Part shown: positions 1 through 64,000 of the stretch, one piece after another | How positions within the stretch are numbered: position 1 is the first letter of the stretch | How the letters are laid out: the number at the start of each line of letters is the position of its first letter | Source: an uncultured Ignavibacteria bacterium | Lineage (GTDB): Bacteria; Zixibacteria; MSB-5A5; SM1-73 | Direction of reading: 5' to 3' | NCBI GenBank assembly: GCA_964348415.1 | Contig: CAYGCR010000002.1 | Span: forward strand, 25,069-89,068 | DNA length: 64,000 nt | Notes under the pieces: generated by a model | What the model saw: the letters and a program-made list of their open reading frames with translations, nothing else | Database searches by the model: none | Told to the model about the DNA's origin: nothing | Translations under genes and position numbers: made by a program

Positions 1-1645
1 CTAAGGGAAGATGGCTTTCTACTTTGAGCACTACCTTCCCGAAGTTGATCTGATCACGGATCATCTCCTTAACGTCGTCATCCACCTGGTCTGAGTCGGG
101 ATCTATCTGCACCTGGCAAGAGTCCAGGATCAGCTCCAACGGGGAGCTGACCTTTATTGTTCCGAAGAAGAAATCCTGTTCCCGCACGACACCGTGTGAT
201 TGTCCGTCGCCGCAGATGATCTCTCCTGTTACCGTAATGCTTTGCGGAACAGGACTCAGTAAGGATTCCAGCTGGTCCTCGAATATCGACGTCACCGCAG
301 TTCCGAACGGACCGCCTGCCTCGACATCTGCTTGAAGGCTCAGATTCTGTCCGCTCTCTCCCAGGATTTCCACAGAAACGTTGGCCGGAAGAGCAACACC
401 GTTATGGATTTCCAGGCTTAAGCGGGCATTGGTCAGGTGAGCCGACTCAAAGCCCGGAGGAATATCAAGCTGACGATCGACTGGCTCTATCTCCACCCGG
501 GTTGGTTCAATTATCCCGCAAACCTGGTTGAAGATAATCTCGGAAAGAAATGCCTGAGCCGTGACCGAGTCTGAGGAAACAAAGTCGACCAGAGTCCCTT
601 CCGAACCCGGTGACCAGATTCTTGTCTGAACTGTGGCTTCATTTCCGTTATCCGGTTTCAGCGTGTAGCCATCCAAAACGAAAAAGAGATCAGATGAGCT
701 TGAAGCCTCTAGGTCGCAGAGCACAGACAGGTGGTTCCCGTCCCTCTCCAAGCCAGGAAAATCAATGTACACGGTTGCTCTGAAGTTTAAGAAATTACAC
801 ACGTTTAGAGAGAGCCTTCCGGTCTGAATGTGAGCGCTGTCTATCAAGCTTCCGGTAGCCAGTTGTATTCTATCGTTCTGCCGGAGCTGGAAGGAGGGAA
901 CTGTCGCTGTACCTTGTGCCACCCTCATGCTGTCCACAGAAAAGCTGAGATGCAGGTACTTGTCATCAAAGGAGAGAATCTCTCCGCCGGGAGAGATTCC
1001 TTTCGCCTGAACAGCCAGCTGGTTGGAGAGGGTCTTGTCGACCAAGAGAATCTCGCGGCTCAGGGAGTCCCCATCTCCCACCGCACCTGTCAGGCTGTCG
1101 GTGTGGAGAATGGTCGAGAAGCCCCGATCGATCACGCTCACCTCCACCGCGGACAAGTCCAAACCCAGGTGGTTCCCCACCGTCAAGCCGATAAAAGTTT
1201 CGGTGGCGGTGACTTCAGAGAAAGAGGTGAATGGATCCATATCTTCTTCGACGGTGAGGGTGCAAGGCGGCACCACCCCCGGACTTCCCGGATAGAAATC
1301 AGCGAGGAACCAGGTTAGGTATCGCGATTCAGAACACCTGATATCTACCACTCCCAGCGTATCTTTGAGGCTGGTTGAAGTGGAATCGCAGCGCAGTTTG
1401 CCAACCAATCTGATAGTGTCCAAGTCTTCCTCAAAATGAAAGCTCGGATTTCCTAAACTATCCAACTCCAGATATGGCTCGTCTATTCTATCTATCAGGG
1501 AAGCCACGTCGTAATGCTTGTTGACAAGAGGCACGCTCAAAGTCACGTCCCACGTGGGGGTAACGGGCTTCTCTATCGAGCATTGGGTGGTGATTACCGA
1601 CAGAGAAACTACCCAAAGCAGTGTCCAGAATGGAAGACGATTCAT
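1..1645 (-). CDS. Large secreted or lipoprotein-like protein of unknown function. The gene is 5'-complete and 3'-partial: it continues beyond the window start, with more than 548 aa in the window.
   Basis: Manual reverse-complement translation from the ATG at 1645 gives MNRLPFWTLLWVVSLSVITTQCSIEK..., a signal peptide with a possible lipobox Cys. It stays open with no stop codon in the segments I spot-checked, down to position 1. The ORF track does not list it because the stop lies outside the window. The plus-strand ORFs 830..1318 and 1023..1295 overlap it and are probably antisense artefacts. Confidence 0.45.
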   Translation of the reverse strand, partial: MNRLPFWTLLWVVSLSVITTQCSIEKPVTPTWDVTLSVPLVNKHYDVASLIDRIDEPYLELDSLGNPSFHFEEDLDTIRLVGKLRCDSTSTSLKDTLGVVDIRCSESRYLTWFLADFYPGSPGVVPPCTLTVEEDMDPFTSFSEVTATETFIGLTVGNHLGLDLSAVEVSVIDRGFSTILHTDSLTGAVGDGDSLSREILLVDKTLSNQLAVQAKGISPGGEILSFDDKYLHLSFSVDSMRVAQGTATVPSFQLRQNDRIQLATGSLIDSAHIQTGRLSLNVCNFLNFRATVYIDFPGLERDGNHLSVLCDLEASSSSDLFFVLDGYTLKPDNGNEATVQTRIWSPGSEGTLVDFVSSDSVTAQAFLSEIIFNQVCGIIEPTRVEIEPVDRQLDIPPGFESAHLTNARLSLEIHNGVALPANVSVEILGESGQNLSLQADVEAGGPFGTAVTSIFEDQLESLLSPVPQSITVTGEIICGDGQSHGVVREQDFFFGTIKVSSPLELILDSCQVQIDPDSDQVDDDVKEMIRDQINFGKVVLKVESHLPL

Positions 1646-2423
1646 GATTCTCTTCTCGGAATTTCTACTGCCAATCATCCCCGCCTCAAATAGCAAAGCT
1701 TATGACTTCACTTCGGATTAACTAAAGGAGAAAGCTGGTTCCGCCCATGCACCACTAAGGCATTTCGGGAACAGATTTCGAAGGGGGACTAAGCAAAAAT
1801 TAGCAATTGTCGTGCCGACTCCATAGGCGCTTAACGAATTTGTTTAAGTCTTCTGCTTAACCCGTTTTACGAGAGAGGCTTAACAGGTCATTGGTAGGGA
1901 GGCGGTAGCTGGCGTTAGCCTGTCGAAAGGACGCGAAGTTATTGGATTGCTGCAACATTCTGTGGGCGACCAGCTAACATCTCTGATCACTACTGTTTCT
2001 TATCGAGATTGAGAAGAGATTCGGTGAGGGCATCAGCTGGGGGATTCTGAAGTAGAACAAAGACGAGAGGCAAGTGCGCGTAGACCAACGCCATGCCGAC
2101 CCGGACATCCGCTTGCGCCGGTAGTTGCCACATTTATGGGGCTCTCTTAGCTCAATGAATTGAGCACCTACGCGTCCTTTACGCACGATGCCCGCGTGAC
2201 GGGCGAATTTCCCGCCCCGGCTGGTGACAAGCGCCCTCACCCGGGACCACGCACATTGCAGGGTAGGGGTATGCCGCGATAACCGATCGACTCGTCTCCG
2301 GAACGAAAAATCCTCCGATTGATTCCATCTCGTTGGTACTTCTTTTCGTAAAAAACACGAAGATTTGACTTGACAGTTGTCGGTGAGCTTGTTATTTTTT
2401 TCACAAGCTTTGGCAGGAGGGAT

Positions 2424-2798
2424 ATGTTAGAAGTTTATTTTCCCATGTTCCTTTTGATCTTTGTAGTTATCGGAATGGCTCTCGCCATCTTGGGGCTTTC
2501 CTATCTCTTGGGCAGGAGAGTCCGCACCAAAGCCAAACTTTCCACCTACGAGTGTGGTAACGAGCCCTTTGAAGACGCCAGGGGAAGATTCTCAGTCAAA
2601 TTCTACTTAATCGCCATTCTCTTTATCATTTTCGACATAGAGGTTGTGTTTTTATATCCGTGGGCGGTCATATACAGAAAGCTGGGTGTTTTTGGCTTAA
2701 TTGAGATGGGGGTCTTCATTTTGATTCTTCTGGCAGGTTATTTCTATATCATCAAGAAGGGCGCCCTTAAATGGGAGGAGAGTGAGGAGATAACCTGA
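2424..2798 (+). CDS. nuoA: NADH-quinone oxidoreductase subunit A.
   Basis: Small 3-TM protein. The YECG-EPF motif-rich loop and the FLYPWAV segment are typical of NuoA/ND3. It is the first gene of the nuo cluster. An AGGAGG RBS sits 8 nt upstream of the ATG at 2424, whereas the ORF track begins at an upstream in-frame ATG at 2370. Confidence 0.85.
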   Translation: MLEVYFPMFLLIFVVIGMALAILGLSYLLGRRVRTKAKLSTYECGNEPFEDARGRFSVKFYLIAILFIIFDIEVVFLYPWAVIYRKLGVFGLIEMGVFILILLAGYFYIIKKGALKWEESEEIT

Positions 2799-2816
2799 TT
2801 CAGTTTAGGGAAAAAG

Positions 2817-3341
2817 ATGGGCTTGGAGGAATATATACCGCGAGGCATACTACTGACCGCCGTTGACAAGATGGTCAACTGGGCCAGGAGTTCATCTGTC
2901 TGGCCCCTGGCTTTCGGAACAGCTTGCTGTTCGCTAGAGGCGCTTGCCACATTCGCTTCCCGCTTCGACATGGCGCGATTCGGGATGGAAGTCTATCGGG
3001 CATCTCCCCGGCAGGCCGACCTGATGATCGTTGCCGGACGCGTTTCCAACAAGATGGCTCCGGTTGTCAGGACACTCTATGAGCAGATGACCGAGCCCAA
3101 ATGGGTGATAGCCATGGGCGCGTGCGCGTCCACCGGTGGCGTGTTCAACAACTACGCCATCATCCAGGGCGTGGACAAGATCGTGCCGGTGGACATATAC
3201 GTTCCTGGTTGTCCGCCCAGGCCGGAGCAGCTAATCGAAGGAGTGATGAAGCTGCACAAGAAGATTCAGCGGGAGTCGGTGAGAGGGCTTAAGGTACATT
3301 CGGTGCACGGATCAACGGACGAAACGGATCGAAGGATATGA
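2817..3341 (+). CDS. nuoB: NADH-quinone oxidoreductase subunit B (20 kDa, N2 cluster), copy 1 of a tandem pair.
   Basis: Carries the CCxxE, GxCA and PGCPP cysteine motifs of NuoB/PSST: [27 protein letters not shown]. Confidence 0.9.
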
Positions 3342-3385
3342 TTGAGTAGAAACAGGGCCAAAAGCTCACCTATCAGAAGGAAAAA

Positions 3386-3877
3386 GTGGGTTTAGAGGAA
3401 TACATACCGCGAGGTATACTTCTGACCACGGTCGAGAAGGCGGTCAACTGGTCGAGGAAGTCGTCGCTGTGGCCGGTCACTTTCGGGCTGGCCTGCTGCG
3501 CCATAGAGATGATGTGCACGGCCGCATCCCGCTTTGATCTGGCGCGCTTCGGCATGGAGATCTTCAGGGCTTCGCCCAGGCAGGCGGATTTGATGATCGT
3601 GTCCGGACGAGTTTCGAACAAGATGGCACCGGTGGTCAGGCTGCTTTACGATCAGATGGCGGAGCCCAAGTGGGTGATCGCCATGGGTGCCTGTGCATCC
3701 ACCGGAGGCGTGTTCAACAATTACGCCATCATCCAGGGAGTGGATAAGCTTGTGCCGGTGGATATCTATGTTCCCGGATGTCCACCCAGGCCCGAGCAGT
3801 TGATCGAGGGTATTATGAAATTACACTCCAAGATCATGAAGGAGTCGCTGAAGCGATCAATGGATGAAACGGACTAA
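3386..3877 (+). CDS. nuoB: NADH-quinone oxidoreductase subunit B, copy 2 of the tandem pair.
   Basis: GTG start with a GAAGG RBS. All three NuoB cysteine motifs are present ([22 protein letters not shown]). About 80% aa identity to copy 1, with many synonymous nucleotide differences. Confidence 0.9.
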
Positions 3878-3924
3878 GCGGATGCGTCAGCGGATAAAGC
3901 GGATTTAACGGATGGACTGTTAAG

Positions 3925-4425
3925 GTGGCCAGTTTAATATTGACAAGATTAAAAGAGAAGTTTCTGGAGTCAATTCTCCAGAGCATTGACTTCAGAGGAG
4001 AATTGACGGTCGTGGTAAGGAAACAAGATATTGTGTCCGTTTGTACATTTTTGCGGGACGATACCGAACTCTCCTTTGATTTTCTTTCTGACCTTACCGC
4101 GGTCGATCATCTGAGTAGAAAGCCCAGATTCGACGTAATATACCATCTTTACTCATTGGATAAGAATCATCGATTGAGATTGAAAGTAGAAGTTGAGGAA
4201 GGCGCAAGCGTTCCCTCGGTCACCTCTATCTGGTGCGCGGCCAACTGGTTAGAGAGAGAAGTATTTGACATGTTCGGAATAAGATTCGACAATCATCCGG
4301 ACTTGAGAAGAATACTCATGCCTGAAGACTGGATCAGTCATCCGCTCAGAAAGGACTTCCCCTTGACACGAGAAGAGGTGCAGTTCACACATAACAAGAA
4401 TCGTCCTCCAAAAGTCGAAAGCTGA
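3925..4425 (+). CDS. nuoC: NADH-quinone oxidoreductase subunit C (30 kDa).
   Basis: Its position between nuoB and nuoD and its size (166 aa) fit the 30-kDa subunit family. GTG start. Confidence 0.85.
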   Translation: MASLILTRLKEKFLESILQSIDFRGELTVVVRKQDIVSVCTFLRDDTELSFDFLSDLTAVDHLSRKPRFDVIYHLYSLDKNHRLRLKVEVEEGASVPSVTSIWCAANWLEREVFDMFGIRFDNHPDLRRILMPEDWISHPLRKDFPLTREEVQFTHNKNRPPKVES

Positions 4426-4433
4426 GGTAGAAC

Positions 4434-5636
4434 TTGGGTCCGCAGACTTTAACCAAAATCCAAAAGGTGGGCAAGAACACCATGGTTCTGAACATGGGGC
4501 CCCAGCATCCGGCCACGCACGGAGTGCTACGGGTCATTCTGGAACTGGATGGAGAGACCATTGTCAAGGCCACTCCCGACATAGGATTCCTCCATACGGG
4601 CATTGAGAAGACCATGGAGGATAAGACCTACGCTCAAGTGATTCCTCTTACCGACAGGATGGATTATGTGGCCAATCTATCCAATAACTTGGCTTACCTT
4701 CTCTCAGTGGAAAAGCTTTTGGATATACAGGCTCCTCCCAAAGCTAAGGTTGTCAGGGTGCTCTTGACGGAGCTGACCCGTATCGCCAGCCATCTGGTGT
4801 GGGTGGGCAGCCATGCCATGGATATAGGCGTCCAGAGCATGATGATCTATGGTTTCCGGGAGAGGGAGAAGCTGCTGGACATATTCGAGCTGTGCTCCGG
4901 GCAAAGGATGATGACCTCTTATTTCAGAATCGGCGGCTTGGCGCAGGATATACCCGACGGGTTCGAAGAAAAGGTGAGGGAGGTTTTGGAAACCTTCCCC
5001 GGTCGAATAGACGATTACGAAAATCTTCTCACCAGGAATCGCATCTGGCTCAATCGAACAGTAGGAGTGGGCAAGATCTCGGCTGAAGATGCCATAGATT
5101 GCGGCGTATCAGGTCCCATCCTGAGGGCGTGCGGAGTGAAGTGGGACATCCGAAAATCCAATCCCTACTCCGGATACGATCAGTTCGAGTTTGACATCCC
5201 CACCGGAAAAAACGGCGACGTTTATGACCGTTACTTAGTCCGCATTGCGGAGATGAGACAGAGCTTGAGGATCGTCCGGCAGGCTCTGGAGAGCATCCCG
5301 GAAGGAGGCTTCGTGGCCCGGGTCCCCGGAGTTGTCCTCCCTCCCAAGGAGGAGGTTCTCCGCAACATCGAGGCTTTGATATTCCAATTCAAATTGGTGG
5401 TGGATGGTTTCTCGGCTCCGGTGGGTGAGGTCTATCACTCCATAGAGAGCCCCAAGGGAGAAATAGGATACTACATCGTCTCCGACGGATCCAACAAACC
5501 GTATCGAGTGAGAGTCCGGCCCCCTTGCTTTGTCAATTTAAGTGCTCTTCCCAAGATGATCGAAGGAAGGCTGCTGGCCGACGTGGTGGCCGTGATCGGA
5601 AGCATCGATATAGTGCTGGGAGAAATCGACAGGTAG
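4434..5636 (+). CDS. nuoD: NADH-quinone oxidoreductase subunit D (49 kDa).
   Basis: Contains the LNMGPQHPATHGVLR motif conserved in NuoD/Nqo4. About 400 aa. The TTG start at 4434 is an alternative to the ATG at 4479. Confidence 0.9.
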   Translation: MGPQTLTKIQKVGKNTMVLNMGPQHPATHGVLRVILELDGETIVKATPDIGFLHTGIEKTMEDKTYAQVIPLTDRMDYVANLSNNLAYLLSVEKLLDIQAPPKAKVVRVLLTELTRIASHLVWVGSHAMDIGVQSMMIYGFREREKLLDIFELCSGQRMMTSYFRIGGLAQDIPDGFEEKVREVLETFPGRIDDYENLLTRNRIWLNRTVGVGKISAEDAIDCGVSGPILRACGVKWDIRKSNPYSGYDQFEFDIPTGKNGDVYDRYLVRIAEMRQSLRIVRQALESIPEGGFVARVPGVVLPPKEEVLRNIEALIFQFKLVVDGFSAPVGEVYHSIESPKGEIGYYIVSDGSNKPYRVRVRPPCFVNLSALPKMIEGRLLADVVAVIGSIDIVLGEIDR

Positions 5637-5662
5637 GAAGGTTTCAGGTTTAAGGTTGAAGG

Positions 5663-6151
5663 TTGACCTATATGTTGAATGAGACGGCTCAAAAGAAGAT
5701 CGCGGAGTTGAAGGGCAAGTATCCTCAGAGGCGGAGCGCCATTCTTCCGGCCATGCACGTGGTGCTGGAGGAGGTGGGCTTCTACAATCGGGACATCGTC
5801 AAGCAGGTGGCAGGCCTTCTTGATCTCAGCGAGATGGAACTCAGCGAGACCCTTTCCTTCTATACCTACTTCCCCAAGGAAGGGGTGGGGAAATATCACA
5901 TTCAGGTGTGCACCAACGTCTCCTGCATGCTTTCAGGGGCTGAGCAGTTGGTGAGTTACTTAGAGGAGAAGCTGAAGATAAAGGTCGGCCAAACCACCGC
6001 GGACGGCCTTTTCACGTTAACCGCGGTTGAATGCTTGGGTTCGTGCGGCACGGCTCCGGTGATGCAGATAAATCAGGCATACTACGAGAACTTGACCAGG
6101 GCCAAGGTGGATGAAATAATCGAGGAGTTGAGAAAGCAGGGAGGTACGTGA
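5663..6151 (+). CDS. nuoE: NADH-quinone oxidoreductase subunit E (24 kDa, 2Fe-2S).
   Basis: Thioredoxin-like 2Fe-2S cysteines: CTNVSC and CLGSCGTAPV. Confidence 0.9.
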   Translation: MTYMLNETAQKKIAELKGKYPQRRSAILPAMHVVLEEVGFYNRDIVKQVAGLLDLSEMELSETLSFYTYFPKEGVGKYHIQVCTNVSCMLSGAEQLVSYLEEKLKIKVGQTTADGLFTLTAVECLGSCGTAPVMQINQAYYENLTRAKVDEIIEELRKQGGT

Positions 6152-6274
6152 GACAGATCTCGGCTTAGTTGTGCCGGAGTGTCCCGCTTTAGCGGGACCA
6201 ACAAAGCCAGTCCACCTAAAGGCGGACACTCCAGCTTTGTTTCTCTATGTCTTTGTGAGGTCAGTTAGGAAGTA

Positions 6275-7555
6275 ATGGAAAAGATCCTGTTCAAACATAT
6301 AGACGTTCCTGATCAACATAAGATCGAGACCTACATCAAAAATGGCGGCTATCAAGCTCTGCCTAAAGCTTTGAAGGAACACACCCCGGATCAGATAATT
6401 GAGATGGTCAAGACATCCGGTTTGAGAGGAAGGGGAGGGGCCGGTTTCCCCGCCGGGATGAAATGGGGCTTCGTGCCCAAAGACTCGCCCCATCCCAATT
6501 TCCTGCTCTGCAATGCTGATGAGGGGGAGCCGGGGACATTCAAAGACAGGGCTTTGATCGAGAACGATCCCCACCAGTTGATAGAGGGAATCATCATTGC
6601 CTCATACGCCATAGGAGCGCACCAGGCCTTCATCTACATTCGCGGAGAATTCTATTTTGAGGCCAAGAGACTGCAGGAGGCGATAGACGAATCCTATCGG
6701 AAAGGATATCTGGGAAAGAATGTCCTGGGATCTGGATTCGACCTGGATCTCGATATACATAGAGGAGGAGGAGCCTACGTCTGCGGAGAGGAGACATCTT
6801 TGATGGAGTCCATAGAAGGGAAAAGGGGAAACCCCAGACTCAAGCCTCCTTTCCCGGCCTCGGTAGGACTTTATAAAAACCCGACGGTGATAAACAACGT
6901 GGAAACCCTGTCAAATGTTCCTCACATCGTGTTGAACGGAGGAGAGTGGTATGCAAAGATCGGCACGCCCAAAAGCACAGGCACCAAGATATTCTCCTTA
7001 TCCGGTCACGTGAAGAAGCCGGGAAATTATGAGCTGCCCATGGGCGTCACCTTGCGAGAGCTGGTCTACGAGCACGGCGGGGGAATAAAGAATGATCGCA
7101 AGCTCAAAGCGGTGATCCCTGGGGGGGTCTCCACCCCGGTTCTGACGGCCGACCTTATTGACGTGAAGATGGATTTCGATTCCCTTTACGAGGCTGGATC
7201 GCTGTTGGGTTCTGGAGCTACCATCGTGATGGACGAGACCACCTGTATGGTGAAGGTGGCCTACCGCATCTCCAAGTTCTTCGAGCACGAGTCGTGTGGA
7301 AAATGTGTTCCCTGTCGAGAGGGAACCAGATGGATCAGACAGATCATGGAGAGGATTGAAAACGGAAAGGGTAGAGAGGAAGACATAGAACCTCTGCGGG
7401 ACATCTGCGCCAATATAGCCGGAAATACCGTCTGCCCTCTGGGCGATGCGGCAGTTATTCCGATCCAGAGCACCATTGAGAAATTCCGGGATGAATACGA
7501 GTATCACATAAAGCATAAGAAATGTATGGTCGATTTGGGCCAGAGATTTCTCTAG
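6275..7555 (+). CDS. nuoF: NADH-quinone oxidoreductase subunit F (51 kDa, FMN/NADH site).
   Basis: FMN-binding GRGGAGFP motif and a C-terminal 4Fe-4S CGKCVPCREG motif. Confidence 0.92.
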   Translation: MEKILFKHIDVPDQHKIETYIKNGGYQALPKALKEHTPDQIIEMVKTSGLRGRGGAGFPAGMKWGFVPKDSPHPNFLLCNADEGEPGTFKDRALIENDPHQLIEGIIIASYAIGAHQAFIYIRGEFYFEAKRLQEAIDESYRKGYLGKNVLGSGFDLDLDIHRGGGAYVCGEETSLMESIEGKRGNPRLKPPFPASVGLYKNPTVINNVETLSNVPHIVLNGGEWYAKIGTPKSTGTKIFSLSGHVKKPGNYELPMGVTLRELVYEHGGGIKNDRKLKAVIPGGVSTPVLTADLIDVKMDFDSLYEAGSLLGSGATIVMDETTCMVKVAYRISKFFEHESCGKCVPCREGTRWIRQIMERIENGKGREEDIEPLRDICANIAGNTVCPLGDAAVIPIQSTIEKFRDEYEYHIKHKKCMVDLGQRFL

Positions 7556-7590
7556 GTCCGTCAACAGATTGAACGGATTAAACGGATAGC

Positions 7591-9765
7591 ATGGTAACTT
7601 TGACCATAGATGGAAAGCAGGTGACGGTGGAGGAGGGGACTACGATTCTCACGGCGGCGGAAAAGCTAGGCATTGAGATACCCACCTTCTGTTATCACGA
7701 CAAACTGGAGCCGGTGGGTGCCTGTCGTATGTGCTTGGTAGAAGTGGAGAAGATGTGGAAGTTACAGGTGGCCTGCGCAACGCCGGTGACGGAAGGGATG
7801 GTGGTGAAAACCGACACGCCCAAGGTGAAAGCTGCCCGAAAAGGCGTCCTGGAATTTCTGCTTATCAATCACCCGTTGGACTGTCCGGTGTGTGACAAGG
7901 GCGGAGAATGTGAGCTTCAGAACCTAGTCTTCAAATACGGGTCGGACAAAAGCAGGTATGTGGAGGAAAAAAGAAGGTTTGTGGTCGACCCGAAGTCCAA
8001 ATATGATGATCTTGACATCGGACCCCAAATAGTAAGAAATATGAATCGGTGCATACTGTGCAGAAAATGTGTTCGATTCATTAACGAGATCGGGCGAGAG
8101 ACCGATTTAGGCACCTTCGGAAGAGCAGCCAAATCAGAAATCAACGTCCTGCCCGACATTCCGGTAGACAATCCGTATTCGGGAAACACGGTGGAGATAT
8201 GTCCGGTGGGCGCTTTGACATCCAAGTCCTTTAGACACAAAACAAGAGTCTGGGAGTTGAAAGCCACGCCATCGGTTTGTCCGCTCTGCGCGGACGGATG
8301 CAATATCAACCTGTGGACCAAGGATGACCAGATCTATCGCATCACCTCAAGAAGAAACGATTTCGTGGATGAGGGTTTCTTGTGCGATAAGGGCAGGTTC
8401 GGATTCGAGTACGTGCATTCTCCCAACAGGTTGGAACATCCTCTGATAAGAGAGAACGGAAAGCTCTCGCCAACGGATTGGGACGAGGCAATCGAATTGG
8501 TGGCATCCAAATTGAAAACTATAAGGGAGCAATCCGGCGCGGATGCTCTGGCTGGGATAGGATCGCACAAACTCACCAATGAAGAGAGCTACCTTTTTCA
8601 GAAGTTCTTTAGAGTGGTGGTGGGAACTAATAACATTGATCATAGAATCCATTCAGAGCATGCCCTGCCAAATCCGGTTCTCAATAGCGGCAACCAGGTT
8701 CACGGCATGGTCAACTCAATCGCAGACATCGAAAAGGCTGGGATGATTCTCGTCCTGGGCTGTGACCTGGAGAAAGAGCATCCTATAGCGAACTTGCGAG
8801 TGATTAAGTCCGCCCGGAAAGGCAGCCTGTTGTTTGCGGCAAACCCGGAAAGCACTCGGCTAGGGCGATTCGCAAAGGACGAGCTGGTTTACAGTAAAGG
8901 CGCCGAGTCCGCCCTTCTGAATGGTTTGATGGAAGAGCTGGGAGAGAAAGGCCAGCAGCTCGACAAGTCCAACATGTCACAAAGGACAGGCCTCACTTTG
9001 GAAAGAATGGGCGATCTGGCCCAAGCTTTGGCAAAGGCCGAGAGCATAATCGTTCTCTGTGGCAAGGAAATCATCAGGCATCCTGACAGCGCGGAACTTA
9101 TCGGAAAGCTGCATAGGCTGATGCATCTGACCGGACAGGAGGACACGGATGGCAGCGGCATCAATCTCCTTTGGGAGGGCTGCAATTCCCAAGGTGCCTC
9201 GGATTGCGGTGTGCTGCCGGATAGGCTTCCAGGGTACGTGGATGTGGCAGACGACAGTTGGAGAGCCAAGGTTGCACAAGTCTGGCAAACGGCGATTCCA
9301 AGCAAGCCGGGACTGAATTTCAATTCGATGCTGCAAGGAGCCAACCAAGGCAAGATCAGAGCCATGTGCGTAGCAGGTGCGGACCCGGTGAGCGACAACC
9401 CCGACAAAGCTTACGCGGAGAATGCACTGGCGAAGCTTGATTTTATGGTGGTGCAGGATATCTGCTTGAGCGAGACGGCCAGGCTGGCTGACGTGGTTCT
9501 CCCCGGAGCTTCTTTTGCTGAAAAAGAGGGCACCTTCACCAACGTGGAGAGAAGGATTCAGAAGCTGGCTAAGGCCTTCGGTCCGATAGGAAACTCGAAA
9601 CCTGACTGGTACATCATCTGCATGTTGGCCCAAGTGCTGGGGCACGATTTCGATTACAATTCGCCTGCTCAAGTTTTCGAAGAACTGGCTAAGGTTTCAC
9701 CCGTTCATGCAAACCTGAGGTGGCAGGATTTAGGCGAGACGGGAAAACGCTGGGAAATAACTTAA
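7591..9765 (+). CDS. nuoG: NADH-quinone oxidoreductase subunit G (75 kDa).
   Basis: N-terminal 2Fe-2S ferredoxin cysteines (CYHDKLEPVGACRMC), the HPLDCPVCDKGGEC 4Fe-4S motif and a molybdopterin-oxidoreductase-like C-terminal region. Confidence 0.9.
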   Translation: MVTLTIDGKQVTVEEGTTILTAAEKLGIEIPTFCYHDKLEPVGACRMCLVEVEKMWKLQVACATPVTEGMVVKTDTPKVKAARKGVLEFLLINHPLDCPVCDKGGECELQNLVFKYGSDKSRYVEEKRRFVVDPKSKYDDLDIGPQIVRNMNRCILCRKCVRFINEIGRETDLGTFGRAAKSEINVLPDIPVDNPYSGNTVEICPVGALTSKSFRHKTRVWELKATPSVCPLCADGCNINLWTKDDQIYRITSRRNDFVDEGFLCDKGRFGFEYVHSPNRLEHPLIRENGKLSPTDWDEAIELVASKLKTIREQSGADALAGIGSHKLTNEESYLFQKFFRVVVGTNNIDHRIHSEHALPNPVLNSGNQVHGMVNSIADIEKAGMILVLGCDLEKEHPIANLRVIKSARKGSLLFAANPESTRLGRFAKDELVYSKGAESALLNGLMEELGEKGQQLDKSNMSQRTGLTLERMGDLAQALAKAESIIVLCGKEIIRHPDSAELIGKLHRLMHLTGQEDTDGSGINLLWEGCNSQGASDCGVLPDRLPGYVDVADDSWRAKVAQVWQTAIPSKPGLNFNSMLQGANQGKIRAMCVAGADPVSDNPDKAYAENALAKLDFMVVQDICLSETARLADVVLPGASFAEKEGTFTNVERRIQKLAKAFGPIGNSKPDWYIICMLAQVLGHDFDYNSPAQVFEELAKVSPVHANLRWQDLGETGKRWEIT

Positions 9766-9771
9766 GAGTAT

Positions 9772-10755
9772 ATGCTTGCGTTTATCATCATAACCTTGGT
9801 TAAGATAGCAGTGGTTCTGGTCGTTTTTCTGCTTCTGGTGGCTTACCTCACCTGGCTGGAAAGGAAGCTTCTGGGACACTTTCACGTCAGACTTGGTCCC
9901 ATGCGCGTAGGTCCTCACGGTCTGCTACAGCCCATCGCTGACGGCCTGAAACTCCTGTTCAAAGAAGACCTCATTCCGGCGAACGTAAACAAGTTTATGT
10001 ATAATTTGGCTCCGGTCCTGACCTTTGTCCCTGCCTTGATAATCGTGGCGGTTATCCCGTTCGGTAAAGAGTTTACGATCTTTGGGCGGCAGATAGATCT
10101 GGTGATTTCCAACTTCAACATGGGAGTACTCTACGTGCTTGGCGTCAGCTCCCTCGGTATATATGGGATGGTTTTAGCCGGGTGGTCTTCCAATAACAAA
10201 TACTCTCTTTTGGGCGGACTGAGATCGTCCGCTCAAATGATCAGCTATGAGATTTCCTTAGGTCTTTCCATAATCGGGGTTTTAATGCTCGCCGGGTCCT
10301 TAAGCTTGGTTGACGTGGTCAGTGCTCAAGATAATTTTTCTAACTGGTTCATCTTCCGTCAACCGCTTGCGTTCATCCTCTATTTAGTGTGCGCGGTGGC
10401 GGAGCTTAATCGTACTCCCTTTGATCTCACGGAGGCAGAAAGTGAACTGGTGGCGGGATACATGACCGAGTATTCGTCCATGAAGTTCGGCATGTTCTAC
10501 GTGGCGGAATACGGGAACATGATCAATCTGGCTGCGCTGTCGACGACCCTATTTCTGGGAGGCTGGCATGGTCCGTTCTTACCGCCGGTTGTGTGGTTCC
10601 TGGTAAAGATGGTCGCGTTCCTGTTCCTCTACATCTGGATAAGAGCCACCTTGCCCAGATTCAGATATGATCAGCTGATGAACTTCGGATGGAAGGTTCT
10701 GCTGCCTCTGGCGCTGCTCAATATTTTCATCACGGCAGTGATAATGGTCTTGTAG
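9772..10755 (+). CDS. nuoH: NADH-quinone oxidoreductase subunit H.
   Basis: Polytopic membrane protein with the conserved ND1 motifs: LERKLLGHFHVRLGP... and TPFDLTEAESELVAGY. Confidence 0.9.
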   Translation: MLAFIIITLVKIAVVLVVFLLLVAYLTWLERKLLGHFHVRLGPMRVGPHGLLQPIADGLKLLFKEDLIPANVNKFMYNLAPVLTFVPALIIVAVIPFGKEFTIFGRQIDLVISNFNMGVLYVLGVSSLGIYGMVLAGWSSNNKYSLLGGLRSSAQMISYEISLGLSIIGVLMLAGSLSLVDVVSAQDNFSNWFIFRQPLAFILYLVCAVAELNRTPFDLTEAESELVAGYMTEYSSMKFGMFYVAEYGNMINLAALSTTLFLGGWHGPFLPPVVWFLVKMVAFLFLYIWIRATLPRFRYDQLMNFGWKVLLPLALLNIFITAVIMVL

Positions 10756-10775
10756 AAAGGGTCGCAGGTTCGACT

Positions 10776-11234
10776 ATGTTTAAGGTTTTGAAAACGATAT
10801 TCTGGGCGATACCAAGGGGGTTGTCGGTGACTCTCAAGTACCTGCTTTCCAAGCCCACTACGGTGAGATACCCGGAGCAAAAACTGACACTTTCCCCGCG
10901 ATATCGGGGACTTCATTACCTGGAGAGACACGAGGACGGATCTGAGAAGTGCGTTTGCTGCGGCCTGTGTGCCGCGGCTTGCCCCTCCGGCTGCATCTAT
11001 ATGGAGCCAGCGGAAAACGAGTTCGGCGAAAGATATGCCAAAGTCTACGAGATAAACGAGCTCAGATGCATCTTCTGCGGATACTGCCAGGAGGCCTGTC
11101 CCAAGGAGGCGATATTCTTGGGAAAGGAGTACGAGTTCTCCAATGACAGACGGGATAAGCTAATATACAGCAAAGACGATCTGTTGGTTGCTTATCCCAA
11201 GAAAGCCTCGACGAACCGAACGGTCAACGGATGA
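10776..11234 (+). CDS. nuoI: NADH-quinone oxidoreductase subunit I (2x 4Fe-4S ferredoxin).
   Basis: Two CxxCxxCxxxCP motifs (CVCCGLCAAACP and CIFCGYCQEACP) and PRYRG near the N-terminus. I prefer the ATG at 10776 over the track start at 10689, which would overlap nuoH by 67 nt. Confidence 0.85.
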   Translation: MFKVLKTIFWAIPRGLSVTLKYLLSKPTTVRYPEQKLTLSPRYRGLHYLERHEDGSEKCVCCGLCAAACPSGCIYMEPAENEFGERYAKVYEINELRCIFCGYCQEACPKEAIFLGKEYEFSNDRRDKLIYSKDDLLVAYPKKASTNRTVNG

Positions 11235-11256
11235 AACGGATTGAACGGATGAGAAG

Positions 11257-11763
11257 ATGGAGATTCTGATCTTTTCTACACTGGCAATTGTTGCGGTGGT
11301 TTGTTCTGTTCTGGTTATCAGCCAGAGAAGCCCGATCGCAAGTGCCCTGTTCTTGATAGCCACCATGGTGAGCTTGGCCATATTGTTCTTGATGCTCAAC
11401 GCCCCGTTTTTGGCAGTTATCCAGGTCATCGTGTATGCAGGAGCCATTATGGTTCTGTTCATATTCGTCATCATGCTTTTGAATCTGAGACGGGACGAAT
11501 TCGGACCGGAAAAGAGAAAGGCCCAAAGGTTCTTTGCCATCCTGTTTGTGTTTCTGCTCTTGATCGGGATAGCCACGGTCATCGAACTGGGAGTGCCTGG
11601 TCTCAATCCGGTCCAGGAAACTTCTGAGGCAGAAGTACCCGCCAGCGTCGAGGCCTTAGCGCAGTTGTTGTTCACCAAATATCTCTTCCCATTTGAGCTG
11701 GCTTCGATCCTGCTTGTGGTCGCAATTGTGGGCGCCATCATAATGGCAAAGAGGAGATTGTAA
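11257..11763 (+). CDS. nuoJ: NADH-quinone oxidoreductase subunit J.
   Basis: 168-aa hydrophobic protein in the ND6 position of the operon. Confidence 0.8.
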   Translation: MEILIFSTLAIVAVVCSVLVISQRSPIASALFLIATMVSLAILFLMLNAPFLAVIQVIVYAGAIMVLFIFVIMLLNLRRDEFGPEKRKAQRFFAILFVFLLLIGIATVIELGVPGLNPVQETSEAEVPASVEALAQLLFTKYLFPFELASILLVVAIVGAIIMAKRRL

Positions 11764-11805
11764 CCGATCGACCATCCACAAAGAAGGTAATTGAAGGAAA
11801 GACCA

Positions 11806-12108
11806 ATGGTTTCTACTTCCTCCTATCTGATATTGAGCGCAGCGATCTTCACCGTCGGAGTATTGGGTGTTTTGGCGAGGCGCAACATCTTGATCATGTT
11901 TATGTCCATCGAGCTGATGCTGAACGCGGTCAACCTGGCCCTTGTAGCCCTGTCCAGACATTTAGGTTCCCTGGACGGGCAGGTGATTGTGTTTCTGGTC
12001 ATGACCGTGGCAGCGGCAGAGGCCGCGGTGGGATTGGCCATCATCATCTGTCTTTTCAGGAACAAAAAGAGCGTGAACGTGGACGATTATAACCTGATGA
12101 AATGGTGA
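11806..12108 (+). CDS. nuoK: NADH-quinone oxidoreductase subunit K.
   Basis: About 100-aa 3-TM protein. The [13 protein letters not shown] motif is typical of ND4L. I prefer the ATG at 11806 with a GAAGGAAAG RBS; the track used the TTG at 11791. Confidence 0.85.
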
Positions 12109-12158
12109 ATGCTTTCGGCCATTAAAGGCAAAATGCCACAGACAAACTGCGAAGCGTT

Positions 12159-14108
12159 ATGAATTACGTTTACTTAGTCCCATTATTTCCATTCATCGGT
12201 TTTGTGACAAACGGGCTTATGCGACTGTCTCAGAAGTCACCTTTCGAGGAAAAGAGTTGGGTGAAGGGTCTGGTAAGCTGGATAGGCTGCGGCTCAGTGG
12301 GCCTGTCATTTCTGACATCAGTTATCATATTCTTCCAACTTTTAGCTCTGCCGGCAGGGGAGAGGGTGGTGCAAAAAATCGCCTTCCCCTGGATTCTGTC
12401 CGGAGACTTTCATATAGACGTGGGCTTTCTGCTGGATCCTCTCTCCGCTGTCATGATCCTGGTGGTTTCCGGTGTGGGATTCATCATACACCTCTACTCC
12501 ACCGGCTATATGGCAGAGGATAAAGGATATGCCCGATACTTCTCGTACCTGAATCTTTTCACCTTCTTCATGTTGATGCTGGTCTTGTCCAACAATTTTC
12601 TGTTGCTGTATTTAGGATGGGAAGGCGTAGGCCTTTGTTCCTACCTCCTGATTGGTTTCTGGTATGAGAAAAAGAGCGCCGCAGATGCGGGAAAGAAAGC
12701 TTTTATCGTGAACCGAATCGGGGACTTCGGTTTTGCCCTGGGGGTGATACTGATTTTCTGGACCTTCGGCAGTCTCAACTTCGCAGACGTGTTCGACAAC
12801 GCTCCACATGTTCTGGCCGCGGGAGGGGGGCTGGTCACCGCCATGACCCTGCTTCTGTTTATGGGAGCCATCGGCAAGTCGGCTCAGATACCTCTTTACG
12901 TGTGGCTCCCGGATGCCATGGAGGGCCCCACTCCTGTGTCTGCTTTGATTCATGCAGCCACCATGGTTACCGCGGGAGTATACATGGTGGCAAGATGTCA
13001 CGCTCTCTTCATTCTGGCTCCCTTCACCATGGGGGTGGTGGCTGTGATCGGCGCTGCGACCGCCATGTACGCCGCGTCCATCGGCTTGGTGCAGAATGAT
13101 ATCAAGAGGGTGCTGGCGTACTCCACCATCAGCCAGTTAGGCTATATGTTCTTGGCCTGCGGAGTGGGAGCCTTCGCGGTGGGGATATTTCATCTTATGA
13201 CCCACGCGTTTTTTAAAGCTTTACTCTTCCTTTCCGCCGGGTCAGTCATGCATGCCCTGTCCGGCGAACTGAATATGCAGAAGATGGGCGGCTTGAAGAA
13301 ATACCTGCCGGTGACCTTCTGGTGTTTTCTTGTCGGAACTTTAGCCATCTCCGGCATTCCTCTTTTCTCCGGGTTCTTCAGCAAGGATGAAATCCTGTGG
13401 AGGGCATTCTCAAGCGAACAGGGCCACGCGGTCCTCTGGTTGGTGGGAGTGTTTACCGCAGGCCTGACCGCCTTCTACATGTTCAGATTGTTCTTCATGA
13501 CCTTCATGGGAAAATCCAGAATGGACCCACAGGTTGAAGCTCACGTGCATGAATCCCCGAAATCCATGACCATTCCTCTGACTGTCCTGGCGGTGCTTTC
13601 CGTCATCGGCGGCTACGTCGGTATTCCTGCGTCGCTGGGAGGGTCCAACCGGTTTGAGGGATTCTTGGCATCTGTGTTTGAGCCCGGTCATGCCGCCGCT
13701 CACGAAGTATCCCACCAGGTGCCGTCTGCAAAGTACATCCTGATGGTAATCTCCATAGCCGTGGTGCTGGTTTCCATTCTCGTGGCGTCGAGGTTCTACC
13801 TCAAGGACCTGGGGATTCCCAGGAGGCTGGCGGAAAGATACAGCTTCCCCTATCGGGTTCTGTTCAACAAATACTACGTGGACGAGCTTTATGCTGAAGT
13901 TGCGGTGAATCCGCTGCTCAACCTGGCCTTGTTCCTGTGGAAGCAATTCGACGTCCTGGTGATAGATGGCGCGGCCAATGGCATAGCTTACCTGGTCAAG
14001 GGAGTTGGCTCGGTGATAAGAAGGGCCCAGACTGGTTACTTGCGCAACTATGCTCTATCGTTGATATTCGGAGCTATGCTTATCCTGATTTACTTCGTCT
14101 TCAGGTGA
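12159..14108 (+). CDS. nuoL: NADH-quinone oxidoreductase subunit L.
   Basis: 649-aa ND5-type antiporter-like subunit with a long C-terminal extension, in the L position of the operon. Confidence 0.88.
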
Positions 14109-14112
14109 GACT

Positions 14113-15720
14113 ATGGATAGCTGGATTTTGACCATACTTACGTTCTTCCCCATGCTGGGAGTGTTGGTACTGCTTTTCGTGGAAAAGGGCAGGCATAACG
14201 CCATCCGAACAATTGCCTTCATCGCGTCTTTGTTGAATGCTTTACTCTCGCTGTACGTGTATTTCGGCTTCGCCACCGATTCGTCAGCAATGCAGTTTTC
14301 CGTCAACAAGATTTGGATTGAGACTCTGGGAATCAGCTACCATCTGGGCATCGACGGAATAAGCCTGTTTTTGGTTCTGCTGACCACGTTTCTTACGCCC
14401 CTGGCGATTCTCTCCTCCTGGTCCGCTGTCACCGACAAGGTCAAAGGCTACTTCATCTCCATGCTGTTTTTGGAAACCGGGATGATCGGGGTCTTCGTCG
14501 CTTTGGATTTGTTTTTGTTCTATGTGTTCTGGGAACTCATGCTGGTTCCCATGTATTTTCTCATAGGTATCTGGGGCGGACCGAGAAGAATATACGCCAC
14601 CATAAAGTTCGTGCTCTTTACTATGACCGGCTCCCTTCTGATGCTGGTGGCGATATTGGTTCTGTATTTCATGAATCACAGCTATACCGGAGCATATACC
14701 TTCGACCTTTTCGAGATAACCAAGCTCCCTATTCCGTTGGGTGCGCAGTTCTGGCTGTTCTTTGCCTTTGCTTTGGCTTTCGCCATTAAGGTTCCCATGT
14801 TTCCGTTCCACACCTGGCTCCCGGACGCGCACGTGGAGGCTCCCACTGCCGGATCGGTCATTCTGGCCGGCGTGCTTCTTAAAATGGGAACGTACGGTTT
14901 CTTAAGATTCTGCTTACCCTTGTTCCCGAACGCATTCAAGGATTATGTTCCCTTGTTCTCAGTGTTGGCGATAATTGGCGTATTGTATGGTGCTTTAGTT
15001 TGCATAAGGCAAGAGGACGTGAAGAGTTTGGTGGCCTTCTCGTCAGTCAGCCACCTGGGCTTTGTGATGCTCGGTCTTTTTGCTCTTAACATTCAGGGGA
15101 TTGAGGGCGGCATTCTTCAGATGATCAATCACGGCATCTCCACCGGAGCGCTGTTTTTGATAGTGGGGATGATATATGAGAGAAGACATACCCGTCTGAT
15201 CGTCGATTTCGGAGGCGTATCCAAGAGAATGCCCGTTCTTGCAGCTTTCTTTATGATCGTTGCCCTTTCGTCCATCGGGCTTCCCGGAACCAACGGGTTT
15301 GTGGGAGAATTCACCATTCTTCTGGGCACGTTCAAGTCGAACGTGGCCTACGCTGTATTGGCGGCAGTGGGCATCATCTTGGCTGCGGTCTACATGCTGT
15401 GGATGTATCAGCGGGTGATGTTCGGAAAAGTCACAGACCCCGAAAATCAGAAGCTGAAAGATATCAACTGGCGGGAGAAGATGGTGTTGATACCTTTGAT
15501 CCTTGCTATATTCTGGATCGGTGTATATCCCAAGCCTGTCTTTACCAGAATGGGGCCTTCGGTGACGGCTCTGATAGAGAATGCCAAGACCAAGTATGAG
15601 GAAAACCGGCTCTTGCAAGCGGGCTCTCAGACAGATAAGCAAAGCACGGAATTCGAGGACCTGAAGGCTGAGACCGCGAATCCTGGTTTGGAAGGCCCGG
15701 AAGGATCAGGAGAAATGTAG
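14113..15720 (+). CDS. nuoM: NADH-quinone oxidoreductase subunit M.
   Basis: 535-aa ND4-type antiporter-like subunit. Confidence 0.88.
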
Positions 15721-17175
15721 ATGGATTGGACCTTTCCAGCGATCAATCTCAAACTTATTCTGCCGGAGATCATCCTCTGCGTCTTCGCCATCCTGATCAT
15801 GCTTCTGGATCCTTTCCTCTCCAAAGGACGGAAGATGATTTCGGGCCACATCGCCTGGGTAGCCATAGTGCTGGCATTTTGGGCCAACCTCAGTCTCTGG
15901 GACCTTCAGGAGGCGACCCTCAGTGAGATGTTCCTGGTAGACAACTACGCAACCTTCTTCAAGTTCATCTTCCTGGCCGGATCATTTCTGATAATCTTCG
16001 TCTCCATGAATTATCTGAAGAGGGAAGAGATTCTGCACGGGGAGTACTTCAGTTTGATTCTGTTTTCTACTTTAGGAATGACGCTTTTGGCATCTGGCTT
16101 TGACCTGGTGATTATCTTCCTGGGTCTGGAGATCATGTCGGTTTCGCTCTATGTCTTGGCGGGATTTAAAAGAGAAGATTTGAACTCCAACGAGGCGGCG
16201 TTGAAATACTTCTTAATGGGGGCTTTTGCAACAGGATTCTTACTGTACGGCATCGTGATGATTTATGGAAGCACGGGAAGCACCAACTTAGAGCAGATAA
16301 TCAAGAGCATCGCTTTTGGCGGAGGCAGTCCCAATCTGTTGATCTGGGCTGGAGCGGGATTGCTTTTGGTGGGCTTCGGATTTAAGATAGCCTCAGTTCC
16401 TTTTCACATGTGGGTGCCGGACGTGTACCAGGGGGCTCCGACTCCGGTAACTGCTTTCATCTCTGCCGGGCCGAAGGCGGCAGGATTTGCAGCGCTGTTA
16501 AGGGTATTCCTGTTCTCTTTCGTAACCATAAAGCTCGACTGGACCGTCATTGTGTGGATCATGGCAGCTTTGACAATGACGGTTGGAAACGTTATTGCCA
16601 TAGCTCAATCCGACATCAAGCGCATGCTGGCATATTCGTCCATCGCGCACGCCGGCTACGTGCTGATAGCGTTGGTAGCTGGGGGAGAAAGTGGAATCTC
16701 CAGCGCACTCTTTTATCTTTTAGCGTACACCTTCATGAACATTGGGGCTTTCACCGTGGTGATTGCACTGGGAAGGAAAGGTGAGGAGAACACTGGTCTG
16801 GACGACTATTCGGGGCTTGGCACCAGATCTCCGCTTTTAGCCGTCGTCATGTCGGTCTTCATGTTTTCGTTGGCGGGATTTCCTCCCACCGCCGGATTCA
16901 TGGGGAAATTCTACGTGTTCAGTGCGGCGGTGAAGTCGGGATTCGTAGGACTGGCCATAATTGGAGTTCTGAACAGCCTGGTCTCGGTTTACTACTACTT
17001 GAGAGTTGTGGTGGTCATGTTCATGCAGCCTCCGCCAGCCGAGACGCAGCGGGTTCCGGTGGCGTTTGGCGCGGGACTGGTCCTTTTAGTTTCTGTCTGG
17101 GGAGTTCTTCATTTCGGCATATTCCCCGATAGGCTGCTCAACCTGGCTCAAGCGTCTGTTTCCTCCATATTCTAG
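15721..17175 (+). CDS. nuoN: NADH-quinone oxidoreductase subunit N.
   Basis: 484-aa ND2-type subunit. Its start codon abuts the nuoM stop. Confidence 0.88.
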   Translation: MDWTFPAINLKLILPEIILCVFAILIMLLDPFLSKGRKMISGHIAWVAIVLAFWANLSLWDLQEATLSEMFLVDNYATFFKFIFLAGSFLIIFVSMNYLKREEILHGEYFSLILFSTLGMTLLASGFDLVIIFLGLEIMSVSLYVLAGFKREDLNSNEAALKYFLMGAFATGFLLYGIVMIYGSTGSTNLEQIIKSIAFGGGSPNLLIWAGAGLLLVGFGFKIASVPFHMWVPDVYQGAPTPVTAFISAGPKAAGFAALLRVFLFSFVTIKLDWTVIVWIMAALTMTVGNVIAIAQSDIKRMLAYSSIAHAGYVLIALVAGGESGISSALFYLLAYTFMNIGAFTVVIALGRKGEENTGLDDYSGLGTRSPLLAVVMSVFMFSLAGFPPTAGFMGKFYVFSAAVKSGFVGLAIIGVLNSLVSVYYYLRVVVVMFMQPPPAETQRVPVAFGAGLVLLVSVWGVLHFGIFPDRLLNLAQASVSSIF

Positions 17176-17392
17176 CGCAAGAACGAGAAGCCCCCTATTG
17201 CCGCATCTCTCCAGTTCCCGCGTCAAGCTAGGGGAACTCAAAAACAATTCAGTCCTTAGAGCGACTCCTCTTTTATCCAGAGGGAAGCCCGGGGAAATTC
17301 GGAAACGCTAGCTCATCCTGCCCGAGCCTAAGGATAGCTCCTGCGGATGTTCTTGTGAGCACGACGCGCGGGAGATCCCTCGGGAAGAATCG

Positions 17393-17520
17393 CGAGGGCA
17401 AAAAAGAAGGTCGGGTGTTACCGTCAGACACCCGACCGATGAAAGGAGTGAAAAATGAAGGCCTCACTCTTTCTTGGGTGTATACGCTGAAACCCGCGTA
17501 AGGTTTCAAAAATCTTTAGT
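17393..17520 (+). repeat. Copy A of a ~120-nt conserved intergenic element: a hairpin followed by AGGAGTGAAAAATGA and downstream conserved blocks. Candidate sRNA or cis-regulatory element.
   Basis: Direct alignment against copy B shows shared blocks TCGGGTG...CACCCGA, AGGAGTGAAAAA(A)TGA, TATACGC, CCC, GGTT-CAAAAATCTT. Confidence 0.5.
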
Positions 17521-17854
17521 TGTCAGCAAAAATTCACCATAAACACGAATACTGTGTGAACCGCCCCATCGCCATGACTCTTTCCATCTATCCGTTTATC
17601 AGACGCTGACTGCGGGATTCGTCGCTAACACGCATAAAGGTCGTGACTCGTATGCCAGGCCAGCAGGTATTCCCGAAGCCTCCAAACCGCCGGCGTCAGC
17701 ATTTCCGGTGTTGAAGCGCCGTGGATCCTTCGCTTCCCCCGCAATGACGATTTTAGGCTTCCGATAACACGAACAGGGGATCACCAATGGGGGATGAGTT
17801 AGTACAAGCGCCAGCCTGGGTGAGAAGTGCCGGACGTACTTCTCGCTACGTGTA

Positions 17855-17990
17855 ACCGAGAAAACAAAGATCGGGTGCTCTGCTAAGAACACCCGATTTA
17901 GGCAAAGAAAGGAGTGAAAAAATGAGCGCGCCGCTATCTTCTCTTGTTTATACGCCCAGACCCTAGGGTGGGTTCCAAAAATCTTCCGTA
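17855..17990 (+). repeat. Copy B of the ~120-nt conserved intergenic element.
   Basis: Same conserved blocks as copy A. The short ORFs embedded in the two copies are in different frames, so the conservation is at the nucleotide level. Confidence 0.5.
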
Positions 17991-18104
17991 TAATCAGAGC
18001 AACGGAGATCGCCGAACCTTCCGGAAGATCAGCGCTGGAAATTCCCGGGCCCGGAGCACTGCGGACTCTTCGCTTCGCCGGGAGTGATATGAAGAAGCGT
18101 GGTT

Positions 18105-18130
18105 GCCCAATTATTGGGCCCTCTTTTTTG
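18105..18130 (+). terminator. Rho-independent terminator candidate: GCCCAA-TTA-TTGGGC stem-loop followed by a T6 run.
   Basis: Perfect 6-bp GC-rich stem followed by CCTCTTTTTTG on the plus strand. No U-run is present on the minus-strand reading. Confidence 0.5.
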
Positions 18131-18319
18131 TCGATGAATCGAGCAACAACGTCGACAAGCTCTTTGTGGATGCCATCCCAGAAAGGTATCTGGAATCTAC
18201 AACAGGAAGGCCGTAGGATGCGGGTGAGGGGTCCAACCCTTGTACAATGAGACTTAATCTACGAGTCAAAGGGATTGAGCGTGATAACGGATTAAACGGA
18301 TAGAACGGACGAACGAAAA

Positions 18320-21300
18320 CTAGGTTTGCATCCGCTTAATCTGTTCCATCCGTTGACCACTCTGACGCTTTCTCTTCTTGAACTCTCTGGCCTGGTGCAT
18401 GAAAGCCTCTAGGCGGGTTATTTCGTTGACGTCCTCCAGACCCTCGTAGGCCAAGTTAAGCCAGGGTACGTTGTCGAAATCCTCCCGGATTTTCTTTGAG
18501 ATAGCGGTGACTACAGTTCCGGGCATGCAGGCAAAGGGCATGGTGTTGACGATTCCAGAAAGTCCGTGGTCGATGTAATCGATGGCTTTCCCAACCGAGA
18601 GTATGGCTTCGCCGCCGAAGGATTCGTGCAGATAAGGGCTGGCCAGTTCCAAAATGTGCTCAATACCGGGTTCGTGGCCCTCCAGAATTGATCCTTCCAG
18701 CCTTTTCTCCAGCCGGTATTCTTTTCCTCTCTGGATCCGGTCGGTTAACCAGCCTTTTGCGTAGTCTTTGTAGCTTCTCTTAAGGAGGCTTAGCCTTTTG
18801 TACATGTAGGTGGTATAGTTGATCCATTCGGCCATCCCCGCCACCCATGCTTCTCCTCCCAGAGCCTCAATTTTTCTAACGAGGCTATTGTTGGAAAACC
18901 TGTTGGACCTTATGTAGATCTCTCCCACCACTCCGATGATCGGCTTCCTCTTTTCTCTATCCATTTCAATTTTGCGAAACATGTGCTTCGCCCAGGTCAG
19001 AGTCTCCTCGATGTCACCTTTGGATCTGATGGTTCTGGCCAACTGTTCCAAGCACCGGCGGTGGACCCGGTCGGTCTCACCTTTTTTCTTTTCATAGGGT
19101 CTGTTCTGATGCAGAAGCTTTGCCAGAAGATCTGTTGTCACCATCCCCTTCCACGCTAATTTGCGAAAATCACCGTCGAGGTTCGAAACAGTGGAATAAG
19201 AATCCTTGGAGTCCGGGGAGACAATCGGAACGTTAGGATAACCCATCTCATCCAGTATCACGCGGTGCAGGTTATGATACTGGCCGAATCGACAAGGACC
19301 GTTGGCCTTGGGCATGAAGAAGGCGACCTTATCTGCGTCTACTTCTGGTTTCCTCAGAAACTTGAGAAGATCGCCCGTGGTCAGAATGCAGGGGTAGCAT
19401 TCTTTTCCGGTGGTGAACTTCCTTCCCAGAATAAGTGTTTCCTCATCCGATTCGTCCATTACGTGAGCTTCCTGCCCACACGCTTCCAGAGCGGCTTCGA
19501 ACGATAAGGCATGATCACACATATAGGGGATATACAAAGTCCTGTGATTTTCAGACACAGCGATTTTGTATTTTTGTGCAGGTGGCTTCTTGTCGTATGG
19601 AGGCCGGTATTTCTTCAGGCTGTCCAAGAAAGCTTCGCAGCGGGTGATAACACCGGCGTCTGCAGAATGCTCATCCAGCTCGATCTGAAGATAAGGTTTG
19701 CCACACACATTCTTCCTGAAGAAATGAGTGATGAAAGAATCGGGACCACACCCGAAATTGGTTACATACAACCCGAAAAGGTTTTTGTGCATTTTGAGGA
19801 CTTCGGATGCCGCCAGAATCTTCTGCCCGTATTTCCAGTACATGTTAGGCAGATGGTCCCTTTTGATTTGAGGATCATGGATCAGGAAATCCATTGGAAT
19901 CGCCGGGGCGCCTAAGTCCGCAAGCTTTTTGGGTAGATTCAAGCTGAGTTCAAGATCGCAGGTGTTGTAGGGTCTTCCCACAATCACCAAAGCCTTCTGA
20001 TTCTCCTGCAGGTCTCGTAAGACCTCTTTCCCTTTTAAGGCTAGCCTTCGGTAAAACTCCTCCTGACAGGCTTCGGCCTTGAGCATGGCTTGAGCTATCT
20101 GTCTTTTTGTCCTCTTCAGCTCGCTTCCCAGCCTGGCGAGCGTCTTCAGAAGAATGCCCCTGTCCAGTTGGAAATATACCGGAAAGGAAATCAAGCGAGT
20201 CGAGTAATCTTCAAGATTTATGGCAGCTTTCATGACGTACGGCAGGGACTGCACATAAGGACAAGCATAATTCTCCTGATTGTGGTCATCCTCCTTTTGC
20301 ATGTTAATCAAGCTGGGGATGAAAATATAGTCCACTTTTTTGTTCAGGAGATTCAAAACGTGCCCGTGTGCTACCTTAACCGGAAAACAGCTTTCGGAAA
20401 GAACCTGTTCCGCACCCTGGCGGATGATCTTTTTGTTGGTCGGGTCGGAGAGCACCACCTCAAAGCCCAGCTCCTCGAAGAAGGTGGCCCAGTACGGGAA
20501 GAATTCGTACAAGAAAAGCGATCGGGGGATTCCGATCTTTTTCCTTGTTGTGGTCTTCAAACCAACTTGAGAGGATACAAATTCCTTGTGAAGGTTGAAG
20601 AGTATTCTCTCTCTTTCTCTAAACAGATCAGGAATGCTCGGTCTTTTGGATTTTCTTTTGGTGTCGTATTTTTCGCAACGGCTTCCATAGAATAGAGGCC
20701 GTTCACCCTCGACCTTGACCTCTTTTATCTCGCAGCGGTTGGGGCAGTCAGTGCATTCGAAAGTGGAAATGGAGTATTGCTTTTCAGACAGATCGAATCC
20801 CTTAAAGCTACTTTTGCCGCCCTTATACTCTTCCATGGCCAAGATGGCAGCACCTATGGCACCGGTTACATCATGATGAGGAGGAACGGTAACCTTTTTG
20901 CCGATAACCTCCTCGAAGGCAGCCACCACCGCTTTGTTCCAAGCTACCCCACCCTGGAAGAAGATGTGGTTACCCACCCTTTTGTCACCGACGACCTTAT
21001 TCAGGTAATTGTAGACTATCGAGCAGGCCAGACCCGCCACCAGGTCCTCTTTAGGAATGCCACTCTGCTGATGCGCCACAAGATCAGATTCCATGAAAAC
21101 CGTACAACGCTCGCCACAGTTGACCGGGCACCTGGATTTAAGCGCTAGATCCCCGAATTCCTCCTCAATATTGATGGACAGCTTTTCCGCCTGCTCTTGC
21201 AGGAACGATCCCGTTCCGGCCGCGCATACCTTGTTCATTTCGAAATCTACAACTGCTCCATCCTGCAGGCTGACATACTTTGAATCCTGCCCTCCAATCT

Positions 21301-22573
21301 CAAATATGGTGTCCACCTGCGGATCGATGCTGACCGCAGCCACCGCCTGTGCGGTGATCTCGTTGTGAACCACGTCCGCGCCCACGAAATCTCCGGTCAA
21401 GTATCTCCCTGACCCTGTGGTCCCGACGCCCAGGATGTTTACCCTGTGCTTGATCTGGTCGCCCACAATCTTCAGGCCGCGCTTCACCGCCTCGATGGGG
21501 CGTCCTTCCGTCATCAGATAGATTCTGGCGATTACGTTCTTGTCCCCGTCGATGGCCACGACATTGGTTGACAGCGACCCCACGTCGACTCCCAGGAAGG
21601 CATCGATTCTCTCTCCTCCTGGTACTTTGTGACCTCTGGTAATCTCATAATACTTGTTTTCAGGAGAAGCAAAGACTAAAGGCTCTTTTCCTTTGTGTTG
21701 GCTTTTGCGGGAAGCCAAGTATTCGTTCAACTTGCTCAAACCTCGGAATGGGATATCCTGTCTCCCCGTACCCAGGACGGATAGTACCGCCCCGATGGCT
21801 CCCATCTCCTTGTAGAATTCCGGAATTACCAGCTCACCCTCGTTAAGTCCAAATACGTTCTCGAAAGCCCTTCTCATTCCCAGATTGGCGGCAACGCCGC
21901 CCTGAAAGGAGACGTCCTTATTGATCTTCTTCCCCTTGGCAATGGAGCCTTTGAAGTTCCTGGCCATGGCGAAGCAAAGTCCGGCCACGATATCATAGTC
22001 CGGAGTGGCGATCTGCTGGAGGTGGATCATATCTGATTTGGCAAAGACGCTGCACCTCCCCGCTATCCGCGGCGGATTCTTCGATCTCATTGCTAGCTCT
22101 CCAAACTCATCCTCGATGGATATCTTCAGCCGGTTGGCTTGTTGGTCCAGGAATGATCCGGTGCCAGCAGCGCAGAGGGTGTTCATGGAGAAATCTTCCA
22201 GCACCGGAGCGTTGGAAGCTTCGTCCCATCGCAGAAGAATCAGCTTGGAGTCCTCCCCTCCCATCTCTATTACGGTTCGGACATCCGGACACAAGAAGCT
22301 GGTGGCTTTGACCTGGGCGATCACTTCGTTAACGAAGCTTCCGCCCAAGATGGAATTTATCAGCTTTCCACCGGTCCCGGTGAGAGCTAAGGATTTGATT
22401 TCGAGCGGGTGGAACTGCTCAAAAAGACCTTCCAGGATCCCTTTTAAAGTGGAAAGCGGCTGACCATTTGATCTGCGGTAATAGGATAGCAGTATCTCTC
22501 GTTCGGCGGACAGCAGGACCACCTTTACGCTGACCGAGCCTACATCAATGCCCAAATATAGATTCTCTTTCAT
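18320..22573 (-). CDS. CoA-substrate-specific enzyme activase family fusion protein: two BadF/BadG/BcrA/BcrD-type ATPase domains plus a C-terminal DUF2229-like region, 1417 aa.
   Basis: Both activase domains start with the acetate/sugar-kinase-fold DVGS motif (LGIDVGSVSVKVVLL and LGVDVGSLSTNVVAI) and contain a conserved CAAGTGSFL-type segment, resembling HgdC/BcrA-type activators. Confidence 0.8.
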   Translation of the reverse strand: MKENLYLGIDVGSVSVKVVLLSAEREILLSYYRRSNGQPLSTLKGILEGLFEQFHPLEIKSLALTGTGGKLINSILGGSFVNEVIAQVKATSFLCPDVRTVIEMGGEDSKLILLRWDEASNAPVLEDFSMNTLCAAGTGSFLDQQANRLKISIEDEFGELAMRSKNPPRIAGRCSVFAKSDMIHLQQIATPDYDIVAGLCFAMARNFKGSIAKGKKINKDVSFQGGVAANLGMRRAFENVFGLNEGELVIPEFYKEMGAIGAVLSVLGTGRQDIPFRGLSKLNEYLASRKSQHKGKEPLVFASPENKYYEITRGHKVPGGERIDAFLGVDVGSLSTNVVAIDGDKNVIARIYLMTEGRPIEAVKRGLKIVGDQIKHRVNILGVGTTGSGRYLTGDFVGADVVHNEITAQAVAAVSIDPQVDTIFEIGGQDSKYVSLQDGAVVDFEMNKVCAAGTGSFLQEQAEKLSINIEEEFGDLALKSRCPVNCGERCTVFMESDLVAHQQSGIPKEDLVAGLACSIVYNYLNKVVGDKRVGNHIFFQGGVAWNKAVVAAFEEVIGKKVTVPPHHDVTGAIGAAILAMEEYKGGKSSFKGFDLSEKQYSISTFECTDCPNRCEIKEVKVEGERPLFYGSRCEKYDTKRKSKRPSIPDLFRERERILFNLHKEFVSSQVGLKTTTRKKIGIPRSLFLYEFFPYWATFFEELGFEVVLSDPTNKKIIRQGAEQVLSESCFPVKVAHGHVLNLLNKKVDYIFIPSLINMQKEDDHNQENYACPYVQSLPYVMKAAINLEDYSTRLISFPVYFQLDRGILLKTLARLGSELKRTKRQIAQAMLKAEACQEEFYRRLALKGKEVLRDLQENQKALVIVGRPYNTCDLELSLNLPKKLADLGAPAIPMDFLIHDPQIKRDHLPNMYWKYGQKILAASEVLKMHKNLFGLYVTNFGCGPDSFITHFFRKNVCGKPYLQIELDEHSADAGVITRCEAFLDSLKKYRPPYDKKPPAQKYKIAVSENHRTLYIPYMCDHALSFEAALEACGQEAHVMDESDEETLILGRKFTTGKECYPCILTTGDLLKFLRKPEVDADKVAFFMPKANGPCRFGQYHNLHRVILDEMGYPNVPIVSPDSKDSYSTVSNLDGDFRKLAWKGMVTTDLLAKLLHQNRPYEKKKGETDRVHRRCLEQLARTIRSKGDIEETLTWAKHMFRKIEMDREKRKPIIGVVGEIYIRSNRFSNNSLVRKIEALGGEAWVAGMAEWINYTTYMYKRLSLLKRSYKDYAKGWLTDRIQRGKEYRLEKRLEGSILEGHEPGIEHILELASPYLHESFGGEAILSVGKAIDYIDHGLSGIVNTMPFACMPGTVVTAISKKIREDFDNVPWLNLAYEGLEDVNEITRLEAFMHQAREFKKRKRQSGQRMEQIKRMQT

Positions 22574-22842
22574 TCTTAAAGCTGGATTGAAGTTTTCAGT
22601 CCATTGAAAAATTGGATTCGGGCATTCCTATCCCTCGCCTAAAATCGGACTAAATTATACAATTGCAAGTCAAACTTGTAAAGACTTTTTTAATGCTTTT
22701 TTGGCTGCACCTAGTTTTCCAAATTTGCCCTTTCCAATTTCGAAAAATGGCTTAAATTGAAGCAAACTGTCGGGACAACTGGCTTGTGACTTGGCCGCAT
22801 TCTTTGGACCGAAGGATCTTCTTAAATCTAAAGGTTCAGTAC

Positions 22843-23730
22843 ATGCCTCTAACAGCGCTTCTCTTGGTTTTAGTCTCAGCTTTTCTTCAAGCCGCTTTGA
22901 ATGTGCTGATAAAGGGGAGCGGCAGGAAGGTCGCCTTTGTCGCCAGCGCAAATTTGATCAGCGTGGTGCTTTATCTTCCGTTGTTTCTCTGGGGACGAAA
23001 CCTGTTAGGAGAAGAAGGCCTCCCCATCAGCTTGTGGTCATGGATTGGTGTCCTGGCATGCGGAGCGGTAGGTCTGGTCTACTACCTGTTCATAACCAAG
23101 GCTTATGACAACGGAGACCTGTCCGTGGTCTTTCCGGTAACCCGAAGCTTTGGACCTATATTCATCTTGATCTTTGCTTTGATACTTTTGAGCGAAAAGG
23201 TCTCTTATTTGGGACTGCTTGGCATCCTGGTTACAATCTTCGGCTCGTACGTGATACACCTCCCGTCTTTCAGGCTTTCTCATCTCTCACTGCCCTTCAG
23301 AGCCTTCAAAAGCAGGCCTTTTCTTTTCTCCGTGGGAGCGGGCGCATGCACCGCCACATATTCTCTGATCAACAAGAAGAACCTGGAGGCCGTTGAGCCA
23401 TTCACCTTGTATTACTTGATAATTGCCTGCATGACTCTGGATCTGGTGGCCGTCCTCTTGCTGAAAAGGAAAAGCGGGCAGATCAAGGAGGAATTCAGGG
23501 AAAACCTGAAGGGTCTTCTGCTGATGGGGATTTTCGGCTTTATCAGTGCTGCTCTGTTTTTGTATGCTTTACAGATGAGCAAGGTTAGCTATCTGGGGTC
23601 CGCCAGAAACGTAAGCATTGTTTTCGGTGTGATCCTGGGGAATCTCTTTCTCCAGGAGGGATATGGAAAGATAAGACTCTTCGCCTCTCTTTTGATTCTC
23701 TTCGGGATATTTCTTATATCTGTCAGTTAG
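22843..23730 (+). CDS. EamA/DMT-superfamily permease.
   Basis: About 10-TM protein with duplicated EamA-like halves. An alternative upstream start lies at 22786. Confidence 0.7.
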   Translation: MPLTALLLVLVSAFLQAALNVLIKGSGRKVAFVASANLISVVLYLPLFLWGRNLLGEEGLPISLWSWIGVLACGAVGLVYYLFITKAYDNGDLSVVFPVTRSFGPIFILIFALILLSEKVSYLGLLGILVTIFGSYVIHLPSFRLSHLSLPFRAFKSRPFLFSVGAGACTATYSLINKKNLEAVEPFTLYYLIIACMTLDLVAVLLLKRKSGQIKEEFRENLKGLLLMGIFGFISAALFLYALQMSKVSYLGSARNVSIVFGVILGNLFLQEGYGKIRLFASLLILFGIFLISVS

Positions 23731-23740
23731 AGCGTCCGCC

Positions 23741-24880
23741 TCAAGTATACCCCAGGGACCTGAAATACAATTCCTCGATTTTGTCCAAAACCAAATTCAG
23801 ATCATATTCCTCTTCCACCTTCTTCCGCGCATTTGCAGCTTTGCTTTGAGCAAGCTGGGGATTGATCAGATATTGTTTGATTGCATTCGCCAAGGGCGGA
23901 GCTTCTCGAGGCGGTACAAGGATGGCGCAATTGCCATTATCCAGGATTTCCGGATTCCCTCCTGAATCAGTAGCCACTATCGGGATCCGCATGGCCATGG
24001 CTTCGAGAAGGGAATTGCTGAAGTTCTCTTTGTATGAGGGCAGGACAAATACATCCAGAGCCTTCAATATTTGCGGAGTATCGGTGCGGAAGCCGGCAAG
24101 AATCACGTTTTCTTCCAGTTTGAATTCCCCTATTAACCGACGTATCTTATCACCAAATCCTGTCGTCTCTCCTTTGGTCTCCTCGCCCACCAGCAGGAAT
24201 TTGCACTTCGGGAATTCCTTGACCACGTCAGAAGCAGCATACACCAGCTCTTCCTGGCCCTTTCCTTGATCCAGGCGACCAATTAAACCCACCAGCGATT
24301 CGTCGTCTCTTATCGAGAATTCCTCCCTTATCACATTCGTGTTGTATCTGTCAGGCGAAAATCTTGACAGATCCACACCATTAGGTATGACCACCATATC
24401 TTCCGAGGCGAGGGGAAGACATCTCAGAAAGGAATTCGTGGCTATGTGACTTAGAGCGATCATTTTCTCCAGTCTCTTATACAGTAACTTGTGTGCCCAG
24501 TCCTTCTTTCTGACCCGGCTGAACAGCATACGGGAGGTGGCGAAAAGCTTCACACTGGGTAGTCCCCAGAGAGCAGGGGAGAGCAGCCATAGATCGTGAG
24601 TAAAATGCGAATGCACGATCTGGACTTTATTATCTTTGACCAATCTTCGGACTTTTGACACGCTCAGAGGAGAGTAACGGCTGAGGATGCTCAGAGAGAA
24701 GTGAGGCAATCCACTCTCACGGAGGTTCCTGTGAAGCTCACTTCCCGTCTTGCAGAGGCAGAAGGATCGGTGTCCCCGCTCCATGAAATATCTGGTCATC
24801 TTCAATGATGACATCTCCAGTCCGCCCCAGCTCTCGGAAAGACAGACCTGGAGGATATTGAGGGAGGATTTTGGTGGCAC
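23741..24880 (-). CDS. Glycosyltransferase, GT4 (GT1-fold) family.
   Basis: C-terminal EGFG/E-x7-E retaining-GT4 signature: LPSYKENFSNSLLEAMAMRIPIVATDSGGNPEIL. Confidence 0.8.
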   Translation of the reverse strand: MPPKSSLNILQVCLSESWGGLEMSSLKMTRYFMERGHRSFCLCKTGSELHRNLRESGLPHFSLSILSRYSPLSVSKVRRLVKDNKVQIVHSHFTHDLWLLSPALWGLPSVKLFATSRMLFSRVRKKDWAHKLLYKRLEKMIALSHIATNSFLRCLPLASEDMVVIPNGVDLSRFSPDRYNTNVIREEFSIRDDESLVGLIGRLDQGKGQEELVYAASDVVKEFPKCKFLLVGEETKGETTGFGDKIRRLIGEFKLEENVILAGFRTDTPQILKALDVFVLPSYKENFSNSLLEAMAMRIPIVATDSGGNPEILDNGNCAILVPPREAPPLANAIKQYLINPQLAQSKAANARKKVEEEYDLNLVLDKIEELYFRSLGYT

Positions 24881-24929
24881 TTCCTTCGTCCGTTATTGTT
24901 GCAATTGAGCAGTGCCGACGAACTCAGGA

Positions 24930-26228
24930 CTATCTGCCAGTTGCCAGGTAGTTGAATCCCATGCTCCGCATCCTGAGTGGATCGCAGATATTCCGGGTAT
25001 CGACAAGATTAGGCGAGCGCATTGAACTCTTCATCTTTTCCCAATCCAGCTCCTTGAACTGTTTCCACTCAGTCAGCACTATAAGGCAATCGCAACCCCT
25101 TGCCACATCGTAAGGATCTGCTCCGTAGTAGATGGTTGGAAACAGTTTTTTTGCTTCATTCATTGCGGCGGGATCGAATACCCTGACGCAAGCGTTTTCT
25201 TCCAGAACCTTCCGAATAACCACCACAGAGGGGGACTCTCTGATATCGTCTGTATTGGCCTTGAAGGACAGTCCCAGAATTCCGAGGGTCTTCTCCTCCA
25301 GCGCGCCCACTAATCTCTTCACTTTTGACACAACTGCCTCTTTTTGCCTTCGATTTGCCTCCATCACGCATTTGCCCAGTTTGAAATCATATCCCGACCA
25401 GGCAGCAATTTTGGTTAACGCCCAAAGGTCCTTCGGCAGACAGGACCCGCCGAATCCGGGTCCGGGAGACAGAAATTCGGGACCGATCCTTTTGTCTAGA
25501 GCCATGGCCTGGGTTACCTCTTTTATGTCCACACCCAATCTTTCGCAGATGTTGGCTATTTCGTTAACAAATGAGACCTTGGTAGCCAAGAAGCTGTTGG
25601 ATGCGTATTTGATCATCTCAGCAGTCTCATTGGTACAGATTACGAAAGGGGTCCGATTCTGATAGAACGGAGAGTAGATGCGCTTTAACGTGTCCAGAGC
25701 GCGCTGAGAAAGTGTCCCCAAGATAACTCTTTGAGGATGCATGAAGTCCTTGACTGAGCAGCCTTCTCTCAGAAATTCTGGGTTGGAGACGACATCGAAT
25801 TCGACTGATCGTTTCTGATTTTCCCTCACCATCATTCTCACCCGCTTGGCCGTGCCCACCGGAACGGTGCTCTTGATCACGATGACCTTGTAGTCATCCA
25901 TGAAATGTGCTATGTCTTTCGCCACGACTTCCAAATTGGAGAGATCTACTTCACCATCATCCAGCGGGGGTGTGCCCACGGCGATAAAGATCACCTGGGA
26001 ACGTTCCACTCCCTGCTTCAAATCATGTGTGAAGTGAAGACGACCCATTTCTGTGTTCTTTCTGACCAGATCTTCCAGGCCTGCCTCGTAAACCGGCACG
26101 GCTCCTCTCTTCAAATCCTCAATCTTACTGCGATTGTTGTCTACACATATCACTTTCATTCCAAAATCTGACAGGCAGGCACCTGTCACCAGACCAACGT
26201 ATCCCGTTCCCACCACGCAAATGCTCAT
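24930..26228 (-). CDS. ugd: UDP-glucose 6-dehydrogenase (nucleotide-sugar dehydrogenase family).
   Basis: N-terminal Rossmann motif ICVVGTGYVGL and the catalytic Cys segment GFGGSCLPKD. Confidence 0.85.
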   Translation of the reverse strand: MSICVVGTGYVGLVTGACLSDFGMKVICVDNNRSKIEDLKRGAVPVYEAGLEDLVRKNTEMGRLHFTHDLKQGVERSQVIFIAVGTPPLDDGEVDLSNLEVVAKDIAHFMDDYKVIVIKSTVPVGTAKRVRMMVRENQKRSVEFDVVSNPEFLREGCSVKDFMHPQRVILGTLSQRALDTLKRIYSPFYQNRTPFVICTNETAEMIKYASNSFLATKVSFVNEIANICERLGVDIKEVTQAMALDKRIGPEFLSPGPGFGGSCLPKDLWALTKIAAWSGYDFKLGKCVMEANRRQKEAVVSKVKRLVGALEEKTLGILGLSFKANTDDIRESPSVVVIRKVLEENACVRVFDPAAMNEAKKLFPTIYYGADPYDVARGCDCLIVLTEWKQFKELDWEKMKSSMRSPNLVDTRNICDPLRMRSMGFNYLATGR

Positions 26229-26232
26229 AGGT

Positions 26233-27213
26233 TCAACCTCGTTGTCTCAAAGGCTGGGTGGTATGCCCCTTGTGCTCTCTGAACCAATTCACAAAGAGCC
26301 TGACTCCCTCTTCGATGCCAGTTTCAGTCTTATAGCCCAGCATCCTTTCGGCCTTGCTGACGTCGGCATAGGTTACATCCACGTCCCCCGGCTGGGGAGG
26401 CAAGTTTTTTATCTTTGCTTTCTTATTCAGGTTTTCCTCCAGCAGTCTGACTAAAGAGTTCAGCTCCACCGGTTCCGAATGGCCCAAATTGAATATCTCG
26501 AATCCGCATTTTTTATCTAAAGCGGACATTACACCCTGGATAATATCCGTGATGTAGGTGTAGTCTCTCCGGCTGGTCCCATCTCCGAACAGGGGGATTT
26601 CTTTTCCCTGTTCGATGAGGTCGGTGAAACGGTGGATGGCCATCTCCGGTCTTTGCCTGGGACCGTAAGCGGTAAAAAATCGGAGGCAGTTCACGTTCAG
26701 GCCATACAGGTAGTGGTAGGTAGCGCACAGAAGCTCACCCGCCTTCTTGGTGGCCGCGTACGGAGAAACCGGCAGGTCCACCCGGTCCTCCTCGCTGAAC
26801 GGCACCTTCTTGCTGTTTCCGTATACCGACGAGGAAGAGGCGAAGATGAAGTTCTCCGCTCCGTATTTTCTGCTCATCTCCAAGAGATTAGCCGTTCCCT
26901 GCACATTCACCTCAGTATACAAAAGAGGGCGCTTGAGTGAATAGCGCACTCCCACACAGGCGGCTAAGTGCACCACCTTCTCGATTCGGTCTTGTTCAAA
27001 GATGGTTTCGAGCAGGCCCAAGTCACGAATGTCGCCCTGGAATAGTGCGAAGTCTCGGCTCTTTGAGCTTTCCTTGATGTTCATCCTCTTGATCTGCGGA
27101 TCGTAGTAGTCGTTGAAGTTGTCCAGACATATCACCCTTTGGCCTGAGGACAATAACTTCTCTACCACGTGTGAACCAATGAATCCGGCCCCGCCGGTTA
27201 CCAGTATAGACAT
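26233..27213 (-). CDS. NAD-dependent nucleotide-sugar epimerase. Probably a UDP-glucuronate 4-epimerase, given the adjacent ugd.
   Basis: Extended-SDR fold: VTGGAGFIGSH and the YxxxK catalytic pair (YAATKKAGE). Co-oriented with ugd and separated from it by 4 nt. Confidence 0.75.
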   Translation of the reverse strand: MSILVTGGAGFIGSHVVEKLLSSGQRVICLDNFNDYYDPQIKRMNIKESSKSRDFALFQGDIRDLGLLETIFEQDRIEKVVHLAACVGVRYSLKRPLLYTEVNVQGTANLLEMSRKYGAENFIFASSSSVYGNSKKVPFSEEDRVDLPVSPYAATKKAGELLCATYHYLYGLNVNCLRFFTAYGPRQRPEMAIHRFTDLIEQGKEIPLFGDGTSRRDYTYITDIIQGVMSALDKKCGFEIFNLGHSEPVELNSLVRLLEENLNKKAKIKNLPPQPGDVDVTYADVSKAERMLGYKTETGIEEGVRLFVNWFREHKGHTTQPLRQRG

Positions 27214-27670
27214 GATTCCTTAGGTTCGTTACGATGTCGGTCTCGACGGAATAGAGCGCGACTCTGTTCCGCACAACCCACAGTATGAGATTGGCTATTT
27301 AAAGTACAATCACCCTCTTTGTCAAGGACTTTCGTTCTCGGCACAAGTTTTTCTGTGTTGACACAAGATGGTCCTGAACTAAGCAATAGCTCATATGAGC
27401 CTAAGCTGCGAGTCGGAGACCAATGTTTCAATGACTCGACACCGGAATATCGGATTTCAACCTGCACAATTTCCTTTTCACCTCGTACAAATATTGTGCG
27501 GAAGTGGAGAACAGGGAGAAGCTCGGCTGATGATCCGTATTTGCCAAGTATTTAATATACAGCCGGTTGTGGCGAACACTTAACCTTGTAGATCAAGCGG
27601 TGAGACTCGGCATGAGGGTTGCATACAAGAAGCCGGTGGTGCAGGAAAGTCAGGATAAGGAGAAGATAAA

Positions 27671-28507
27671 ATGAAAAAGAGCTTTTTAATATTGATCCTG
27701 GGAATCGGTTTGGTCTTGGTCTTCGCTGGTTGTGAGGATGAAGTGTACATAGTTCGACCGGACTATACGCCGCCTTCGGTGCCCAAGGGACTTTACAGCG
27801 TGACGGCGGATGAGGCGGTTCATCTCTACTGGTGTGAGAACGATGAGAGCGATTTCAAAGAGTACCGTATATATAGAAGGGTGGACGGAGACGAGTATTA
27901 CTATCGAATTGCCACTACCACGGTAGCTAAATACGTAGATCGGGCGGTGAAAAACGGGGTGACCTATGTTTATGCCGTGACCGCGAGGGACAGGTACGGC
28001 AACGAGAGTGATTTTTCAGAAACAGCTTTTGACACGCCGAGGCCGGAGGGCTTTAACTGGGTAATGTACGATCGTTTCTACAAACCCTCGCTTTCAGGTT
28101 TCGACTTCTCTGAGGAGGAGGTTCTCGACTGGCGGGACTCCGATGCGGATATCTACCTTGAATACGACGATTATCTGGAAGCTTTCTTCCTGTGTGTGGC
28201 GAACGATCAGACGGATATTCAGGATTTCGGTTACACCGATCACTTGGACGATGTAGACTACTCGCCTTTAGACGGGTGGTCTAAAGTGGGGTGGGTGGAG
28301 GCGATAGATGGGCACTGCTACATAATCTGGACCTGGAATGATCATTACGCCAAATTTAGGGTTGAGGAAATCTTTGGTGATGTCAAGATATATTTTGACT
28401 GGGCGTACCAGATCGATCCGGCTAATCGGGAGCTAGCTCCCAGACCACCTCACGGAGAAGATTACTTGAGGGTGGCTGCAAGAGAGCTGGCAGGGGCACA
28501 AAAATGA
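27671..28507 (+). CDS. Lipoprotein with a fibronectin type III-like domain and an acidic, aromatic-rich C-terminal region.
   Basis: Signal peptide with lipobox (LVFAGC). The FN3-like segment runs from LYWCENDESDFKEYRIYRR to VTYVYAVTARDRYGNES. Confidence 0.65.
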   Translation: MKKSFLILILGIGLVLVFAGCEDEVYIVRPDYTPPSVPKGLYSVTADEAVHLYWCENDESDFKEYRIYRRVDGDEYYYRIATTTVAKYVDRAVKNGVTYVYAVTARDRYGNESDFSETAFDTPRPEGFNWVMYDRFYKPSLSGFDFSEEEVLDWRDSDADIYLEYDDYLEAFFLCVANDQTDIQDFGYTDHLDDVDYSPLDGWSKVGWVEAIDGHCYIIWTWNDHYAKFRVEEIFGDVKIYFDWAYQIDPANRELAPRPPHGEDYLRVAARELAGAQK

Positions 28508-28564
28508 GGACGAAACCAAGAAGGCAGATGTATAGGATATCAACTCAAAACAGGAGCGATCAAG

Positions 28565-30013
28565 ATGTTGAAAATTAGCAAGTTAGGTGTGGTCTTGTTA
28601 GTGGCCGGTCTCAGTGTTACGACGGCCTTGTTCTGGGGACAGTCAAGCTTTGCCAGTGTGGGCGAAGGCATGGTCCGCGATTATGATGATTCCTATGGAG
28701 TAAGCCACCGTGTGATGTCCCGTCCGTACCTGGACATTGAAGTGTGGGTGGACAAAGGTGATGGAGCTACCTACTACCCCGGCGATGATATTAAGGTGTA
28801 CTTCCGGGCATCGCGGGACTGCTACGTGGTGGTTTACGATATCGACACCAGGGGATACGTCCACCTTCTCTACCCAGTTGATCGACGAGATGACCCTTAC
28901 GTAGAGGGTGGGAGAGTTTATAGAATACCGGACAGGTTCGATGACTACGAACTGACCGTCAACGGCCCGGATGGAGTGGAATACATCCAGGCGGTGGCAA
29001 GTTTCGAACCCTTAGATCTTCCGAACTTCCCCGGTGAATATTCATATGAGGGTGAGATATATGCATACCAGCTGGAAGGAGAAGACCCTTTTGAATTCAT
29101 GGCGGAAGTCAACGCCGAGATCGCCCCGTACGATTATGCATCGGATGTCTGCATTTTCAGCGTGGAGTATGCGCACCCCAGGTGGTATTACTGGCCGCGG
29201 GTAGTCTACGTGGATCGTCCGGTGGACCTACTCTGGGGAGGCGTCTACTTTGATTATCCCTGGGGCGTGGAAGTATGGATTGATGGAGTATTCTACGGTA
29301 TCACGCCCATCACCATTCCGGCGCTGGTTGTGGGAAGACATTACGTGAGCTTCTGGTATCACGGATGCTGGATATGGAGAGATTGGTTCCACGTAAGAAG
29401 CCACTACGTCGTAACCATTTGGCCTGACTGCCACGACCGCTACCGGTACGTGCATGAAAGATATGTGGAGAAAAGCTATCGGGCAGAAAAAGCCAAAAGA
29501 AGAAGAGGAGTTGGGAAAACCGGTGGGTTGGTAAAACCTGTGAGAATGGTGGAGAAGGGCGGACTGGCTAAAGCCGAGGTCGACCGCATCAAGAACGACA
29601 GGGAAATCAGAAGGGAAGGAGCGGCAAAGAGAAGTAGACTGAAAGATCGCCTCACTCCCTCGCGCATTTCCGAGAAGCAACAACCAAGGAAAATAGAAAA
29701 GGTAGTCAGGAGTCAAAGTCGAAGGTCGTCGCCTTCGGAAAGGCCCGCGACTTTTGACAAAGGAAAAGCTAAGGCAAGGAAGATCACGTCCAAGGGCCGG
29801 AGTCCCGAAAGGATAAGATCCGATCGCAAGCTTACCCGTCCGAAGCAGCCTTCCAAAGTGACGCCCCGGATCCGAGAAGACGACAGGTCAAAAGCGAAGG
29901 CCAGTACGATGAAAATAGGAAAGCCAAGAAGAGCAGTGGCAAAACCATCAGGTGTAAGGACAACCCAGGCGAAGAGACCAACCCACAGCAAACCGGACAA
30001 GAGAAGAAGATAA
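28565..30013 (+). CDS. Secreted DUF4384-like/PEGA-domain protein with a ~170-aa extremely basic (K/R/S/P-rich) C-terminal tail.
   Basis: Signal peptide. The PEGA-like segment is GVEVWIDGVFYGITPITIPALVVGRHYVSF. The tail is a low-complexity RRR/KAK/SPER region resembling histone H1. Confidence 0.65.
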   Translation: MLKISKLGVVLLVAGLSVTTALFWGQSSFASVGEGMVRDYDDSYGVSHRVMSRPYLDIEVWVDKGDGATYYPGDDIKVYFRASRDCYVVVYDIDTRGYVHLLYPVDRRDDPYVEGGRVYRIPDRFDDYELTVNGPDGVEYIQAVASFEPLDLPNFPGEYSYEGEIYAYQLEGEDPFEFMAEVNAEIAPYDYASDVCIFSVEYAHPRWYYWPRVVYVDRPVDLLWGGVYFDYPWGVEVWIDGVFYGITPITIPALVVGRHYVSFWYHGCWIWRDWFHVRSHYVVTIWPDCHDRYRYVHERYVEKSYRAEKAKRRRGVGKTGGLVKPVRMVEKGGLAKAEVDRIKNDREIRREGAAKRSRLKDRLTPSRISEKQQPRKIEKVVRSQSRRSSPSERPATFDKGKAKARKITSKGRSPERIRSDRKLTRPKQPSKVTPRIREDDRSKAKASTMKIGKPRRAVAKPSGVRTTQAKRPTHSKPDKRRR

Positions 30014-30200
30014 AGTCCTTTCGCCTGACGGCGGCATCGGGCTTGGATTCTACGAGGGAAGAACGTGAAGGCCCATGAGACAAATCTGTTGACAGACAGG
30101 CAAGGGATGTTATATTAGAAATAGTTATTCTAAGATCGATTCTTATGACTTAAGGCTTTCGATGGAAGGCGATATGCAAGACATTTACTTCTGACAAGAG

Positions 30201-30740
30201 GTGAGGGAGATGAAGAAAAGACTTATCATTCTTGTATGCATTTTGACCCTGTTGGCTTTTGTTTCTTCGGCCTCCGCCATAAATCGGGCGCCCAAGAAGA
30301 GTGCCGAAAGCAAGGATGAGCCGACTGAGCTCAAAGAGAAAACCAAGGATAGGGCGAAGACAAAGCCTAAATCGAGAGCTTCCTCCTTGTCTGAGAAGGT
30401 CGTCCGCAGCGGTCCAAGCAAGCAGCGGATAGTACCCAAAGAATCTAAGGATCCGAGACGAGGCTCTGAGAGCAAAGGGAGCAAGGAGAAGTATGACTAC
30501 TTCATGGATAAAAACAACAATGGCATCGACGACCGGTTGGAAAAGGACGTAAAGAAAAAAAGGGTCCCAAAGCAAGAGATGACCGAGAAGAAAGCCTCTG
30601 TTCCGTCGGAAAAAACGCCGGCCAAGATCAAACCCGTGGAGAGGACACCGCAGAAGGTGAAGGATACGGAGGTAAAGCAGAAGAAGGCACAGCCAAAGCG
30701 AAGAGAGATTGAGAGGAAGGGCCAAAGTAAGAGAAGATAG
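30201..30740 (+). CDS. Secreted low-complexity K/E/R-rich protein.
   Basis: Clear signal peptide (MKKRLIILVCILTLLAFVSSASA) followed by a charged low-complexity body. A strong terminator follows. Confidence 0.55.
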   Translation: MREMKKRLIILVCILTLLAFVSSASAINRAPKKSAESKDEPTELKEKTKDRAKTKPKSRASSLSEKVVRSGPSKQRIVPKESKDPRRGSESKGSKEKYDYFMDKNNNGIDDRLEKDVKKKRVPKQEMTEKKASVPSEKTPAKIKPVERTPQKVKDTEVKQKKAQPKRREIERKGQSKRR

Positions 30741-30790
30741 CTCACGATTTCTCACGCGTTTTTAAAGACTCCGTTCGGTTTTCACCGGAA

Positions 30791-30826
30791 GCCAGCGCCC
30801 AGTTCGGTCTGGGTGCTGGCTTTTTA
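30791..30826 (+). terminator. Rho-independent terminator: 12-bp stem (one G-U), 6-nt loop, T-run.
   Basis: GCCAGCGCCCAG-TTCGGT-CTGGGTGCTGGC-TTTTTA, located 50 nt after the stop at 30740. Confidence 0.7.
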
Positions 30827-31233
30827 ATCTACGTGGCCGCTTCATCGGTTGGCAATGCGTTCCAATCGATCCCTTGGCTTACAACTACCACTTGCCAGCC
30901 TTTGACAATCTCAAAATGGAAATGGGAAGGCTAAAGCGCTTTTCCGTCTCTGGCGGTCAGAGACCTGCAAGCACCTGCCTTGGACACTCCGTCTGAATCC
31001 GAGGTCCTCCCATCGTGTTGTTCGGGCCGGGGCCTCGAAGAAATTGAAAAACGCACAGGAAATCCAGACCGGAACAAGGACGGGGCACTCTGCTTAGAGG
31101 AAAAAATGGAACGGATCTTTTGTCGCTAAGGTTAAGAAGTATGGGTTTGCTCCCGATTACTACTTTATGGATGAGAGTGTATAGATGCAGCGAGAGGTTT
31201 GCGACCAACTGATTTGATCCTCGGGTCCGTTTT

Positions 31234-32442
31234 ATGACCACCAAGTTTCAGGCCAAAGAGGCGGGGCTTACCGGCAATCTGCAGACGGTTCCCGTTTCCG
31301 ATCTGCTGCAGCTGATCAGCGCGGCTGCGAAAACGGGCATGCTTTCCATTTCGCAGGAAAGCAAGAAAAGACAGATATACTTCGTGAAGGGAAATATCAC
31401 CTGTGCCACTGCCTCGGGAACCGAAGATGAGCTTTTGGGGAACCTATTGTTGGCTCAGAAGAGGATTCCGAAAGCCGAGTTAGAACGGGCTCTAAGCCTT
31501 CAGAAGCTCACTCACAAAAGATTGGGCAGCCTGCTCCAAGAGATGGGCTTGATAAACAGAGAAGAATTGACAAAGTTTTTACGCTTCCAAGTGGAGGAGA
31601 TAGTCTACAATCTGTTTGGCTGGAGTTCCGGCGCGTTTACCTTTTACGAAGGTGAGTCGCCGCCTGCAGAACTGGTCACCACCCAGCTCAACACTATGAA
31701 CGTCATCATGGAGGGCACCAGAAGAATCGATGAGTGGATCCAAATCCAGCAGGCTCTTCCCTCGGACGATGTGAAGGTTCAAACCATCAAGAATCCTAAG
31801 ATAAAGTCAAATACCTTGACCATGAGCGTAGCGGAACTGCAGGTGCTGCCCCTGATAGACGGAGAGAAGAACGTTTCCGAGCTTATACAGACCAGCCCTG
31901 TGAGCGAATTCCACACGCGCAAAGCACTGTATAACTTGATCAGTTCAGGGTTGGTTGAGGCCGGCGAGAAAAAGAAGACGACCAAACACAAGATCAGTGA
32001 TGATAAGCTTCTTTTGTACGTGATAATCAAACTATACTCTCAGTCATATCAAACGCTGGAAAGAATGGCCTCCCGAAAATTAGGGCAGGGAGCGAAGAGG
32101 ATTTTAAAGAGATGTTTTGACGCTCAAAAATCCCTGCACCCTTTCCTAACTAAACTGGAAAGCTCTAAAGACTTCTTGGATTTCAGTCACCTGGAAAGCT
32201 CGGCGGGTAAGGTGACACAACCTATCCGATTTCACAAGCTGATGAACGCACTGAACGGTCTGCTTCTGGAATTTCTGAGGGCAGTATCCACAAGTTTGGG
32301 GAGAAACATAAGCAGACAGATCATATCCCAGATCAAGAAGGAAGCGGCCCAGGTCGTGGCCGAGCAAAGAGGAATCTCAAAAGAGTATGAGTTGGAGGAG
32401 GAGATTCTGAAGACTCTGAAAGAGAGTCAGCTGACTGCTTAG
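31234..32442 (+). CDS. PATAN/DUF4388-domain protein. This domain family has been noted in association with MglA-like GTPase loci.
   Basis: The N-terminal ~110 aa match the DUF4388/PATAN pattern: LTGNLQTVPVSDLLQLISAAAKTGMLSISQE...IYFVKGNI...ASGTEDELLGNLL. It is co-directional with and upstream of the mglBA cluster. Confidence 0.6.
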   Translation: MTTKFQAKEAGLTGNLQTVPVSDLLQLISAAAKTGMLSISQESKKRQIYFVKGNITCATASGTEDELLGNLLLAQKRIPKAELERALSLQKLTHKRLGSLLQEMGLINREELTKFLRFQVEEIVYNLFGWSSGAFTFYEGESPPAELVTTQLNTMNVIMEGTRRIDEWIQIQQALPSDDVKVQTIKNPKIKSNTLTMSVAELQVLPLIDGEKNVSELIQTSPVSEFHTRKALYNLISSGLVEAGEKKKTTKHKISDDKLLLYVIIKLYSQSYQTLERMASRKLGQGAKRILKRCFDAQKSLHPFLTKLESSKDFLDFSHLESSAGKVTQPIRFHKLMNALNGLLLEFLRAVSTSLGRNISRQIISQIKKEAAQVVAEQRGISKEYELEEEILKTLKESQLTA

Positions 32443-32471
32443 CAAAACTACACAAGTTCTCGAGGGTAAAG

Positions 32472-32873
32472 ATGGTTAAAAGACTCAGCTTTGTCGTTAT
32501 CTTGGGACTCATATTTTTTGCCGCAGGAGTCTGTTGCGCTCAGGAAGAGACTGAGGCTTTGCGGGCAACAGTTAGTGGTTCAGGCTCTTCATCGCCTGTT
32601 CCGGCGCTTCTGGACGTCTTACTTCTGGCGGGGGCGTTCGCCTGTTTTGTGATTTCCGTGAGGGTTAAGTCATTCTTGAGGGATGGGGAGCTGGCTTCGG
32701 GATGGACTCTTTTTTCGCTTTCTTTTGTGCTTCTCTTCGTGTCTCAGGTTCTGAGTTTATCCTTAAGTGCTGGGTTTCTGCAGGTCTCTCCCAGCATAAT
32801 CTCATCCCTGCGTGTTTTGTTCATCCTTCTTCTGGCTTCCGGTATCCATTTCATGAAGAAGGTTCTGAGTTGA
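32472..32873 (+). CDS. Small membrane protein (signal peptide plus 3 TM helices).
   Basis: Hydropathy pattern only. No family was recognised. Confidence 0.45.
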   Translation: MVKRLSFVVILGLIFFAAGVCCAQEETEALRATVSGSGSSSPVPALLDVLLLAGAFACFVISVRVKSFLRDGELASGWTLFSLSFVLLFVSQVLSLSLSAGFLQVSPSIISSLRVLFILLLASGIHFMKKVLS

Positions 32874-33111
32874 TAGGACACGGTTAAGCTCGTCGGCTTT
32901 ATGAACTTTCGTATACCCTCCAAATCCAGAAGGTGAGAGCACTTAGCCCCATTTTTTAATCCACTAAAGTTAAGTAAACGAATATGCTTGTCGATAAGTT
33001 TAGTAGTCGGATCTAGAGGGCTTTTCACGCTTCTTTCAGACGCCCCATTCTGGCAGATTCCTCTGCCGGGGATGGATTGTTGTTGTGTGACTGCCGGCCG
33101 GGGCGGTGTAA

Positions 33112-33960
33112 TTGAAGCCGAGAGGAATTATGCAACCCGGTTCGCAAGTGGACGAGAGAATCTCTAAGTGTGAAGAGATTCTGTCTCGTAATCCTAAGTC
33201 TGTGATTTTCGCGGCTCTGTCGGATGCCTACCGCAAGAAGGGAGATTTGGCCAGGGCGTTCCATATTTGCGGCCAAGGATTGAAATCTCATCCCGACTAT
33301 GGCCCGGGGCATCTGGTGATGGCGAAAATCAACATGGAAAGAGGGATGTACTCGGAGGCAGAAAGGGAACTGGCCCTGGCGGTCCGGGCAGATGGGAAGA
33401 CGAGAGCCACGGAGCTTCTTTTAGCTCAGATTTTAACAAAGAGGGGTCAAATAAAAGGGGCCAAGAAGATCTTGGAAAAGCTCAGAACCAGTGATCCAGC
33501 AAATGAGCTGATCGGTGAGCTGCTGGAGAGCATAAGGCAAAAAGAGAAATCAGACAAGCCCAGCCGTGCCATGGCAGCGGTGGATGAACGATGGCATATC
33601 GAGAAGGTCGCGGACCTTGAAGATGGCGTACACTGTTTGAAATCCTTGCCCGGGGTAATAGGAGCTCTGGTGATAGGAGAGGACGGATCAGTAATGGAGA
33701 GCAAGGTCAAACCTGAACTAGATCCAGAGGTGCTGGCCGCAATCGCCAACAGCATCACCGGATGTGTCAAGAACGGGATATCCGACGTGGGGTTTGGGGA
33801 ATATGCCGACATCTTGGTGGAAACTGGAAATCTCCAGCTGTGGATTACAGGTTTGAAGGAGACGTCTCTACTGTTATGTTGTGACCCCGAAACCAATATG
33901 GGGGCCTTGAGAATAAAAGTGACTGAACTTGTGGGACATATCTGGGGAAATGATGCATAA
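33112..33960 (+). CDS. TPR-repeat / Roadblock-LC7 (MglB-like) fusion protein.
   Basis: The N-terminal ~140 aa are TPR-like, with AYRKKGDLARAFHICGQGLKSHPDYGPGHLVMAKINMERGMYSEAERELALA. The C-terminal ~100 aa carry a Roadblock-like pattern: IGALVIGEDGSVMES...AAIANSITG...ADILVETGNLQLWITGL. Confidence 0.65.
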   Translation: MKPRGIMQPGSQVDERISKCEEILSRNPKSVIFAALSDAYRKKGDLARAFHICGQGLKSHPDYGPGHLVMAKINMERGMYSEAERELALAVRADGKTRATELLLAQILTKRGQIKGAKKILEKLRTSDPANELIGELLESIRQKEKSDKPSRAMAAVDERWHIEKVADLEDGVHCLKSLPGVIGALVIGEDGSVMESKVKPELDPEVLAAIANSITGCVKNGISDVGFGEYADILVETGNLQLWITGLKETSLLLCCDPETNMGALRIKVTELVGHIWGNDA

Positions 33961-33974
33961 AAAAGGGGAGTAAA

Positions 33975-34916
33975 GTGGCTAAGGATTACAGTAAGGAGCT
34001 GAGGGGAATCCTTCTGGTCTCACTTTTCATCGTGGTGGTACCGTTGGTATTCTTTCCTAAGGATTTCGGGTTAAAATTAGGATCTTCACTCGTTCTGCCC
34101 TTCGCCCTGGAGCTGGGGTGGTATCTGCTGGTTCTATTCATTATGTTTTCGGAAACAACAGCTGCGAGGGTATTGCTGTTTGCTTTGTTGACACTGGCTT
34201 ACCGTATCGGCCTGGGGATTGGATTTGGCATCCTTCTTCTGGTTATGTTCTCCCTGCCTTTATCCTCCGCCTTAGGCTTAGGTATCTACCGGTATGCGCC
34301 AGCTTTTTTGCTTCAGGCCTTGATGTCGCCATTCGCGCTCAAGTCGCTTTTTCAAGTTCTCACCCAAAGAGTAAAGAGAACACAGGAAATTCAAGTACCG
34401 GAAACGTCGGATGCAAAGTTTGCCCAGAAGACCGCCCGGCCGGCTCTGTCCGATGCTCCGCCTGAATTGGATAAAGAGTCGGATGGGGCGAAAACAGTTT
34501 CTTCCGAAAAGGAGAGCAGGGTGATAGGAGAAAACAAATTGGAACACATCTTACACTATCTAAGAGAATATGCCGGAGTCAAAGCCGCCGTTCTGCTCGA
34601 TCATGAGGGTCTGGTGATAGCTGAGGATTCTCGCGATTTTGATCCGGAAACTGTCGCCTGTTTCGGTCGATGCTTGAAGGAAATGAACGACCAAATGCTT
34701 CACAGGATAGGGCAAAAGACTGCGGAACGGATTGGAATTCATACAACAGATATGTGGATATGCTTAAACCAGGTAGGAAACTTGACGTTGCTGGTACTGT
34801 CGGATCGCCGCACGGACGAACTTCTTTCAGTTCGAATATCGCAGTCCACCGGAATGATAAGAAAACTTCTCAGCGAGAGATACCAGCCAGGAGTGTTAAA
34901 AGCCGTGGAGGTATGA
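33975..34916 (+). CDS. Polytopic membrane-anchored Roadblock/LC7-domain protein.
   Basis: Four predicted TM helices in the N-terminal 125 aa, a linker, then a Roadblock-like segment: VKAAVLLDHEGLVIAEDSRDFDPETVACFGRCLKEMND...NLTLLVLSD. Confidence 0.65.
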   Translation: MAKDYSKELRGILLVSLFIVVVPLVFFPKDFGLKLGSSLVLPFALELGWYLLVLFIMFSETTAARVLLFALLTLAYRIGLGIGFGILLLVMFSLPLSSALGLGIYRYAPAFLLQALMSPFALKSLFQVLTQRVKRTQEIQVPETSDAKFAQKTARPALSDAPPELDKESDGAKTVSSEKESRVIGENKLEHILHYLREYAGVKAAVLLDHEGLVIAEDSRDFDPETVACFGRCLKEMNDQMLHRIGQKTAERIGIHTTDMWICLNQVGNLTLLVLSDRRTDELLSVRISQSTGMIRKLLSERYQPGVLKAVEV

Positions 34917-34917
34917 C

Positions 34918-35268
34918 ATGTACAAGATATTGGAGGAATTGAACAAGACTACCGGGATCAACGGAAGCATGGTAGTGGGTCAGGACGGAATCGTGATTGC
35001 CGCGGATTTGAATTCCCAACTTCAGGACGAGGCGGTTGGTGCCTTGGCCGCTTCCATCGTTGGCACGGTTAAGAAATCAATGGAACGCCTTTCTAATGAA
35101 GACCTGAAGCAGATAACCGTGGAGGCCGATAAGGGTAAGTTTTTCTTTGCTGATGTGGGCATAGGCATCTTGGCGGTCACCACGGATCCCCAGGTGAACG
35201 TAGGATTGGTTCGTCTCGAGATCAAGAACGCGGCAGAAAAGATAAAACAGATACCCAAGTCCGTCTGA
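34918..35268 (+). CDS. mglB: MglB-type Roadblock/LC7 protein, the cognate GAP-family partner of MglA.
   Basis: 116-aa Roadblock-fold pattern: INGSMVVGQDGIVIAADL...ASIVGTVKKS...FADVGIGILAVTTD. Its ATG overlaps the upstream stop, and it lies immediately upstream of mglA as in the myxobacterial mglBA arrangement. Confidence 0.8.
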   Translation: MYKILEELNKTTGINGSMVVGQDGIVIAADLNSQLQDEAVGALAASIVGTVKKSMERLSNEDLKQITVEADKGKFFFADVGIGILAVTTDPQVNVGLVRLEIKNAAEKIKQIPKSV

Positions 35269-35300
35269 AGCTCACCCAAGCCGCCAAAGGGAGATAGAAG

Positions 35301-36275
35301 ATGGCATCCATAAACTATGCGTCCAAGGAGATCTCCTGCAAGATAGTCTTCTACGGTCCCGGCCTCTCCGGAAAGACAACCAATCTCCAATATGTTCACA
35401 AAAAGATTCCGCCTCAGACCAGGGGCGAACTGATCTCTCTGGCCACCGATCAGGATAGGACACTCTATTTTGATTTTCTTCCGGTGGACATCGGGAAGGT
35501 ACACGGGTTTTCCACCAAGTTTCAACTTTACACCGTGCCCGGTCAGGTGTACTACAACGCTACCCGGAAACTGGTGCTAAGGGGAGTGGACGGTCTGGTA
35601 TTTGTGGCGGACTCTCAGAAAAGCAAAATGGATGAGAACATAGAGAGCTTTCAGAACCTGGTGGAGAATCTATCAGAGTACGGATATAAAATAGACAGAA
35701 TTCCTGTAGTATTTCAGTATAACAAAAGGGACCTTCCCAACATCAGTCCTGTGGTGGAATTGGAGAAGACGTTGAACCCCAAAGGCTTGCCCCATTTCGA
35801 AGCCATCGCTACCAGGGGAATAGGCGTGTTCGATAGTCTGAAATGCATTAGTAAATTGGTCCTGGATCAAGCCAAGCGCAAGCAACTTTTCCCTGAAAGG
35901 GAGATGGCTGGGCAAGAAGCCGAAAAAGTGTCGGCCGATGGTGAGCTCTCGCAGACGCCGGAAAAAGAGCCGATTGCAGCAAAGGTGACCTCCACACCTA
36001 CGGCAACTGAAGTTTCAGGCCAACGGCCAGTTGCCACCTTAGCTAAGAAGGAAGTGGAGCCCTCCCCGAAGCAGATAATTCCAGAGCCACTAAAAGCTCA
36101 GCAGGAAAGAGTCCCGGAGGTCGGGCCGGACGCGGGCGAGTTCGCCGAAGAGGACGAGAAGATGGAAAGGACCTTGGCCAAAGACAGCTCCACCATAATA
36201 AGCTGGTCTGCCGGCAAGACGGCCAAGCCGGGAGGATTCTTTTTGTGGCGTTGGTTGAGCAAACTTTTCAAATAG
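35301..36275 (+). CDS. mglA: MglA-family Ras-like small GTPase with a ~130-aa C-terminal low-complexity extension.
   Basis: The N-terminal ~190 aa align closely to Myxococcus MglA: P-loop GPGLSGKT, intrinsic Arg in DRTLYFDF, catalytic Gln in TVPGQ, and NKRD G4. The C-terminal extension, rich in E/P/A/K/T, ends in GGFFLWRWLSKLFK. Confidence 0.85.
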   Translation: MASINYASKEISCKIVFYGPGLSGKTTNLQYVHKKIPPQTRGELISLATDQDRTLYFDFLPVDIGKVHGFSTKFQLYTVPGQVYYNATRKLVLRGVDGLVFVADSQKSKMDENIESFQNLVENLSEYGYKIDRIPVVFQYNKRDLPNISPVVELEKTLNPKGLPHFEAIATRGIGVFDSLKCISKLVLDQAKRKQLFPEREMAGQEAEKVSADGELSQTPEKEPIAAKVTSTPTATEVSGQRPVATLAKKEVEPSPKQIIPEPLKAQQERVPEVGPDAGEFAEEDEKMERTLAKDSSTIISWSAGKTAKPGGFFLWRWLSKLFK

Positions 36276-36288
36276 ACAGAGTGGAGGT

Positions 36289-36825
36289 GTGAAATTGAGA
36301 CAGGAGGACCTTGTAATCTACGAGGAGCAAATCGAGAAGATAGAAAAAGCTCTGATGAAGTTGATCAAGGGCGCACAAGCCAAGTGTGTTCTCCTGGTGG
36401 ATAAAGATGGGCATCTGATCACTCGACACGGTTTCACTCAGTCTTTGGATACCACTGCCTTGGCGGCGCTTCTGGCGGGAAGTTTCGCTTCCACCCGAGA
36501 GATCGCCCGTCTTGTTGGAGAGCCGGAATTTTCAGTTCTTTTCCACCAAGGCAAAAAGGATCATATCCACATAACCCTGGTGGGCGAAAGGACCATTCTG
36601 GCGGTCATCTTTGATGATCGGACAACCATCGGTATGGTTCGGCTGTATGCCAAGGAGGCCTCGGAGAATCTGAAGAGAATCCTGTACCTCACCCAGCATC
36701 AGAAGCCCCGAGGCGAACCGGAAAAAGAAGCAGATGCAGATTCAGAGTTCTCCACCTCTTTGGAAAGCAGGCTGGATGATATCTTCTCCGATAAGCCCGA
36801 GAAAGAGGATATCCCAACGGGATGA
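36289..36825 (+). CDS. Roadblock/LC7-domain protein with an acidic C-terminal tail. It is a second stand-alone MglB/MglC-like paralogue.
   Basis: Roadblock-like segment: AKCVLLVDKDGHLITRHG...AALLAGSFASTREIA...ILAVIFDD. The tail is EPEKEADADSEFSTSLESRLDDIFSDKPEKED. Start is GTG or TTG. Confidence 0.65.
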   Translation: MKLRQEDLVIYEEQIEKIEKALMKLIKGAQAKCVLLVDKDGHLITRHGFTQSLDTTALAALLAGSFASTREIARLVGEPEFSVLFHQGKKDHIHITLVGERTILAVIFDDRTTIGMVRLYAKEASENLKRILYLTQHQKPRGEPEKEADADSEFSTSLESRLDDIFSDKPEKEDIPTG

Positions 36826-36954
36826 GCGTGCTCAAAGTCCGGGAGACATGTGGTCGGGCTGTGCTGAAAGTGGCCAATCTCTCCAAGAAATTCTGAGGGC
36901 TGGAACGTCATTGGATGTGAGACCCTAAGTGAGCCTTTGATTATCAGCTAAGTT

Positions 36955-38646
36955 ATGTCACGTGAACTGGGACAAATGCTAGTTAAGGCGGGCAAGATAT
37001 CCGAGGAACAGCTTGCCCAGGCCTTAGAGTCACAGAAACAGAGCAAAGAGAAATTAGGCGATGCTCTCATAAGAACGGGTGCGCTCTCCGGTGAGGAGGA
37101 GCTCTCAGAGTTTATCGGGAGACAGCTAAATATCGGCGCTTTGAGGCTTTCCGACATTGAGCTCAACCCTGAGGTGGTCAAGATGATTCCCCCGGACATC
37201 GCCCGAAAGTTTAATGTCATCGCCATCAGCAAGCTGGGCAAGACATTGATAGTGGCCATTTCCGACCCCAACAACATCTATGTTCTGGACGCCATAAAGT
37301 TCATCTCCGGGCACTCGGTCCAGCCGGTCATAAGTCCAGAGAAAGCCATTCAGAAGGCCATTGATGCCTACTATCAAGACACCGGAGGATTGGACCAGAT
37401 TCTTAAGGGACTGAAAGAAGAGGATCTGCAGGTCATCGAGGAGAACGAAGACATTCCTACCGAACAGGATCTAAGGTCCCAGGTGCAGGACAAGCCTTTA
37501 GTCAAGTTGGTGGACTCTATCATCGCGGACGCTATTCGAAGAGGATGTTCGGACATCCATATCGAAAGTTATGAGAAGCGAATAAGAGTCAGATACAGAT
37601 TGGATGGTCGTTTGCAGGAAATGTCTCCCTTGCCCTTTAAATATCGTGCGGCCCTGGTTTCCCGGGTAAAGATAATGGCTGACTTAGACATCTCCGAAAG
37701 AAGACTACCCCAGGACGGCAGGATTAAGGTGAAGTTCGGCGAGAGGGCGGTGGATCTAAGGGTATCCGTGTTGCCCACCATATTCGGTGAGAAGGTGGTA
37801 ATGCGCATTCTGGATCCCAGAAGCGTTAACGTGAATCTGACCAGACTGGGATTCTCGGAAAACTCACTCAGGCAGTTCCAAAAAGCCATTCACTTTCCCT
37901 ACGGCATGATACTTGTGACCGGACCCACCGGGAGTGGTAAAACTACCACTCTCTATTCAGCTTTGAAGCAGATTAACCACACGGACATCAATATAACGAC
38001 CGCCGAGGACCCGGTGGAATTCAATTTTGACGGCATAAATCAGGTGGCGGTGAAAAGTGAGATAGGGTTAAGCTTTGCCGCGTCCTTACGATCGTTTTTG
38101 AGACAGGACCCGGACGTGATCATGGTGGGAGAGATCAGAGATGGCGAGACTGCAGAGATCGCGGTGAGAGCCGCACTAACCGGACATCTGGTGTTCTCCA
38201 CGCTGCACACCAACGATGCTCCCAGTACCATCGATCGGCTGATCGATATGGGCATTCCCAATTATCTGGTGGCCTCCTGCGTCAGGTTGGTCATGGCTCA
38301 AAGAATGGTGCGCAAGATCTGTCCCAGCTGCAAGCGCGTGGCTCAAGTTCCCAAAGCCACTTTTGAGATGTTAGGATTCGGCGATGAGCAGATAAAAGAT
38401 CTGAAGGTTTATGAAGGCAAGGGTTGCTCCGAATGCAATGATACCGGCTATTCCGGGAGAACCGGGATTTTTGAGGTGATGCCGATAAGTCCTGAGATCG
38501 AGAAGATGATCGTTTCCAACGCCTCCAGCGCAGAGATAAGAGAACAGGCCATATCCGAGGGCATGCTGACTTTGAGAATTGCCGCACTGGAAAAGCTGAA
38601 GCAGGGCACCACCACTGTGGGAGAGGTCTTAGCGGTGACTTCCTAG
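36955..38646 (+). CDS. pilB: Type IV pilus assembly (extension) ATPase PilB, of the GspE family.
   Basis: N-terminal T2SSE_N domain, Walker A VTGPTGSGKTTTL, the tetracysteine CxxC...CxxC motif (CPSCKR...CSEC), 563 aa. Confidence 0.85.
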   Translation: MSRELGQMLVKAGKISEEQLAQALESQKQSKEKLGDALIRTGALSGEEELSEFIGRQLNIGALRLSDIELNPEVVKMIPPDIARKFNVIAISKLGKTLIVAISDPNNIYVLDAIKFISGHSVQPVISPEKAIQKAIDAYYQDTGGLDQILKGLKEEDLQVIEENEDIPTEQDLRSQVQDKPLVKLVDSIIADAIRRGCSDIHIESYEKRIRVRYRLDGRLQEMSPLPFKYRAALVSRVKIMADLDISERRLPQDGRIKVKFGERAVDLRVSVLPTIFGEKVVMRILDPRSVNVNLTRLGFSENSLRQFQKAIHFPYGMILVTGPTGSGKTTTLYSALKQINHTDINITTAEDPVEFNFDGINQVAVKSEIGLSFAASLRSFLRQDPDVIMVGEIRDGETAEIAVRAALTGHLVFSTLHTNDAPSTIDRLIDMGIPNYLVASCVRLVMAQRMVRKICPSCKRVAQVPKATFEMLGFGDEQIKDLKVYEGKGCSECNDTGYSGRTGIFEVMPISPEIEKMIVSNASSAEIREQAISEGMLTLRIAALEKLKQGTTTVGEVLAVTS

Positions 38647-38773
38647 GCAGTCAGTAGGAATAGGCGAAGCCAAGGGGAACAGGAGGTCAGGTTTAAGAAT
38701 CGGTATGCCGGGTCGATAATATATATGAAAGTGGCCCTCCTTTGGCTTTGAAAAGGAAAAGTGGGGATAAAAG

Positions 38774-39868
38774 ATGGTTACTTTACGAGAACTTCTGGAA
38801 CTGATGGCAAAAAAGAACGCTTCAGATCTTCATCTTACCGTGGGCTCGCCACCCCAGCTCAGAATAGACGGAAAGCTGGTCAAGACTGATTACGACATCT
38901 TGACGGCAGATGAAACCAAGAAGTTGGCCTACAGCGTGATGACTGAAAAGCAACGGCAGACATTCGAGGAAAAAAGCGAGCTGGATCTTTCCTTCGGAAT
39001 TGAAAACTTGAGCAGATTCAGATGCAACATCTTCATGCAGAGGGGCAATGTGGCGGCAGCTTTAAGACAGATTCCTTTTCGCATTCCGAGTTTTGAGGAG
39101 TTGGGCATACCCAAGGTAGTCTCGGAGTTGGCCGACCTGCCCAGGGGTTTAGTCTTGGTGACCGGGCCGACTGGAAGCGGAAAATCTACCACCTTGGCCG
39201 CCTTGATCAACAAGATAAATCTGGAAAGGTATTGCCACATTCTCACGGTGGAGGATCCCATTGAATACCTTCATCGACACAATTGTTCCCTGATTAACCA
39301 GAGGGAGGTTTATGCCGACACCGCCTCTTTTGGCAAGGCTTTGAAATACGCCTTGAGAGAGGATCCCGACGTGGTGCTGGTGGGAGAGATGAGAGATTTG
39401 GAGACCATGGAGGCGACCCTGAACATCTCCGAAACCGGACATCTGGCATTCGCCACCCTGCACACCAACTCCTGCGCTGAATCGATAAACAGAATCATCG
39501 ACGTTTTTCCCACCAATCAGCAGGAGCAGGTCCGGGTGACCGTCTCTTTTGTTTTGCAGGCGGTGATAAGCCAGCAGCTGATTCCCAGGATAGGAGGAGG
39601 AAGGGTGTTGGCTCTGGAGATTATGATCTGCACACCGGCCATCAGAGCTTTGATCAGGGATGACAAGATTCATCAGATCTACAGTCTTATGCAGGCAGGG
39701 CAGAAGTTTGGCATGAGGACCATGAATCAAGGTTTAGCTGAGCTCTACATCAAGCATAAGATAACCTTGGGGGACGCTCTGGGAAGAAGCTCAAACATCC
39801 AGGAGCTAAATGAGATTTTGGCCAGAAAATCTGATGCCAGCCGGCAGCGGTCGGCCATTGGCGCTTAG
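38774..39868 (+). CDS. pilT: Twitching-motility retraction ATPase PilT.
   Basis: Walker A VTGPTGSGKSTTLAAL, the His box ATLHTNS and the PilT-type N-terminus ELLELMAKKNASDLHLTVGSPP. Confidence 0.85.
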   Translation: MVTLRELLELMAKKNASDLHLTVGSPPQLRIDGKLVKTDYDILTADETKKLAYSVMTEKQRQTFEEKSELDLSFGIENLSRFRCNIFMQRGNVAAALRQIPFRIPSFEELGIPKVVSELADLPRGLVLVTGPTGSGKSTTLAALINKINLERYCHILTVEDPIEYLHRHNCSLINQREVYADTASFGKALKYALREDPDVVLVGEMRDLETMEATLNISETGHLAFATLHTNSCAESINRIIDVFPTNQQEQVRVTVSFVLQAVISQQLIPRIGGGRVLALEIMICTPAIRALIRDDKIHQIYSLMQAGQKFGMRTMNQGLAELYIKHKITLGDALGRSSNIQELNEILARKSDASRQRSAIGA

Positions 39869-40019
39869 CTGGAAGAGGCGAGGCTATACTATACAGAGAC
39901 ATGACTTGCAGTGGAGGGTAGCTAAAGGAGCGCCGATGTATGGTTGAAGGCACCGGATCGGGCTCTGGTTAAGGTATTCAGGCTTTGGCGGTAACGTTTT
40001 CTGAGGGAAGGAGGACAAA

Positions 40020-41219
40020 TTGCCAGTTTTCACCTATAAGGGAAGGACGTCGGCGGGAACTCAGGTTCAGGGTGAGCTGAGGGCAAAAAACCGAGCTGAA
40101 TTGGAGAGGGTCTTGAGGAACAGGAAAATCCTGGTTTCTCACATCTCCACCAAGCCTTCCCAGGTAAGCATAAGAATTGGGTCCGGAATAAAGAAGGTGC
40201 ACATCTCCAGGTTCACCCGGCAATTCGCCACCATGATCGGGGCCGGACTCCCCATGGTGCAGTGTCTGGAGATATTATCCCAGCAAATGGAATCAGCACA
40301 ACTGAGGAAGATCATCAGCGATGTAAAGGAGAGCGTGCAGTCCGGAACCACTCTGGCCGAAGCTTTGTCCCGGCATAAGAAAGTCTTCGATGATCTTTAT
40401 GTCAACATGGTGGACGCAGGTGAGATCGGAGGCGCTCTGGACGTCATTCTGGTACGCCTGGCCACATATCGGGAAAAGGCCGATGCCCTGGCCCGCAAGG
40501 TTAAAGGGGCGCTAATCTATCCGGCGGTGGTGATGACTGTGGCCATAGCGGTGACCTTTATCATGCTGACTTACATAGTTCCCATCTTCGCCAAAATGTT
40601 TCATGGTCTGGGTGCGGAGCTACCCGGTCCTACCAGATTCGTCCTCTCTTTGAGCGGCTTTCTCAGAGGTAACATACTGACCGGGTTGGTGTTGCTAATC
40701 CTGGTGATAGTCGGATACAGATTCTATTCCAAGACTGATCGGGGCAAATACAATATTGACGCCCTGAAGCTGAAAATCCCGCTTATCGGAGACCTGATCA
40801 GGAAAAGCTCCATCTCAAGGTTTTCGCGGACCCTGGGAACCCTGATCTCATCCGGTGTTCCCATCCTGGATGCTCTGGAGATAACCGCTCGCGCTTCTGG
40901 CAACCGGGTGATACATGATGCCATAAAGAGGTCGGTTCTGTCCATCGCAGAAGGAGAGACAATAACGCAACCTCTGAGACAGTGCGGGGTCTTCCCTCCC
41001 ATGGTTACTCAGATGATTTCCGTCGGAGAAAAGACCGGCGGCCTGGATGACATGCTTTCCAAGATCGCTGACTTTTATGACGAAGAGGTGGATGCTGCGG
41101 TGGCGGCGTTAACCTCCATCATCGAGCCGGTGATAATTGTGTTCATGGGAATTGTGGTCGGAGGAATCCTGATAGCCATGTATCTCCCAATGTTCGAGAT
41201 CATTGGCAAGATCCAGTAA
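40020..41219 (+). CDS. pilC: Type IV pilus inner-membrane platform protein PilC, of the GspF family.
   Basis: Duplicated GspF domains with 3 TM helices, about 400 aa. It lies immediately downstream of pilB and pilT. Confidence 0.85.
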   Translation: MPVFTYKGRTSAGTQVQGELRAKNRAELERVLRNRKILVSHISTKPSQVSIRIGSGIKKVHISRFTRQFATMIGAGLPMVQCLEILSQQMESAQLRKIISDVKESVQSGTTLAEALSRHKKVFDDLYVNMVDAGEIGGALDVILVRLATYREKADALARKVKGALIYPAVVMTVAIAVTFIMLTYIVPIFAKMFHGLGAELPGPTRFVLSLSGFLRGNILTGLVLLILVIVGYRFYSKTDRGKYNIDALKLKIPLIGDLIRKSSISRFSRTLGTLISSGVPILDALEITARASGNRVIHDAIKRSVLSIAEGETITQPLRQCGVFPPMVTQMISVGEKTGGLDDMLSKIADFYDEEVDAAVAALTSIIEPVIIVFMGIVVGGILIAMYLPMFEIIGKIQ

Positions 41220-41365
41220 ATACAACCTGACTGCGCTGAGCAAGTCAAAAATACATCTAACCTAACCTTGCACCACTGCGGCTCTTAGCGGTGGTGTAAG
41301 TTTTTAAGCATTTTTAGGTTTCAAATCCTGAACAGTTTCTTATTACGTCCGGAAAGCGAATCCGA

Positions 41366-43225
41366 ATGAACAGAAGAACGTGGTTTCATTTTTTGAGAAA
41401 GCTCAACGCCGGACTTGAGCAGACATTTTTCGGAAGGGACCGAAACGGCAAGCAAATACAGAGGTATGCGAGCAAGTCAGAGGTCTCCCTCTCCAGAATC
41501 CCCTGGTTTCTGATATCCCGCCTTTCCATATTTGTCCTCTTACTGATAATTGTGGTTCTGTTTTTCCAGATGCCGGATTCTCTGGTCCTTGCCTTCACCA
41601 CCTACTCCTTCATAACCCTGGCTCTTCTTCTGCTCATTGCGTTTGATCTGAAGCAAACTTATCATCTGCTGTTCAGTGCCGTAGTTGTTTTGCAGCTGAT
41701 TCTGGAGATCATAGTCGAAACCGGGTTGGTACATCACACCGGAGGCATGGGCAGTCCCTTTGCCGTCCTTTTTGTTTTGACTATACTATCCGCAAGTCTG
41801 GCTTACGGCTTAGTCGGAAGCGTGTGTATGGCCGGCTTGTCCAGCCTGGCATACGCCTCTGTCCTGTGGGTTGAGGAAGGTTTGGAACTATCTTTTAAAG
41901 GCCTCCTTTACGCTAGTGATGCTTCATTCTATGAAGCATTTCTCTACATCTGCACCTTCTTTTTGGTGGCTTTCATAAGTGGCTATCTGACGCAAAGATT
42001 GAAAGCAAAGGGCCAGGAGCTGTGGACTGCTTCCCTGGAATTGGACAAAATAAAGGCGGATACAGACGAGATACTAAGACACCTGAAAAGCGGCCTCATT
42101 ACGATCGACGCCTGGGGCAGGATTGTTTATTTCAACCGGGCAGCAGAGGAGATATTGGGATATTCCGAAAGCGAGGTAAAAGGGAGAGACTGCCGGGAGG
42201 TATTCCGGCAAAGGATGCCTCAGCTGGCAGAAAAAATAATTCAGGTGATAAAGCTCAACGAGGAACATGCCAGGGGTCTGCTTTATATCGAGGACAAAAA
42301 CGGGCGAAAGATTCCCATAGGCATAAGCACTTCCATTCTGGGGGACACGGAAACGGGCGTGAGAGGTGTGATCGCCATATTCCAGGATATAAGCGAGGCC
42401 ATGAAGCTGGAGGAGAGAATCCGGGTGGCCGACAAGCTGGCTGCAGTTGGCGAACTCTCTGCCGGAATCGCCCACGAGATACGAAATCCTTTGGCCTCTA
42501 TCTCAGGATCGGTGGAAGTTTTGAAGGAGGAGCTTGCCCTGTCCCGGGAGAATCGAAATCTTCTGGACCTGGTAATCAAAGAGACAGACAGGCTGAATCG
42601 GATTGTGACTGATTTTCTGACTTATGCCCGCATCGGCCCCTCGTTGTTAGGCAAAGTGGAGTTGCTGCATCTCCTGGATGACGTCATAGAGATTGCGAGG
42701 AAGCATCCTTGCTATAAGGAAAGTGTCTCCTTTCACAAGATCTTCTCAACGCAGGTGCGATACGTGGTGGGCGAAGAAAATCAGATAAAACAGATATTCT
42801 TGAACCTGCTGGTGAATGCGCTGGAGGCCATGGAGGGCAGGTGGGGTAAGATAGTGATAAGTGATAGAAGCTTGAGTCAACTGGATAAATTCTATTTTCG
42901 GGACGAGGAGCCGGAGGAATCCGAGTGGGTGCCCATTGCGATTGTAGATGAAGGAAAAGGAATGACAGAAGAGCAAAAACAGAAGATTTTCTCCCCGTTT
43001 TATTCTGGCAAAAAAAATGGCACCGGCCTGGGGCTGGCCATAGTACAGAGGCTGGTGAACAACTTAGGCGGAAAGATAGAATTCCGCAGCCAGGAGGGTA
43101 AAGGCTCGGCTTTTGTGGTATATCTGCAGAAGTACACGAAACAGAAGGTTAAGCTCTTTCAGACAGCACCCACCGGGAATCTGGCAAACCTCGACGTTTC
43201 CACTTCGGAATTTCACCTAACCTAA
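41366..43225 (+). CDS. pilS: PilS-like membrane sensor histidine kinase: multi-TM N-terminus, PAS, HisKA, HATPase_c.
   Basis: Six TM helices in the N-terminal ~200 aa, a PAS-like region, H-box AHEIRNPL, and G1/G2 boxes (DEGKGM, GTGLGLAIV). No response-regulator gene follows. Confidence 0.75.
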   Translation: MNRRTWFHFLRKLNAGLEQTFFGRDRNGKQIQRYASKSEVSLSRIPWFLISRLSIFVLLLIIVVLFFQMPDSLVLAFTTYSFITLALLLLIAFDLKQTYHLLFSAVVVLQLILEIIVETGLVHHTGGMGSPFAVLFVLTILSASLAYGLVGSVCMAGLSSLAYASVLWVEEGLELSFKGLLYASDASFYEAFLYICTFFLVAFISGYLTQRLKAKGQELWTASLELDKIKADTDEILRHLKSGLITIDAWGRIVYFNRAAEEILGYSESEVKGRDCREVFRQRMPQLAEKIIQVIKLNEEHARGLLYIEDKNGRKIPIGISTSILGDTETGVRGVIAIFQDISEAMKLEERIRVADKLAAVGELSAGIAHEIRNPLASISGSVEVLKEELALSRENRNLLDLVIKETDRLNRIVTDFLTYARIGPSLLGKVELLHLLDDVIEIARKHPCYKESVSFHKIFSTQVRYVVGEENQIKQIFLNLLVNALEAMEGRWGKIVISDRSLSQLDKFYFRDEEPEESEWVPIAIVDEGKGMTEEQKQKIFSPFYSGKKNGTGLGLAIVQRLVNNLGGKIEFRSQEGKGSAFVVYLQKYTKQKVKLFQTAPTGNLANLDVSTSEFHLT

Positions 43226-43474
43226 AGGCCAATCTATCTGGATTTCCGCGGGCGTGGGCCAAGTTAATTTGCGCCTTTCCCGCGAACTTTTCCCACATTT
43301 CGCTTGCAAGCAGCAGAAATCACGTTACATTAGAGTAAAGAATAAGTAAAACAAAGTGTGCCTTTTCAAACTCCTTTATGGCGATTTCTCGTGAACGAGC
43401 GGAGAAGGTGAAACATGTAATAGTTGCTGCGGGTGTGAGGTCATACCCGGCAAAGGTGGCCGGGACCTGACAGA

Positions 43475-43560
43475 ACAGAAAGAAAAGTTTCGTAGGTCAG
43501 GTGCCCTGAGCACCTGACAAATAAAGGTGACAGGAGCACGGGGTCGCTGGACCACAAGCT
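43475..43560 (+). repeat. Left copy of a ~60-bp direct repeat carrying a degenerate CAGGAGC-N5-GCTCCTG palindrome, upstream of the orphan ORF.
   Basis: Aligned by eye to 44181..44254 at about 80% identity: AAAGTTTCGTAGGTCAGGTGCCCTGAGCACCTGACAAATAAAGGTGACAGGAGCACGGGG. Confidence 0.5.
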
Positions 43561-43587
43561 GACTTTTGTCGTTAGGAGGCTGCAACA

Positions 43588-44001
43588 TTGTCAACCAAAA
43601 AAAAGAAACTCAAAGCAAAGAGCATTGTAAGCCGACTGACAGGCATTTCTACTCCAGTCGGTGGGATTTCCTGGACACCACCAGTTGATGAACGGGACAA
43701 AGCAAAACGGTTGGTGACTTTTCTTGAAGATCGACGCGCTCTTTACCATCCTTATAATATGGAAGTAGCTGACTATGTTGTCGAGTCTATCCTTGAAATA
43801 CGCGAGCGGCTCACATCAGATCTCGAACATGTGAACGAATCTTCTGTCTTAGGAGAGAGTCTTATCGCAATGCGTGCAGCTTGTCGGAAATTCCTGGACA
43901 AGGTACAAAGACCACCGAGAAAAAGATATTGGTTGGGACCCGACTTCATCTACGGCCTTGGTGAACTAAGAGCATTATTCGGCATTCATGTTGCAAGATA
44001 G
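43588..44001 (+). CDS. Hypothetical protein (137 aa) with no recognisable family. It sits in a cassette-like arrangement bracketed by direct repeats.
   Basis: Strong AGGAGG RBS 7 nt upstream of the TTG start. The ORF is clean and no domain was recognised. Confidence 0.5.
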   Translation: MSTKKKKLKAKSIVSRLTGISTPVGGISWTPPVDERDKAKRLVTFLEDRRALYHPYNMEVADYVVESILEIRERLTSDLEHVNESSVLGESLIAMRAACRKFLDKVQRPPRKRYWLGPDFIYGLGELRALFGIHVAR

Positions 44002-44180
44002 GCATGTGCATACGATCTAGAACTTGAGAAAGATTTGGCCTCAATTCTTCCTGCAGAACCTGAGCTAGATAAGAGGAAGGGAAGGAGAACTAAAGCAAAG
44101 TGAATTCTCCCAACAACCCACTCGAAAGGGAAGCGGCAAAAAGGCGCCGCGCCCCTTAGCTTTGCGTTATGCGGACGAAG

Positions 44181-44254
44181 AGTTTCGTCGGTTAGATGCC
44201 CTGCGGTCCTGACAAATGAAAGTGTCAGGAGCACGGGGCTCCTGACCTACTAGG
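44181..44254 (+). repeat. Right copy of the ~60-bp direct repeat, with a perfect CAGGAGCACGGGGCTCCTG palindrome.
   Basis: AGAGTTTCGTCGGTTAGATGCCCTGCGGTCCTGACAAATGAAAGTGTCAGGAGCACGGGGCTCCTGACCTACTAG. A third copy of the palindrome, CCAGGAGCCCGGAGCTCCTGAGCTACTACC, lies at 44541..44570. Confidence 0.55.
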
Positions 44255-44651
44255 TGGCTCTCTTACCACAAGGAGCAAATTCACCATTTATGGTGAGTCT
44301 CGAACCACAACTTTAATGGTGAAAAGGATACCTCCCCCGTTATGGGAGGCAAACATATGAAACATGCACACAAACTCCCCTTGTGGGAGACGAATAATCC
44401 TTTTCCTTCGACCCTGTGTCTCAGGACGAAGTGCAGGACCGAAGGGCAGGGTGAACTCTCTTGAAGCACCGCACAACGGTTGAAAAAAATTCAAAACGAA
44501 CACCAGTAAGGTCAGTAAGGTCAGAAATACCAGAGAAGTGCCAGGAGCCCGGAGCTCCTGAGCTACTACCTAATCTCCCGCCATTGTCCGCTCCCGGACG
44601 TGTTCCTTCCTCTCCCCTGGGGGAGAGAATTAACTTGAGGGGGACATACCA

Positions 44652-45095
44652 GTCATTGCGAGCGCAGCGAAGCAATCTCCCTGGCACATCAACCGACGCT
44701 TTGAGATTGCCTCGTCGTCCCCGACAAAGGCGGCGTACTCCTCGCAATGACACTCACACGCCCGTCATTGCGAGCGTAGCGAAGCAATCTCCCTGGTACA
44801 TCAACCGACGCCTTGAGATTGCCTCGTCGCCCCCGCCAAATGCGGGGGACTTCTCGCAATGACGCTTACATACCCGTCACTGCGAGCGCAGCGAAGCAAT
44901 CTGCTTGGTACATCAACCGACGCCTTGAGATTGCCTCGTCGCCCCCGCCAAAGGCGGGGTACTCCTCGCAATCACACTTACACACCCGTCATTGCGAGCG
45001 ATAGCATAGCAATCTCCCTGGTACGTCAACCGAGGCTTTGAGATTGCTTCGTCGTCCCCGCCAAAGGCCGGGCACTCCTCGCAATGACATCAGAG
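44652..45095. repeat. Four tandem copies of a ~112-bp nested-palindromic element. Units start at 44652, 44764, 44876 and 44984.
   Basis: Unit consensus: GTCATTGCGAGCGCAGCGAAGCAATCTCCCTGGTACATCAACCGACGCCTTGAGATTGCCTCGTCGCCCCCGCCAAAGGCGGGGTACTCCTCGCAATGACACTTACACACCC. Terminal inverted repeats are GTCATTGCGAG / CTCGCAATGAC, inner ones GCAATCTC / GAGATTGC. Copies are about 85-90% identical, and the unit is contiguous with no spacers. Confidence 0.8.
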
Positions 45096-45246
45096 GTTTC
45101 TTGCACAGACGCAATGTTCTCTGTCCTTGAGCAAAAGGGCCAGGTTGAAGACCCCGCCACAGGGGCAACAGGAGGGAACTGTAGTTGCTCGATTTATCGA
45201 GCTCAATAAACGCCCAATGAATTGGGCAACTACGTTTCTTGAGCGC

Positions 45247-45280
45247 TCGAAAAAGAAGGGTGGAGCTAAAGCTCCACCCC
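45247..45280 (-). terminator. Rho-independent terminator of the ATP synthase operon.
   Basis: Minus-strand RNA: GGGUGGAGC-UUUA-GCUCCACCC followed by UUCUUUUUCG. It lies 35 nt downstream of the atpC stop. Confidence 0.7.
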
Positions 45281-45313
45281 TACAATTTCTAGCTTACAGG
45301 CTGAAAGCCTATT

Positions 45314-45730
45314 TTAGTCCTGCTCACTAAGTCGGATTGCTTTATAAAGACGGCACCTGTTTTCTGCGCGAAGCCTTGCTGCCAGAGCGCGTGCTACGTC
45401 AATCCCCTCTTCTTTTGATTTCAGCCTTCGTTTGGCCCGCTGCAGAGCTTTGGCCGCTCTCTCGTAATCTATGTCATCTACAGATTCGACTGAATGCGCC
45501 AGAATGGTAACATGATTCTTGAAGACCTCCATGAAGCCACCGCCGATGGCGAAGATCAGCTCTTGGTTTTTCTCATCTCTCACCGCTAGCTTTCCGGGAA
45601 CCAGGACGGTGATCAAAGGGGCGTGATCGGTCAGAACCCCCAGGTATCCTTCCGAGCCAGGCGCGATGATGGAGACCACCTCTTGTTCGAAGAATACTTT
45701 TTCCGGTGTCACGATACTTAAGAGATACAT
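45314..45730 (-). CDS. atpC: F1Fo ATP synthase epsilon subunit.
   Basis: 138-aa beta-sandwich plus helical hairpin. The N-terminus LSIVTPEKVFFEQEVVSIIAPGSEGYLGVL is typical. Confidence 0.85.
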   Translation of the reverse strand: MYLLSIVTPEKVFFEQEVVSIIAPGSEGYLGVLTDHAPLITVLVPGKLAVRDEKNQELIFAIGGGFMEVFKNHVTILAHSVESVDDIDYERAAKALQRAKRRLKSKEEGIDVARALAARLRAENRCRLYKAIRLSEQD

Positions 45731-45794
45731 GTTAAAGACATTATATTGAATATCCGGGGCGAATCAACTCTTACCCCGGTTCAGTGTCCGTTTG

Positions 45795-47231
<1,437 letters not shown>

Positions 47232-47274
47232 CTAAGTAACTCGTAAGATTCCTCTCTATCTGCCGTGCAGTCTT

Positions 47275-48138
47275 CTATCCCTTCAAGGCCTCTGCTCCGG
47301 TGGTGATCTCCAGCATTTCCTTGGTTATGGTTGCCTGTCTCAACTTGTTCATAACCAGAGTGAGATGGTCGATCATTTCTTCCGCATTCTTGGTTGCGGC
47401 TCCCATGGCAATCATTCGCGAACCGTGTTCCGAGGCGAAAGACTCCGCCAGAGCCATCTGAACCCTGGTTATGCAGTAGTTGGGGAGGAGGCTGGCAAAA
47501 ATCTTCTGGGGATTGGGTTCGAAAATATAGTCCACCAGAGCGTCCCTGTCTTCTGTCTCCACCTGGCTTTCTATGTTAAGAAACTTCTCCGAAGTGACCC
47601 TGTAACTGACAGGGGAGAGGAACTTAGTATATGTAAAGTGTATCTCGTCCACCTCTCGCGAAAGGAAGAGGTTGACTAGATCATTGGTGATGTTTTTAAC
47701 CTGCGCCAACTTTAGCTCTGCTCCCAGACCCACATATTTCGATCTTATCTCGCACGCCCTTCTTGCATAGTATGTATTACCCTTCGTTCCAACCAATATG
47801 AGAACCACCTGGTCTGTTTTGTAACGCCCTATGAATTTGTCCGCTTCGTGAATGACATTGTGGTTATATGACCCACATAACCCGCGATCCGAGGTGATCA
47901 CCACCAGCCCTACCTTTTTCATCTCCCTTTTCTCGAAGAGTGGATGGACAACGGAGGCCCCTGCCTTGGTGAGATTACCCAACATAGCCTGCATCTTGGA
48001 AGCATAGGGACGGGATGATTCCACCTTGGCTTGCGCCCTTCCCAACCTTGCGGCTGCCACCATCTCCATAGCCCTGGTGATCTGCTGGGTTCCCTGCACG
48101 GTTTTTATTCTTCTTCTTAGATCGCGTAAGGTCGCCAT
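47275..48138 (-). CDS. atpG: F1Fo ATP synthase gamma subunit.
   Basis: 287 aa, lying between atpA and atpD, with conserved N- and C-terminal coiled-coil helices. Confidence 0.85.
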   Translation of the reverse strand: MATLRDLRRRIKTVQGTQQITRAMEMVAAARLGRAQAKVESSRPYASKMQAMLGNLTKAGASVVHPLFEKREMKKVGLVVITSDRGLCGSYNHNVIHEADKFIGRYKTDQVVLILVGTKGNTYYARRACEIRSKYVGLGAELKLAQVKNITNDLVNLFLSREVDEIHFTYTKFLSPVSYRVTSEKFLNIESQVETEDRDALVDYIFEPNPQKIFASLLPNYCITRVQMALAESFASEHGSRMIAMGAATKNAEEMIDHLTLVMNKLRQATITKEMLEITTGAEALKG

Positions 48139-48214
48139 ATTTAGTTGCTAGGTCTTGAAAAAGTAAATTGTTCTCTCCCGTTGAATCGATGGTAAAAACA
48201 GTAAGCAGTTCAGC

Positions 48215-49783
48215 TCACTGGGACGTGGAAGTGCCTGGCAGCGGGCATACAGGGTCTTCTTCCTTCTGACGCAGTCTTTCTTTGAGTTGCTCTTTGAACC
48301 TGGTTATGGCTTCGTTGAGTTTTCTTTCCGTGCTTTCGTCCAAATCCTTGCTTGTGGCGATGCGGTGCCCTACGTCCGGATATTCTTTTTCCATGAATGG
48401 ATAGAATTCCGCTTCGAATTTCTCAACTGCTTCAACAGCCAGGCTGTCCAGATATCCGTGCGTGGCCGTGTAGATTATCATTACCTGTCTCTCCACCGGC
48501 ATGGGGACATATTGAGCTTGCTTCAAGACCTCGACGGTCCTCTCGCCTCGGGTGAGATACGCTTTGGTGGCTTCATCCAGCTCCGTACCGAATTGAGTGA
48601 ATGCAGCCAGCTCGCGATACTGTGCCAGATCCAACCTCAGTCTTCCTGCCACCTTTCTCATCGCTTGGACCTGGGCTTTTCCTCCCACCCGGGAAACGGA
48701 AATGCCGACGTTGATGGCAGGCCTCACTCCGGCGTAAAACAGGTCTGTCTCCAGGTAAATTTGCCCGTCAGTGATGGAGATGACATTTGTCGGTATATAG
48801 GCGGTCACGTCTCCGGCTTGGATTTCTACTACGGGTATGGCGGTAAGTGACCCACCTCCCAACTCATCATTTAGTTTTGCCGCCCTCTCAAGAAGACGAG
48901 AATGCAGATAGAAGATATCTCCTGGAAAGGCTTCTCTTCCAGGGGGACGCCGCAATAGTAAGGACATTTGCCTGTAGGCTTGAGCATGTTTGGTCAAGTC
49001 GTCGTAAAACACCACCACGTGTTTTCCGTTGTAGAGAAATTCCTCTCCCATGGCGCAGCCCGAATAGGGAGCGATATATTGAAGGGGGGCAGGCTCAGTT
49101 GCGGTGGCTACCACCACGGTGGTGTACTCCATGGCCTGATGATCCTCGAGCGTCTTAATCAGTTGAGCCACGGTGGAGGCTTTTTGCCCTACGGCCACAT
49201 ATATGCAGAACAGGTCGGTGTCTTTCTGGTTGAGTATGGTATCCACTATCAAGGCGGTTTTTCCGGTCTGTCGATCGCCAATGATAAGCTCTCTTTGCCC
49301 CCGGCCTATGGGGATCATGGAATCGATGGCCTTAAGACCGGTCTGCACCGGCTGGCTCACCTGTCTTCGCTGAACCACGTTCGGTGCTCTGCCCTCAATG
49401 GGTCGGTAGTTTTTGGCGACGATGGGGCCCTTTCCGTCAAGAGGCTGACCCAGAGCGTTCACTACCCTGCCCACCATGGCATCCCCTACCGGCACCGAGG
49501 CAATTCTTTCAGTCCGGGTGACTCGGTCACCCTCCTTGATCTCATCATAAGGACCCAGGATGGCGGCGCCCACGTTGTCTTCCTCAAGATTGAGTATCAT
49601 CCCGATCACGTCATTTGGGAATTTGATGAGCTCGCTCATCATGGCGTCCTCCAGACCCCAGATGCGGGCGATACCGTCGCCCACCTGCAGCACGGTCCCC
49701 ACGCTTTCCATTTTAAGTTTGGTCTCGTATTTTTCTATCTCTTTCTGGATGATTGAGCTTACTTCTTCTGGATTCAAGGGCAT
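48215..49783 (-). CDS. atpA: F1Fo ATP synthase alpha subunit.
   Basis: Walker [10 protein letters not shown], 522 aa. Confidence 0.92.
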
Positions 49784-49880
49784 AAGAAGATTTCCTCCAT
49801 CCTTCTCTGTTTTTTAGGAAATTGTGTTCCTCATGATCTGACAGCAGGAAACCGAGTCTTCCTCCCGGAAAGTATATGGC

Positions 49881-50429
49881 CTAATAGACTTTCAGCGTCG
49901 ACATCTGTTCTCTCAGCTGATTCAGTTGATAGCGGATGCTTTTGTCTATTATCTTATCCCCCAGGACAATCACAATGCCACCTATCAGAGAGGGTTCCAC
50001 CTGGAGTTTCATCTCCACAGTCTTGCCCGTGCTTTTCTCCATCTCTTGTCGGATTTCATCTACCAGAGATTCATCCACGCTTCGGGCCGTTACCAGACGA
50101 GCCTCAACTATGCCCTGATCTTCTTTGACCAGACGCTGGAACTCTTCGGTCATAGGTAGAAGATACTGAATTCTGTGTTTGCTCACCACCAACATGAGAA
50201 AGGAGAACAAGGCCTCAGAGACCAGAGGCTCGAAAGAGGATTGGATGAGCTCTTTCTTGTCCTTCTCCAGCACCTGGGGAGACTCCAAAAAGCTCTTCAG
50301 AAGCGGATTCTTCCTCAGAAGATCACATATTGCCAAAAGATCGTAAGAGATCCTCTGGACTTGATTCATCCTCTTGGCAGTGCGGAAAAGAGCGGTAGCA
50401 TACTTGGAGGCTACTCTCGACTCGATCAT
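49881..50429 (-). CDS. atpH: F1Fo ATP synthase delta (OSCP) subunit.
   Basis: 182 aa. Its start overlaps atpF by 4 nt, and it sits in the position of the OSCP-family subunit. Confidence 0.75.
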   Translation of the reverse strand: MIESRVASKYATALFRTAKRMNQVQRISYDLLAICDLLRKNPLLKSFLESPQVLEKDKKELIQSSFEPLVSEALFSFLMLVVSKHRIQYLLPMTEEFQRLVKEDQGIVEARLVTARSVDESLVDEIRQEMEKSTGKTVEMKLQVEPSLIGGIVIVLGDKIIDKSIRYQLNQLREQMSTLKVY

Positions 50430-50944
50430 TTAAGTCCCTCAACCTTTCCCCGTTTCATCTCATCTAACAGTTGAGATATCAGCTGTCTGTCCTTTTCCTG
50501 ATCCAGCTTTTCCTGAATGATTCTCTCTGCCAGTTGCACGGTCATGTTGACCACGTCATCCCGCAGCTGCACCTTGGCTTTGTCTAGATCCCTCTGTATC
50601 TCTTCTCTGGTTTTGGTGACGATCTCTTTGGCTTCCTTCCTGGCGCTTTCCTTTATTTCATTTGCCAGGTTCTGCCCTTCCCTGCAGGCCTCTTGGATTC
50701 TTGCTCGAGCAAGAGAATCGATCTCCTTGAGCTTGATTTGATATTCAGAATGCAAGCTCTCCGTTTTCTTCCGCTCCTCTCCGATGCTGTCGAATTCCGA
50801 CTTTATGCGGTTTCTTCTCTCTTCAAGGATGGACAGAAGCGGTTTCCAGGCAAACCTCTTCAGAATGATGACGGCGATGACAAACCCGAGGATATGGGTA
50901 ATAATCTGACCTAGTTCAAGACCCATAGTCAGGCTCCTTGACAA
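50426..50944 (-). CDS. atpF: F1Fo ATP synthase subunit b.
   Basis: Single N-terminal TM helix followed by a long charged coiled-coil. Confidence 0.8.
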   Translation of the reverse strand: MSRSLTMGLELGQIITHILGFVIAVIILKRFAWKPLLSILEERRNRIKSEFDSIGEERKKTESLHSEYQIKLKEIDSLARARIQEACREGQNLANEIKESARKEAKEIVTKTREEIQRDLDKAKVQLRDDVVNMTVQLAERIIQEKLDQEKDRQLISQLLDEMKRGKVEGLK

Positions 50945-51041
50945 TTGCTAACGTCATACTGTAAGGACGCGTTTGGCACATCCGCCATCCAGCTTGCGTG
51001 GTCCACGGGGAAAAGAATGGCAGGCTGATCGTTATCCACTG

Positions 51042-51275
51042 TTATGAGATCTTTCCTTGCAGGACAAATACGGTAACCAGCGCATAGATGGTGAGTGCCT
51101 CGATCAGGGCACACCCAATTATCATGCCCAGCTGGATTTTCGCAGCCGCTTCCGGCTGTCGTCCCATGGCCTCCATGGCGGCGGAGACTGCCCGACCCAG
51201 CCCAAAGGCAGAACCCATGGCAGCAATGGCCAAGCCCAGGGGAAGAAATATGGCTAAAGCAGTTTGGTAAGGCAT
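51042..51275 (-). CDS. atpE: F1Fo ATP synthase subunit c.
   Basis: 77-aa two-helix hairpin with GxGxGxG packing (LGLAIAAMGSAFGLG) and an ion-binding Glu in helix 2. Confidence 0.88.
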   Translation of the reverse strand: MPYQTALAIFLPLGLAIAAMGSAFGLGRAVSAAMEAMGRQPEAAAKIQLGMIIGCALIEALTIYALVTVFVLQGKIS

Positions 51276-51312
51276 CTAACCTCCTTCTTTGGGTTATTTA
51301 TTAATCCAGTTT

Positions 51313-52173
51313 TCAATCTTCCTCATGCGGCAGCATCAGAGAAAAATATATCGTCGAAAGCAAAGTAAATACCAAAGCCTGGATGGTTCCGGTCAACAGG
51401 GCCAAAAAGAGGAAGGGTATCTCAAAGGGAATCCCCACCGGCAGATGAAGGAAGCTTAATGCGCTAACTCCGAGCCCCACAAATACGGTGATCAAAACAT
51501 CCTCCCCGGTGATGTTACCGAAAAGTCGGAGCGACAGGCTCATTGGCTTTGCCAGCTCCTCTATTATATGAATAGGTATGTTAATTGGCACCAGAAACCA
51601 GGTGACCACGTCCCTTGGATCGCCGGCCATGTGTCTGAGGTAGCCGAGAGGTCCCAAATTGCGTACGCCGGTGTACTGCACGTAGAAAAACACGCATATG
51701 GCTAGAGCGAGCGTAGTGTTCAAGTTGGCTGTGGGCGACTTCATTCCTGGAACCAGACCGAAGAAGTTCATACAAAGAATGTATACAAAAAGCGTACCCA
51801 GGAAGGGCGTGTATTTTCTGCCCTGTGGACCAAGAATCCCGCATACGAAATTGTCCAGCGCCTCCACGACCATCTCCACCGCGTTCTGCAGCTTTCCTGG
51901 CATGATGGACCTTTTCCTATATGCCAGGTATGCTACGATACACAAGATGATCACAACCAGCCAAGAGAAGATGACGTTTTCCCAATGATGGAGAAACGCG
52001 ACCAGGGCCACCTCTCCGAATTGGTGATAGAGAAAGGTGATGAAATTAGGCAGCTCCGGGGCCCCCTCTGGAGCTTTTTCCGTTGCGTGTTTTGCTACTT
52101 CCTCAACTAACAGCAAGTTCAAAGTCAACCGTTCCCTTTCTCGAACATCATTCCCCTCTCTTCGACGAGACAT
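51313..52173 (-). CDS. atpB: F1Fo ATP synthase subunit a.
   Basis: 5-6 TM helices, with the conserved Arg in the LSLSLRLFGNI motif. The true start may be internal to the 286-aa ORF. Confidence 0.85.
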   Translation of the reverse strand: MSRRREGNDVRERERLTLNLLLVEEVAKHATEKAPEGAPELPNFITFLYHQFGEVALVAFLHHWENVIFSWLVVIILCIVAYLAYRKRSIMPGKLQNAVEMVVEALDNFVCGILGPQGRKYTPFLGTLFVYILCMNFFGLVPGMKSPTANLNTTLALAICVFFYVQYTGVRNLGPLGYLRHMAGDPRDVVTWFLVPINIPIHIIEELAKPMSLSLRLFGNITGEDVLITVFVGLGVSALSFLHLPVGIPFEIPFLFLALLTGTIQALVFTLLSTIYFSLMLPHEED

Positions 52174-52224
52174 TTCAGGCTGAGCGGTCCGGCCTGCTTT
52201 TTCCTGGGTGCGGCGTGGGCGCGC

Positions 52225-52656
52225 TCAGGTTCCTCCTGTCTTCTGGCTTTCCACCCGATCGGTTGAAGCTACTTTCTTCTGTTCGCCTGAATCCAATGAC
52301 AGAATCCACCTTCCCAGGGCTTTCAGAAACATCACCAGGAATATAAGAGTGAATCCTGAGAGCAGACTAACCGGGGGGAAGTACCTTATCCTCAGAAGGA
52401 GATATCCTAAGAGATACAACAGAGGGAATTTCACCAAGGCTATCAGGATCACTTTGCCCTTGCTCACTTCTTTCCCGGGTGTGAAGACTTCAGTAATTAG
52501 GTGGGTCAAGAACAATAGATTCAGACATCCCCAGATAGTCCCCGCCAGAATCCCGCCACCGAATTTGAAGTCGTAATAAACGGTGACGAAAAGAAAACCC
52601 AAAGCAGCCAGTACCAGTGAGGTTCTTATCACCCTGTTAATGAATTCGACGCCCAT
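52225..52656 (-). CDS. atpI: ATP synthase protein I (AtpI-like membrane protein).
   Basis: 143-aa 4-TM protein immediately upstream of atpB. Called by position and hydropathy. Confidence 0.55.
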   Translation of the reverse strand: MGVEFINRVIRTSLVLAALGFLFVTVYYDFKFGGGILAGTIWGCLNLLFLTHLITEVFTPGKEVSKGKVILIALVKFPLLYLLGYLLLRIRYFPPVSLLSGFTLIFLVMFLKALGRWILSLDSGEQKKVASTDRVESQKTGGT

Positions 52657-52681
52657 TATGGCAAACGCTATCTTTTCTACT

Positions 52682-52906
52682 TTACTGACTTGCTTTCTTA
52701 ATCAGATTGTAGACACCCTTTCCCGCAGCCGCAAATCCAAAGAATATAAAGACTACCATCAGATAGGGGGCAGTATCCAGTTTTCTGTCTAGGAAATCTC
52801 CGATGTAGTAGCCCAGGATGGGCCCAACCGCCATCAGAATGGGTATGGTAGTCAAAATCCCGACCTGTCGGTAAGCGGAATACTTATCATCCGGTTTTTG
52901 GTTCAC
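52682..52906 (-). CDS. atpZ: AtpZ-family small membrane protein.
   Basis: 74-aa two-TM protein upstream of atpI. The AtpZ/AtpI family pattern: GILTTIPILMAVGPILGYYIGDFLD. Confidence 0.5.
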   Translation of the reverse strand: MNQKPDDKYSAYRQVGILTTIPILMAVGPILGYYIGDFLDRKLDTAPYLMVVFIFFGFAAAGKGVYNLIKKASQ

Positions 52907-53236
52907 GCTCGCAGAATGCTCAATTTTCCTTTATCGCCCGACTTTTGACCGAACGACCTTCGTTAAAAGGTCTTTTATTATAATAACTCCGACACCCCAA
53001 GTCAAGCACTTTTGGGCCTGCCCGGCACCAGAATTGTTCAGGGCCAGGTGGCATTCACATCGACTGGGGGCAAGCCGCCCGGTTCAACTAGAAAGAGATC
53101 GGGTCAGAAAAACGTTAACGATCGGGCCTGACCACATGATATGATCCTGTGCATAAACAAAGACTCCAGCGATGAAACAGGGAAGAGGAGGATGGGGATT
53201 TCTGCGCCGGAGTTCGAGGGAAAGGTTGGTCGGAGC

Positions 53237-54334
53237 TTAAGTGTTCTCAGAGGCGGCAGGGCGTCGGCCTTTGTGACCTTCGCGATCCAACCGCTGGATC
53301 ACGGCTTTTATCAATATGGGCCAGGCGATAGTGGCATCACACAGTACCTCTGCCCAGCGTCCGCCTTCTCCTTTGGGCACGAATTTCCCCCAGGAGACAC
53401 CTTCACTGTAAGTGCAGCCGGAAAGCCCACCCCAATGGACGGGTTCCGGGCAGATTCTCACCGCGTACCTGAAACGATTCAACTCACGTCCCTCTCCAAA
53501 TCTGCGAAAGATAGCCTCAAGATACGGTCCAACCTGTTGGCTCCAGTTCCTGGGAACTCCTCCTCCGATGGTGAAGACACCGGTGCGTCTTGCCTTCTGA
53601 ACTCTTTTAGTATAGTCTTCCAGGTCCAGAAAAGGGTCAAATCGAAGGGGGGGCTTGCCTTGCTCCTGTCTTATCCGATTGTAGATGGAGAAATCCAAAC
53701 CCAACTCTGAGTCAGTAAAAGCAGGAATGTACACTGGCACCCCCTTCTCCCAGGCACTCTTGAGTATTCCCCGTCCCTTGTCGTTTTTCGAAAGATATTC
53801 TCCCACTTTCCGCAAGAGGTGGAGAGTCGAGCAAGGGACGCTCTGGTCAATATCCTGCCAAATCTTGTCCAGAATCAGCCCGGCGTTCCTCAGATTCTTT
53901 TCCGCCTCGATAGTGTCGTAGACTCTGTTATAACCGTGTCTGTAGAGCTTATCGTCCGTCCAGGTTCCCTCGCTTTTAAAGTGAGGACAACCTACATTCT
54001 CCACCAGGCCGTGCATCACCAGAGCCCCGGTGCAAACCACCGCGTCCAAAAAGCCCCGATCGATCATCTCACACAACACCAACCCCATCTTGGCCATGGT
54101 CATGGCTCCGGAGAACGTGCCCACGATGAAGCAATCGGGGTCCTTTAGCATGGCAGTATAAACTTCTAAAGCCTCCCCCAGGTTTCTCGCTCCGAAGGCG
54201 GTATCTCCCATCTGGACCAACAATTCCTCAAAGCTGTTCGCCTCCGATAAGTCCAGCGCCCGCAGGGGCTTGAATCCATGAGAAAAGCCGTTCCCGAAAT
54301 CGTCAACCCGTCGTATCTTGTCGTTTTCACTCAT
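53237..54334 (-). CDS. Deoxyhypusine synthase family protein (homospermidine synthase-like).
   Basis: The deoxyhypusine-synthase-family motifs are present across the N-terminal half: CFIVGTFSGAMTMAKMGLVLCEMIDRGFLDAVVCTGALVMHGL. Confidence 0.6.
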   Translation of the reverse strand: MSENDKIRRVDDFGNGFSHGFKPLRALDLSEANSFEELLVQMGDTAFGARNLGEALEVYTAMLKDPDCFIVGTFSGAMTMAKMGLVLCEMIDRGFLDAVVCTGALVMHGLVENVGCPHFKSEGTWTDDKLYRHGYNRVYDTIEAEKNLRNAGLILDKIWQDIDQSVPCSTLHLLRKVGEYLSKNDKGRGILKSAWEKGVPVYIPAFTDSELGLDFSIYNRIRQEQGKPPLRFDPFLDLEDYTKRVQKARRTGVFTIGGGVPRNWSQQVGPYLEAIFRRFGEGRELNRFRYAVRICPEPVHWGGLSGCTYSEGVSWGKFVPKGEGGRWAEVLCDATIAWPILIKAVIQRLDREGHKGRRPAASENT

Positions 54335-54836
54335 GGCTATGGGTATTTGTGCTGCAACTTGCTTCGACCAGATTTTTCCTTCTCTTCACAATTTTTGATA
54401 TTATAGTCCTCGGCACATGCCAAGTCAAGGCTTTTCTGCATGATAAGTCCGGGTCCCAGATACTGAGCAAACTCGCGAGGCTAGGTGAGTGCTTTTTGCC
54501 GTTGTTCACGTCATGCTGCTCAGGGTTGGAGAGCATGTGCTAGCGTTGGCTTCGTACTTTTGAGCACAAACCAGATCTGAACGTGCCAAGATTAGACAAG
54601 GCGCTTTAATGGCCCAATCGTTATAAAAGGCCAAGGTCGCTGACCAGCCCTCAATCGGTTTTGACCGAGCACGGGAGACAAAAAGAGGATAGTCAGTCAA
54701 GCATCAAAAGGGAAGTTTCCTTGCTTAACCAGCTATCCTCGGAAAGATGGTTTGCAGATTTCCTGCCCCATATTTTTATCGGCAGTCTGATCGGTTACTT
54801 TACAGTCGAAACCTCTGTGCAGTCGGTGTCGAGGTC

Positions 54837-55235
54837 TCACCCTTCCATCAGTTTCACTATGACCTTCCGGCTGCGCGGTCCGTCGAACTCACAGAAGAAG
54901 ATTCCTTGCCAGGTGCCCAACACCAGACTTCCTCCGTCTACCAGAAGAGTCTCTGAAGCGCCGACAACGCTGGACTTTATGTGAGCGGCGGCATTGCCCT
55001 CCAGATGGGAGTAATTGTCGTCGAACGGAATAACCTTATTCAGCTCAGAGACGATGTCGCTTCTGACAGAGGGATCGGCGTTCTCGTTAATGGTTACCGC
55101 GGCTGTGGTATGCGGGACGTATACGGTGCAAACGCCCGATTTCATCTCGCTTTCGGAGATTACCTTCTGCACCACGTGAGTAATGTCGGTCAGCTCAACT
55201 CGCCTTGAAGTTCTCACGCTCAGCTGCTTTATCAT
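54837..55235 (-). CDS. YjbQ/UPF0047-family protein (secondary thiamine-phosphate synthase-like).
   Basis: Typical YjbQ pattern: ELTDITHVVQKVISES..GVCTVYVPHTTAAVTINENADP...HIKSSVVGASETLLVDGGSLVLGTWQGIFFCEFDGPR. Confidence 0.75.
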   Translation of the reverse strand: MIKQLSVRTSRRVELTDITHVVQKVISESEMKSGVCTVYVPHTTAAVTINENADPSVRSDIVSELNKVIPFDDNYSHLEGNAAAHIKSSVVGASETLLVDGGSLVLGTWQGIFFCEFDGPRSRKVIVKLMEG

Positions 55236-55303
55236 AGGACCACCCTTCTTGTTGATAAGAGTAAATAGACGTTCTCTAGAAAGTGCGATTTCACGTCAGC
55301 CCC

Positions 55304-56254
55304 TTAAGCAAACAAGGCCTCGGCGAACCAGACCGGATCGAATCTCTGGAAATCGTCCGGCTTTTCGCCCAGTCCGATATACTTCACCGGAACCTGGAAT
55401 TGGTCAGCAATGGCAATCATTATTCCCCCTTTGGCAGTCCCGTCCAGCTTGGTCAAGAAGATTCCCGTAACTCCGACCGCATCTCTGAACATTCTCACTT
55501 GAGATAAGCCATTCTGTCCGGTGGTGGCATCTATCACCAGCAGAACCTCGTGCGGTGCGCCGGGTAGGGCTTTTCCCATTACCCTTTGTATCTTTTTGAG
55601 CTCTTCCATGAGATTGACCTTGGTGTGAAGCCTTCCCGCGGTATCTGCTATTACCACATCCAATCCTCTGGCACCAGCAGACTTTATGGCGTCGAAGGCT
55701 ACTGACGCCGGGTCCTGACTGGGCATGCTTCTGACCATCTCCACTCCCACCCTCTCCGCCCAGATGGAAAGCTGCTCGCCAGCTGCCGCTCTGAAGGTGT
55801 CGCATGCCGCCACCAGAACCTTCTTCCCTTGATCCTTGTAATCCTTGGCCAACTTGGCGATGGAAGTGGTCTTCCCCGTGCCGTTGACTCCCACCATCAT
55901 GATCACGTGAGGAGATGAGAGATTGTCGCCAGAAACTCCTCGGGTAGCCAGAATGGAGGCGACTTGGTCTTTAAGAAGCTCGGTGACTTTTTCCGAAGTC
56001 TCAATCTTATTCTTGAGTGCTTCGCTTCTTAAGCCCTCGATTATCTTAGCCGTGGTTGACGGCCCCACGTCTGCCTTGATCAAAATCTCGTCTAGATCAT
56101 CTAACAGTTGTTTGTCAATCTTTTTGTGCAGCCCCACCGCTTCAGAGATTCTTCCCAGAAGATTTCCCTTGGTTTTGGAAAGACCGGACTTCAGCTTTTC
56201 AAATGATAATTTCATTAATGCTTCGGTTTTTGGAGCTTGGTTTCTGGATGGCAA
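55304..56254 (-). CDS. ftsY: Signal recognition particle receptor FtsY.
   Basis: SRP54-type GTPase with an N-domain: G1 GVNGTGKTTSIAKLA, DTAGR, TKLDGTAKGG. Confidence 0.88.
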   Translation of the reverse strand: MPSRNQAPKTEALMKLSFEKLKSGLSKTKGNLLGRISEAVGLHKKIDKQLLDDLDEILIKADVGPSTTAKIIEGLRSEALKNKIETSEKVTELLKDQVASILATRGVSGDNLSSPHVIMMVGVNGTGKTTSIAKLAKDYKDQGKKVLVAACDTFRAAAGEQLSIWAERVGVEMVRSMPSQDPASVAFDAIKSAGARGLDVVIADTAGRLHTKVNLMEELKKIQRVMGKALPGAPHEVLLVIDATTGQNGLSQVRMFRDAVGVTGIFLTKLDGTAKGGIMIAIADQFQVPVKYIGLGEKPDDFQRFDPVWFAEALFA

Positions 56255-56278
56255 TCGTGTTGAGGCAGCGCAAAAACC

Positions 56279-59200
56279 CTATTTCGTGATCAACTCGCGC
56301 TCTTCTAATTTCACCGAGACGATCCTCGATACTCCCGGCTGTTCCATGGTGACTCCGTAGAGGATGTCCGCCGCCTCCATGGTGAGTTTGTTGTGAGTAA
56401 TAAGGATGAATTGAGTATTTGCGCTGAAGTGTTTGATCAGCTTTAAAAATCTGGTGATGTTTGCATCATCCAGGGGGGCATCCACCTCGTCTAAGATGCA
56501 GAACGGACTGGGCTTCACCAGATAGATGGCAAAAAGCAGAGCGATGGCGGTCAAGGCTTTCTCTCCGCCAGAGAGTTGAGAGATGTTTAGAAGTCTTTTG
56601 CCATATGGACGGGCAGATATCCGGACCGGAGACTCCAAAGGGTCGGCTGCTTCTGATAAGCTCAAATCAGTCTCCCCCCCGTCAAATAGCTCCTCGAAGA
56701 CTTTCTGGAAGTTATGCTTGATCTGGTCGAATGTCTGCGAGAAGAGCGATCTGGCCGTGTTGTTGATCTTGAGGATAGTGGAGGTCAAGGTTTCCTTGGC
56801 TTCAGTTAAGTCCCTGACCTGACTTTGAAGAAAGTCCAATCTCTGCTTAGCAGACTGATATTCTTCCAAGGCCAGGAGATTCACCGGCCCTACAGATTTA
56901 AGTTTCTCTTTCAAAACGTTCACCCTCTCCTTCAGGTTCTGCGTCTCCTCTATCTCCAAGCAGGCTGAAGGCTGCAGTTTTTCCAAATCCAATTGGTACT
57001 CCTCGGAGATTCTGTCTTTGGCACTTTTGGCCCGGGAGGACAATTCCGCCATTTCCATTTCGAGTTGATGTGCCTGATCCCGTACTTTTTCTTTGATATC
57101 TCGTGATGCTTTTAGATTTTTCTCTTTCAGCTTCAGGCTCTCCTGCCACTGAGTTTGGTTTTCTACGATAGCGTTTAAATTCGCCTTATGCTCCTGGATT
57201 ATCTCAAACGTCTCCTTAAGCTCTTTCTCCGCTTCAATGGTTGTCCGGTCGATCTTTCTTATTTCGGCGCGTGAATCTTCACACTCTTTTTTCTTTGCTG
57301 CCTGAGCGTTTTTTATCTCCGAGATAAGCTCCGAGACTCTGTCTTGCTCGTTTCTTATCTGTTCTTCTTTCCCCTGCATGGAGACCATTTCGATTTTGAG
57401 TTGGTTTACTTTTCTGAAAGTCTCTGTATGAAAAGCTTCTGTTTCCTCCAATAGCTGTTTTTCTTCTTCCAGTTGGGATGATAACTTTTCTGTCTGGCCA
57501 GCAAGTTCGTCTATATTCTGCTTCAGCGTTTTACCTTTCCGGTTAAGCTCTGCTATTTTGTCTTTGGTGCTCTGACCCAGTTCTTCCAGTTCCTCTCGCC
57601 GTTTCTGCAGGCTGGTGCTTTCAAACTCGAGGGTCTTAAACTCGATCTCAGATTGCTGCGTCTCCCTTGTACACTCTTCGCTCTCGGCCGAGATTTGGGA
57701 AAGGGTCTTTTGGAGTTCCTCGCTTTCGCTTTCCTTGTCCTTCTTGTGGGCTTCTATCTGATTGAGCTTCTGGGTCAATTGGGTTACCTGTTCTTCCAGT
57801 TTTCTAATCTCGAGCTCTCTTCCCAGAAGAGAAAGCTCTTTGGGCGAACCTCCGGAAACAGCGCCTTCCGTTTTGAGCATCTCTCCCTCCAGCGTCACCA
57901 GATGATAGCCTGGCCGCATCTTGGCGGAAAGCGCCAAAGCCTGATCCAGGGTTCTCACCACGATCACCTTGGCCAGAAGAAGGTCTGCCAGCTTCTTGAA
58001 ATCCTGCCCGCACTCCACCAAATCGGAAGCCCATCCGATGGCCTCCGGGAAACCATTCAGAGGAATTCCGTTTGAGTCGATGTTTACGGCATTTATCCTA
58101 TCCAGGGGGAGGAAAGTTGCTCTCCCCGCCTTCTGACTTTTCAGATGGTGGATGGCATTCAGAGCTGACTGCACATCCTGACAGACTATGAACTGAAGAG
58201 AAGCCCCCAACGCGGACTCGACCGCTTTTAGGTATTCAGGCGGGGTGGTGATGAGGTTGGCCACCGTATCGACGATCCCGGAAAGGCGTTGCTTGCCGGA
58301 TAGCACGGACCTTTCACCTGTGCCGTATCCTTCGTAATGCTCAGTTATCTTTCGTAGCATCTCCAGCCTGGCTTTCTCTCCATCCAAAGCTGATCTTATT
58401 CTCTCCGCCTCCGAGTTAAGCTTAGCCAAATCTGACTGGTTGCTCTCGACGCGTTCCTTAAGAAGTCTCACTTGCCCCATCTTGCCCGCCAGCAACTGCT
58501 TTCTATCTTTATCCTCTGAAGCTAGGTTCGTAAGTTTCGCCGAGATATCACGGATCCTTCGTTCAACCGACCGGGTTTCTTCAGTCAAGATGCTTTCACG
58601 CTGCTTAAGCTCTTCAATTTGGGTATTGGTATTCTCTTTTTCACTTGCCAACCTGCTTGTGTTGCTGTTCAACTCCTGCAGCTCTTCCGAAAGTCTTTCC
58701 AGCTTTCCTTTGACCTGCTGAAGCTTCTCATCGTTGGCCAGAAGCACCTCCTCTTCGGTTTCACAGGCCTTCTTTTTGGAGTCGATTTCGGCGATAAGCT
58801 GATTTAGCTTTTCTGCCTTTTCTTCCTTTTGACGTATTTCACAGGACAGCCGGATGCTCAGGTTTTCCAACTCTTGGCTGTTTTTGTCGATCAGCTTTTC
58901 CAGATTGGCCCTCCGTTCTCGATTTACCGAAATGTCCCGCTCGAGCTGAAAGCCCTTCTCGGAAAGCTCCGTGATCCTTCTCTGGGCGGAGCCTGATTGC
59001 TTCTCTGCCTCCAAAAGCCTTAGCCTTAGCTCTTCAAGCTCGGCCTCCTCTTTATCCAGATCGGAACTGGTCTTGCGGGCTTGGTCTGCCGTGATCCGGA
59101 GTTTGTCCTCCAGTTCCTTTTCTTGAAGCTTCAGGATCTGGAACTCATTCTGGCTTAGTTTAATCTCAAGTTCTCTGACCTCTTCAGTCAGTTTTCTGTA

Positions 59201-59863
59201 TCTCTCAGCCTTGCCTTTTTGCCGCCTGAGTGAATTAGCTTGTTTTTCCACCTCCGCCAGTATGTCACCCAGTCGCAGAAGATCATTCTCGGTATGCTCC
59301 AGTTTTCTTTCAGCCTCCTTTTTTCGAACTTTGTACTTGGTGATCCCTGCAGCTTCCTCAAACATGAAGCGCCTTTCCTCCGCCTTCTCAGACAGGATAG
59401 CTTCCACCATTTCAGGTTGTATTACCGAATAGGCGTGGATTCCCACGCCGGTATCTAGGAATAGCTCGGTGATGTCTTTCAACCGGCATGGGGCCTTGTT
59501 AAGCAGATATTCGCTTTCTCCAGAGCGAAAAAGGCGGCGGGTTACGGTAACCTGGTTATAATCAATGGGCAGAAGTCCGCTGGTATTCTCAATCACCAAA
59601 GTCACCTCCGCCATCCCCAGAGGCTTGAGATCTTTGGTGCCGCTGAAGATTACTTCCTCCATCCTGGAGGATCGCAAAAGGGTGGTCCTCTGCTCTCCCA
59701 ACACCCATCTCAGGGCATCCAGTATGTTGGTTTTACCACATCCGTTGGGCCCCACGATGGCAGTGATCTCCCGGTCAAAATGAAATTCCGTCTTTTGAGG
59801 GAAAGATTTGAAACCCAGGATCTGAAGCTTGGACAGAAACATATGCTCCTTCCGTGAACTCAC
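56279..59863 (-). CDS. smc: Chromosome partition protein SMC.
   Basis: 1194 aa, with the N-terminal Walker A GPNGCGKTNILDAL, long coiled coils, a hinge, and the C-terminal LSGGEKALTAIALLFAI signature plus Walker B ILDEVDAPLD. Confidence 0.9.
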   Translation of the reverse strand: MSSRKEHMFLSKLQILGFKSFPQKTEFHFDREITAIVGPNGCGKTNILDALRWVLGEQRTTLLRSSRMEEVIFSGTKDLKPLGMAEVTLVIENTSGLLPIDYNQVTVTRRLFRSGESEYLLNKAPCRLKDITELFLDTGVGIHAYSVIQPEMVEAILSEKAEERRFMFEEAAGITKYKVRKKEAERKLEHTENDLLRLGDILAEVEKQANSLRRQKGKAERYRKLTEEVRELEIKLSQNEFQILKLQEKELEDKLRITADQARKTSSDLDKEEAELEELRLRLLEAEKQSGSAQRRITELSEKGFQLERDISVNRERRANLEKLIDKNSQELENLSIRLSCEIRQKEEKAEKLNQLIAEIDSKKKACETEEEVLLANDEKLQQVKGKLERLSEELQELNSNTSRLASEKENTNTQIEELKQRESILTEETRSVERRIRDISAKLTNLASEDKDRKQLLAGKMGQVRLLKERVESNQSDLAKLNSEAERIRSALDGEKARLEMLRKITEHYEGYGTGERSVLSGKQRLSGIVDTVANLITTPPEYLKAVESALGASLQFIVCQDVQSALNAIHHLKSQKAGRATFLPLDRINAVNIDSNGIPLNGFPEAIGWASDLVECGQDFKKLADLLLAKVIVVRTLDQALALSAKMRPGYHLVTLEGEMLKTEGAVSGGSPKELSLLGRELEIRKLEEQVTQLTQKLNQIEAHKKDKESESEELQKTLSQISAESEECTRETQQSEIEFKTLEFESTSLQKRREELEELGQSTKDKIAELNRKGKTLKQNIDELAGQTEKLSSQLEEEKQLLEETEAFHTETFRKVNQLKIEMVSMQGKEEQIRNEQDRVSELISEIKNAQAAKKKECEDSRAEIRKIDRTTIEAEKELKETFEIIQEHKANLNAIVENQTQWQESLKLKEKNLKASRDIKEKVRDQAHQLEMEMAELSSRAKSAKDRISEEYQLDLEKLQPSACLEIEETQNLKERVNVLKEKLKSVGPVNLLALEEYQSAKQRLDFLQSQVRDLTEAKETLTSTILKINNTARSLFSQTFDQIKHNFQKVFEELFDGGETDLSLSEAADPLESPVRISARPYGKRLLNISQLSGGEKALTAIALLFAIYLVKPSPFCILDEVDAPLDDANITRFLKLIKHFSANTQFILITHNKLTMEAADILYGVTMEQPGVSRIVSVKLEERELITK

Positions 59864-60483
59864 AGAGAATTCGGCCTTGCCTTTTCGCTTGGGCCCAACA
59901 GAGTTCTTAGCATCTTTATCATGCCTTCGTATACCTCTCTGGAGCCGAGCCTATCCTCAAATACCGCCAGTTGAATATTATAAAGAGGGTAGGCATTCTT
60001 TCTCTTCGGACCTATGCGTAACGGAACCTTGCATTTGAAGCAAAGGTAACGATTAAAGAATCCGTCCTTTAAATCCAGATCCAGGGAAATGCCAAACTGG
60101 TACGCGCTCAGTTTTTCAATGAACTTCCTCCGGGGGAGAAAAAACACATTCAGATCTTCTTGCTGGGCACAGATCACTCGATATTTGCTGGAGTCAGAGA
60201 GATACCCTTTTGCGTGCAGAAAGGGCAGAAGTACGAAAATCTTTCTCCCTTCAAAGATATCCACAAAAGCGGAGAGAAGATCTCTGGCCATGGCAAAGCG
60301 GTCTACGTCTGCGGGCATGCATATTAGTACGCTCTGGGAATCTTTCACTTTCTGCTTGAAGGAAAAAGCCTCGGGCTTGAAACGTAACCCGCTGAGCCAA
60401 CTTAGAACCATTCTGGCAAAAGGACTAACCCTTATTGGCTTCATTTTCTCCATCTTCAATTCAAAGCTCAAAAACTTTCGCAA
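59860..60483 (-). CDS. Hypothetical protein, translationally coupled to smc.
   Basis: 207-aa ORF whose stop overlaps the smc start by 4 nt. No family was recognised. Confidence 0.4.
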   Translation of the reverse strand: MRKFLSFELKMEKMKPIRVSPFARMVLSWLSGLRFKPEAFSFKQKVKDSQSVLICMPADVDRFAMARDLLSAFVDIFEGRKIFVLLPFLHAKGYLSDSSKYRVICAQQEDLNVFFLPRRKFIEKLSAYQFGISLDLDLKDGFFNRYLCFKCKVPLRIGPKRKNAYPLYNIQLAVFEDRLGSREVYEGMIKMLRTLLGPSEKARPNSL

Positions 60484-60910
60484 AATATAACTTAGACTGA
60501 GCTTTTAGTCAAGTGGCGGTCAAAAAAATATGGCGTTCCTCGCCAGCGGTCTCCATTGCCCGGCCACCGCTATTCAATCTCGGTCTATTCTGTTTGTCCT
60601 TTGCCGTCCTATGCTTATTCTGGTTCACCTGGATGGTGACGGACAGGGGAAAGTGACAGATAGCGAGGCCTTTGAGGATTCCCATCACTACCCAAAGATT
60701 CTTTTCTGGAGAAGGAGATCAGTGAGACAAACAATGACGCTTCGATTGGAATTCCGTGAGTTTTGGTTTGTGGAATCAGATTAGGTCTGATAAGGTCTTC
60801 GGGCGCATCAGAGTAACAGATAGCCGCAAGCATCATTCTTGCGCAGAGCTAGACCCGGAGTGATTTTCCACGAAGCCGTAGTCCTTTGTCTATTCGCAGA
60901 ACGGATGATC

Positions 60911-61828
60911 TCAGAACCAGTCCAGTCCACCGATGTAGAACGAATCGCCGTACACCTCGCTGAAGCGGGCTTCTTTCAGAGGCTTGGCCATCAGCACGTT
61001 GTTGTTGCTCGTGTGAACTCCGTATCCCCTGGATTTGTATATGTCAAGGAGCTTGGGATCGGCAACCGCTCGGTTGATCACTCCAGCTTTGGCTGAAATC
61101 TCGGTCTTATCGATTAGCTCCTCGTAGGTATCATAACCCAATGCCACCATCTCTTGAATCTTAGTCATATCCTGATTCTCCGAAACCAGGGCGTATCCGT
61201 TCGCCAGTAGAATGGATTTGCTTTCGTCGAACCTCTTTCTCCTTAAGTACATGGCGACAAAGTCACTCTGCCGAACTACAAATCCGACCTTTCCCTTGAC
61301 GAAGGTCTCATATGTCCTGTATGCCTTATGAGGATCCAGATGAGCCCGGAGCCGCGGATTGGCGGATTCTGGCTTATCCAAAACCTTGTAGACGCTGTCG
61401 TATTGATTTGTGGACTCGACTTCCTCGTACCCCATCTCCCTGTATATGCGGTAGGCTATGATAGTGCGGCTGGTGCACAAGAAGGAGAAACGATAATTCT
61501 GTAAGCGAAAATAGTCGAGAGCGTTTTCCATAAGAGTCTTGCAGATTCCTTGTCGGGCAAAGCCGGGGTCGGTCGCCACGGCCCACACACCTCCGATAAT
61601 CTCTGTCTCTCCCGCGACGGTCTTCGTCGGAATATCCATGACTCCCACAAAACCTATCAGCCTTCCATCTTTCACCGCGCAGAATCCCACGGGACTATGT
61701 TTCAGCCTTGCATCCGTCTCAATCCTCTCCCGCATGGTCTTGGGTGAGATGGGCCACCAGAAGGCGATCTCCATCAACATCATGAAATCGTCCTTTGGCT
61801 CCAACTCTCGGTAAGTTATTATCTGCAT
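60911..61828 (-). CDS. GNAT-family N-acetyltransferase with a C-terminal extension of unknown function.
   Basis: GNAT core with the acetyl-CoA-binding R-x-x-G-x-G motif (ARQGICKTL) in the N-terminal ~150 aa. The C-terminal half is unassigned. Confidence 0.6.
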   Translation of the reverse strand: MQIITYRELEPKDDFMMLMEIAFWWPISPKTMRERIETDARLKHSPVGFCAVKDGRLIGFVGVMDIPTKTVAGETEIIGGVWAVATDPGFARQGICKTLMENALDYFRLQNYRFSFLCTSRTIIAYRIYREMGYEEVESTNQYDSVYKVLDKPESANPRLRAHLDPHKAYRTYETFVKGKVGFVVRQSDFVAMYLRRKRFDESKSILLANGYALVSENQDMTKIQEMVALGYDTYEELIDKTEISAKAGVINRAVADPKLLDIYKSRGYGVHTSNNNVLMAKPLKEARFSEVYGDSFYIGGLDWF

Positions 61829-61980
61829 GATCGGCTCCCTTCTTTGTCAAGCGGCCTTCGCCGCCCTGTCCCTTAACCTGAGAGACGCCGGAAGCATGTC
61901 CTTCCGCATAGTCTCCAAGATCCACGAATCGCAAAGAAGGTATGTTTCCGTCTTTTTAGGAAATGAAGAAGTGGCAGGCA

Positions 61981-64000
61981 CTATCCCACAAGGCTGAGCA
62001 GCTTCCTATAGTCTTTGGGGTTTCCGTGTTTGATCTTCTTGTGCAGATCCACAGTCTCCGGCTCAGGTTCGACCTCAAGATACCTTCTCAGGTTCTGTTC
62101 ACATACTTTGAACTGCCTTACAGCAGCCGTGCGGCTTCCCAGAACGGCATAGGAGAGCATTATCATGCGGTGCGCTTCCTCGTCCGCCGGATCGGATAGA
62201 AGCAGGGATTGAAGGTAATGAATGCACCTTTCGTAGTCGGACTTCTCCCAGGCCGACCGAGCCAGTCTCCAGAAGACCACGTTGTATTTGTCTCTATACT
62301 CGTCGCGGGCCTCTTCTGCCCAGCGCTCATAGCAATCCTCCAGGAGATTCGAGGAGTAAAGTTCGGCTGCCCTCTGGTATTCCGTGTCCATTAGATGAAG
62401 TTTCTGTTCCTTTCTGAATCGTTCCGCGTTGTCCAAACAGGCCAGGAATTCGCCCACGTCGGACCACACCTTCCCCTCCCAGTTGAGACGATATACCCCT
62501 GCCTGCGAGCTAATATACTCGCCCTTCTCTTTCCCCACCGCTTTTCTGAGATGGGAAAGAGTTACATGGAAGGTATTGCCCAGACTTTGGGGATCGATTT
62601 CGGGCCAGATGGCGTCCACCAGTTTATCTCTGGTCATTCCGATTTTCTTCGGATCCTTTACCACCAGACAGGCCAAGATGTGTCTGGCTTTCACCGACCC
62701 CCATTGCTTTGCGGTGATCTCTTCGGTCTCATACGGTCGATATGCTCTCAGTCTCCCAAAACAATAGATCCGAAGATAATCTATATAGTCACCGCTTATG
62801 CCCACCGGGAGAGGCACCTCCGCCCTTTCTCTGGCCTCCCTTTTTACTTTTGCATGCGATGTTTTCTGCTCGATTTCCCTCAGAACGGGTCTCAAGTCAG
62901 GCTCCAGTGAGCTTTGTGCTATCCTCTCCTTAAGCAATATCAACCTCTTTTCCAGATTGAGTTGGTTGAAGATGCGTATAGCTTGGTTCAACACGTCAAG
63001 GCTTCTTCGCAGGAGATTTTCTCTTTTATCCGCTATTTCTGAAGCAGCCATCTGAGCCAGACAGAATCCCAGACTCTCCAGGCTCAGGGCTCGCTGAAAC
63101 GGAGACTTCAGTTCCTCGAAAATCCGGCTGCTTCCGCGTAGCGGTCTCTCGGCACTCTTCCATTCCTCAAGCGAAAGATAGAACTGCCCCAGGGTTCTTT
63201 TGGCAATTCCCAAGCTCATTTTGGATGACTGTTCGGTAGCAACGTTCAGCGCATCCTTAATCAGGTTGAAACCTTCTTGATGGCGATTGAGTCTAAAGTG
63301 AACCTTACCCAGATCTGCCTGGATCAAAGGCAAGACATCTTTTGCCCCAATTTTGCGGCAGATACTCAAACTTCTGCTCACATAATCGAAAGCCTTGTCC
63401 GATTGGCCCTGTGCCAGACAGGTCATACCCAGATTGTCTAACGCTGATACCATGCCCCGACGATCCCCGTACTGTTCTCTGATCTTCAAACTCCTTTCGA
63501 GAAACCCGAGAGCTTTTTCCCATTCTCCTCTGTCCTTGTACAGGACGCCCAGATTGTTATAGATTATACCCTTCCAGGATAGATTGCCCATTTCCTGCGC
63601 TAGGTTCAAACCCTTCAGGTAATACTCCTCAGCCTTGTCATATTGACCCAAGTTGAGATGTATCACTCCAAGGTTGATCTTCAAAGCGGAGAGCCTCGAC
63701 TTATCCTGAACCTGCGTCTGAATCTCAAGACAGCGATTAAAGAAGTCAATGGCCTGATCATATTTCCCCTGGCTGTAGGCTATCCAGCCAAGATTGTTGT
63801 AACTTTTCTCTAAAAGAGAAAGATGCTTTTTCTTCTGGGACAGCTGTACAGCCTTCTCGGACCATTCAACGCACTTATCGTGCTGGCCCTTCATGACGTA
63901 GCTTAAACCCAGGCAATTACAGATATTGATATATTCCGTTCGTTCGGGTTCCAAAGAGAAGTCCCCCAATTCTTCTAAGGCACACTCATAATAGGAAATG
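61981..64000 (-). CDS. TPR-repeat / winged-helix (OmpR-trans_reg_C-like) / BTAD regulator. SARP-like domains in an unusual order. N-terminally truncated by the window edge.
   Basis: At least 8 TPR units. Then LRIYCFGRLRAY...ARHILACLVVK...TRDKLVDAIWPE, a trans_reg_C-like wHTH. Then a BTAD-like helical region: YERWAEEARDEYRDKY...HRMIMLSYAVLGSRTAAVRQFKVCEQNL. Manual translation shows the reading frame stays open upstream of the annotated TTG through position 64000. Confidence 0.7.
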   Translation of the reverse strand, partial: ISYYECALEELGDFSLEPERTEYINICNCLGLSYVMKGQHDKCVEWSEKAVQLSQKKKHLSLLEKSYNNLGWIAYSQGKYDQAIDFFNRCLEIQTQVQDKSRLSALKINLGVIHLNLGQYDKAEEYYLKGLNLAQEMGNLSWKGIIYNNLGVLYKDRGEWEKALGFLERSLKIREQYGDRRGMVSALDNLGMTCLAQGQSDKAFDYVSRSLSICRKIGAKDVLPLIQADLGKVHFRLNRHQEGFNLIKDALNVATEQSSKMSLGIAKRTLGQFYLSLEEWKSAERPLRGSSRIFEELKSPFQRALSLESLGFCLAQMAASEIADKRENLLRRSLDVLNQAIRIFNQLNLEKRLILLKERIAQSSLEPDLRPVLREIEQKTSHAKVKREARERAEVPLPVGISGDYIDYLRIYCFGRLRAYRPYETEEITAKQWGSVKARHILACLVVKDPKKIGMTRDKLVDAIWPEIDPQSLGNTFHVTLSHLRKAVGKEKGEYISSQAGVYRLNWEGKVWSDVGEFLACLDNAERFRKEQKLHLMDTEYQRAAELYSSNLLEDCYERWAEEARDEYRDKYNVVFWRLARSAWEKSDYERCIHYLQSLLLSDPADEEAHRMIMLSYAVLGSRTAAVRQFKVCEQNLRRYLEVEPEPETVDLHKKIKHGNPKDYRKLLSLVG

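Follow-up and report, generated by a model that had tools for sequence, protein, structure and literature searches.

MglA is the paradigm of small-GTPase-driven polarity in bacteria, and to our knowledge everything learned about it comes from soluble proteins of ~195 aa that are placed by protein partners (RomR/RomX, MglB/MglC/RomY, and effectors). The 64,000-nucleotide stretch of DNA analyzed here (the window) contains an mglA gene at 35301..36275 on the + strand that encodes 324 aa plus the stop. The gene was defined from the list of open reading frames and the sequence, and its coordinates match exactly those given in a preliminary description of this DNA. It starts with ATG, ends with TAG at 36273-36275, and has a GGGAG Shine-Dalgarno-like site ~8 nt 5' of the start. 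An NCBI protein from a candidate division Zixibacteria MAG (P0001) is 100% identical to its product.

The G domain and the extension

Judged by sequence comparison, residues 1-193 (35301..35879, +) are a bona fide MglA G domain of Ras superfamily group 1. This region aligns end to end with the M. xanthus MglA structures (6h17/6hjh/5ymx) at an E-value of 1.8e-78 and with Thermus MglA (3t12) at 1.2e-72, and a myxobacterial MglA shares 59% identity with it. In a Foldseek search, the top 14 matches were all MglA, with target-normalized TM-scores (TMt) of 0.74-0.80. The P-loop GPGLSGKT occupies residues 19-26 and fits GxxxxGK[ST], the intrinsic Arg finger R53 lies within DRTLYFDF, and T78 and the catalytic Q82 lie within YTVPGQ; the P-loop and these three residues are invariant in the family alignments. 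Thr78 corresponds to the Thr that replaces the Ras Asp in MglA (TxxGQ), as described earlier (PMC3000849). The canonical MglA that the preliminary description recognized at about residues 1-190 is thus borne out, with all the motifs that it named present. At 324 aa, the protein exceeds the 150-240 aa single-domain size criterion of the 2014 MglA census, in which sequences >240 aa were left out (PMC4316618). The 240-aa limit reflects how that census was filtered and does not define the family biologically.

Beyond the G domain, the protein runs for another 131 aa (residues 194-324), arranged as a linker, a PTIISWSAG motif, a basic stretch, and a terminal helix. The linker (residues 194-296; 35880..36188, +) is rich in E, A, P, and K (E 17%, A 12%, P 11%, K 10%, and T, Q, and V 7% each), has a hydrophobic content of only 18% (G domain, 38%), and is classed as disordered by the Uversky charge-hydropathy boundary. 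Across the family, its columns are only 20-40% identical and its length varies, ranging from ~100 to >500 aa in long MglAs. The low-complexity extension of ~130 aa that had been described from the letters of the DNA is therefore predicted to be disordered over its linker portion, on the basis of conservation, composition, the Uversky test, and AF2 models, and the C-terminus was confirmed to read ...STIISWSAGKTAKPGGFFLWRWLSKLFK. Pfam and NCBIfam searches yielded no model for the linker, the PTIISWSAG motif, or the tail. A protein database search with the 44-aa tail alone gave no candidates, an outcome that says little about whether other families carry the motif and the helix.

An extension of this kind could in principle be due to a shifted reading frame, an overlooked stop codon, or a chimeric assembly, in which case the true product would be a 195-aa MglA. 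Only the unusual length speaks for such an artefact; frameshift-like junk tails do occur in a few database representatives (P0246, P0253, P0272). We regard this explanation as vanishingly improbable, because more than 115 further clusters drawn from NCBI, JGI, ENA, and Logan assemblies cover ~100% of the protein, are 53-97% identical to it, and share its terminal motif, so that the reading frame, the length class, and the terminal motif are repeated in independent assemblies. Conservation also peaks at the extreme C-terminus, where the last ~28 aa are 75-99% conserved in 117 clade members versus 20-40% for the linker, and mglB, with its own ribosome-binding site, begins 13 nt past the mglA stop. 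The artefact against which the preliminary description had cautioned is ruled out by this conservation, and the extension is, as far as sequence comparison can tell, real and under selection rather than a chance read-through.

Structure prediction led to the same arrangement. With a mixed alignment of Zixibacteria and Planctomycetota sequences, AF2 modeled a Ras-like fold (mean pLDDT 66.8), left residues 197-312 unstructured, and placed a helix at residues 313-323 with pLDDT 72-78. With the family-only alignment, the mean pLDDT was 48.6 and the N-terminal half of the G domain was poor. In both runs, the linker had low pLDDT and lacked secondary structure. A folded G domain, a disordered linker, and a terminal helix, the three parts expected earlier for an AlphaFold model, were therefore all modeled.

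The conserved C-terminal end

The conserved part of the extension starts with a motif, S-T-I-I-S-W-S-A-G in this protein (residues 297-305; 36189..36215, +), which adjoins the putative anchor. In 117 clade members, the corresponding PTIISWSAG motif is 75-90% conserved, and in other anchored clades this position is taken by motifs that are analogous but not the same. It is followed by a basic spacer, K-T-A-K-P-G (residues 306-311; 36216..36233, +), which is K/R-rich in the family: in the position profile, K and R dominate positions -10, -8 to -6, -4, and -2 relative to the helix, and the last 24 aa have a median net charge of +7 in the clade. The motif was absent from the preliminary description, as were the membership in a large clade and the conserved Roadblock/type IV pilus cluster described below.

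The protein ends with a putative membrane-targeting helix, G-FFLWRWLSKLFK (residues 312-324; 36234..36272, +), assigned on the basis of its amphipathicity, a background control, and the AF2 model. FFLWRWLSKLFK holds two Trp, three Phe, and three Leu residues. The last 11 aa have a hydrophobic moment (muH) of 0.73, a mean hydrophobicity of 0.92, and a charge of +3. On an ideal helical wheel, the first two Phe residues of the helix point toward the polar face, and including them lowers the muH to 0.51-0.55, which is unexceptional against shuffled sequences. The amphipathic character anticipated earlier was upheld by the background control, in which only 0.2% of 1,322 C-termini reached a muH of at least 0.73 and none of them (0/1,322) matched the moment, the hydrophobicity, and the charge together. 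For the best 11-mer, the median muH is 0.81 in the clade versus 0.36 in the background (Mann-Whitney p = 3e-69). These values for the helix equal or exceed those of the MinD, FtsA, and MreB targeting helices. Moments were also calculated for SepF and B. subtilis MinD, and among all these reference sequences that of E. coli MinD is the one confirmed.

What is kept among homologues is the amphipathic pattern and not the exact sequence. The family pattern is FFLWR[FW][LF][KN]KL[FL][NK]R, and the profile of 116 sequences is hydrophobic at positions 0-3, 5, 6, 9, and 10, with K, R, N, or S at positions 4, 7, 8, 11, and 12; tails of the same type end 57 other representatives. With K-G-F-L-K-R-L-F-G of MinD, this helix shares only the skeleton G-F-[FL]...[KR]...L-F. 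A transmembrane segment or tail anchor was considered for this protein and rejected, as the Kyte-Doolittle 19-mer maximum within its last 40 aa is 0.35. Residues 194-324 contain no Cys and hence no CaaX/CC prenylation motif.

Relatives and gene neighborhood

The survey of homologues proposed in the preliminary description showed that the extension is a family trait and that relatives carry MinD-like or transmembrane C-termini. Tails of the KKKxGFFKRLFGxK type end 17 of the 80 species-level MglA loci, with hosts in Zixibacteria, Ignavibacteria, and Fibrobacterota/Chitinivibrionia, in addition to one MAG labeled Terriglobales and one unclassified MAG. In one locus (L002), the tail GFLKRLFG matches the targeting sequence of E. 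coli MinD, KGFLKRLFGG, letter for letter. In Planctomycetota, 114 of the 115 full-length homologues end in a 19-mer with Kyte-Doolittle values of 2.06-3.2, which by its sequence is a transmembrane helix of the tail-anchor type with basic residues in front of it, and this helix occupies the position equivalent to that of the terminal helix studied here. These MinD-like and transmembrane equivalents are strong, orthogonal sequence evidence for membrane attachment as the role of the terminus.

The long forms grouped together and apart from the short forms in a neighbor-joining (NJ) tree of the G domain, which was built rapidly from distances, rooted at its midpoint, and carries no support values. 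The two groups also differ in gene order, which is mglA-mglB in the long forms versus mglB-mglA in the short forms. A search for MglA homologues gave 2,431 representatives at E <= 1e-30. Of the 150 closest representatives (50% identity level), 149 exceed 215 aa; their C-termini are of the amphipathic-helix type in ~60 and of the transmembrane type in ~17, and ~70 carry other C-terminal modules that are not anchor-like. By this census of sequences, the universal feature of the long clade is the linker and not the anchor.

The gene lies in a + strand cluster with the order PATAN / TPR-Roadblock / TM-Roadblock / Roadblock / MglA / MglB / PilB / PilT / PilC and gaps of 1-151 nt. The upstream genes encode a PATAN (DUF4388) domain protein (31234..32442, +; Pfam DUF4388, 4.8e-34), a TPR + Roadblock protein (33112..33960, +; Pfam TPR_19, 5e-12, and Robl_LC7, 1.6e-7), a membrane-integral Roadblock protein (33975..34916, +; Robl_LC7, 4.6e-5) with an N-terminal multi-TM part, in which hydrophobic segments extend across residues 6-105, and a C-terminal Roadblock domain, and, immediately 5' of mglA, a small Roadblock/LC7 protein of 116 aa (34918..35268, +; Robl_LC7, 4e-14). 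Downstream of mglB are the type IV pilus motor and platform genes in a block at 36955..41219 (+): pilB (36955-38646, +), pilT (38774-39868, +), and pilC (40020-41219, +), with Pfam matches to T2SSE (1.3e-140 and 4.7e-44), MshEN, and T2SSF (4.4e-69). A terminator-like hairpin is found 3' of pilC (41267-41300); apart from this one strong hairpin, the promoter and terminator scan was at background level. PADLOC matched none of the cluster genes to a defense system, and a defense role was rejected for this reason.

The order from PATAN to PilC recurs in Zixibacteria/Ignavibacteria loci as far as their sequence reaches, and the linkage to type IV pilus genes is found only there and not in Fibrobacterota or Planctomycetota loci. 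A PATAN homologue lies 5' of the long MglA in the loci of all these groups, and links of PATAN to MglA/B and to type IV pili have been noted earlier (PMC4316618; 10.1101/2021.06.11.447907). The TPR + Roadblock gene is kept in Zixibacteria/Ignavibacteria loci, with weaker conservation in those of Planctomycetota, and the TM-Roadblock gene in 12 of the 12 Zixibacteria/Ignavibacteria-type loci with enough upstream sequence. The small Roadblock gene is kept in the loci of Zixibacteria/Ignavibacteria and Planctomycetota as well as in a single locus from Fibrobacterota.

At 13 nt 3' of mglA, mglB (36289..36825, +) encodes the predicted cognate GAP, with a Roadblock fold and a C-terminal helix region, and an mglB gene is found 3' of every long mglA wherever downstream sequence exists. 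Its product matches M. xanthus MglB (6izw_B) over residues 7-167 of 178 with an E-value of 2.4e-35, and matches NCBIfam NF052242 at 6e-26 with 91 bits, below the curated cut-off of 200 for that model. These data bear on the idea that the terminal helix of the long MglA folds back in cis on its own G domain, for example into the MglB-helix pocket, as an autoinhibitory or regulatory element that is freed only in one nucleotide state. Such a pocket exists in M. xanthus MglA, where the side opposite the nucleotide site binds the amphipathic C-terminal helix of MglB (PMC11135422, PMC6785124), and atlastin and other GTPases are autoinhibited by C-terminal amphipathic helices (PMC8624677). We nevertheless consider docking in cis very unlikely, since the cognate MglB, with an alignment that reaches residue 167 of 178, still has a C-terminal region, and this region (LESRLDDIF) is acidic, unlike the basic helix of MglA. 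The pLDDT of the modeled helix is only 72-78 and the linker before it is predicted to be unstructured, the planctomycete equivalents are transmembrane helices that are incapable of docking on a soluble domain, and the length of the linker ranges from ~100 to >500 aa.

Alternatively, the terminal helix, either alone or together with the PTIISWSAG motif, could dock on a protein instead of binding lipid, like the C-terminal peptide of FtsZ, which shares the architecture of a GTPase, a variable disordered linker, and a conserved terminal peptide. This idea would account for the second conserved motif, upstream of the helix, which membrane binding leaves unexplained, and it agrees with the presence of non-anchor C-terminal modules in many long MglAs. 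Candidate partners would be PilB/PilT/PilC, the PATAN protein, or the membrane-integral Roadblock protein, whose gene is the second one 5' of mglA and accompanies the long MglA in other loci; that gene, however, is absent from Fibrobacterota loci with amphipathic-helix tails. The helix itself keeps a pattern (a hydrophobic face plus K/R/N) and not a precise sequence, and across clades it is swapped for a literal MinD sequence or a transmembrane helix, an exchange that a specific epitope would not tolerate. A polybasic run like the one that precedes it (+7 over the last 24 aa) typically goes with binding to anionic lipids. Taken together, a docking peptide appears unlikely to us.

Probable membrane tethering and its counterparts

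We therefore consider it likely, on the strength of these sequence features, that the gene encodes a membrane-tethered MglA composed of a G domain, a disordered linker, and an amphipathic anchor. The proposal in the preliminary description that this MglA binds the membrane directly through a tethered C-terminal helix is thereby supported by the amphipathic terminus and its MinD-like and transmembrane equivalents. The best reading of the locus as a whole is a membrane-tethered MglA that may regulate type IV pili. In such a mechanism, an MglB-regulated Ras-like G domain (1-193) would be joined by a disordered linker of ~100 residues to a C-terminal anchor made of a K/R-rich stretch and the 12-residue hydrophobic, basic amphipathic helix FFLWRWLSKLFK. 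The helix would lie within the inner membrane's cytoplasmic leaflet, much as the MinD/FtsA targeting sequences do, with the basic residues of the anchor touching anionic lipids. The tether would hold the G domain in a shell adjoining the membrane, where its GTP form could engage membrane-associated effectors, and MglB as the GAP, together with the three further Roadblock proteins, one of them membrane-integral, would control or scaffold the long MglA.

The MglA of M. xanthus and Thermus thermophilus resembles the present protein in the P-loop, the Arg finger, T78, Q82, and the adjoining mglB gene, and the linkage to type IV pilus genes is in keeping with the sorting or stimulation of PilB/PilT by MglA/SofG (PMC4316618, PMC7519303). 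In contrast, those proteins are 195-197 aa and lack the linker and the C-terminal anchor of this 324-aa form, their genes are ordered mglB-mglA and not mglA-mglB, and their clusters do not have the three extra Roadblock proteins and the PATAN protein. Characterized MglA is described as reaching the pole via RomR/RomX, MglC, and effectors and not through lipid binding (PMC9481161, PMC13408092). Another known relative is the M. xanthus MglA paralogue SofG, which has 239 aa compared with the 324 aa here. The extensions of SofG mediate bactofilin association. Like the long MglA, it is an MglA-family GTPase with terminal extensions, and it acts on PilB/PilT positioning (PMC4316618).

For the anchor, a close counterpart is MinD (and also FtsA), which has a short amphipathic helix at its extreme C-terminus with Phe/Leu and Lys/Arg faces, preceded by Gly and basic residues; the sister-clade MglA tails (KKKxGFFKRLFGxK, and GFLKRLFG in L002) are near-identical to E. 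coli MinD KGFLKRLFGG. However, the MinD helix sits directly on a dimerizing ParA-type ATPase, whereas the MglA helix would be carried by a Ras-like GTPase through 100-500 disordered residues; it is also longer and much more hydrophobic (mean hydrophobicity 0.92 versus 0.40). MinD binding is switched by ATP-dependent dimerization, and an equivalent switch is not evident in the long MglA. We know of no MglA dimerization. One copy of the E. coli MinD targeting sequence binds too weakly to keep a monomer at the membrane (PMC8155659), and the sister-clade MinD-like tails may therefore need avidity or partners. FtsZ offers a similar layout, a globular GTPase with a variable-length disordered linker and a short conserved terminal element that attaches it to the membrane, and in Mycoplasma FtsZ this element is a membrane-binding amphipathic helix (10.1101/2023.08.29.555414). 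Unlike the long MglA, FtsZ has a tubulin-like polymerizing fold, and its canonical peptide binds FtsA/ZipA and not lipid.

Among small GTPases, Arf/Sar1 and the Asgard Arf proteins bind membranes through an amphipathic helix of their own (PMC11914678), as proposed here. The Arf helix is N-terminal, packs on the G domain, and is freed when GTP drives the interswitch toggle. The MglA helix, by contrast, is C-terminal and lies ~115 disordered residues away, which makes nucleotide-coupled exposure unlikely. An Arf-like switch helix was rejected on these grounds, the helix being at the wrong terminus and the linker of ~115 aa being without predicted structure. With ~115 disordered residues between the helix and the G domain, direct coupling of anchoring to the nucleotide state is improbable, a Ras/Rab-like rather than Arf-like logic. 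The hypervariable region of Ras/Rho/Rab proteins (e.g., K-Ras4B) has the same succession of G domain, disordered region, polybasic stretch, and hydrophobic anchor, and anchors without direct coupling to the switch regions, as is probable here. The Ras/Rho/Rab anchor is a prenyl lipid, in contrast to a peptide helix here (a transmembrane helix in Planctomycetota) without a Cys/CaaX box, and the linker is 5-25 times longer than the hypervariable region. We know of no GDI-like extractor for the long MglA.

No description of a membrane-anchored, tail-anchored, or MTS-bearing MglA was found in open-access papers and bioRxiv, including those on PATAN/DUF4388 and its Roadblock context. It is quite possible, although we put this forward tentatively and short of calling it probable, that the long MglAs form an overlooked large clade of membrane-attached bacterial Ras-like GTPases, held by a polybasic amphipathic helix in Zixibacteria, Ignavibacteria, and Fibrobacterota or by a transmembrane tail anchor in Planctomycetota. 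They would represent the Ras/Rho/Rab C-terminal anchor in a prokaryotic form that does without lipid, in which a Roadblock set with one membrane-integral member, a Ragulator-like platform, controls type IV pili or other envelope machines, and the clade-specific motif adjacent to the anchor serves as a handle for a regulator. Long forms occur in many uncultured bacteria, were removed from earlier censuses by length cut-offs, and have cultivable members in Ignavibacteria, Fibrobacterota, and Planctomycetota, whereas the MglAs studied so far are all free-floating. If the reading is correct, an anchored MglA would seek its effectors in two dimensions, could not relocate by mere cytosolic diffusion, and may be placed by lipids, curvature, or a membrane Roadblock platform. 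Bacteria would then have reached the Ras/Rho/Rab layout without lipidation, which would bear on how small GTPases became switches of membrane identity.

The extended MglA and its C-terminus

The long mglA gene lies at positions 35301-36275 on the + strand, exactly as in the preliminary description, with an ATG start, a GGGAG site upstream, and a TAG stop, and its 324-aa product is the only MglA encoded in the window. That description had also recognized a canonical MglA in residues 1-190, and this assignment is borne out. The MglA proteins of M. xanthus and Thermus, both with solved structures, can be aligned without gaps to residues 1-193 (E values of 1.8e-78 and 1.2e-72, respectively), and the G domain is 59% identical to one myxobacterial MglA. 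The protein has the P-loop GPGLSGKT, R53 as the Arg finger, T78, and Q82 as the catalytic residue, none of which varies in two family alignments. AF2 with a mixed alignment recovered a Ras-like fold for the G domain, and the best 14 PDB matches of the model are all MglA, with target-normalised TM-scores of 0.74-0.80. By sequence it is an MglA in every respect but length, which falls outside the 150-240-aa range set by a 2014 census.

The ~130-aa C-terminal extension is genuine. An NCBI protein of a candidate division Zixibacteria MAG matches the gene product at 100% identity, and over 115 additional clusters (formed at 90% identity) from separate assembly sources (NCBI, JGI, ENA, and Logan) span ~100% of it at 53-97% identity, all closed by the same terminal motif. 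An assembly artefact, which the preliminary description had named as a possible refutation, is rejected and its probability is negligible, because neither a frameshift nor a missed stop can yield conserved end-to-end coverage with a shared terminal motif.

A 118-sequence alignment and an anchored position profile resolve the extension into four parts. The linker (residues 194-296) varies in length between ~100 and 190 aa in the clade, and its conservation per column is just 20-40%. Matching the low-complexity stretch described earlier, it abounds in E, A, P, and K, has only 18% hydrophobic residues, is placed among disordered sequences by the Uversky boundary, and showed no secondary structure in either of two AF2 runs. 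It is followed by an S/P-T-I-I-S-W-S-A-G motif (residues 297-305, nt 36189-36215, + strand), which is 75-90% conserved, and by a K/R-rich spacer (residues 306-311); the last 24 aa carry a median net charge of +7 in the family. The terminal helix, G-FFLWRWLSKLFK (residues 312-324), has the family profile FFLW-R-[FW][LF]-[KN]K-L[FL]-[NK]R, in which positions 0-3, 5, 6, 9, and 10 are invariably hydrophobic and positions 4, 7, 8, 11, and 12 are invariably K, R, N, S, or G. AF2 predicted a helix at residues 313-323 (pLDDT 72-78), giving the anticipated layout of G domain, unstructured linker, and terminal helix.

The amphipathic character proposed for the terminus was also found. The last 11 residues have a hydrophobic moment (muH) of 0.73 on the Fauchere-Pliska scale, a mean hydrophobicity of 0.92, and a charge of +3. 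This moment was matched by only 3% of shuffles of the same residues and by 0.2% of 1,322 background C-termini from ORFs of at least 200 aa in related loci, none of which combined it with a hydrophobicity of at least 0.9 and a charge of at least +3. For the best 11-mer within the final 18 residues, the median muH is 0.81 in the clade and 0.36 in the background (Mann-Whitney p = 3e-69). When the two leading Phe residues are counted in, however, muH falls to 0.51-0.55, which is unremarkable against shuffles, and the cleanly amphipathic portion is LWRWLSKLFK. A transmembrane segment in the tail was rejected, as the maximum Kyte-Doolittle 19-mer score is 0.35.

C-termini of related MglA proteins

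The survey of homologues suggested in the preliminary description revealed many similar extensions. We took one genome per species and read each MglA to its stop. Among the 80 loci, 47 have a canonical C-terminus (191-205 aa), 17 encode long forms ending in a polybasic run and a MinD-like helix, 4 long forms ending in a hydrophobic transmembrane helix, and 7 long forms with another tail, while the MglA of the remaining 5 is cut by a contig end. The MinD-like tails, such as KKKRGFFKRLFGIK, KRFFLFRWFSR, KFSLFGWLKRLGRK, and KGFIKKLFNK, occur in Zixibacteria, Ignavibacteria, Fibrobacterota/Chitinivibrionia, one Terriglobales-labelled MAG, and one unclassified MAG. The terminus of one survey locus (L002), ...KPGFLKRLFGNK, shares an 8-mer with the membrane-targeting sequence of E. 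coli MinD, KGFLKRLFGG (PMC5471200).

All four transmembrane-type loci (L039, L057, L059, and L077) belong to Planctomycetota. When one of them was used to search the database, 115 full-length homologues (P0121-P0240) of 294-427 aa were obtained, 114 of which carry a C-terminal 19-mer with a Kyte-Doolittle score of 2.06-3.2 preceded by basic residues, the predicted topology being that of a tail anchor with a cytoplasmic G domain. These transmembrane counterparts, together with the widely varying linker length, argue against the helix acting in cis to autoinhibit its own G domain. The C-terminal region of MglB is, from its sequence, acidic and the MglA helix basic, which also speaks against this explanation, and we regard it as very improbable.

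A HMMER search of 1.84 billion representatives yielded 2,431 proteins at E <= 1e-30. Lengths of 229-764 aa are found in 149 of the 150 closest representatives at 50% identity, the shortest being P0305, an N-terminally truncated fragment of 229 aa. About 60 of the 150, whose linkers span some 130-500 aa, are of the amphipathic-helix type, and ~17 are of the transmembrane type. Another ~70 have other recurrent C-terminal motifs matching no Pfam model, which may be further effector or targeting modules; examples (P0283-P0385) are LRLVLEIxVE, IELRPYVPK, SPF(I/L)DLQPF(R/T)GV, and YLRIRGRLxYLxTPEG. In rare cases (P0195, P0269, and P0276) the G domain is fused to a Roadblock domain, which gives a Rag-like architecture, to the C-terminal domain of FliN, or to TPR repeats; each of these is a single cluster, so that they may be assembly or frameshift products.

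In every anchored clade, a short motif peculiar to that clade is conserved 8-20 residues ahead of the anchor (residues 297-305 in our protein, and equivalent positions in database representatives P0121-P0387 and survey loci L001-L079). The motif is PTIISWSAG in the clade studied here, P.MA(P/E)S in a second Zixibacteria/Ignavibacteria clade, M(Y/F)FTSV(N/D)T...KP(V/I)NPK in Fibrobacterota, and GKV(K/Q)IKER or KVQIxExK in Planctomycetota. AF2 yields no structure for these motifs.

The relatives provide the strongest evidence in this analysis for reading the terminus as an anchor. In one clade of orthologous GTPases, a hydrophobic-basic helix, a transmembrane helix, and what is almost literally a MinD targeting sequence replace one another at one position, so that membrane attachment would be their common denominator.

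Gene neighbourhood

The mglA gene is the fourth of a closely packed eight-gene cluster with gaps of 14, 1, 32, 13, 129, 127, and 151 nt. It is preceded by genes for a TPR-Roadblock protein (33112-33960), a membrane-integral Roadblock protein (33975-34916, + strand), and a 116-aa Roadblock protein (34918-35268), and followed by those for MglB (36289-36825; E 2.4e-35 to M. xanthus MglB), PilB (36955-38646), PilT (38774-39868), and PilC (40020-41219). A strong terminator-like hairpin directly after pilC (41267-41300, + strand), with a 13-bp stem and a T run, probably marks the 3' end of a Roadblock-mglA-mglB-pilBTC transcription unit. A PATAN/DUF4388 protein (31234-32442) is encoded upstream of the cluster, and a PilS-like 6TM-PAS histidine kinase (41366-43225) downstream of the hairpin. 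Further out lie a gene for a 482-aa protein with DUF4384 and a weak PEGA match (28565-30013, + strand), upstream of the PATAN gene, and the F1 ATP synthase alpha, gamma, and beta subunit genes (45795-49783, - strand), an ordinary housekeeping context. No gene of the cluster matched defence-system models.

The entire gene order recurs in Zixibacteria/Ignavibacteria loci as far as sequence reaches. Planctomycete loci encode a large protein resembling the PATAN product, TPR-Roadblock, Roadblock, the transmembrane-type MglA, and MglB, with pil genes absent from those compared, and Fibrobacterota loci retain PATAN, MglA, and MglB. Across the survey (L001-L080), short-form loci have the order mglB-mglA and long-form loci mglA-mglB; in the latter, a PATAN gene and between one and three additional Roadblock genes usually precede the pair. 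This division agrees with a quick neighbour-joining distance tree of G domains, calculated without support values, in which the long forms group together, apart from the short forms. Links of PATAN to MglA/B and to PilB were noted previously (PMC4316618; 10.1101/2021.06.11.447907).

The membrane-integral Roadblock protein (313 aa) combines an N-terminal multi-TM region of ~100 aa with a C-terminal Roadblock/LC7 domain, recalling Ragulator, the membrane-anchored Roadblock platform of Rag GTPases. In each of the 12 Zixibacteria/Ignavibacteria-type loci whose sequence extends far enough upstream, its gene is conserved two positions before the long mglA. Its proximity would suit an FtsZ-like docking peptide, in which the terminus binds a partner protein, and such a peptide would also accommodate the PTIISWSAG motif. 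This explanation is nevertheless hard to square with a helix whose place can be taken by a transmembrane helix or a MinD targeting sequence, and we consider it unlikely.

Proposed membrane tethering of MglA

We favour, as the likely mechanism taken as a whole, an MglA tethered to the membrane through its C-terminal helix. The helix would insert into the cytoplasmic leaflet of the inner membrane with the basic run touching anionic lipids, and the disordered linker would allow the G domain to sweep a membrane-adjacent shell. GTP-bound MglA could thereby engage membrane-associated effectors, the most plausible candidates in this organism being the PATAN protein and the motor and platform components of the type IV pilus, and MglB and the extra Roadblock proteins would regulate or scaffold it. 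Because the linker would uncouple the helix from the switch regions, the logic would be nearer to that of Ras/Rho/Rab, with their layout of hypervariable region, polybasic stretch, and anchor, than to that of Arf, whose N-terminal helix is nucleotide-switched.

One copy of the E. coli MinD targeting sequence does not bind strongly enough to keep a monomer membrane-bound; the longer B. subtilis version does (PMC8155659). The longer, Trp/Phe-rich helix studied here, with its basic run, would more likely work in single copy, and the weaker MinD-like tails of the sister clades may depend on avidity or partners.

The 2014 census listed 449 of its 488 MglA-subclade proteins as small (PMC4316618), indicating that long forms were seen yet left unanalysed. 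We found no description of an anchored MglA in open-access papers and preprints, including the PATAN/Roadblock literature. The long MglA joins a GTPase and a type of anchor that are each known already; their pairing, hitherto undescribed, is the mark of a large clade.

Follow-up and report, generated by a model that had tools for sequence, protein, structure and literature searches.

The interval between pilS and atpC in the DNA analysed here holds copies of a REP/RAYT repeat family together with a decaying gene of the DUF6650 (ThsG-like) family, and this re-annotation is our main result. We are confident that the repeats are GTAG-tagged REPs of a family associated with a REP-associated tyrosine transposase (RAYT) in Zixibacteria-type genomes, the two longer copies, R1 and R2, being doublets of the BIME/REPIN kind and the third, R3, a single unit. 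Together with the gene between them, the two doublets form a block that is a real insertion/deletion unit bounded by REPs.

REP units in the window

The window (the whole stretch of 64,000 nucleotides that was analysed) contains two direct repeats, R1 at 43482-43564 and R2 at 44177-44259, which are 77% identical over 83 nt. Direct repeats of about 80% identity had been described here in the original prediction, and they are real, with coordinates and identity now corrected to these values. A partial third copy, R3, lies at 44536-44568. R1 and R2 consist of two 33-nt units apiece (repeat family D2), with one hairpin per unit. The unit is recognised by a 27-nt GTAG-tagged hairpin of the pattern GTAGGTCAGG(T/A)GC-N5-GC(A/T)CCTGAC, in which an unpaired GTAG stands 5' of a 9-bp stem with a 5-nt loop. 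Within each of the two doublets the units are in inverted orientation, so that the outer ends read GTAG...CTAC. The units are as follows.

43492..43518, plus strand: U1a, perfect REP unit, GTAGGTCAGGTGC-CCTGA-GCACCTGAC; outer left end of the block
43529..43555, minus strand: U1b, decayed; inner unit of R1, the doublet on the left (about 43487-43564)
44187..44213, plus strand: U2a, decayed; inner unit of R2, the doublet on the right (about 44177-44259)
44224..44250, minus strand: U2b, perfect REP hairpin, GTAGGTCAGGAGC-CCCGT-GCTCCTGAC; outer right end of the block
44540..44566, minus strand: R3, single REP unit, GTAGCTCAGGAGC-TCCGG-GCTCCTGGC; 2 mismatches to the REP pattern

Scored against the REP pattern, the two outer units have no mismatches (U1a to GTAGGTCAGGWGC-N5-GCWCCTGAC, and U2b likewise), U2a has 4 and U1b has 7 by hand count, the last being aligned as a 33-nt unit in family D2. 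The GTAG tag is kept in U1a, U2b and R3 and reads GTGG or GTCG in the decayed units. A perfect 19-nt palindrome, CAGGAGCACGGGGCTCCTG, lies at 44226-44244, and the third palindrome copy that had been noticed downstream is present as CAGGAGCCCGGAGCTCCTG at 44542-44560. The earlier description of one palindrome per repeat, degenerate on the left and perfect on the right, holds for the perfect right-hand copy; each repeat has two units, and on the left U1a is perfect. The R3 unit also closes another dispersed repeat, which occupies 44258-44535.

By searching the 64-kb window with the fuller REP pattern and allowing up to 3 mismatches we obtained 4 matches, 2 of which are the U1a hairpin counted on both strands, against 0.00 expected from shuffled sequences. 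In all, the family is represented in the window by five units that lie inside 1.1 kb, and no further copy was found elsewhere in the 64 kb when up to 5 mismatches were allowed. Folded as DNA, the repeats reach −11 to −16 kcal/mol (z from −2.0 to −3.4). The U1a hairpin is seen in the fold of R1 (−15.6 kcal/mol, z = −2.5), R3 folds as a hairpin (−11.1 kcal/mol), and in R2 as single-stranded DNA U2a and U2b pair with each other into one long hairpin (−16 kcal/mol, z = −3.4). At gathering thresholds Rfam gave no matches in the whole window, and a permissive Rfam scan of 43200-45320 stayed at chance level, with a best score of 22 bits against a gathering score of 46.

Dispersal of the family in related genomes

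We scanned a collection of species-representative genomes with the core of the first unit, CAGGTGCCCTGNGCACCTGA (19 specified bases). The exact core was present in 52 stretches, compared with about 4 expected by chance as estimated from the size of the collection. About 48 of the 52 are GTAG-tagged and lie in MAGs labelled Candidatus Zixiibacteriota or "uncultured Ignavibacteria". The 4 stretches without the tag come from Comamonadaceae, Pyrinomonadaceae, a deltaproteobacterium and Selenomonas; they look like chance matches, and their number agrees with the expectation. The window itself is affiliated with Zixibacteria by its PilS homologues. The largest numbers per genome were found in CAZOJT (9 stretches on 8 contigs) and CAYURP (8 stretches on 6 contigs), and CAZOJT keeps the gene order of the window, pilB-pilT-pilC-pilS ... 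atpC-atpD (L146). Classical REPs typically occur in hundreds of copies; here the copy number is low by comparison, the relatives having no more than about 10 exact cores each and complete Zixibacteria chromosomes (n = 2) 0-1. These low numbers count against the REP reading, as do the confinement of the family to 1.1 kb of the window and the lack of a tblastn match to a RAYT there.

The family consensus reads AGTTC-GTAGGTCAGGTGCCCTGNGCACCTGAC, then a spacer, for example ACCAAGATAA, and then GTCAGGAGCACGGGGCTCCTGACCTAC-AAGC. Of the 56 family copies taken from other genomes, nearly all carry the GTAG tag. True doublets number 25, their spacers being about 6-16 nt long, and a further 34 cases are singlets or arranged in some other way; a 26th doublet called by the script was left out of the 25, as it consists of two tandem same-strand REPs in the locus L056. 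One stem pair is systematically different between the two units of a doublet, T·A in one and A·T in the other, a feature in which the family is unlike known REPs.

Almost all copies are extragenic: 4 of the 52 cores lie within an open frame of at least 150 codons, compared with 75% of random positions. In 27 second-unit copies, 86% of the stem cells form standard pairs, against 26-44% when partners are slid, and three stem pairs have changed on both sides (for example CAGAAGC/GCTTCTG and CAGTAGC/GCTACTC). This covariation lends modest support to the predicted hairpin; the first-unit copies are uninformative in this respect because they were selected by exact match.

None of the 52 core-bearing stretches contains a DUF6650 gene. 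The suggestion that the repeats are specific to an insertion at this locus is therefore not borne out. They belong instead to a REP family dispersed in related genomes and without a specific association, an outcome that the original prediction had itself named as refuting it.

A transposase flanked by the same REPs

In one relative the family is associated with a RAYT. An ORF of 166 aa at 2809-3309 of L056, from the genome CAZPEV, matches NCBIfam NF047646, the REP-associated tyrosine transposase (E = 6.9e-42, 142.8 bits against a cutoff of 80), and also Pfam Y1_Tnp; we take it to have the HUH and catalytic-Tyr motifs of such enzymes. Exact REPs bracket this gene, at 2677 and 2731 on the plus strand to its left and at 3360 and 3515 on the minus strand to its right, and CAZPEV has a further REP on another contig (L045). 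A second RAYT was found in the REP-rich genome CAYURP (L052, 93 bits), where it stands beside a different palindrome. A tblastn search found no RAYT in the 64-kb window.

The layout of L056 matches the REPtron arrangement described for GTAG REPs (PMC3733652, PMC3337134), in which a single RAYT gene stands between inverted copies of one REP sequence. By the definitions given in PMC3733652, PMC3337134 and PMC8266576, the REP/BIME/REPIN–RAYT systems (REPtrons) of E. coli, Pseudomonas and Stenotrophomonas also share with the present family the 27-nt hairpin with its unpaired 5' GTAG, inverted doublets able to form a long hairpin, and an extragenic position, often after convergent genes. TnpA_REP uses the GTAG tag together with the hairpin for recognition and as a guide (PMC8266576).

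The hosts differ, being of Zixibacteria type (FCB group) here and Proteobacteria for the known REP systems, and our literature search found no paper that treats Zixibacteria and REPs together. The present family also departs from known REPs in that a protein-coding gene lies here between two doublets and in that the entire block forms an indel.

The DUF6650 gene between the repeats

The gene between the doublets comprises the following features.

43574..43579, plus strand: ribosome-binding site AGGAGG, 8 nt upstream of the DUF6650 start codon (TTG at 43588)
43588..44103, plus strand: DUF6650 (ThsG-like) gene, 171 codons, with an in-frame TAG at 43999-44001

The ribosome-binding site is as it had been read before. 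The TTG-start ORF as first read (43588-44001, 137 aa) had been taken for a well-formed gene of no recognisable family, and on both counts the assignment changes. It is a member of Pfam DUF6650 (PF20355; E = 9e-17, 61.8 bits against a cutoff of 27) with 970 homologues at E <= 1e-3, the closest of which are 83-90% identical and 166-171 aa long. It is also truncated: the TAG occupies the position of a Leu that is kept in all 12 aligned homologues (motif ARLACAYDL), and past it the frame stays open for 33 more codons and ends with the TGA at 44101-44103. In the alignment with the same 12 homologues the residues downstream of the TAG are conserved, including the invariant Y142, L150, L154 and P155. 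In Logan, the independently assembled contig L001 agrees with the region at 100% identity and has the TAG as well. We therefore read the gene, from its sequence, as one of 171 codons with a single nonsense change, which is probably a pseudogene or yields a truncated product; TTG to TAG would be the simplest change behind the nonsense codon. The Logan contig ends exactly at 44252, the end of R2, which hints at a repeat-induced assembly break.

In the closest homologues the DUF6650 gene is followed by a partner gene of about 270-300 aa. The partner in L149/L150 and L002 is a protein with an Rx4H motif, which we take to be HEPN-like, and other partners are a REase-ARP protein (L009) and an NYN nuclease (L152); none of the HEPN-like, REase-ARP and NYN partners of the close homologues gave a TIR match. 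Beside the gene in the window there is neither a TIR nor a nuclease partner, its neighbours being pilS, the REPs, other repeats and atpC, and the DUF6650 copy in L008 likewise has no partner gene. The flanks of the further homologues (L149-156, L002, L152-154) contain no REPs; these repeats thus do not accompany the DUF6650 family in general. A metagenome scan for DUF6650 relatives returned distant homologues only, at 67% identity or less, which were of no help in analysing the junctions.

DUF6650 proteins have been named ThsG, the effector of type VI Thoeris, in which TIR and DUF6650 proteins act together with 2'cADPR signalling (bioRxiv 10.64898/2025.12.03.692087), and DefensePredictor places DUF6650 among the domains newly implicated in defence. 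The PADLOC (2023) models matched neither DUF6650 nor most of its partners. The gene described here shares with type VI Thoeris the DUF6650-family protein; unlike that system it has no adjacent TIR gene and carries a premature stop, and the partners of its closest homologues are nuclease-like proteins rather than TIR proteins.

The indel block in the pilS–atpC interval

The closest relative that we found, L143 (ENA ERZ936117), has a PilS that is 91% identical to that of the window. It aligns to the window at 86% over 43000-43489 and at about 90% over 44258-45231, and between these alignments it has 304 unrelated nt (L143:9124-9427) where the window has 768 nt. The boundaries of the indel defined in this way lie at the REP ends.

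43490..44257, no strand: indel block of 768 bp, REP doublet – DUF6650 – REP doublet, absent from L143

The window and L143 have in common R3, at the orthologous place, as well as what lies between R2 and R3 and also the 112-bp tandem array. No copy of the repeat was found at the L143 junctions, and the 304-nt segment has no other copy among the loci compared. It had been proposed that flanking repeats of this kind would be left as target duplications or att scars; since the L143 allele has no copy and the repeat is a dispersed family, we conclude that the repeats are of neither kind. The proposal of a mobile cassette fares better in one respect, in that L143, L008 and L010 reveal an insertion/deletion unit bounded by REPs, with the repeats being generic REPs and not att sites. 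The comparison of syntenic loci that had been envisaged did produce a relative without the block, with the 304 unrelated nt in its place, and in none of the compared genomes does pilR directly follow pilS.

In the more distant loci L145-147, pilS and atpC are separated by 2.8-5.8 kb with other genes, which code for a beta-helix/NosD protein and for proteins 623 and 624 aa long; the pilS–atpC interval is thus hypervariable. Away from this interval the block recurs at 84% nucleotide identity in L008 and L010, next to different genes. In L010 the homology begins at 43491, with the GTAG, and the product of the upstream gene has a T9SS sorting domain. In L008 the homology reaches approximately the CTAC, and downstream are a 75-aa ORF, another REP and the NAD synthase gene. 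Decay of the inner units is seen in L008 and L010 as well, U1b being equally decayed there.

Alternative explanations for the repeats and the block

The units are dyad-symmetric, and it had been suggested that they serve as operator sites for a dimeric regulator; at the RNA level they might be terminators or mRNA-stabilising hairpins acting for the DUF6650 gene. U2b read on the minus strand is indeed terminator-like in a simple scan, and REPs elsewhere in bacteria are reported to affect termination and mRNA stability (PMC3733652). However, U2b is the only such case, as the other units have no T-tract behind them, and close DUF6650 homologues do without the repeats. The operator reading is disfavoured: in many genomes the copies lie between genes that are unrelated to one another, following dozens of them, and DUF6650 is present in 0 of the 52 stretches. 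A role confined to this gene would moreover leave the conserved unpaired GTAG tag and the link to a RAYT unexplained, and we consider it very improbable. Transcribed hairpins are in themselves compatible with REP biology, and an RNA-level side effect alongside the REP identity is possible. The presence at a variable locus of an ORF with a 60-80-nt imperfect palindromic repeat behind it, seen twice over as ORF–repeat–ORF–repeat in L008, recalls the attC sites of an integron-like cassette (CALIN-type), and R2 can fold into a single long, imperfect hairpin; a related explanation would be attL/attR scars left by a site-specific integrase. Yet by inspection there are no attC core sites, that is, no R''/R' pair in attC order (RYYYAAC 5', GTTRRRY 3'), and the only string resembling GTTRRRY is U2a's GTTAGAT, a decayed GGTCAGG that stands at the 5' and not the 3' end. 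Nor is there an integrase gene among the neighbours, pilS and atpC adjoining. The repeats are dispersed singly, after housekeeping genes on many contigs, they flank a Y1 transposase rather than IntI, and the L143 allele has no att-like copy. We give integron or integrase sites hardly any credence, and hold to the identification of the repeats as RAYT-associated REPs.

Given that the repeats are REPs, the block itself, U1a(+)...DUF6650...U2b(−), could be a composite cargo element that a RAYT would excise and insert in trans as single-stranded DNA, with the outer REPs as its ends. Every junction lies at the outer REP ends (43491 in L010, approximately the CTAC in L008, and the 43490-44257 indel relative to L143), the neighbours differ from place to place (pilS/atpC in the window, the protein with a T9SS tail in L010, the 75-aa ORF and NAD synthase in L008), and close homologues without REPs (L149-151) match the inner part only, 43552-44168, inside the doublets. 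It also fits this suggestion that the outer REPs are perfect whereas the inner ones, with their 4 and 7 mismatches, are decayed alike in all copies, that the plus ... minus orientation is that of the REPs around the L056 RAYT, and that a second, non-coding dispersed element in L023 is bounded in the same way by REP(+)...REP(−). Against this, the independent junctions number two or three, and homology that stops at REPs is partly expected, REPs being conserved anyway. The L143 allele is a replacement and not an empty site, and REP pairs with cargo were not found in the REPIN/RAYT literature searched. Recombination between dispersed REPs, or exchange via conserved flanks, fits the data equally. 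We therefore regard mobilisation of the block by a RAYT in trans as conceivable but unlikely, and are similarly doubtful that the 768-bp block was moved whole into the pilS/atpC interval and at least 2 other genomic contexts.

Among the known systems that come close are members of the IS200/IS605 group that carry passenger genes. These elements move as single-stranded DNA, by 'peel and paste', through the action of a Y1 TnpA at subterminal hairpins. The block shares with them hairpin ends with a guide tetranucleotide, the link to the Y1/HUH family, and the expectation of no target duplication. Unlike them it has no internal transposase, its end hairpins are inverted rather than on the same strand, and its mobility is putative.

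Proposed mechanism

By likeness to the characterised REP/RAYT systems, we infer that a RAYT mechanism operates on this family. The REPs would fold as hairpins in single-stranded DNA and, as such, would be the substrates that a REP-associated tyrosine (HUH/Y1) transposase recognises, cuts and spreads; such a transposase is encoded once in related genomes, with the same REPs flanking its gene. REP-directed events, and not ordinary recombination, may then have moved the block. The gene within it, of the DUF6650/ThsG-like defence family, has lost its usual partner gene and come to carry the nonsense codon, and the interval between the convergent pilS and atpC genes serves as a variable dump for repeats and accessory DNA.

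Implications

Most of the documented REP/RAYT systems come from Proteobacteria, and the usual view of such systems is that they are domesticated and non-coding. Such systems are well known, and what is new here is this family and the arrangement of a REP-bounded cargo. A well-defined GTAG REP family with a RAYT is now placed in Zixibacteria-type genomes, a little-studied phylum. The association of DUF6650 with nuclease-like partners and not TIR may point to other DUF6650-based systems. As the REP-bounded block is a precise indel in several contexts, the rarely examined idea of cargo-carrying REP pairs becomes directly testable, and if the cargo reading is true, REP/RAYT systems would be able to shuttle protein-coding genes.

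Variable content between pilS and atpC

The order pilB-pilT-pilC-pilS is kept in Zixibacteria relatives, where it is convergent with atpC-atpD. The content from pilS to atpC is different in each genome examined (the window, its closest relative L143 and the further relatives L145-L148), and pilR does not follow pilS in any of them.

Window features compared with L143 and L145-L148
36955-43225, pilB-pilT-pilC-pilS
45314-47213, atpC-atpD

In L143, the 304 nt that stand in for the DUF6650 block (L143:9124-9427) carry a CATAGGTAACA-like motif four times; no other copy of this segment was found among the loci compared in this analysis. Further downstream, window 44644-45113 holds four tandem copies of 112-113 bp each, with 63-91% identity to the reference copy, and every copy contains internal inverted repeats (CGTCATTGCGAG / CTCGCAATGACG and CGAAGCAATCTC / GAGATTGCCTCG). 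This array is also present in L143, at about 90% identity.

Other repeats associated with REPs

Window 44258-44570 holds a second dispersed repeat, structured and non-coding, for which Rfam returned no match. Among its conserved blocks are AACTTTAATGGTGAAAAGGATACCTCCCCCGTTATGGGAGG and CATGCACAnAAACTCCCCTTGTGGGAGACGAATAATCC; the repeat terminates in ...CACCAGTAAGGTCAG, after which comes a REP(-). The L023 copy is itself flanked by REPs, in the arrangement REP(+)...REP(-). A 35-codon ORF lying within the repeat (44358-44465) is probably spurious.

Further copies of the second dispersed repeat
L143:9428-9760
L023:3178-3440
L013:2470-2730, reverse complement
L040:7750-8000
L021, L054, L055, L057 and L038, copies without coordinates

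The REP-rich genome CAYURP (L052) encodes a second RAYT (L052:5215-5697; NF047646 match, 93 bits), adjoined by a palindrome, CTGTCAGGTCAC... (L052:5717-5756), that is different from that of the REP family and recurs beside REP doublets in three other stretches (L029, L046 and L051). Palindrome and RAYT probably represent another REP family together with the transposase that serves it.

A complete Zixibacteria-type REP doublet was also observed on a 3.1-kb contig (L062, JAEOTY010000355.1) of a MAG labelled Candidatus Hodarchaeota archaeon, probably a bacterial contig mis-binned into an archaeal MAG.

Neighbours of DUF6650 homologues

Directly 3' of the DUF6650 stop codon we noted a short motif, (T/C)CTCC(T/C)AAC, conserved across otherwise diverged DUF6650 loci (window 44104-44120; L009:2346-2362; also L155, L156 and L010). 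At the L002 locus, a DNA methyltransferase gene is located upstream. Regularly 3' of close DUF6650 homologues is a gene for a nuclease-like partner, either an Rx4H-motif protein, which we read as putatively HEPN-like, a REase-ARP protein or an NYN protein.

Partners of close DUF6650 homologues
L149/L150, 299-301 aa
L002:6609-7508
L009:2444-3292
L152:4549-5355

Type VI Thoeris pairs DUF6650 with a TIR protein, whereas these close homologues have the nuclease-like partner in its place, which suggests that DUF6650 also takes part in two-gene modules of a kind other than type VI Thoeris.

Follow-up and report, generated by a model that had tools for sequence, protein, structure and literature searches.

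A tandem array of palindromic units in the 64-kb stretch of DNA analysed here (the window) raises the question of what kind of element it represents, as the initial annotation had left several readings side by side: REP-like or MITE-like palindromes, a structured-RNA array or a protein-binding array. We have addressed this question by analysing the architecture of the units, the distribution of their building blocks in other genomes and the genes with which these are associated.

Architecture of the array

Tandem Repeats Finder places the repeat at 44644-45089, with a period of 112 nt, 4.0 copies, 87% matches, no indels and a score of 680, and the pairwise identity between the four units ranges from 84.1 to 89.3%, which bears out the head-to-tail arrangement of ~112-bp units originally described. 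Each unit consists of a 100-nt quasi-palindrome (101 nt in u4) and a 12-nt linker, the palindrome being itself an inverted pair of smaller modules, the arms (Table 1). The 12 nt preceding u1 (GGGGACATACCA) are similar to the linkers ACTCACACGCCC, GCTTACATACCC and ACTTACACACCC, so that the sequence between contiguous units is itself repeated; since unique spacers are absent, the array is not a CRISPR, as had been stated from the outset. The 11-bp terminal inverted repeat attributed to all units (GTCATTGCGAG/CTCGCAATGAC) is exact in u1, u2 and u4 but has one mismatch per side in u3 (GTCACTGCGAG / CTCGCAATCAC), and the inner repeat GCAATCTC/GAGATTGC is indeed found in every unit, as GCAATCTG in u3. 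The GC-rich hairpin, also assigned to each unit, is exact in u3 only, near-variants being present in u1, u2 and u4. On both strands the units fold more stably than their shuffled controls (z −4.3 to −7.3), with none of 200 shuffles equally stable, in agreement with the long hairpin that had been predicted for each unit.

At the level of the arms, the GTC tag is retained in seven out of eight (the right arm of u3 has GTG) and is preceded by C, T or A, the stem is directly followed by C in all eight (GCAAT-C), and the tail is CTC in seven and CTG in one. Three arms (u3 left, u3 right and u4 left) are altered in their tag, stem or CGAA block, and the other five are consensus-like. Nowhere in the 64-kb window does an arm occur outside the array, and the 28-nt core has no further occurrence there either (chance expectation 0.00). 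The window also holds a second doublet family, which is GTAG-tagged and unrelated in sequence to the array. As for the suggestion of a recombination hotspot tied to an orphan ORF (DUF6650, 43588-44001), we find no support for it, and the same ORF does not recur beside the element at other loci.

Table 1. Coordinates of the array, its units, arms and linkers within the window.
Feature	Position	Strand	Basis
Whole array, four tandem units (12-nt linker + 100/101-nt inverted dimer of arms)	44640..45088	.	TRF, alignment, pairwise identity
u1	44652-44751
u1 left arm, short type: GTC ATTGC GAG CGCAG CGAA GCAAT CTC; preceding base A, usual C/T	44652..44679	+	arm parse
u1 central spacer; position of the ssn gene in gene-bearing relatives	44680..44702	.	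comparison with loci L170, L171, L165, L179
u1 right arm, long type: T GTC ATTGC GAG [26 nt] CGAG GCAAT CTC; nested GC hairpin partly decayed	44703..44751	-	arm parse
Linker 1, ACTCACACGCCC	44752..44763	.	sequence, alignment
u2	44764-44863
u2 left arm, all consensus: C GTC ATTGC GAG CGTAG CGAA GCAAT CTC	44764..44791	+	arm parse
u2 right arm, consensus; nested hairpin CCCCCGC-ATTTG-GCGGGGG intact	44815..44863	-	folding, arm parse
Linker 2, GCTTACATACCC	44864..44875	.	sequence, alignment
u3	44876-44975
u3 left arm, damaged stem (ACTGC vs GCAAT), tail CTG	44876..44903	+	arm parse
u3 right arm, GTG instead of GTC tag, intact nested hairpin	44927..44975	-	arm parse
Linker 3, ACTTACACACCC	44976..44987	.	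sequence, alignment
u4	44988-45088
u4 left arm, 1-nt insertion, CGAA changed to CATA	44988..45016	+	alignment, arm parse
u4 right arm, intact tag and stem, one mismatch in nested hairpin	45040..45088	-	arm parse

A widespread family of split-stem arms

The arms of the window follow the pattern (C/T)GTC-ATTGC-GAG-[small hairpin]-CG(AA/AG)-GCAAT-CTC. Across the family an arm comprises 28-49 nt, with a (C/T)GTC tag and a 5-bp ATTGC/GCAAT stem followed by C, the stem enclosing an internal loop of conserved sequence, GAG...CG(AA/TG/CG), and optionally a variable hairpin, which is often capped by UUCG- and GNRA-like loops. Arms with the same block order were found in at least 127 instances at no fewer than 120 genome loci from more than 10 phyla, among which are CPR, Chloroflexota, Bacillota, Planctomycetota, Methylomirabilota and Campylobacterota, as well as in 42 viral contigs. 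Probably few short repeats in bacterial genomes are as widespread as the ATTGC split-stem arm. Within the arm stem 19 double changes restore pairing and 2 fail to do so, four pair types being represented in at least 9 loci. As the family is pan-bacterial and its stem covaries, the concern that the consensus might be unique to this locus and lack structure-preserving covariation does not hold.

The arms are modular: they frequently form heterodimers, and occur also singly and in direct duplications. Subtypes can be told apart by the stem (ATTGC, ATTCT, ATCCT, ATTCC, ATTCCCGC and others). Nearly all tails begin with C, the most frequent being CTC (103), CCA (83) and CCC (29). Because, among the family members listed, the base before the repeat is a pyrimidine in 121/130 and the base after it a purine in 121/130 (position −1 being C in 73, T in 48 and A in 4 of the 130 copies), the inverted repeat is really one of 12 bp, (C/T)GTCATTGCGAG. 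Taken alone, the short arm folds weakly, at −2.7 kcal/mol with z about 0, compared with −10.9 for the long arm and −9.0 for the canonical NTS.

Concerning genomic context, the listed loci are found preferentially next to the 3' ends of genes (119 vs 72) and between convergent rather than divergent genes (27 vs 8), statistics which rest on crude ORF calls; one element forms an in-frame 96-nt insertion inside ychF. No target-site duplication is seen in 112 of the 130 listed copies, and such duplications are no more common than at control positions. In respect to target preference, nothing was detected beyond an A/C-rich left flank and the pyrimidine/purine pair that extends the palindrome. There is an excess of flanking inverted repeats (11/130 vs about 1.6%); being a minority feature, these do not make insertion into the loops of pre-existing hairpins a rule. 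The neighbours of the 120 listed loci include neither a transposase nor a RAYT. A further candidate was the 23S rRNA intervening sequence with its four-helix-bundle cargo gene, which we rejected, as pairs of terminal repeats of the 'long' kind contain no such gene and no recurring cargo.

Rfam returned nothing at gathering score across the window, and for the units themselves yielded only noise at E<=10 (Yar_2 at 13-14 bits vs a 50-bit cutoff); NCBIfam and Pfam, searched with translations of the array for RPE-type domain models, gave no match; and a literature search by sequence string retrieved unrelated primers only.

Association with a small GIY-YIG nuclease

A clade of ~95-aa single-domain GIY-YIG nucleases, homologues of Neisseria SsnA, has its genes flanked by these arms. 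In the loci selected for the element, all three GIY-YIG genes lie inside dense clusters of arms. Conversely, when 80 metagenome loci were picked solely for the ~95-aa GIY-YIG protein, an arm was found within 300 nt in 68 of them; these loci hold the closest relatives of the proteins first met beside arms, so this figure describes the association within the clade and not among all GIY-YIG proteins. The density of arms at these loci is 5.3 per kb vs 0.21 per kb elsewhere, an enrichment of about 25-fold, and the nearest arms lie at a median of ~50 nt upstream and ~20 nt downstream of the nuclease ORF. Furthermore, 23 of the 59 loci with full flanks display a plus-strand arm, the gene and a minus-strand arm in this order, the median unit measuring 412 bp. 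The site taken in the window units by the short spacer is, in many loci, exactly that of the nuclease gene (arm-ssn-arm), a clean example being the unit at 2995-3300 of locus L170. Tandem arrays are also found beside ssn genes elsewhere, with a period of 137 and 4.3 copies at one locus (L199) and a period of 133 and 3.9 copies at another (L239).

The nuclease matches the GIY-YIG model PF01541 with E values from 1e-12 to 1e-15 and, in tblastn, a N. gonorrhoeae gene (ssnA) with 44% identity over 94% of the query at E 3e-19, that gene being flanked by 10 canonical NTS repeats. This places the nuclease among the SsnA homologues as these were delimited in the published survey, namely by E<1e-10 over >75% of the length (Chenal et al., Nat Commun 2025, PMC11893778). 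A sequence search of the PDB gave a weak match only, to the UPF0213 protein BH0048 (1zg2, E 0.02). Within the 64-kb window no ssn gene was detected by tblastn, profile search or a lenient search of the flanks of the array. An ssn remnant adjoining the array was also considered and discarded, the lenient tblastn matches being spurious ones to the repeat units themselves.

Identity of the array and proposed mechanism

In the array, an Ssn-related hairpin repeat is thus most probably clustered as four inverted dimers with no gene between the arms, which are predicted to be bound and cleaved as single-stranded DNA by a putative cognate Ssn. SsnA binds the NTS solely in single-stranded form and makes its cut just 5' of this repeat; cutting depends on the GTC, and binding on the C that follows the palindrome. 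SsnA does not bind RNA, and cutting restricted to ssDNA by the cognate Ssn is known for only four homologues (PMC11893778). By extension from the biochemistry of SsnA and three homologues, each arm would fold into a hairpin when the DNA becomes single-stranded, during replication, transformation, conjugation or repair, and a cognate Ssn encoded elsewhere in the genome would bind this hairpin and cut a few nt 5' of the GTC tag, positions which here would correspond to the 12-nt linkers and the outer flanks. The outcome might be a local control of ssDNA recombination or uptake, or else excision of the dimer, which would then spread as a non-autonomous element. The weak folding of the lone short arm leaves room for another substrate, and the enzyme may recognise something other than a simple arm hairpin, such as an arm-arm duplex or a junction. 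The suggestion of a protein-binding array therefore stands in spirit, with the difference that the published enzyme binds its repeat as single-stranded DNA. As to the origin of the array, the linkers repeat the sequence that precedes u1, which suggests that the four units grew by tandem duplication of the upstream flank together with the dimer; afterwards the units would have diverged by 11-16%, with two or three of the eight arms disabled. Since u3 left, u3 right and u4 left are degraded, the array may be partly or wholly inert.

Indeed, a sub-case of this identification, differing from it only in present activity, is that the array is an idle relic of Ssn-type repeats amplified by slippage or unequal crossing-over, the cognate nuclease being gone. 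We give this a minor, though not negligible, chance: the window contains neither an ssn nor any further arm, the units are 11-16% diverged and three of the eight arms are altered, and the linkers copy the upstream flank, as expected from tandem duplication. However, five arms remain close to the consensus and none of the eight has lost the C on which SsnA binding critically depends; 64 kb is moreover only a small part of a genome, and in the published survey 81% of repeat-rich genomes encode an Ssn (PMC11893778). Much less probable is an artefact of assembly, with the true locus having a single unit or some other copy number. The assembly is of the metagenome type, and one public 3.5-kb Logan contig (ERR2564004) is available for the neighbouring gene, but 11-16% of positions vary between any two units, and in a unit-specific manner, which errors of collapse or expansion do not yield, and comparable four-unit arrays exist in the independent assemblies of L199 and L239.

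A different kind of explanation is that, as classical REPs have been proposed to do, the element acts at the RNA level, as a transcribed structured RNA (a terminator, a 3'-end stabiliser, an sRNA array, or a target of RNase III or RNase E). The strong folds, the preference for sites just downstream of genes or between convergent genes and the UUCG- and GNRA-like loops of many variable hairpins would agree with it, and many REPs have been argued to be transcribed (Di Nocera et al., BMC Genomics 2013, PMC3733652). We nevertheless consider it unlikely, and the structured-RNA array of the initial annotation with it: Rfam has no match for the units even at E<=10, no preference is seen for the sense strand of the upstream gene (36 vs 37) and G.U pairs are balanced between the strands (143 vs 158), no T-run follows the element, and the array is separated from atpC by a strong minus-strand terminator of that gene (45256-45281). 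Moreover, the conserved bases are located in stems, and the arms pair with a nuclease gene, whose published relative SsnA does not bind RNA, and not with an RNA-processing context. Two transposition systems of the classical kind appear highly improbable. A MITE, that is, an insertion-sequence deletion derivative moved by a DDE-type transposase acting on terminal inverted repeats, would have 12-bp ends, a size of ~100 bp, many dispersed copies and insertions inside genes, as observed here, but the scarcity of target-site duplications, at control level, and a neighbourhood devoid of transposases, with a 95-aa GIY-YIG nuclease as the sole linked gene, argue against it, as does the make-up of the arms, which are internally structured hairpin modules that occur also singly and directly duplicated. 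The MITE part of the earlier description is therefore not retained, whereas its REP-like part is, in the form of inverted dimers of a GTC-tagged hairpin repeat. Equally hard to credit is a REP or REPIN of the GTAG type, with a RAYT (an IS200/IS605-like tyrosine transposase) as its mobilising enzyme: the doublet-hairpin geometry and the clustering resemble REPINs and BIMEs, but the tag is (C/T)GTC, the 120 listed neighbourhoods contain no RAYT, none flanked by CGTC repeats was found by others (PMC3733652), and the GTAG-tagged doublets of the window are a separate family.

Within the Ssn-related identification we tentatively raise a further proposal, which we regard as somewhat improbable: the ~100-bp gene-less dimers, including the four of the window, could be non-autonomous mobile elements moved in trans by Ssn, and the ~412-bp arm-ssn-arm unit could be the autonomous element, with its 95-aa GIY-YIG ssDNA nuclease serving as a 'transposase' that acts on hairpins and generates no target-site duplication. 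A resemblance to insertion sequences was raised by Chenal et al. merely as a hypothesis (PMC11893778). To this we add the exact gene-in-dimer geometry, a gene-less counterpart with identical ends, the clean in-frame insertions in conserved genes and an apparent co-diversification of arm type with nuclease. If the proposal is true, the autonomous unit would be among the smallest known, and Ssn mobility would account both for the near-identical arms across more than 10 phyla and viral contigs and for the CGTC-REP, RPE and dRS3 repeats, left as 'orphans' in 2013 when no enzyme that mobilises them was found. The natural pair with identical ends, one of 412 bp bearing the gene and one of 100 bp without it, is well suited to a test of the movement of Ssn elements.

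Implications for annotation and for the nuclease family

The array of the window is probably ordinary selfish or accessory repeat DNA and not a new RNA or a CRISPR-like locus. Translations of the arms (...HCEERSDEAI..., ...LLRFARNDR..., ...DCFVVPPRND...) are presumably common in databases as spurious small ORFs; annotators could mask many false ORFs and flag in-frame insertions. Also, the association of this arm with Ssn widens the range of specificities of a nuclease family that is under development as a source of ssDNA tools.

Comparison with known repeat systems

Among the systems that rely on hairpins in single-stranded DNA, the IS200/IS605 elements and PATEs share with the arms sub-terminal hairpins recognised in ssDNA, the lack of target-site duplication and the existence of small gene-less derivatives. 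They differ in that the arms come without a Y1 transposase or TnpB, and in that IS200/IS605 elements have distinct left and right ends, whereas here the ends are inverted copies of one arm; transposition of the Ssn element is, besides, a candidate property only. In the REPIN/RAYT system the replicative unit, as reportedly described by Bertels and Rainey in 2011, is an inverted doublet of a short hairpin repeat which can fold as one long hairpin, and, as in the arm-ssn-arm loci, the repeats also flank a nuclease or transposase gene present in single copy, with recognition of hairpins in ssDNA having been proposed. The tag is however GTAG and the enzyme of the HUH/Y1 type, not GIY-YIG, and while REPIN families are lineage-specific, the arms are conserved in sequence across phyla.

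A likeness is also found in the CGTC-tagged REPs (CGTC-1 to -4), which include dRS3 of Neisseria and RPE-4/RPE-6 of Rickettsia (PMC3733652). These have a CGTC/TGTC (or CCTC) tag and a stem starting with the pairs A-T and T-A, as do the arms with (C/T)GTC followed by ATTGC...GCAAT; they are mostly inverted dimers, often heterodimers, located 3' of genes or between convergent genes, with some in-frame intragenic copies; and they too have no linked RAYT or other classical transposase. The tail has 3 nt and is mostly CCA in the CGTC-REPs; among the arms of the family CTC (103) and CCA (83) are the most frequent, and the window has CTC in 7 and CTG in 1. Differences lie in the stem of 8-9 bp with a loop of 4-5 nt, where the arms have 5 bp around a segment of 7 to more than 40 nt that contains a nested hairpin, and in the taxonomic spread, which is far wider for the arms (from CPR to Campylobacterota, and viral contigs). 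In the text of the 2013 supplement, including its list of intragenic repeats, ATTGCGAG and its peptides are absent (PMC3733652).

The closest correspondence is with the Ssn/NTS/SRM system. The published SRM search pattern, HGTCWYN(0-2)YYVSBRHN(0-5)WNVSBRGN(0-2)RNCYNB (PMC11893778), matches none of 723 exact arm heads and nothing in the window, the NTS consensus matching as a positive control. The arm stem has 5 bp (ATTGC/GCAAT) instead of 8-9 bp, and is split by the GAG...CG(AA/TG/CG) loop, which can carry a further, variable hairpin (up to about 40 nt); also, the window array has no nearby ssn, the arm-flanked gene being a feature of the family. In size, SRM hairpins have 20-50 nt and the arms 28-49 nt, with a covarying stem and weak folding of the short arm alone. 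Several features are shared: a GTC-tagged hairpin repeat preceded by H and with C after the stem is common to both; the repeats lie on both sides of a ~95-aa single-domain GIY-YIG gene in the order repeat-ssn-repeat; and there are hundreds of gene-less copies, often in inverted pairs or clusters, in many phyla. The arms of the array are a split-stem subtype of this known repeat class, and not something new.

Architecture and genomic context of the array

Tandem Repeats Finder resolves the array into 4.0 copies of period 112, with 87% matches and zero indels (see table), and its four units, u1 to u4, are 84–89% identical in pairwise comparison, so that the tandem array described in the initial annotation is genuine. 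The units are quasi-palindromes of 100 or 101 nt, each preceded by a 12-nt linker, and since the three linkers are similar to the 12 nt preceding u1, the duplicated block corresponds to 'flank + palindrome'. The terminal inverted repeat, inner inverted repeat and GC-rich hairpin attributed to each unit were all recovered, u1, u3 and u4 carrying point changes, and the proposed folding holds in that every unit, on both strands, folds much better than shuffled controls (z = -4.3 to -7.3). Each unit is a heterodimer, i.e. an inverted pair of GTC-tagged hairpin arms with an ATTGC/GCAAT stem, the left arm being short (28–29 nt) and the right arm long (49 nt) and holding a nested GC hairpin. The GTC tag is kept in 7/8 arms and the C after the stem in 8/8.

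Features of the array and its surroundings in the window
Feature	Position	Strand	Remark
GTAG-tagged doublet	2121-2171		
AACGGAT(NN) tandem repeats	3314-3333; 7563-7587; 11226-11252; 18286-18309		9-10-nt unit
GTAG-tagged doublet	18099-18150		
pilC	40020-41219	+	
pilS	41366-43225	+	
DUF6650 ORF	43588-44001	+	137 aa
Terminator-like hairpins	44133-44150; 44224-44246; 44329-44351; 44375-44390	-	
Small tandem repeat	44422-44450		13 nt x 2.3
Small tandem repeat	44504-44524		CAGTAAGGT x 2.3
Tandem array	44644-45089		
u1 quasi-palindrome	44652-44751		
u2 quasi-palindrome	44764-44863		
u3 quasi-palindrome	44876-44975		left arm, stem mismatch; right arm, tag GTG
u4 quasi-palindrome	44988-45088		left arm, CGAA lost
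GTAG-tagged doublet	45180-45236		
Intrinsic terminator of atpC	45256-45281	-	strong; between atpC and array
atpC	45314-45730	-	
atpD, atpG, atpA		-	

The array lies between convergent genes, as pilC, pilS and the DUF6650 ORF are on the plus strand and the atp genes on the minus strand. Within the 64-kb window neither an ssn gene (encoding Ssn, a tiny single-domain GIY-YIG ssDNA nuclease), nor a remnant of one, nor further arms were found beyond the array, and the 28-nt core does not recur outside it; the array is an orphan cluster. No Rfam family matched the array, even with hits up to E≤10 included. Comparable four-unit arrays adjoin ssn genes in two other fetched loci, L199 (period 137) and L239 (period 133), indicating that arrays are a trait of the family, and given these an assembly artefact in the window is unlikely.

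The DUF6650 ORF comes after pilS, where no response-regulator gene (pilR) stands (43226-44001), and it was not a recurrent neighbour among the ORFs around 120 element loci. The gene-poor stretch from this ORF to the array carries minus-strand terminator-like hairpins and small tandem repeats; within 43900-45400, 9 terminator-like sites were found versus 1.6 expected. A second, unrelated repeat family consists of doublets of about 55 nt, each with two GTAG-tagged hairpins in inverted orientation (GTAGTTGC-[hairpin]...[hairpin]-GCAACTAC); of its three copies in the window, one stands upstream of u1's opposite end, where the array gives way to the terminator of atpC. The hairpin stems show compensatory changes among the three copies, and folding as DNA gives z of -3.9 and -4.6; the family resembles the REP doublets of the classical GTAG type (REPIN-like) and has no copy in the 246 fetched loci. 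The four far-apart AACGGAT(NN) repeats may represent either a coding motif that recurs or one more short repeat dispersed in the window.

A pan-bacterial family with a covarying stem

A scan for GTCATTGCGAG-N(70-90)-CTCGCAATGAC across GTDB, with each species represented by a single genome, yielded at least 120 matching loci. The taxa among the first 80 of these comprise Alpha- and Gammaproteobacteria, Bacteroidota, Chloroflexota, Desulfobacterota, Planctomycetota, CPR, Bacillota, Campylobacterota, Rickettsiales, Methylomirabilota, Ignavibacteriota and Thermodesulfovibrionales. The pattern is also held by 42 IMG/VR viral contigs, and the arm occurs on plasmids of Novosphingobium, Methylobacterium, Methylosinus, Legionella and one cyanobacterium. 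The array element thus belongs to a very large family that spans the bacteria.

The arm is laid out as (C/T)GTC ATTGC GAG (GA)[hairpin](GA) CG(AA/TG/CG) GCAAT C(TC/CA). Although the search pattern imposed the outer repeat only and left the remaining block order free, nearly all 127 instances share the order GTCATTGCGAG - [variable small hairpin or none] - CG(AA/TG/CG)GCAATC(C/T)N - variable centre - mirror image. The 5-bp stem covaries, as both-sided changes restore Watson-Crick pairing in 19 cases and fail in 2, the restored pairs (ATCGC/GCGAT, ACTGC/GCAGT, ATGGC/GCCAT and GTTGC/GCAAC) being spread over at least 9 loci. Dimers often mix arm subtypes, for example GAA with GTG in 22/140, and single arms and direct partial duplications of arms are also seen. 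At locus L049 (2066-2170) a sister-type arm, GTCATTCCGAGCAAAGCGAGGAATC, occupies the middle of an ATTGC-type dimer, which shows that different subtypes of arm can occur together, one nested in another.

A small GIY-YIG gene is linked to the arms

When every ORF up to 1.2 kb from the elements was clustered across 120 loci, no shared neighbour emerged save an ORF of ~95 aa in three loci; in each of them it lies inside one of the densest arm clusters of the data set (only 12/162 loci have clusters so dense). By its match to PF01541 (E 1e-12 to 1e-15), this ORF codes for a GIY-YIG catalytic domain. In the reverse test, with 80 metagenome loci picked solely by this protein, an arm head (the start of an arm, ≤1 mismatch) lies within 300 nt of the ORF in 68, and arm density reaches 5.3 per kb in the ORF flanks versus 0.21 elsewhere, the closest arms standing at a median of ~50 nt upstream and ~20 nt downstream. 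The gene is placed between a plus and a minus arm in 23 of the 59 loci with complete flanks, in units of median 412 bp (361–661), where it takes the place of the 23-nt spacer in the window units; it lies between two complete dimers in 13 loci, and 9 loci have flanking repeats that belong to different but related types.

This GIY-YIG protein matches a Neisseria gonorrhoeae gene with 44% identity (E 3e-19, 94% coverage), and this gene is surrounded, within about 900 nt, by ten canonical NTS repeats, which identifies it as the published ssnA locus. More homologues occur in Sinorhizobium, Sphingobium, Novosphingobium aromaticivorans and Azospirillum lipoferum, which are hosts of CGTC REPs. A Planktothrix homologue (65% identity) carries sister arms, GTCATTCTGAG...GAAGAATCTC, on its flanks, and therefore nuclease and arm diversify together. 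The homologue on Planktothrix agardhii plasmid NZ_LR882964.1 (17350-20613) sits in a defence island, with a type IIL MmeI restriction-modification gene on one side and DISARM drmA on the other, and is also flanked by three copies of a short tandem repeat, gttctcctgtgctgtcattctga. The PLSDB entries NZ_CP119140.1 and NZ_CP119142.1, N. gonorrhoeae 'plasmids' of 2.17 Mb, have chromosome size and are mislabelled; it is through these entries that the ssnA locus could be analysed.

Behaviour of the copies at the DNA level

The bases flanking 130 copies are strongly biased, with Y before the element and R after it in 121/130 each, and the left flank is A/C-rich. Target-site duplication is not seen: 112/130 copies lack any, and direct repeats at the junctions are no commoner than at control positions. 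Copies favour gene 3' ends: by crude ORF calls, 3'-end neighbours number 119 versus 72, at a median distance of 57 versus 128 nt, and 27 contexts are convergent versus 8 divergent. Copies show no bias towards the strand that would be co-transcribed with the gene upstream (36 versus 37; 143 and 158 G.U pairs), which speaks against an RNA-level and for a DNA-level element.

Some copies lie within coding sequence. In ychF, a conserved GTPase gene, of a Candidatus Daviesbacteria (CPR) genome (L055, 2181-2276), an in-frame insertion of C + 94 nt + G (96 nt) adds 32 codons, TSLRDHEVAKQSNEQRSSSGEIATGSLSPRNDG, and is missing from the orthologues in L057 and L042; a Helicobacter canis ABC ATPase ORF reads through a 112-nt copy (L067, 2644-2755). 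Other copies stand in far longer perfect flanking inverted repeats (L066, 1310-1461, and L069, 5727-5872, ≥20 nt; L015, 9 nt), recalling the 'REP dimers inside larger palindromes' of H. neapolitanus (Di Nocera et al., PMC3733652). At L165 an arm-ssn-arm unit lies between direct repeats of ~55 nt of host sequence (...caccggagatcgtgcagcaattgatcgatgaactgatgcagcatcaaccgaaat; about 2835-2945 and 3510-3570) that seem to correspond to the upstream gene's 3' end. Each L239 dimer repeats ~40 nt of upstream flank, as the window linkers do with the u1 flank, and such duplication may be a signature of element insertion or amplification.

Comparison with the published Ssn and CGTC-REP systems

The REP- or MITE-like nature sensed in the initial annotation was correct, and the array is accounted for by a system on which papers appeared in 2013 and 2025. 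CGTC-tagged REPs have a CGTC tag, a stem opening with AT, a 4–5 nt loop and a CCA tail, occur mainly as inverted dimers 3' of genes, some being intragenic, and are equivalents of dRS3 and RPE-4/-6 with 'no dedicated transposase' (Di Nocera et al. 2013, PMC3733652). The Ssn proteins (cd10448), which are small and have GIY-YIG as their single domain, are encoded between repeats of this kind (NTS and 'SRM'), a repeat-ssn-repeat layout likened to an insertion sequence; SsnA binds the hairpin solely as ssDNA, neither as dsDNA nor as RNA, and cuts a few nucleotides 5' of it, cutting requiring GTC and binding the C after the palindrome, and the system modulates transformation in Neisseria (Chenal et al. 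2025, PMC11893778). By analogy, single-stranded arms of the array would fold and be bound by a putative cognate Ssn, encoded elsewhere, which would cut in linkers and flanks; the array itself probably originated by tandem duplication. The pair formed by an arm-ssn-arm unit and a gene-less dimer has more value than the window locus itself, as a possible model for studying putative Ssn mobility.

The ATTGC arm nevertheless differs from its published relatives. Its stem has 5 bp versus 8–9 bp in NTS, SRM and CGTC repeats, a conserved internal loop, GAG...CG(NN), splits this stem and can hold another hairpin, and a lone short arm is a weak hairpin (-2.7 kcal/mol, versus -9.0 for NTS). Neither the window nor any of the 723 arm heads gives a match to the published SRM search pattern, and no peptide predicted from ATTGC-type sequence is in the list of intragenic repeats of PMC3733652. 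The family is thus of the Ssn/CGTC-REP kind and lies outside the defined NTS, SRM-pattern and CGTC-1 to -4 families, being an extremely common, so far unrecognised sequence subtype of the published system.
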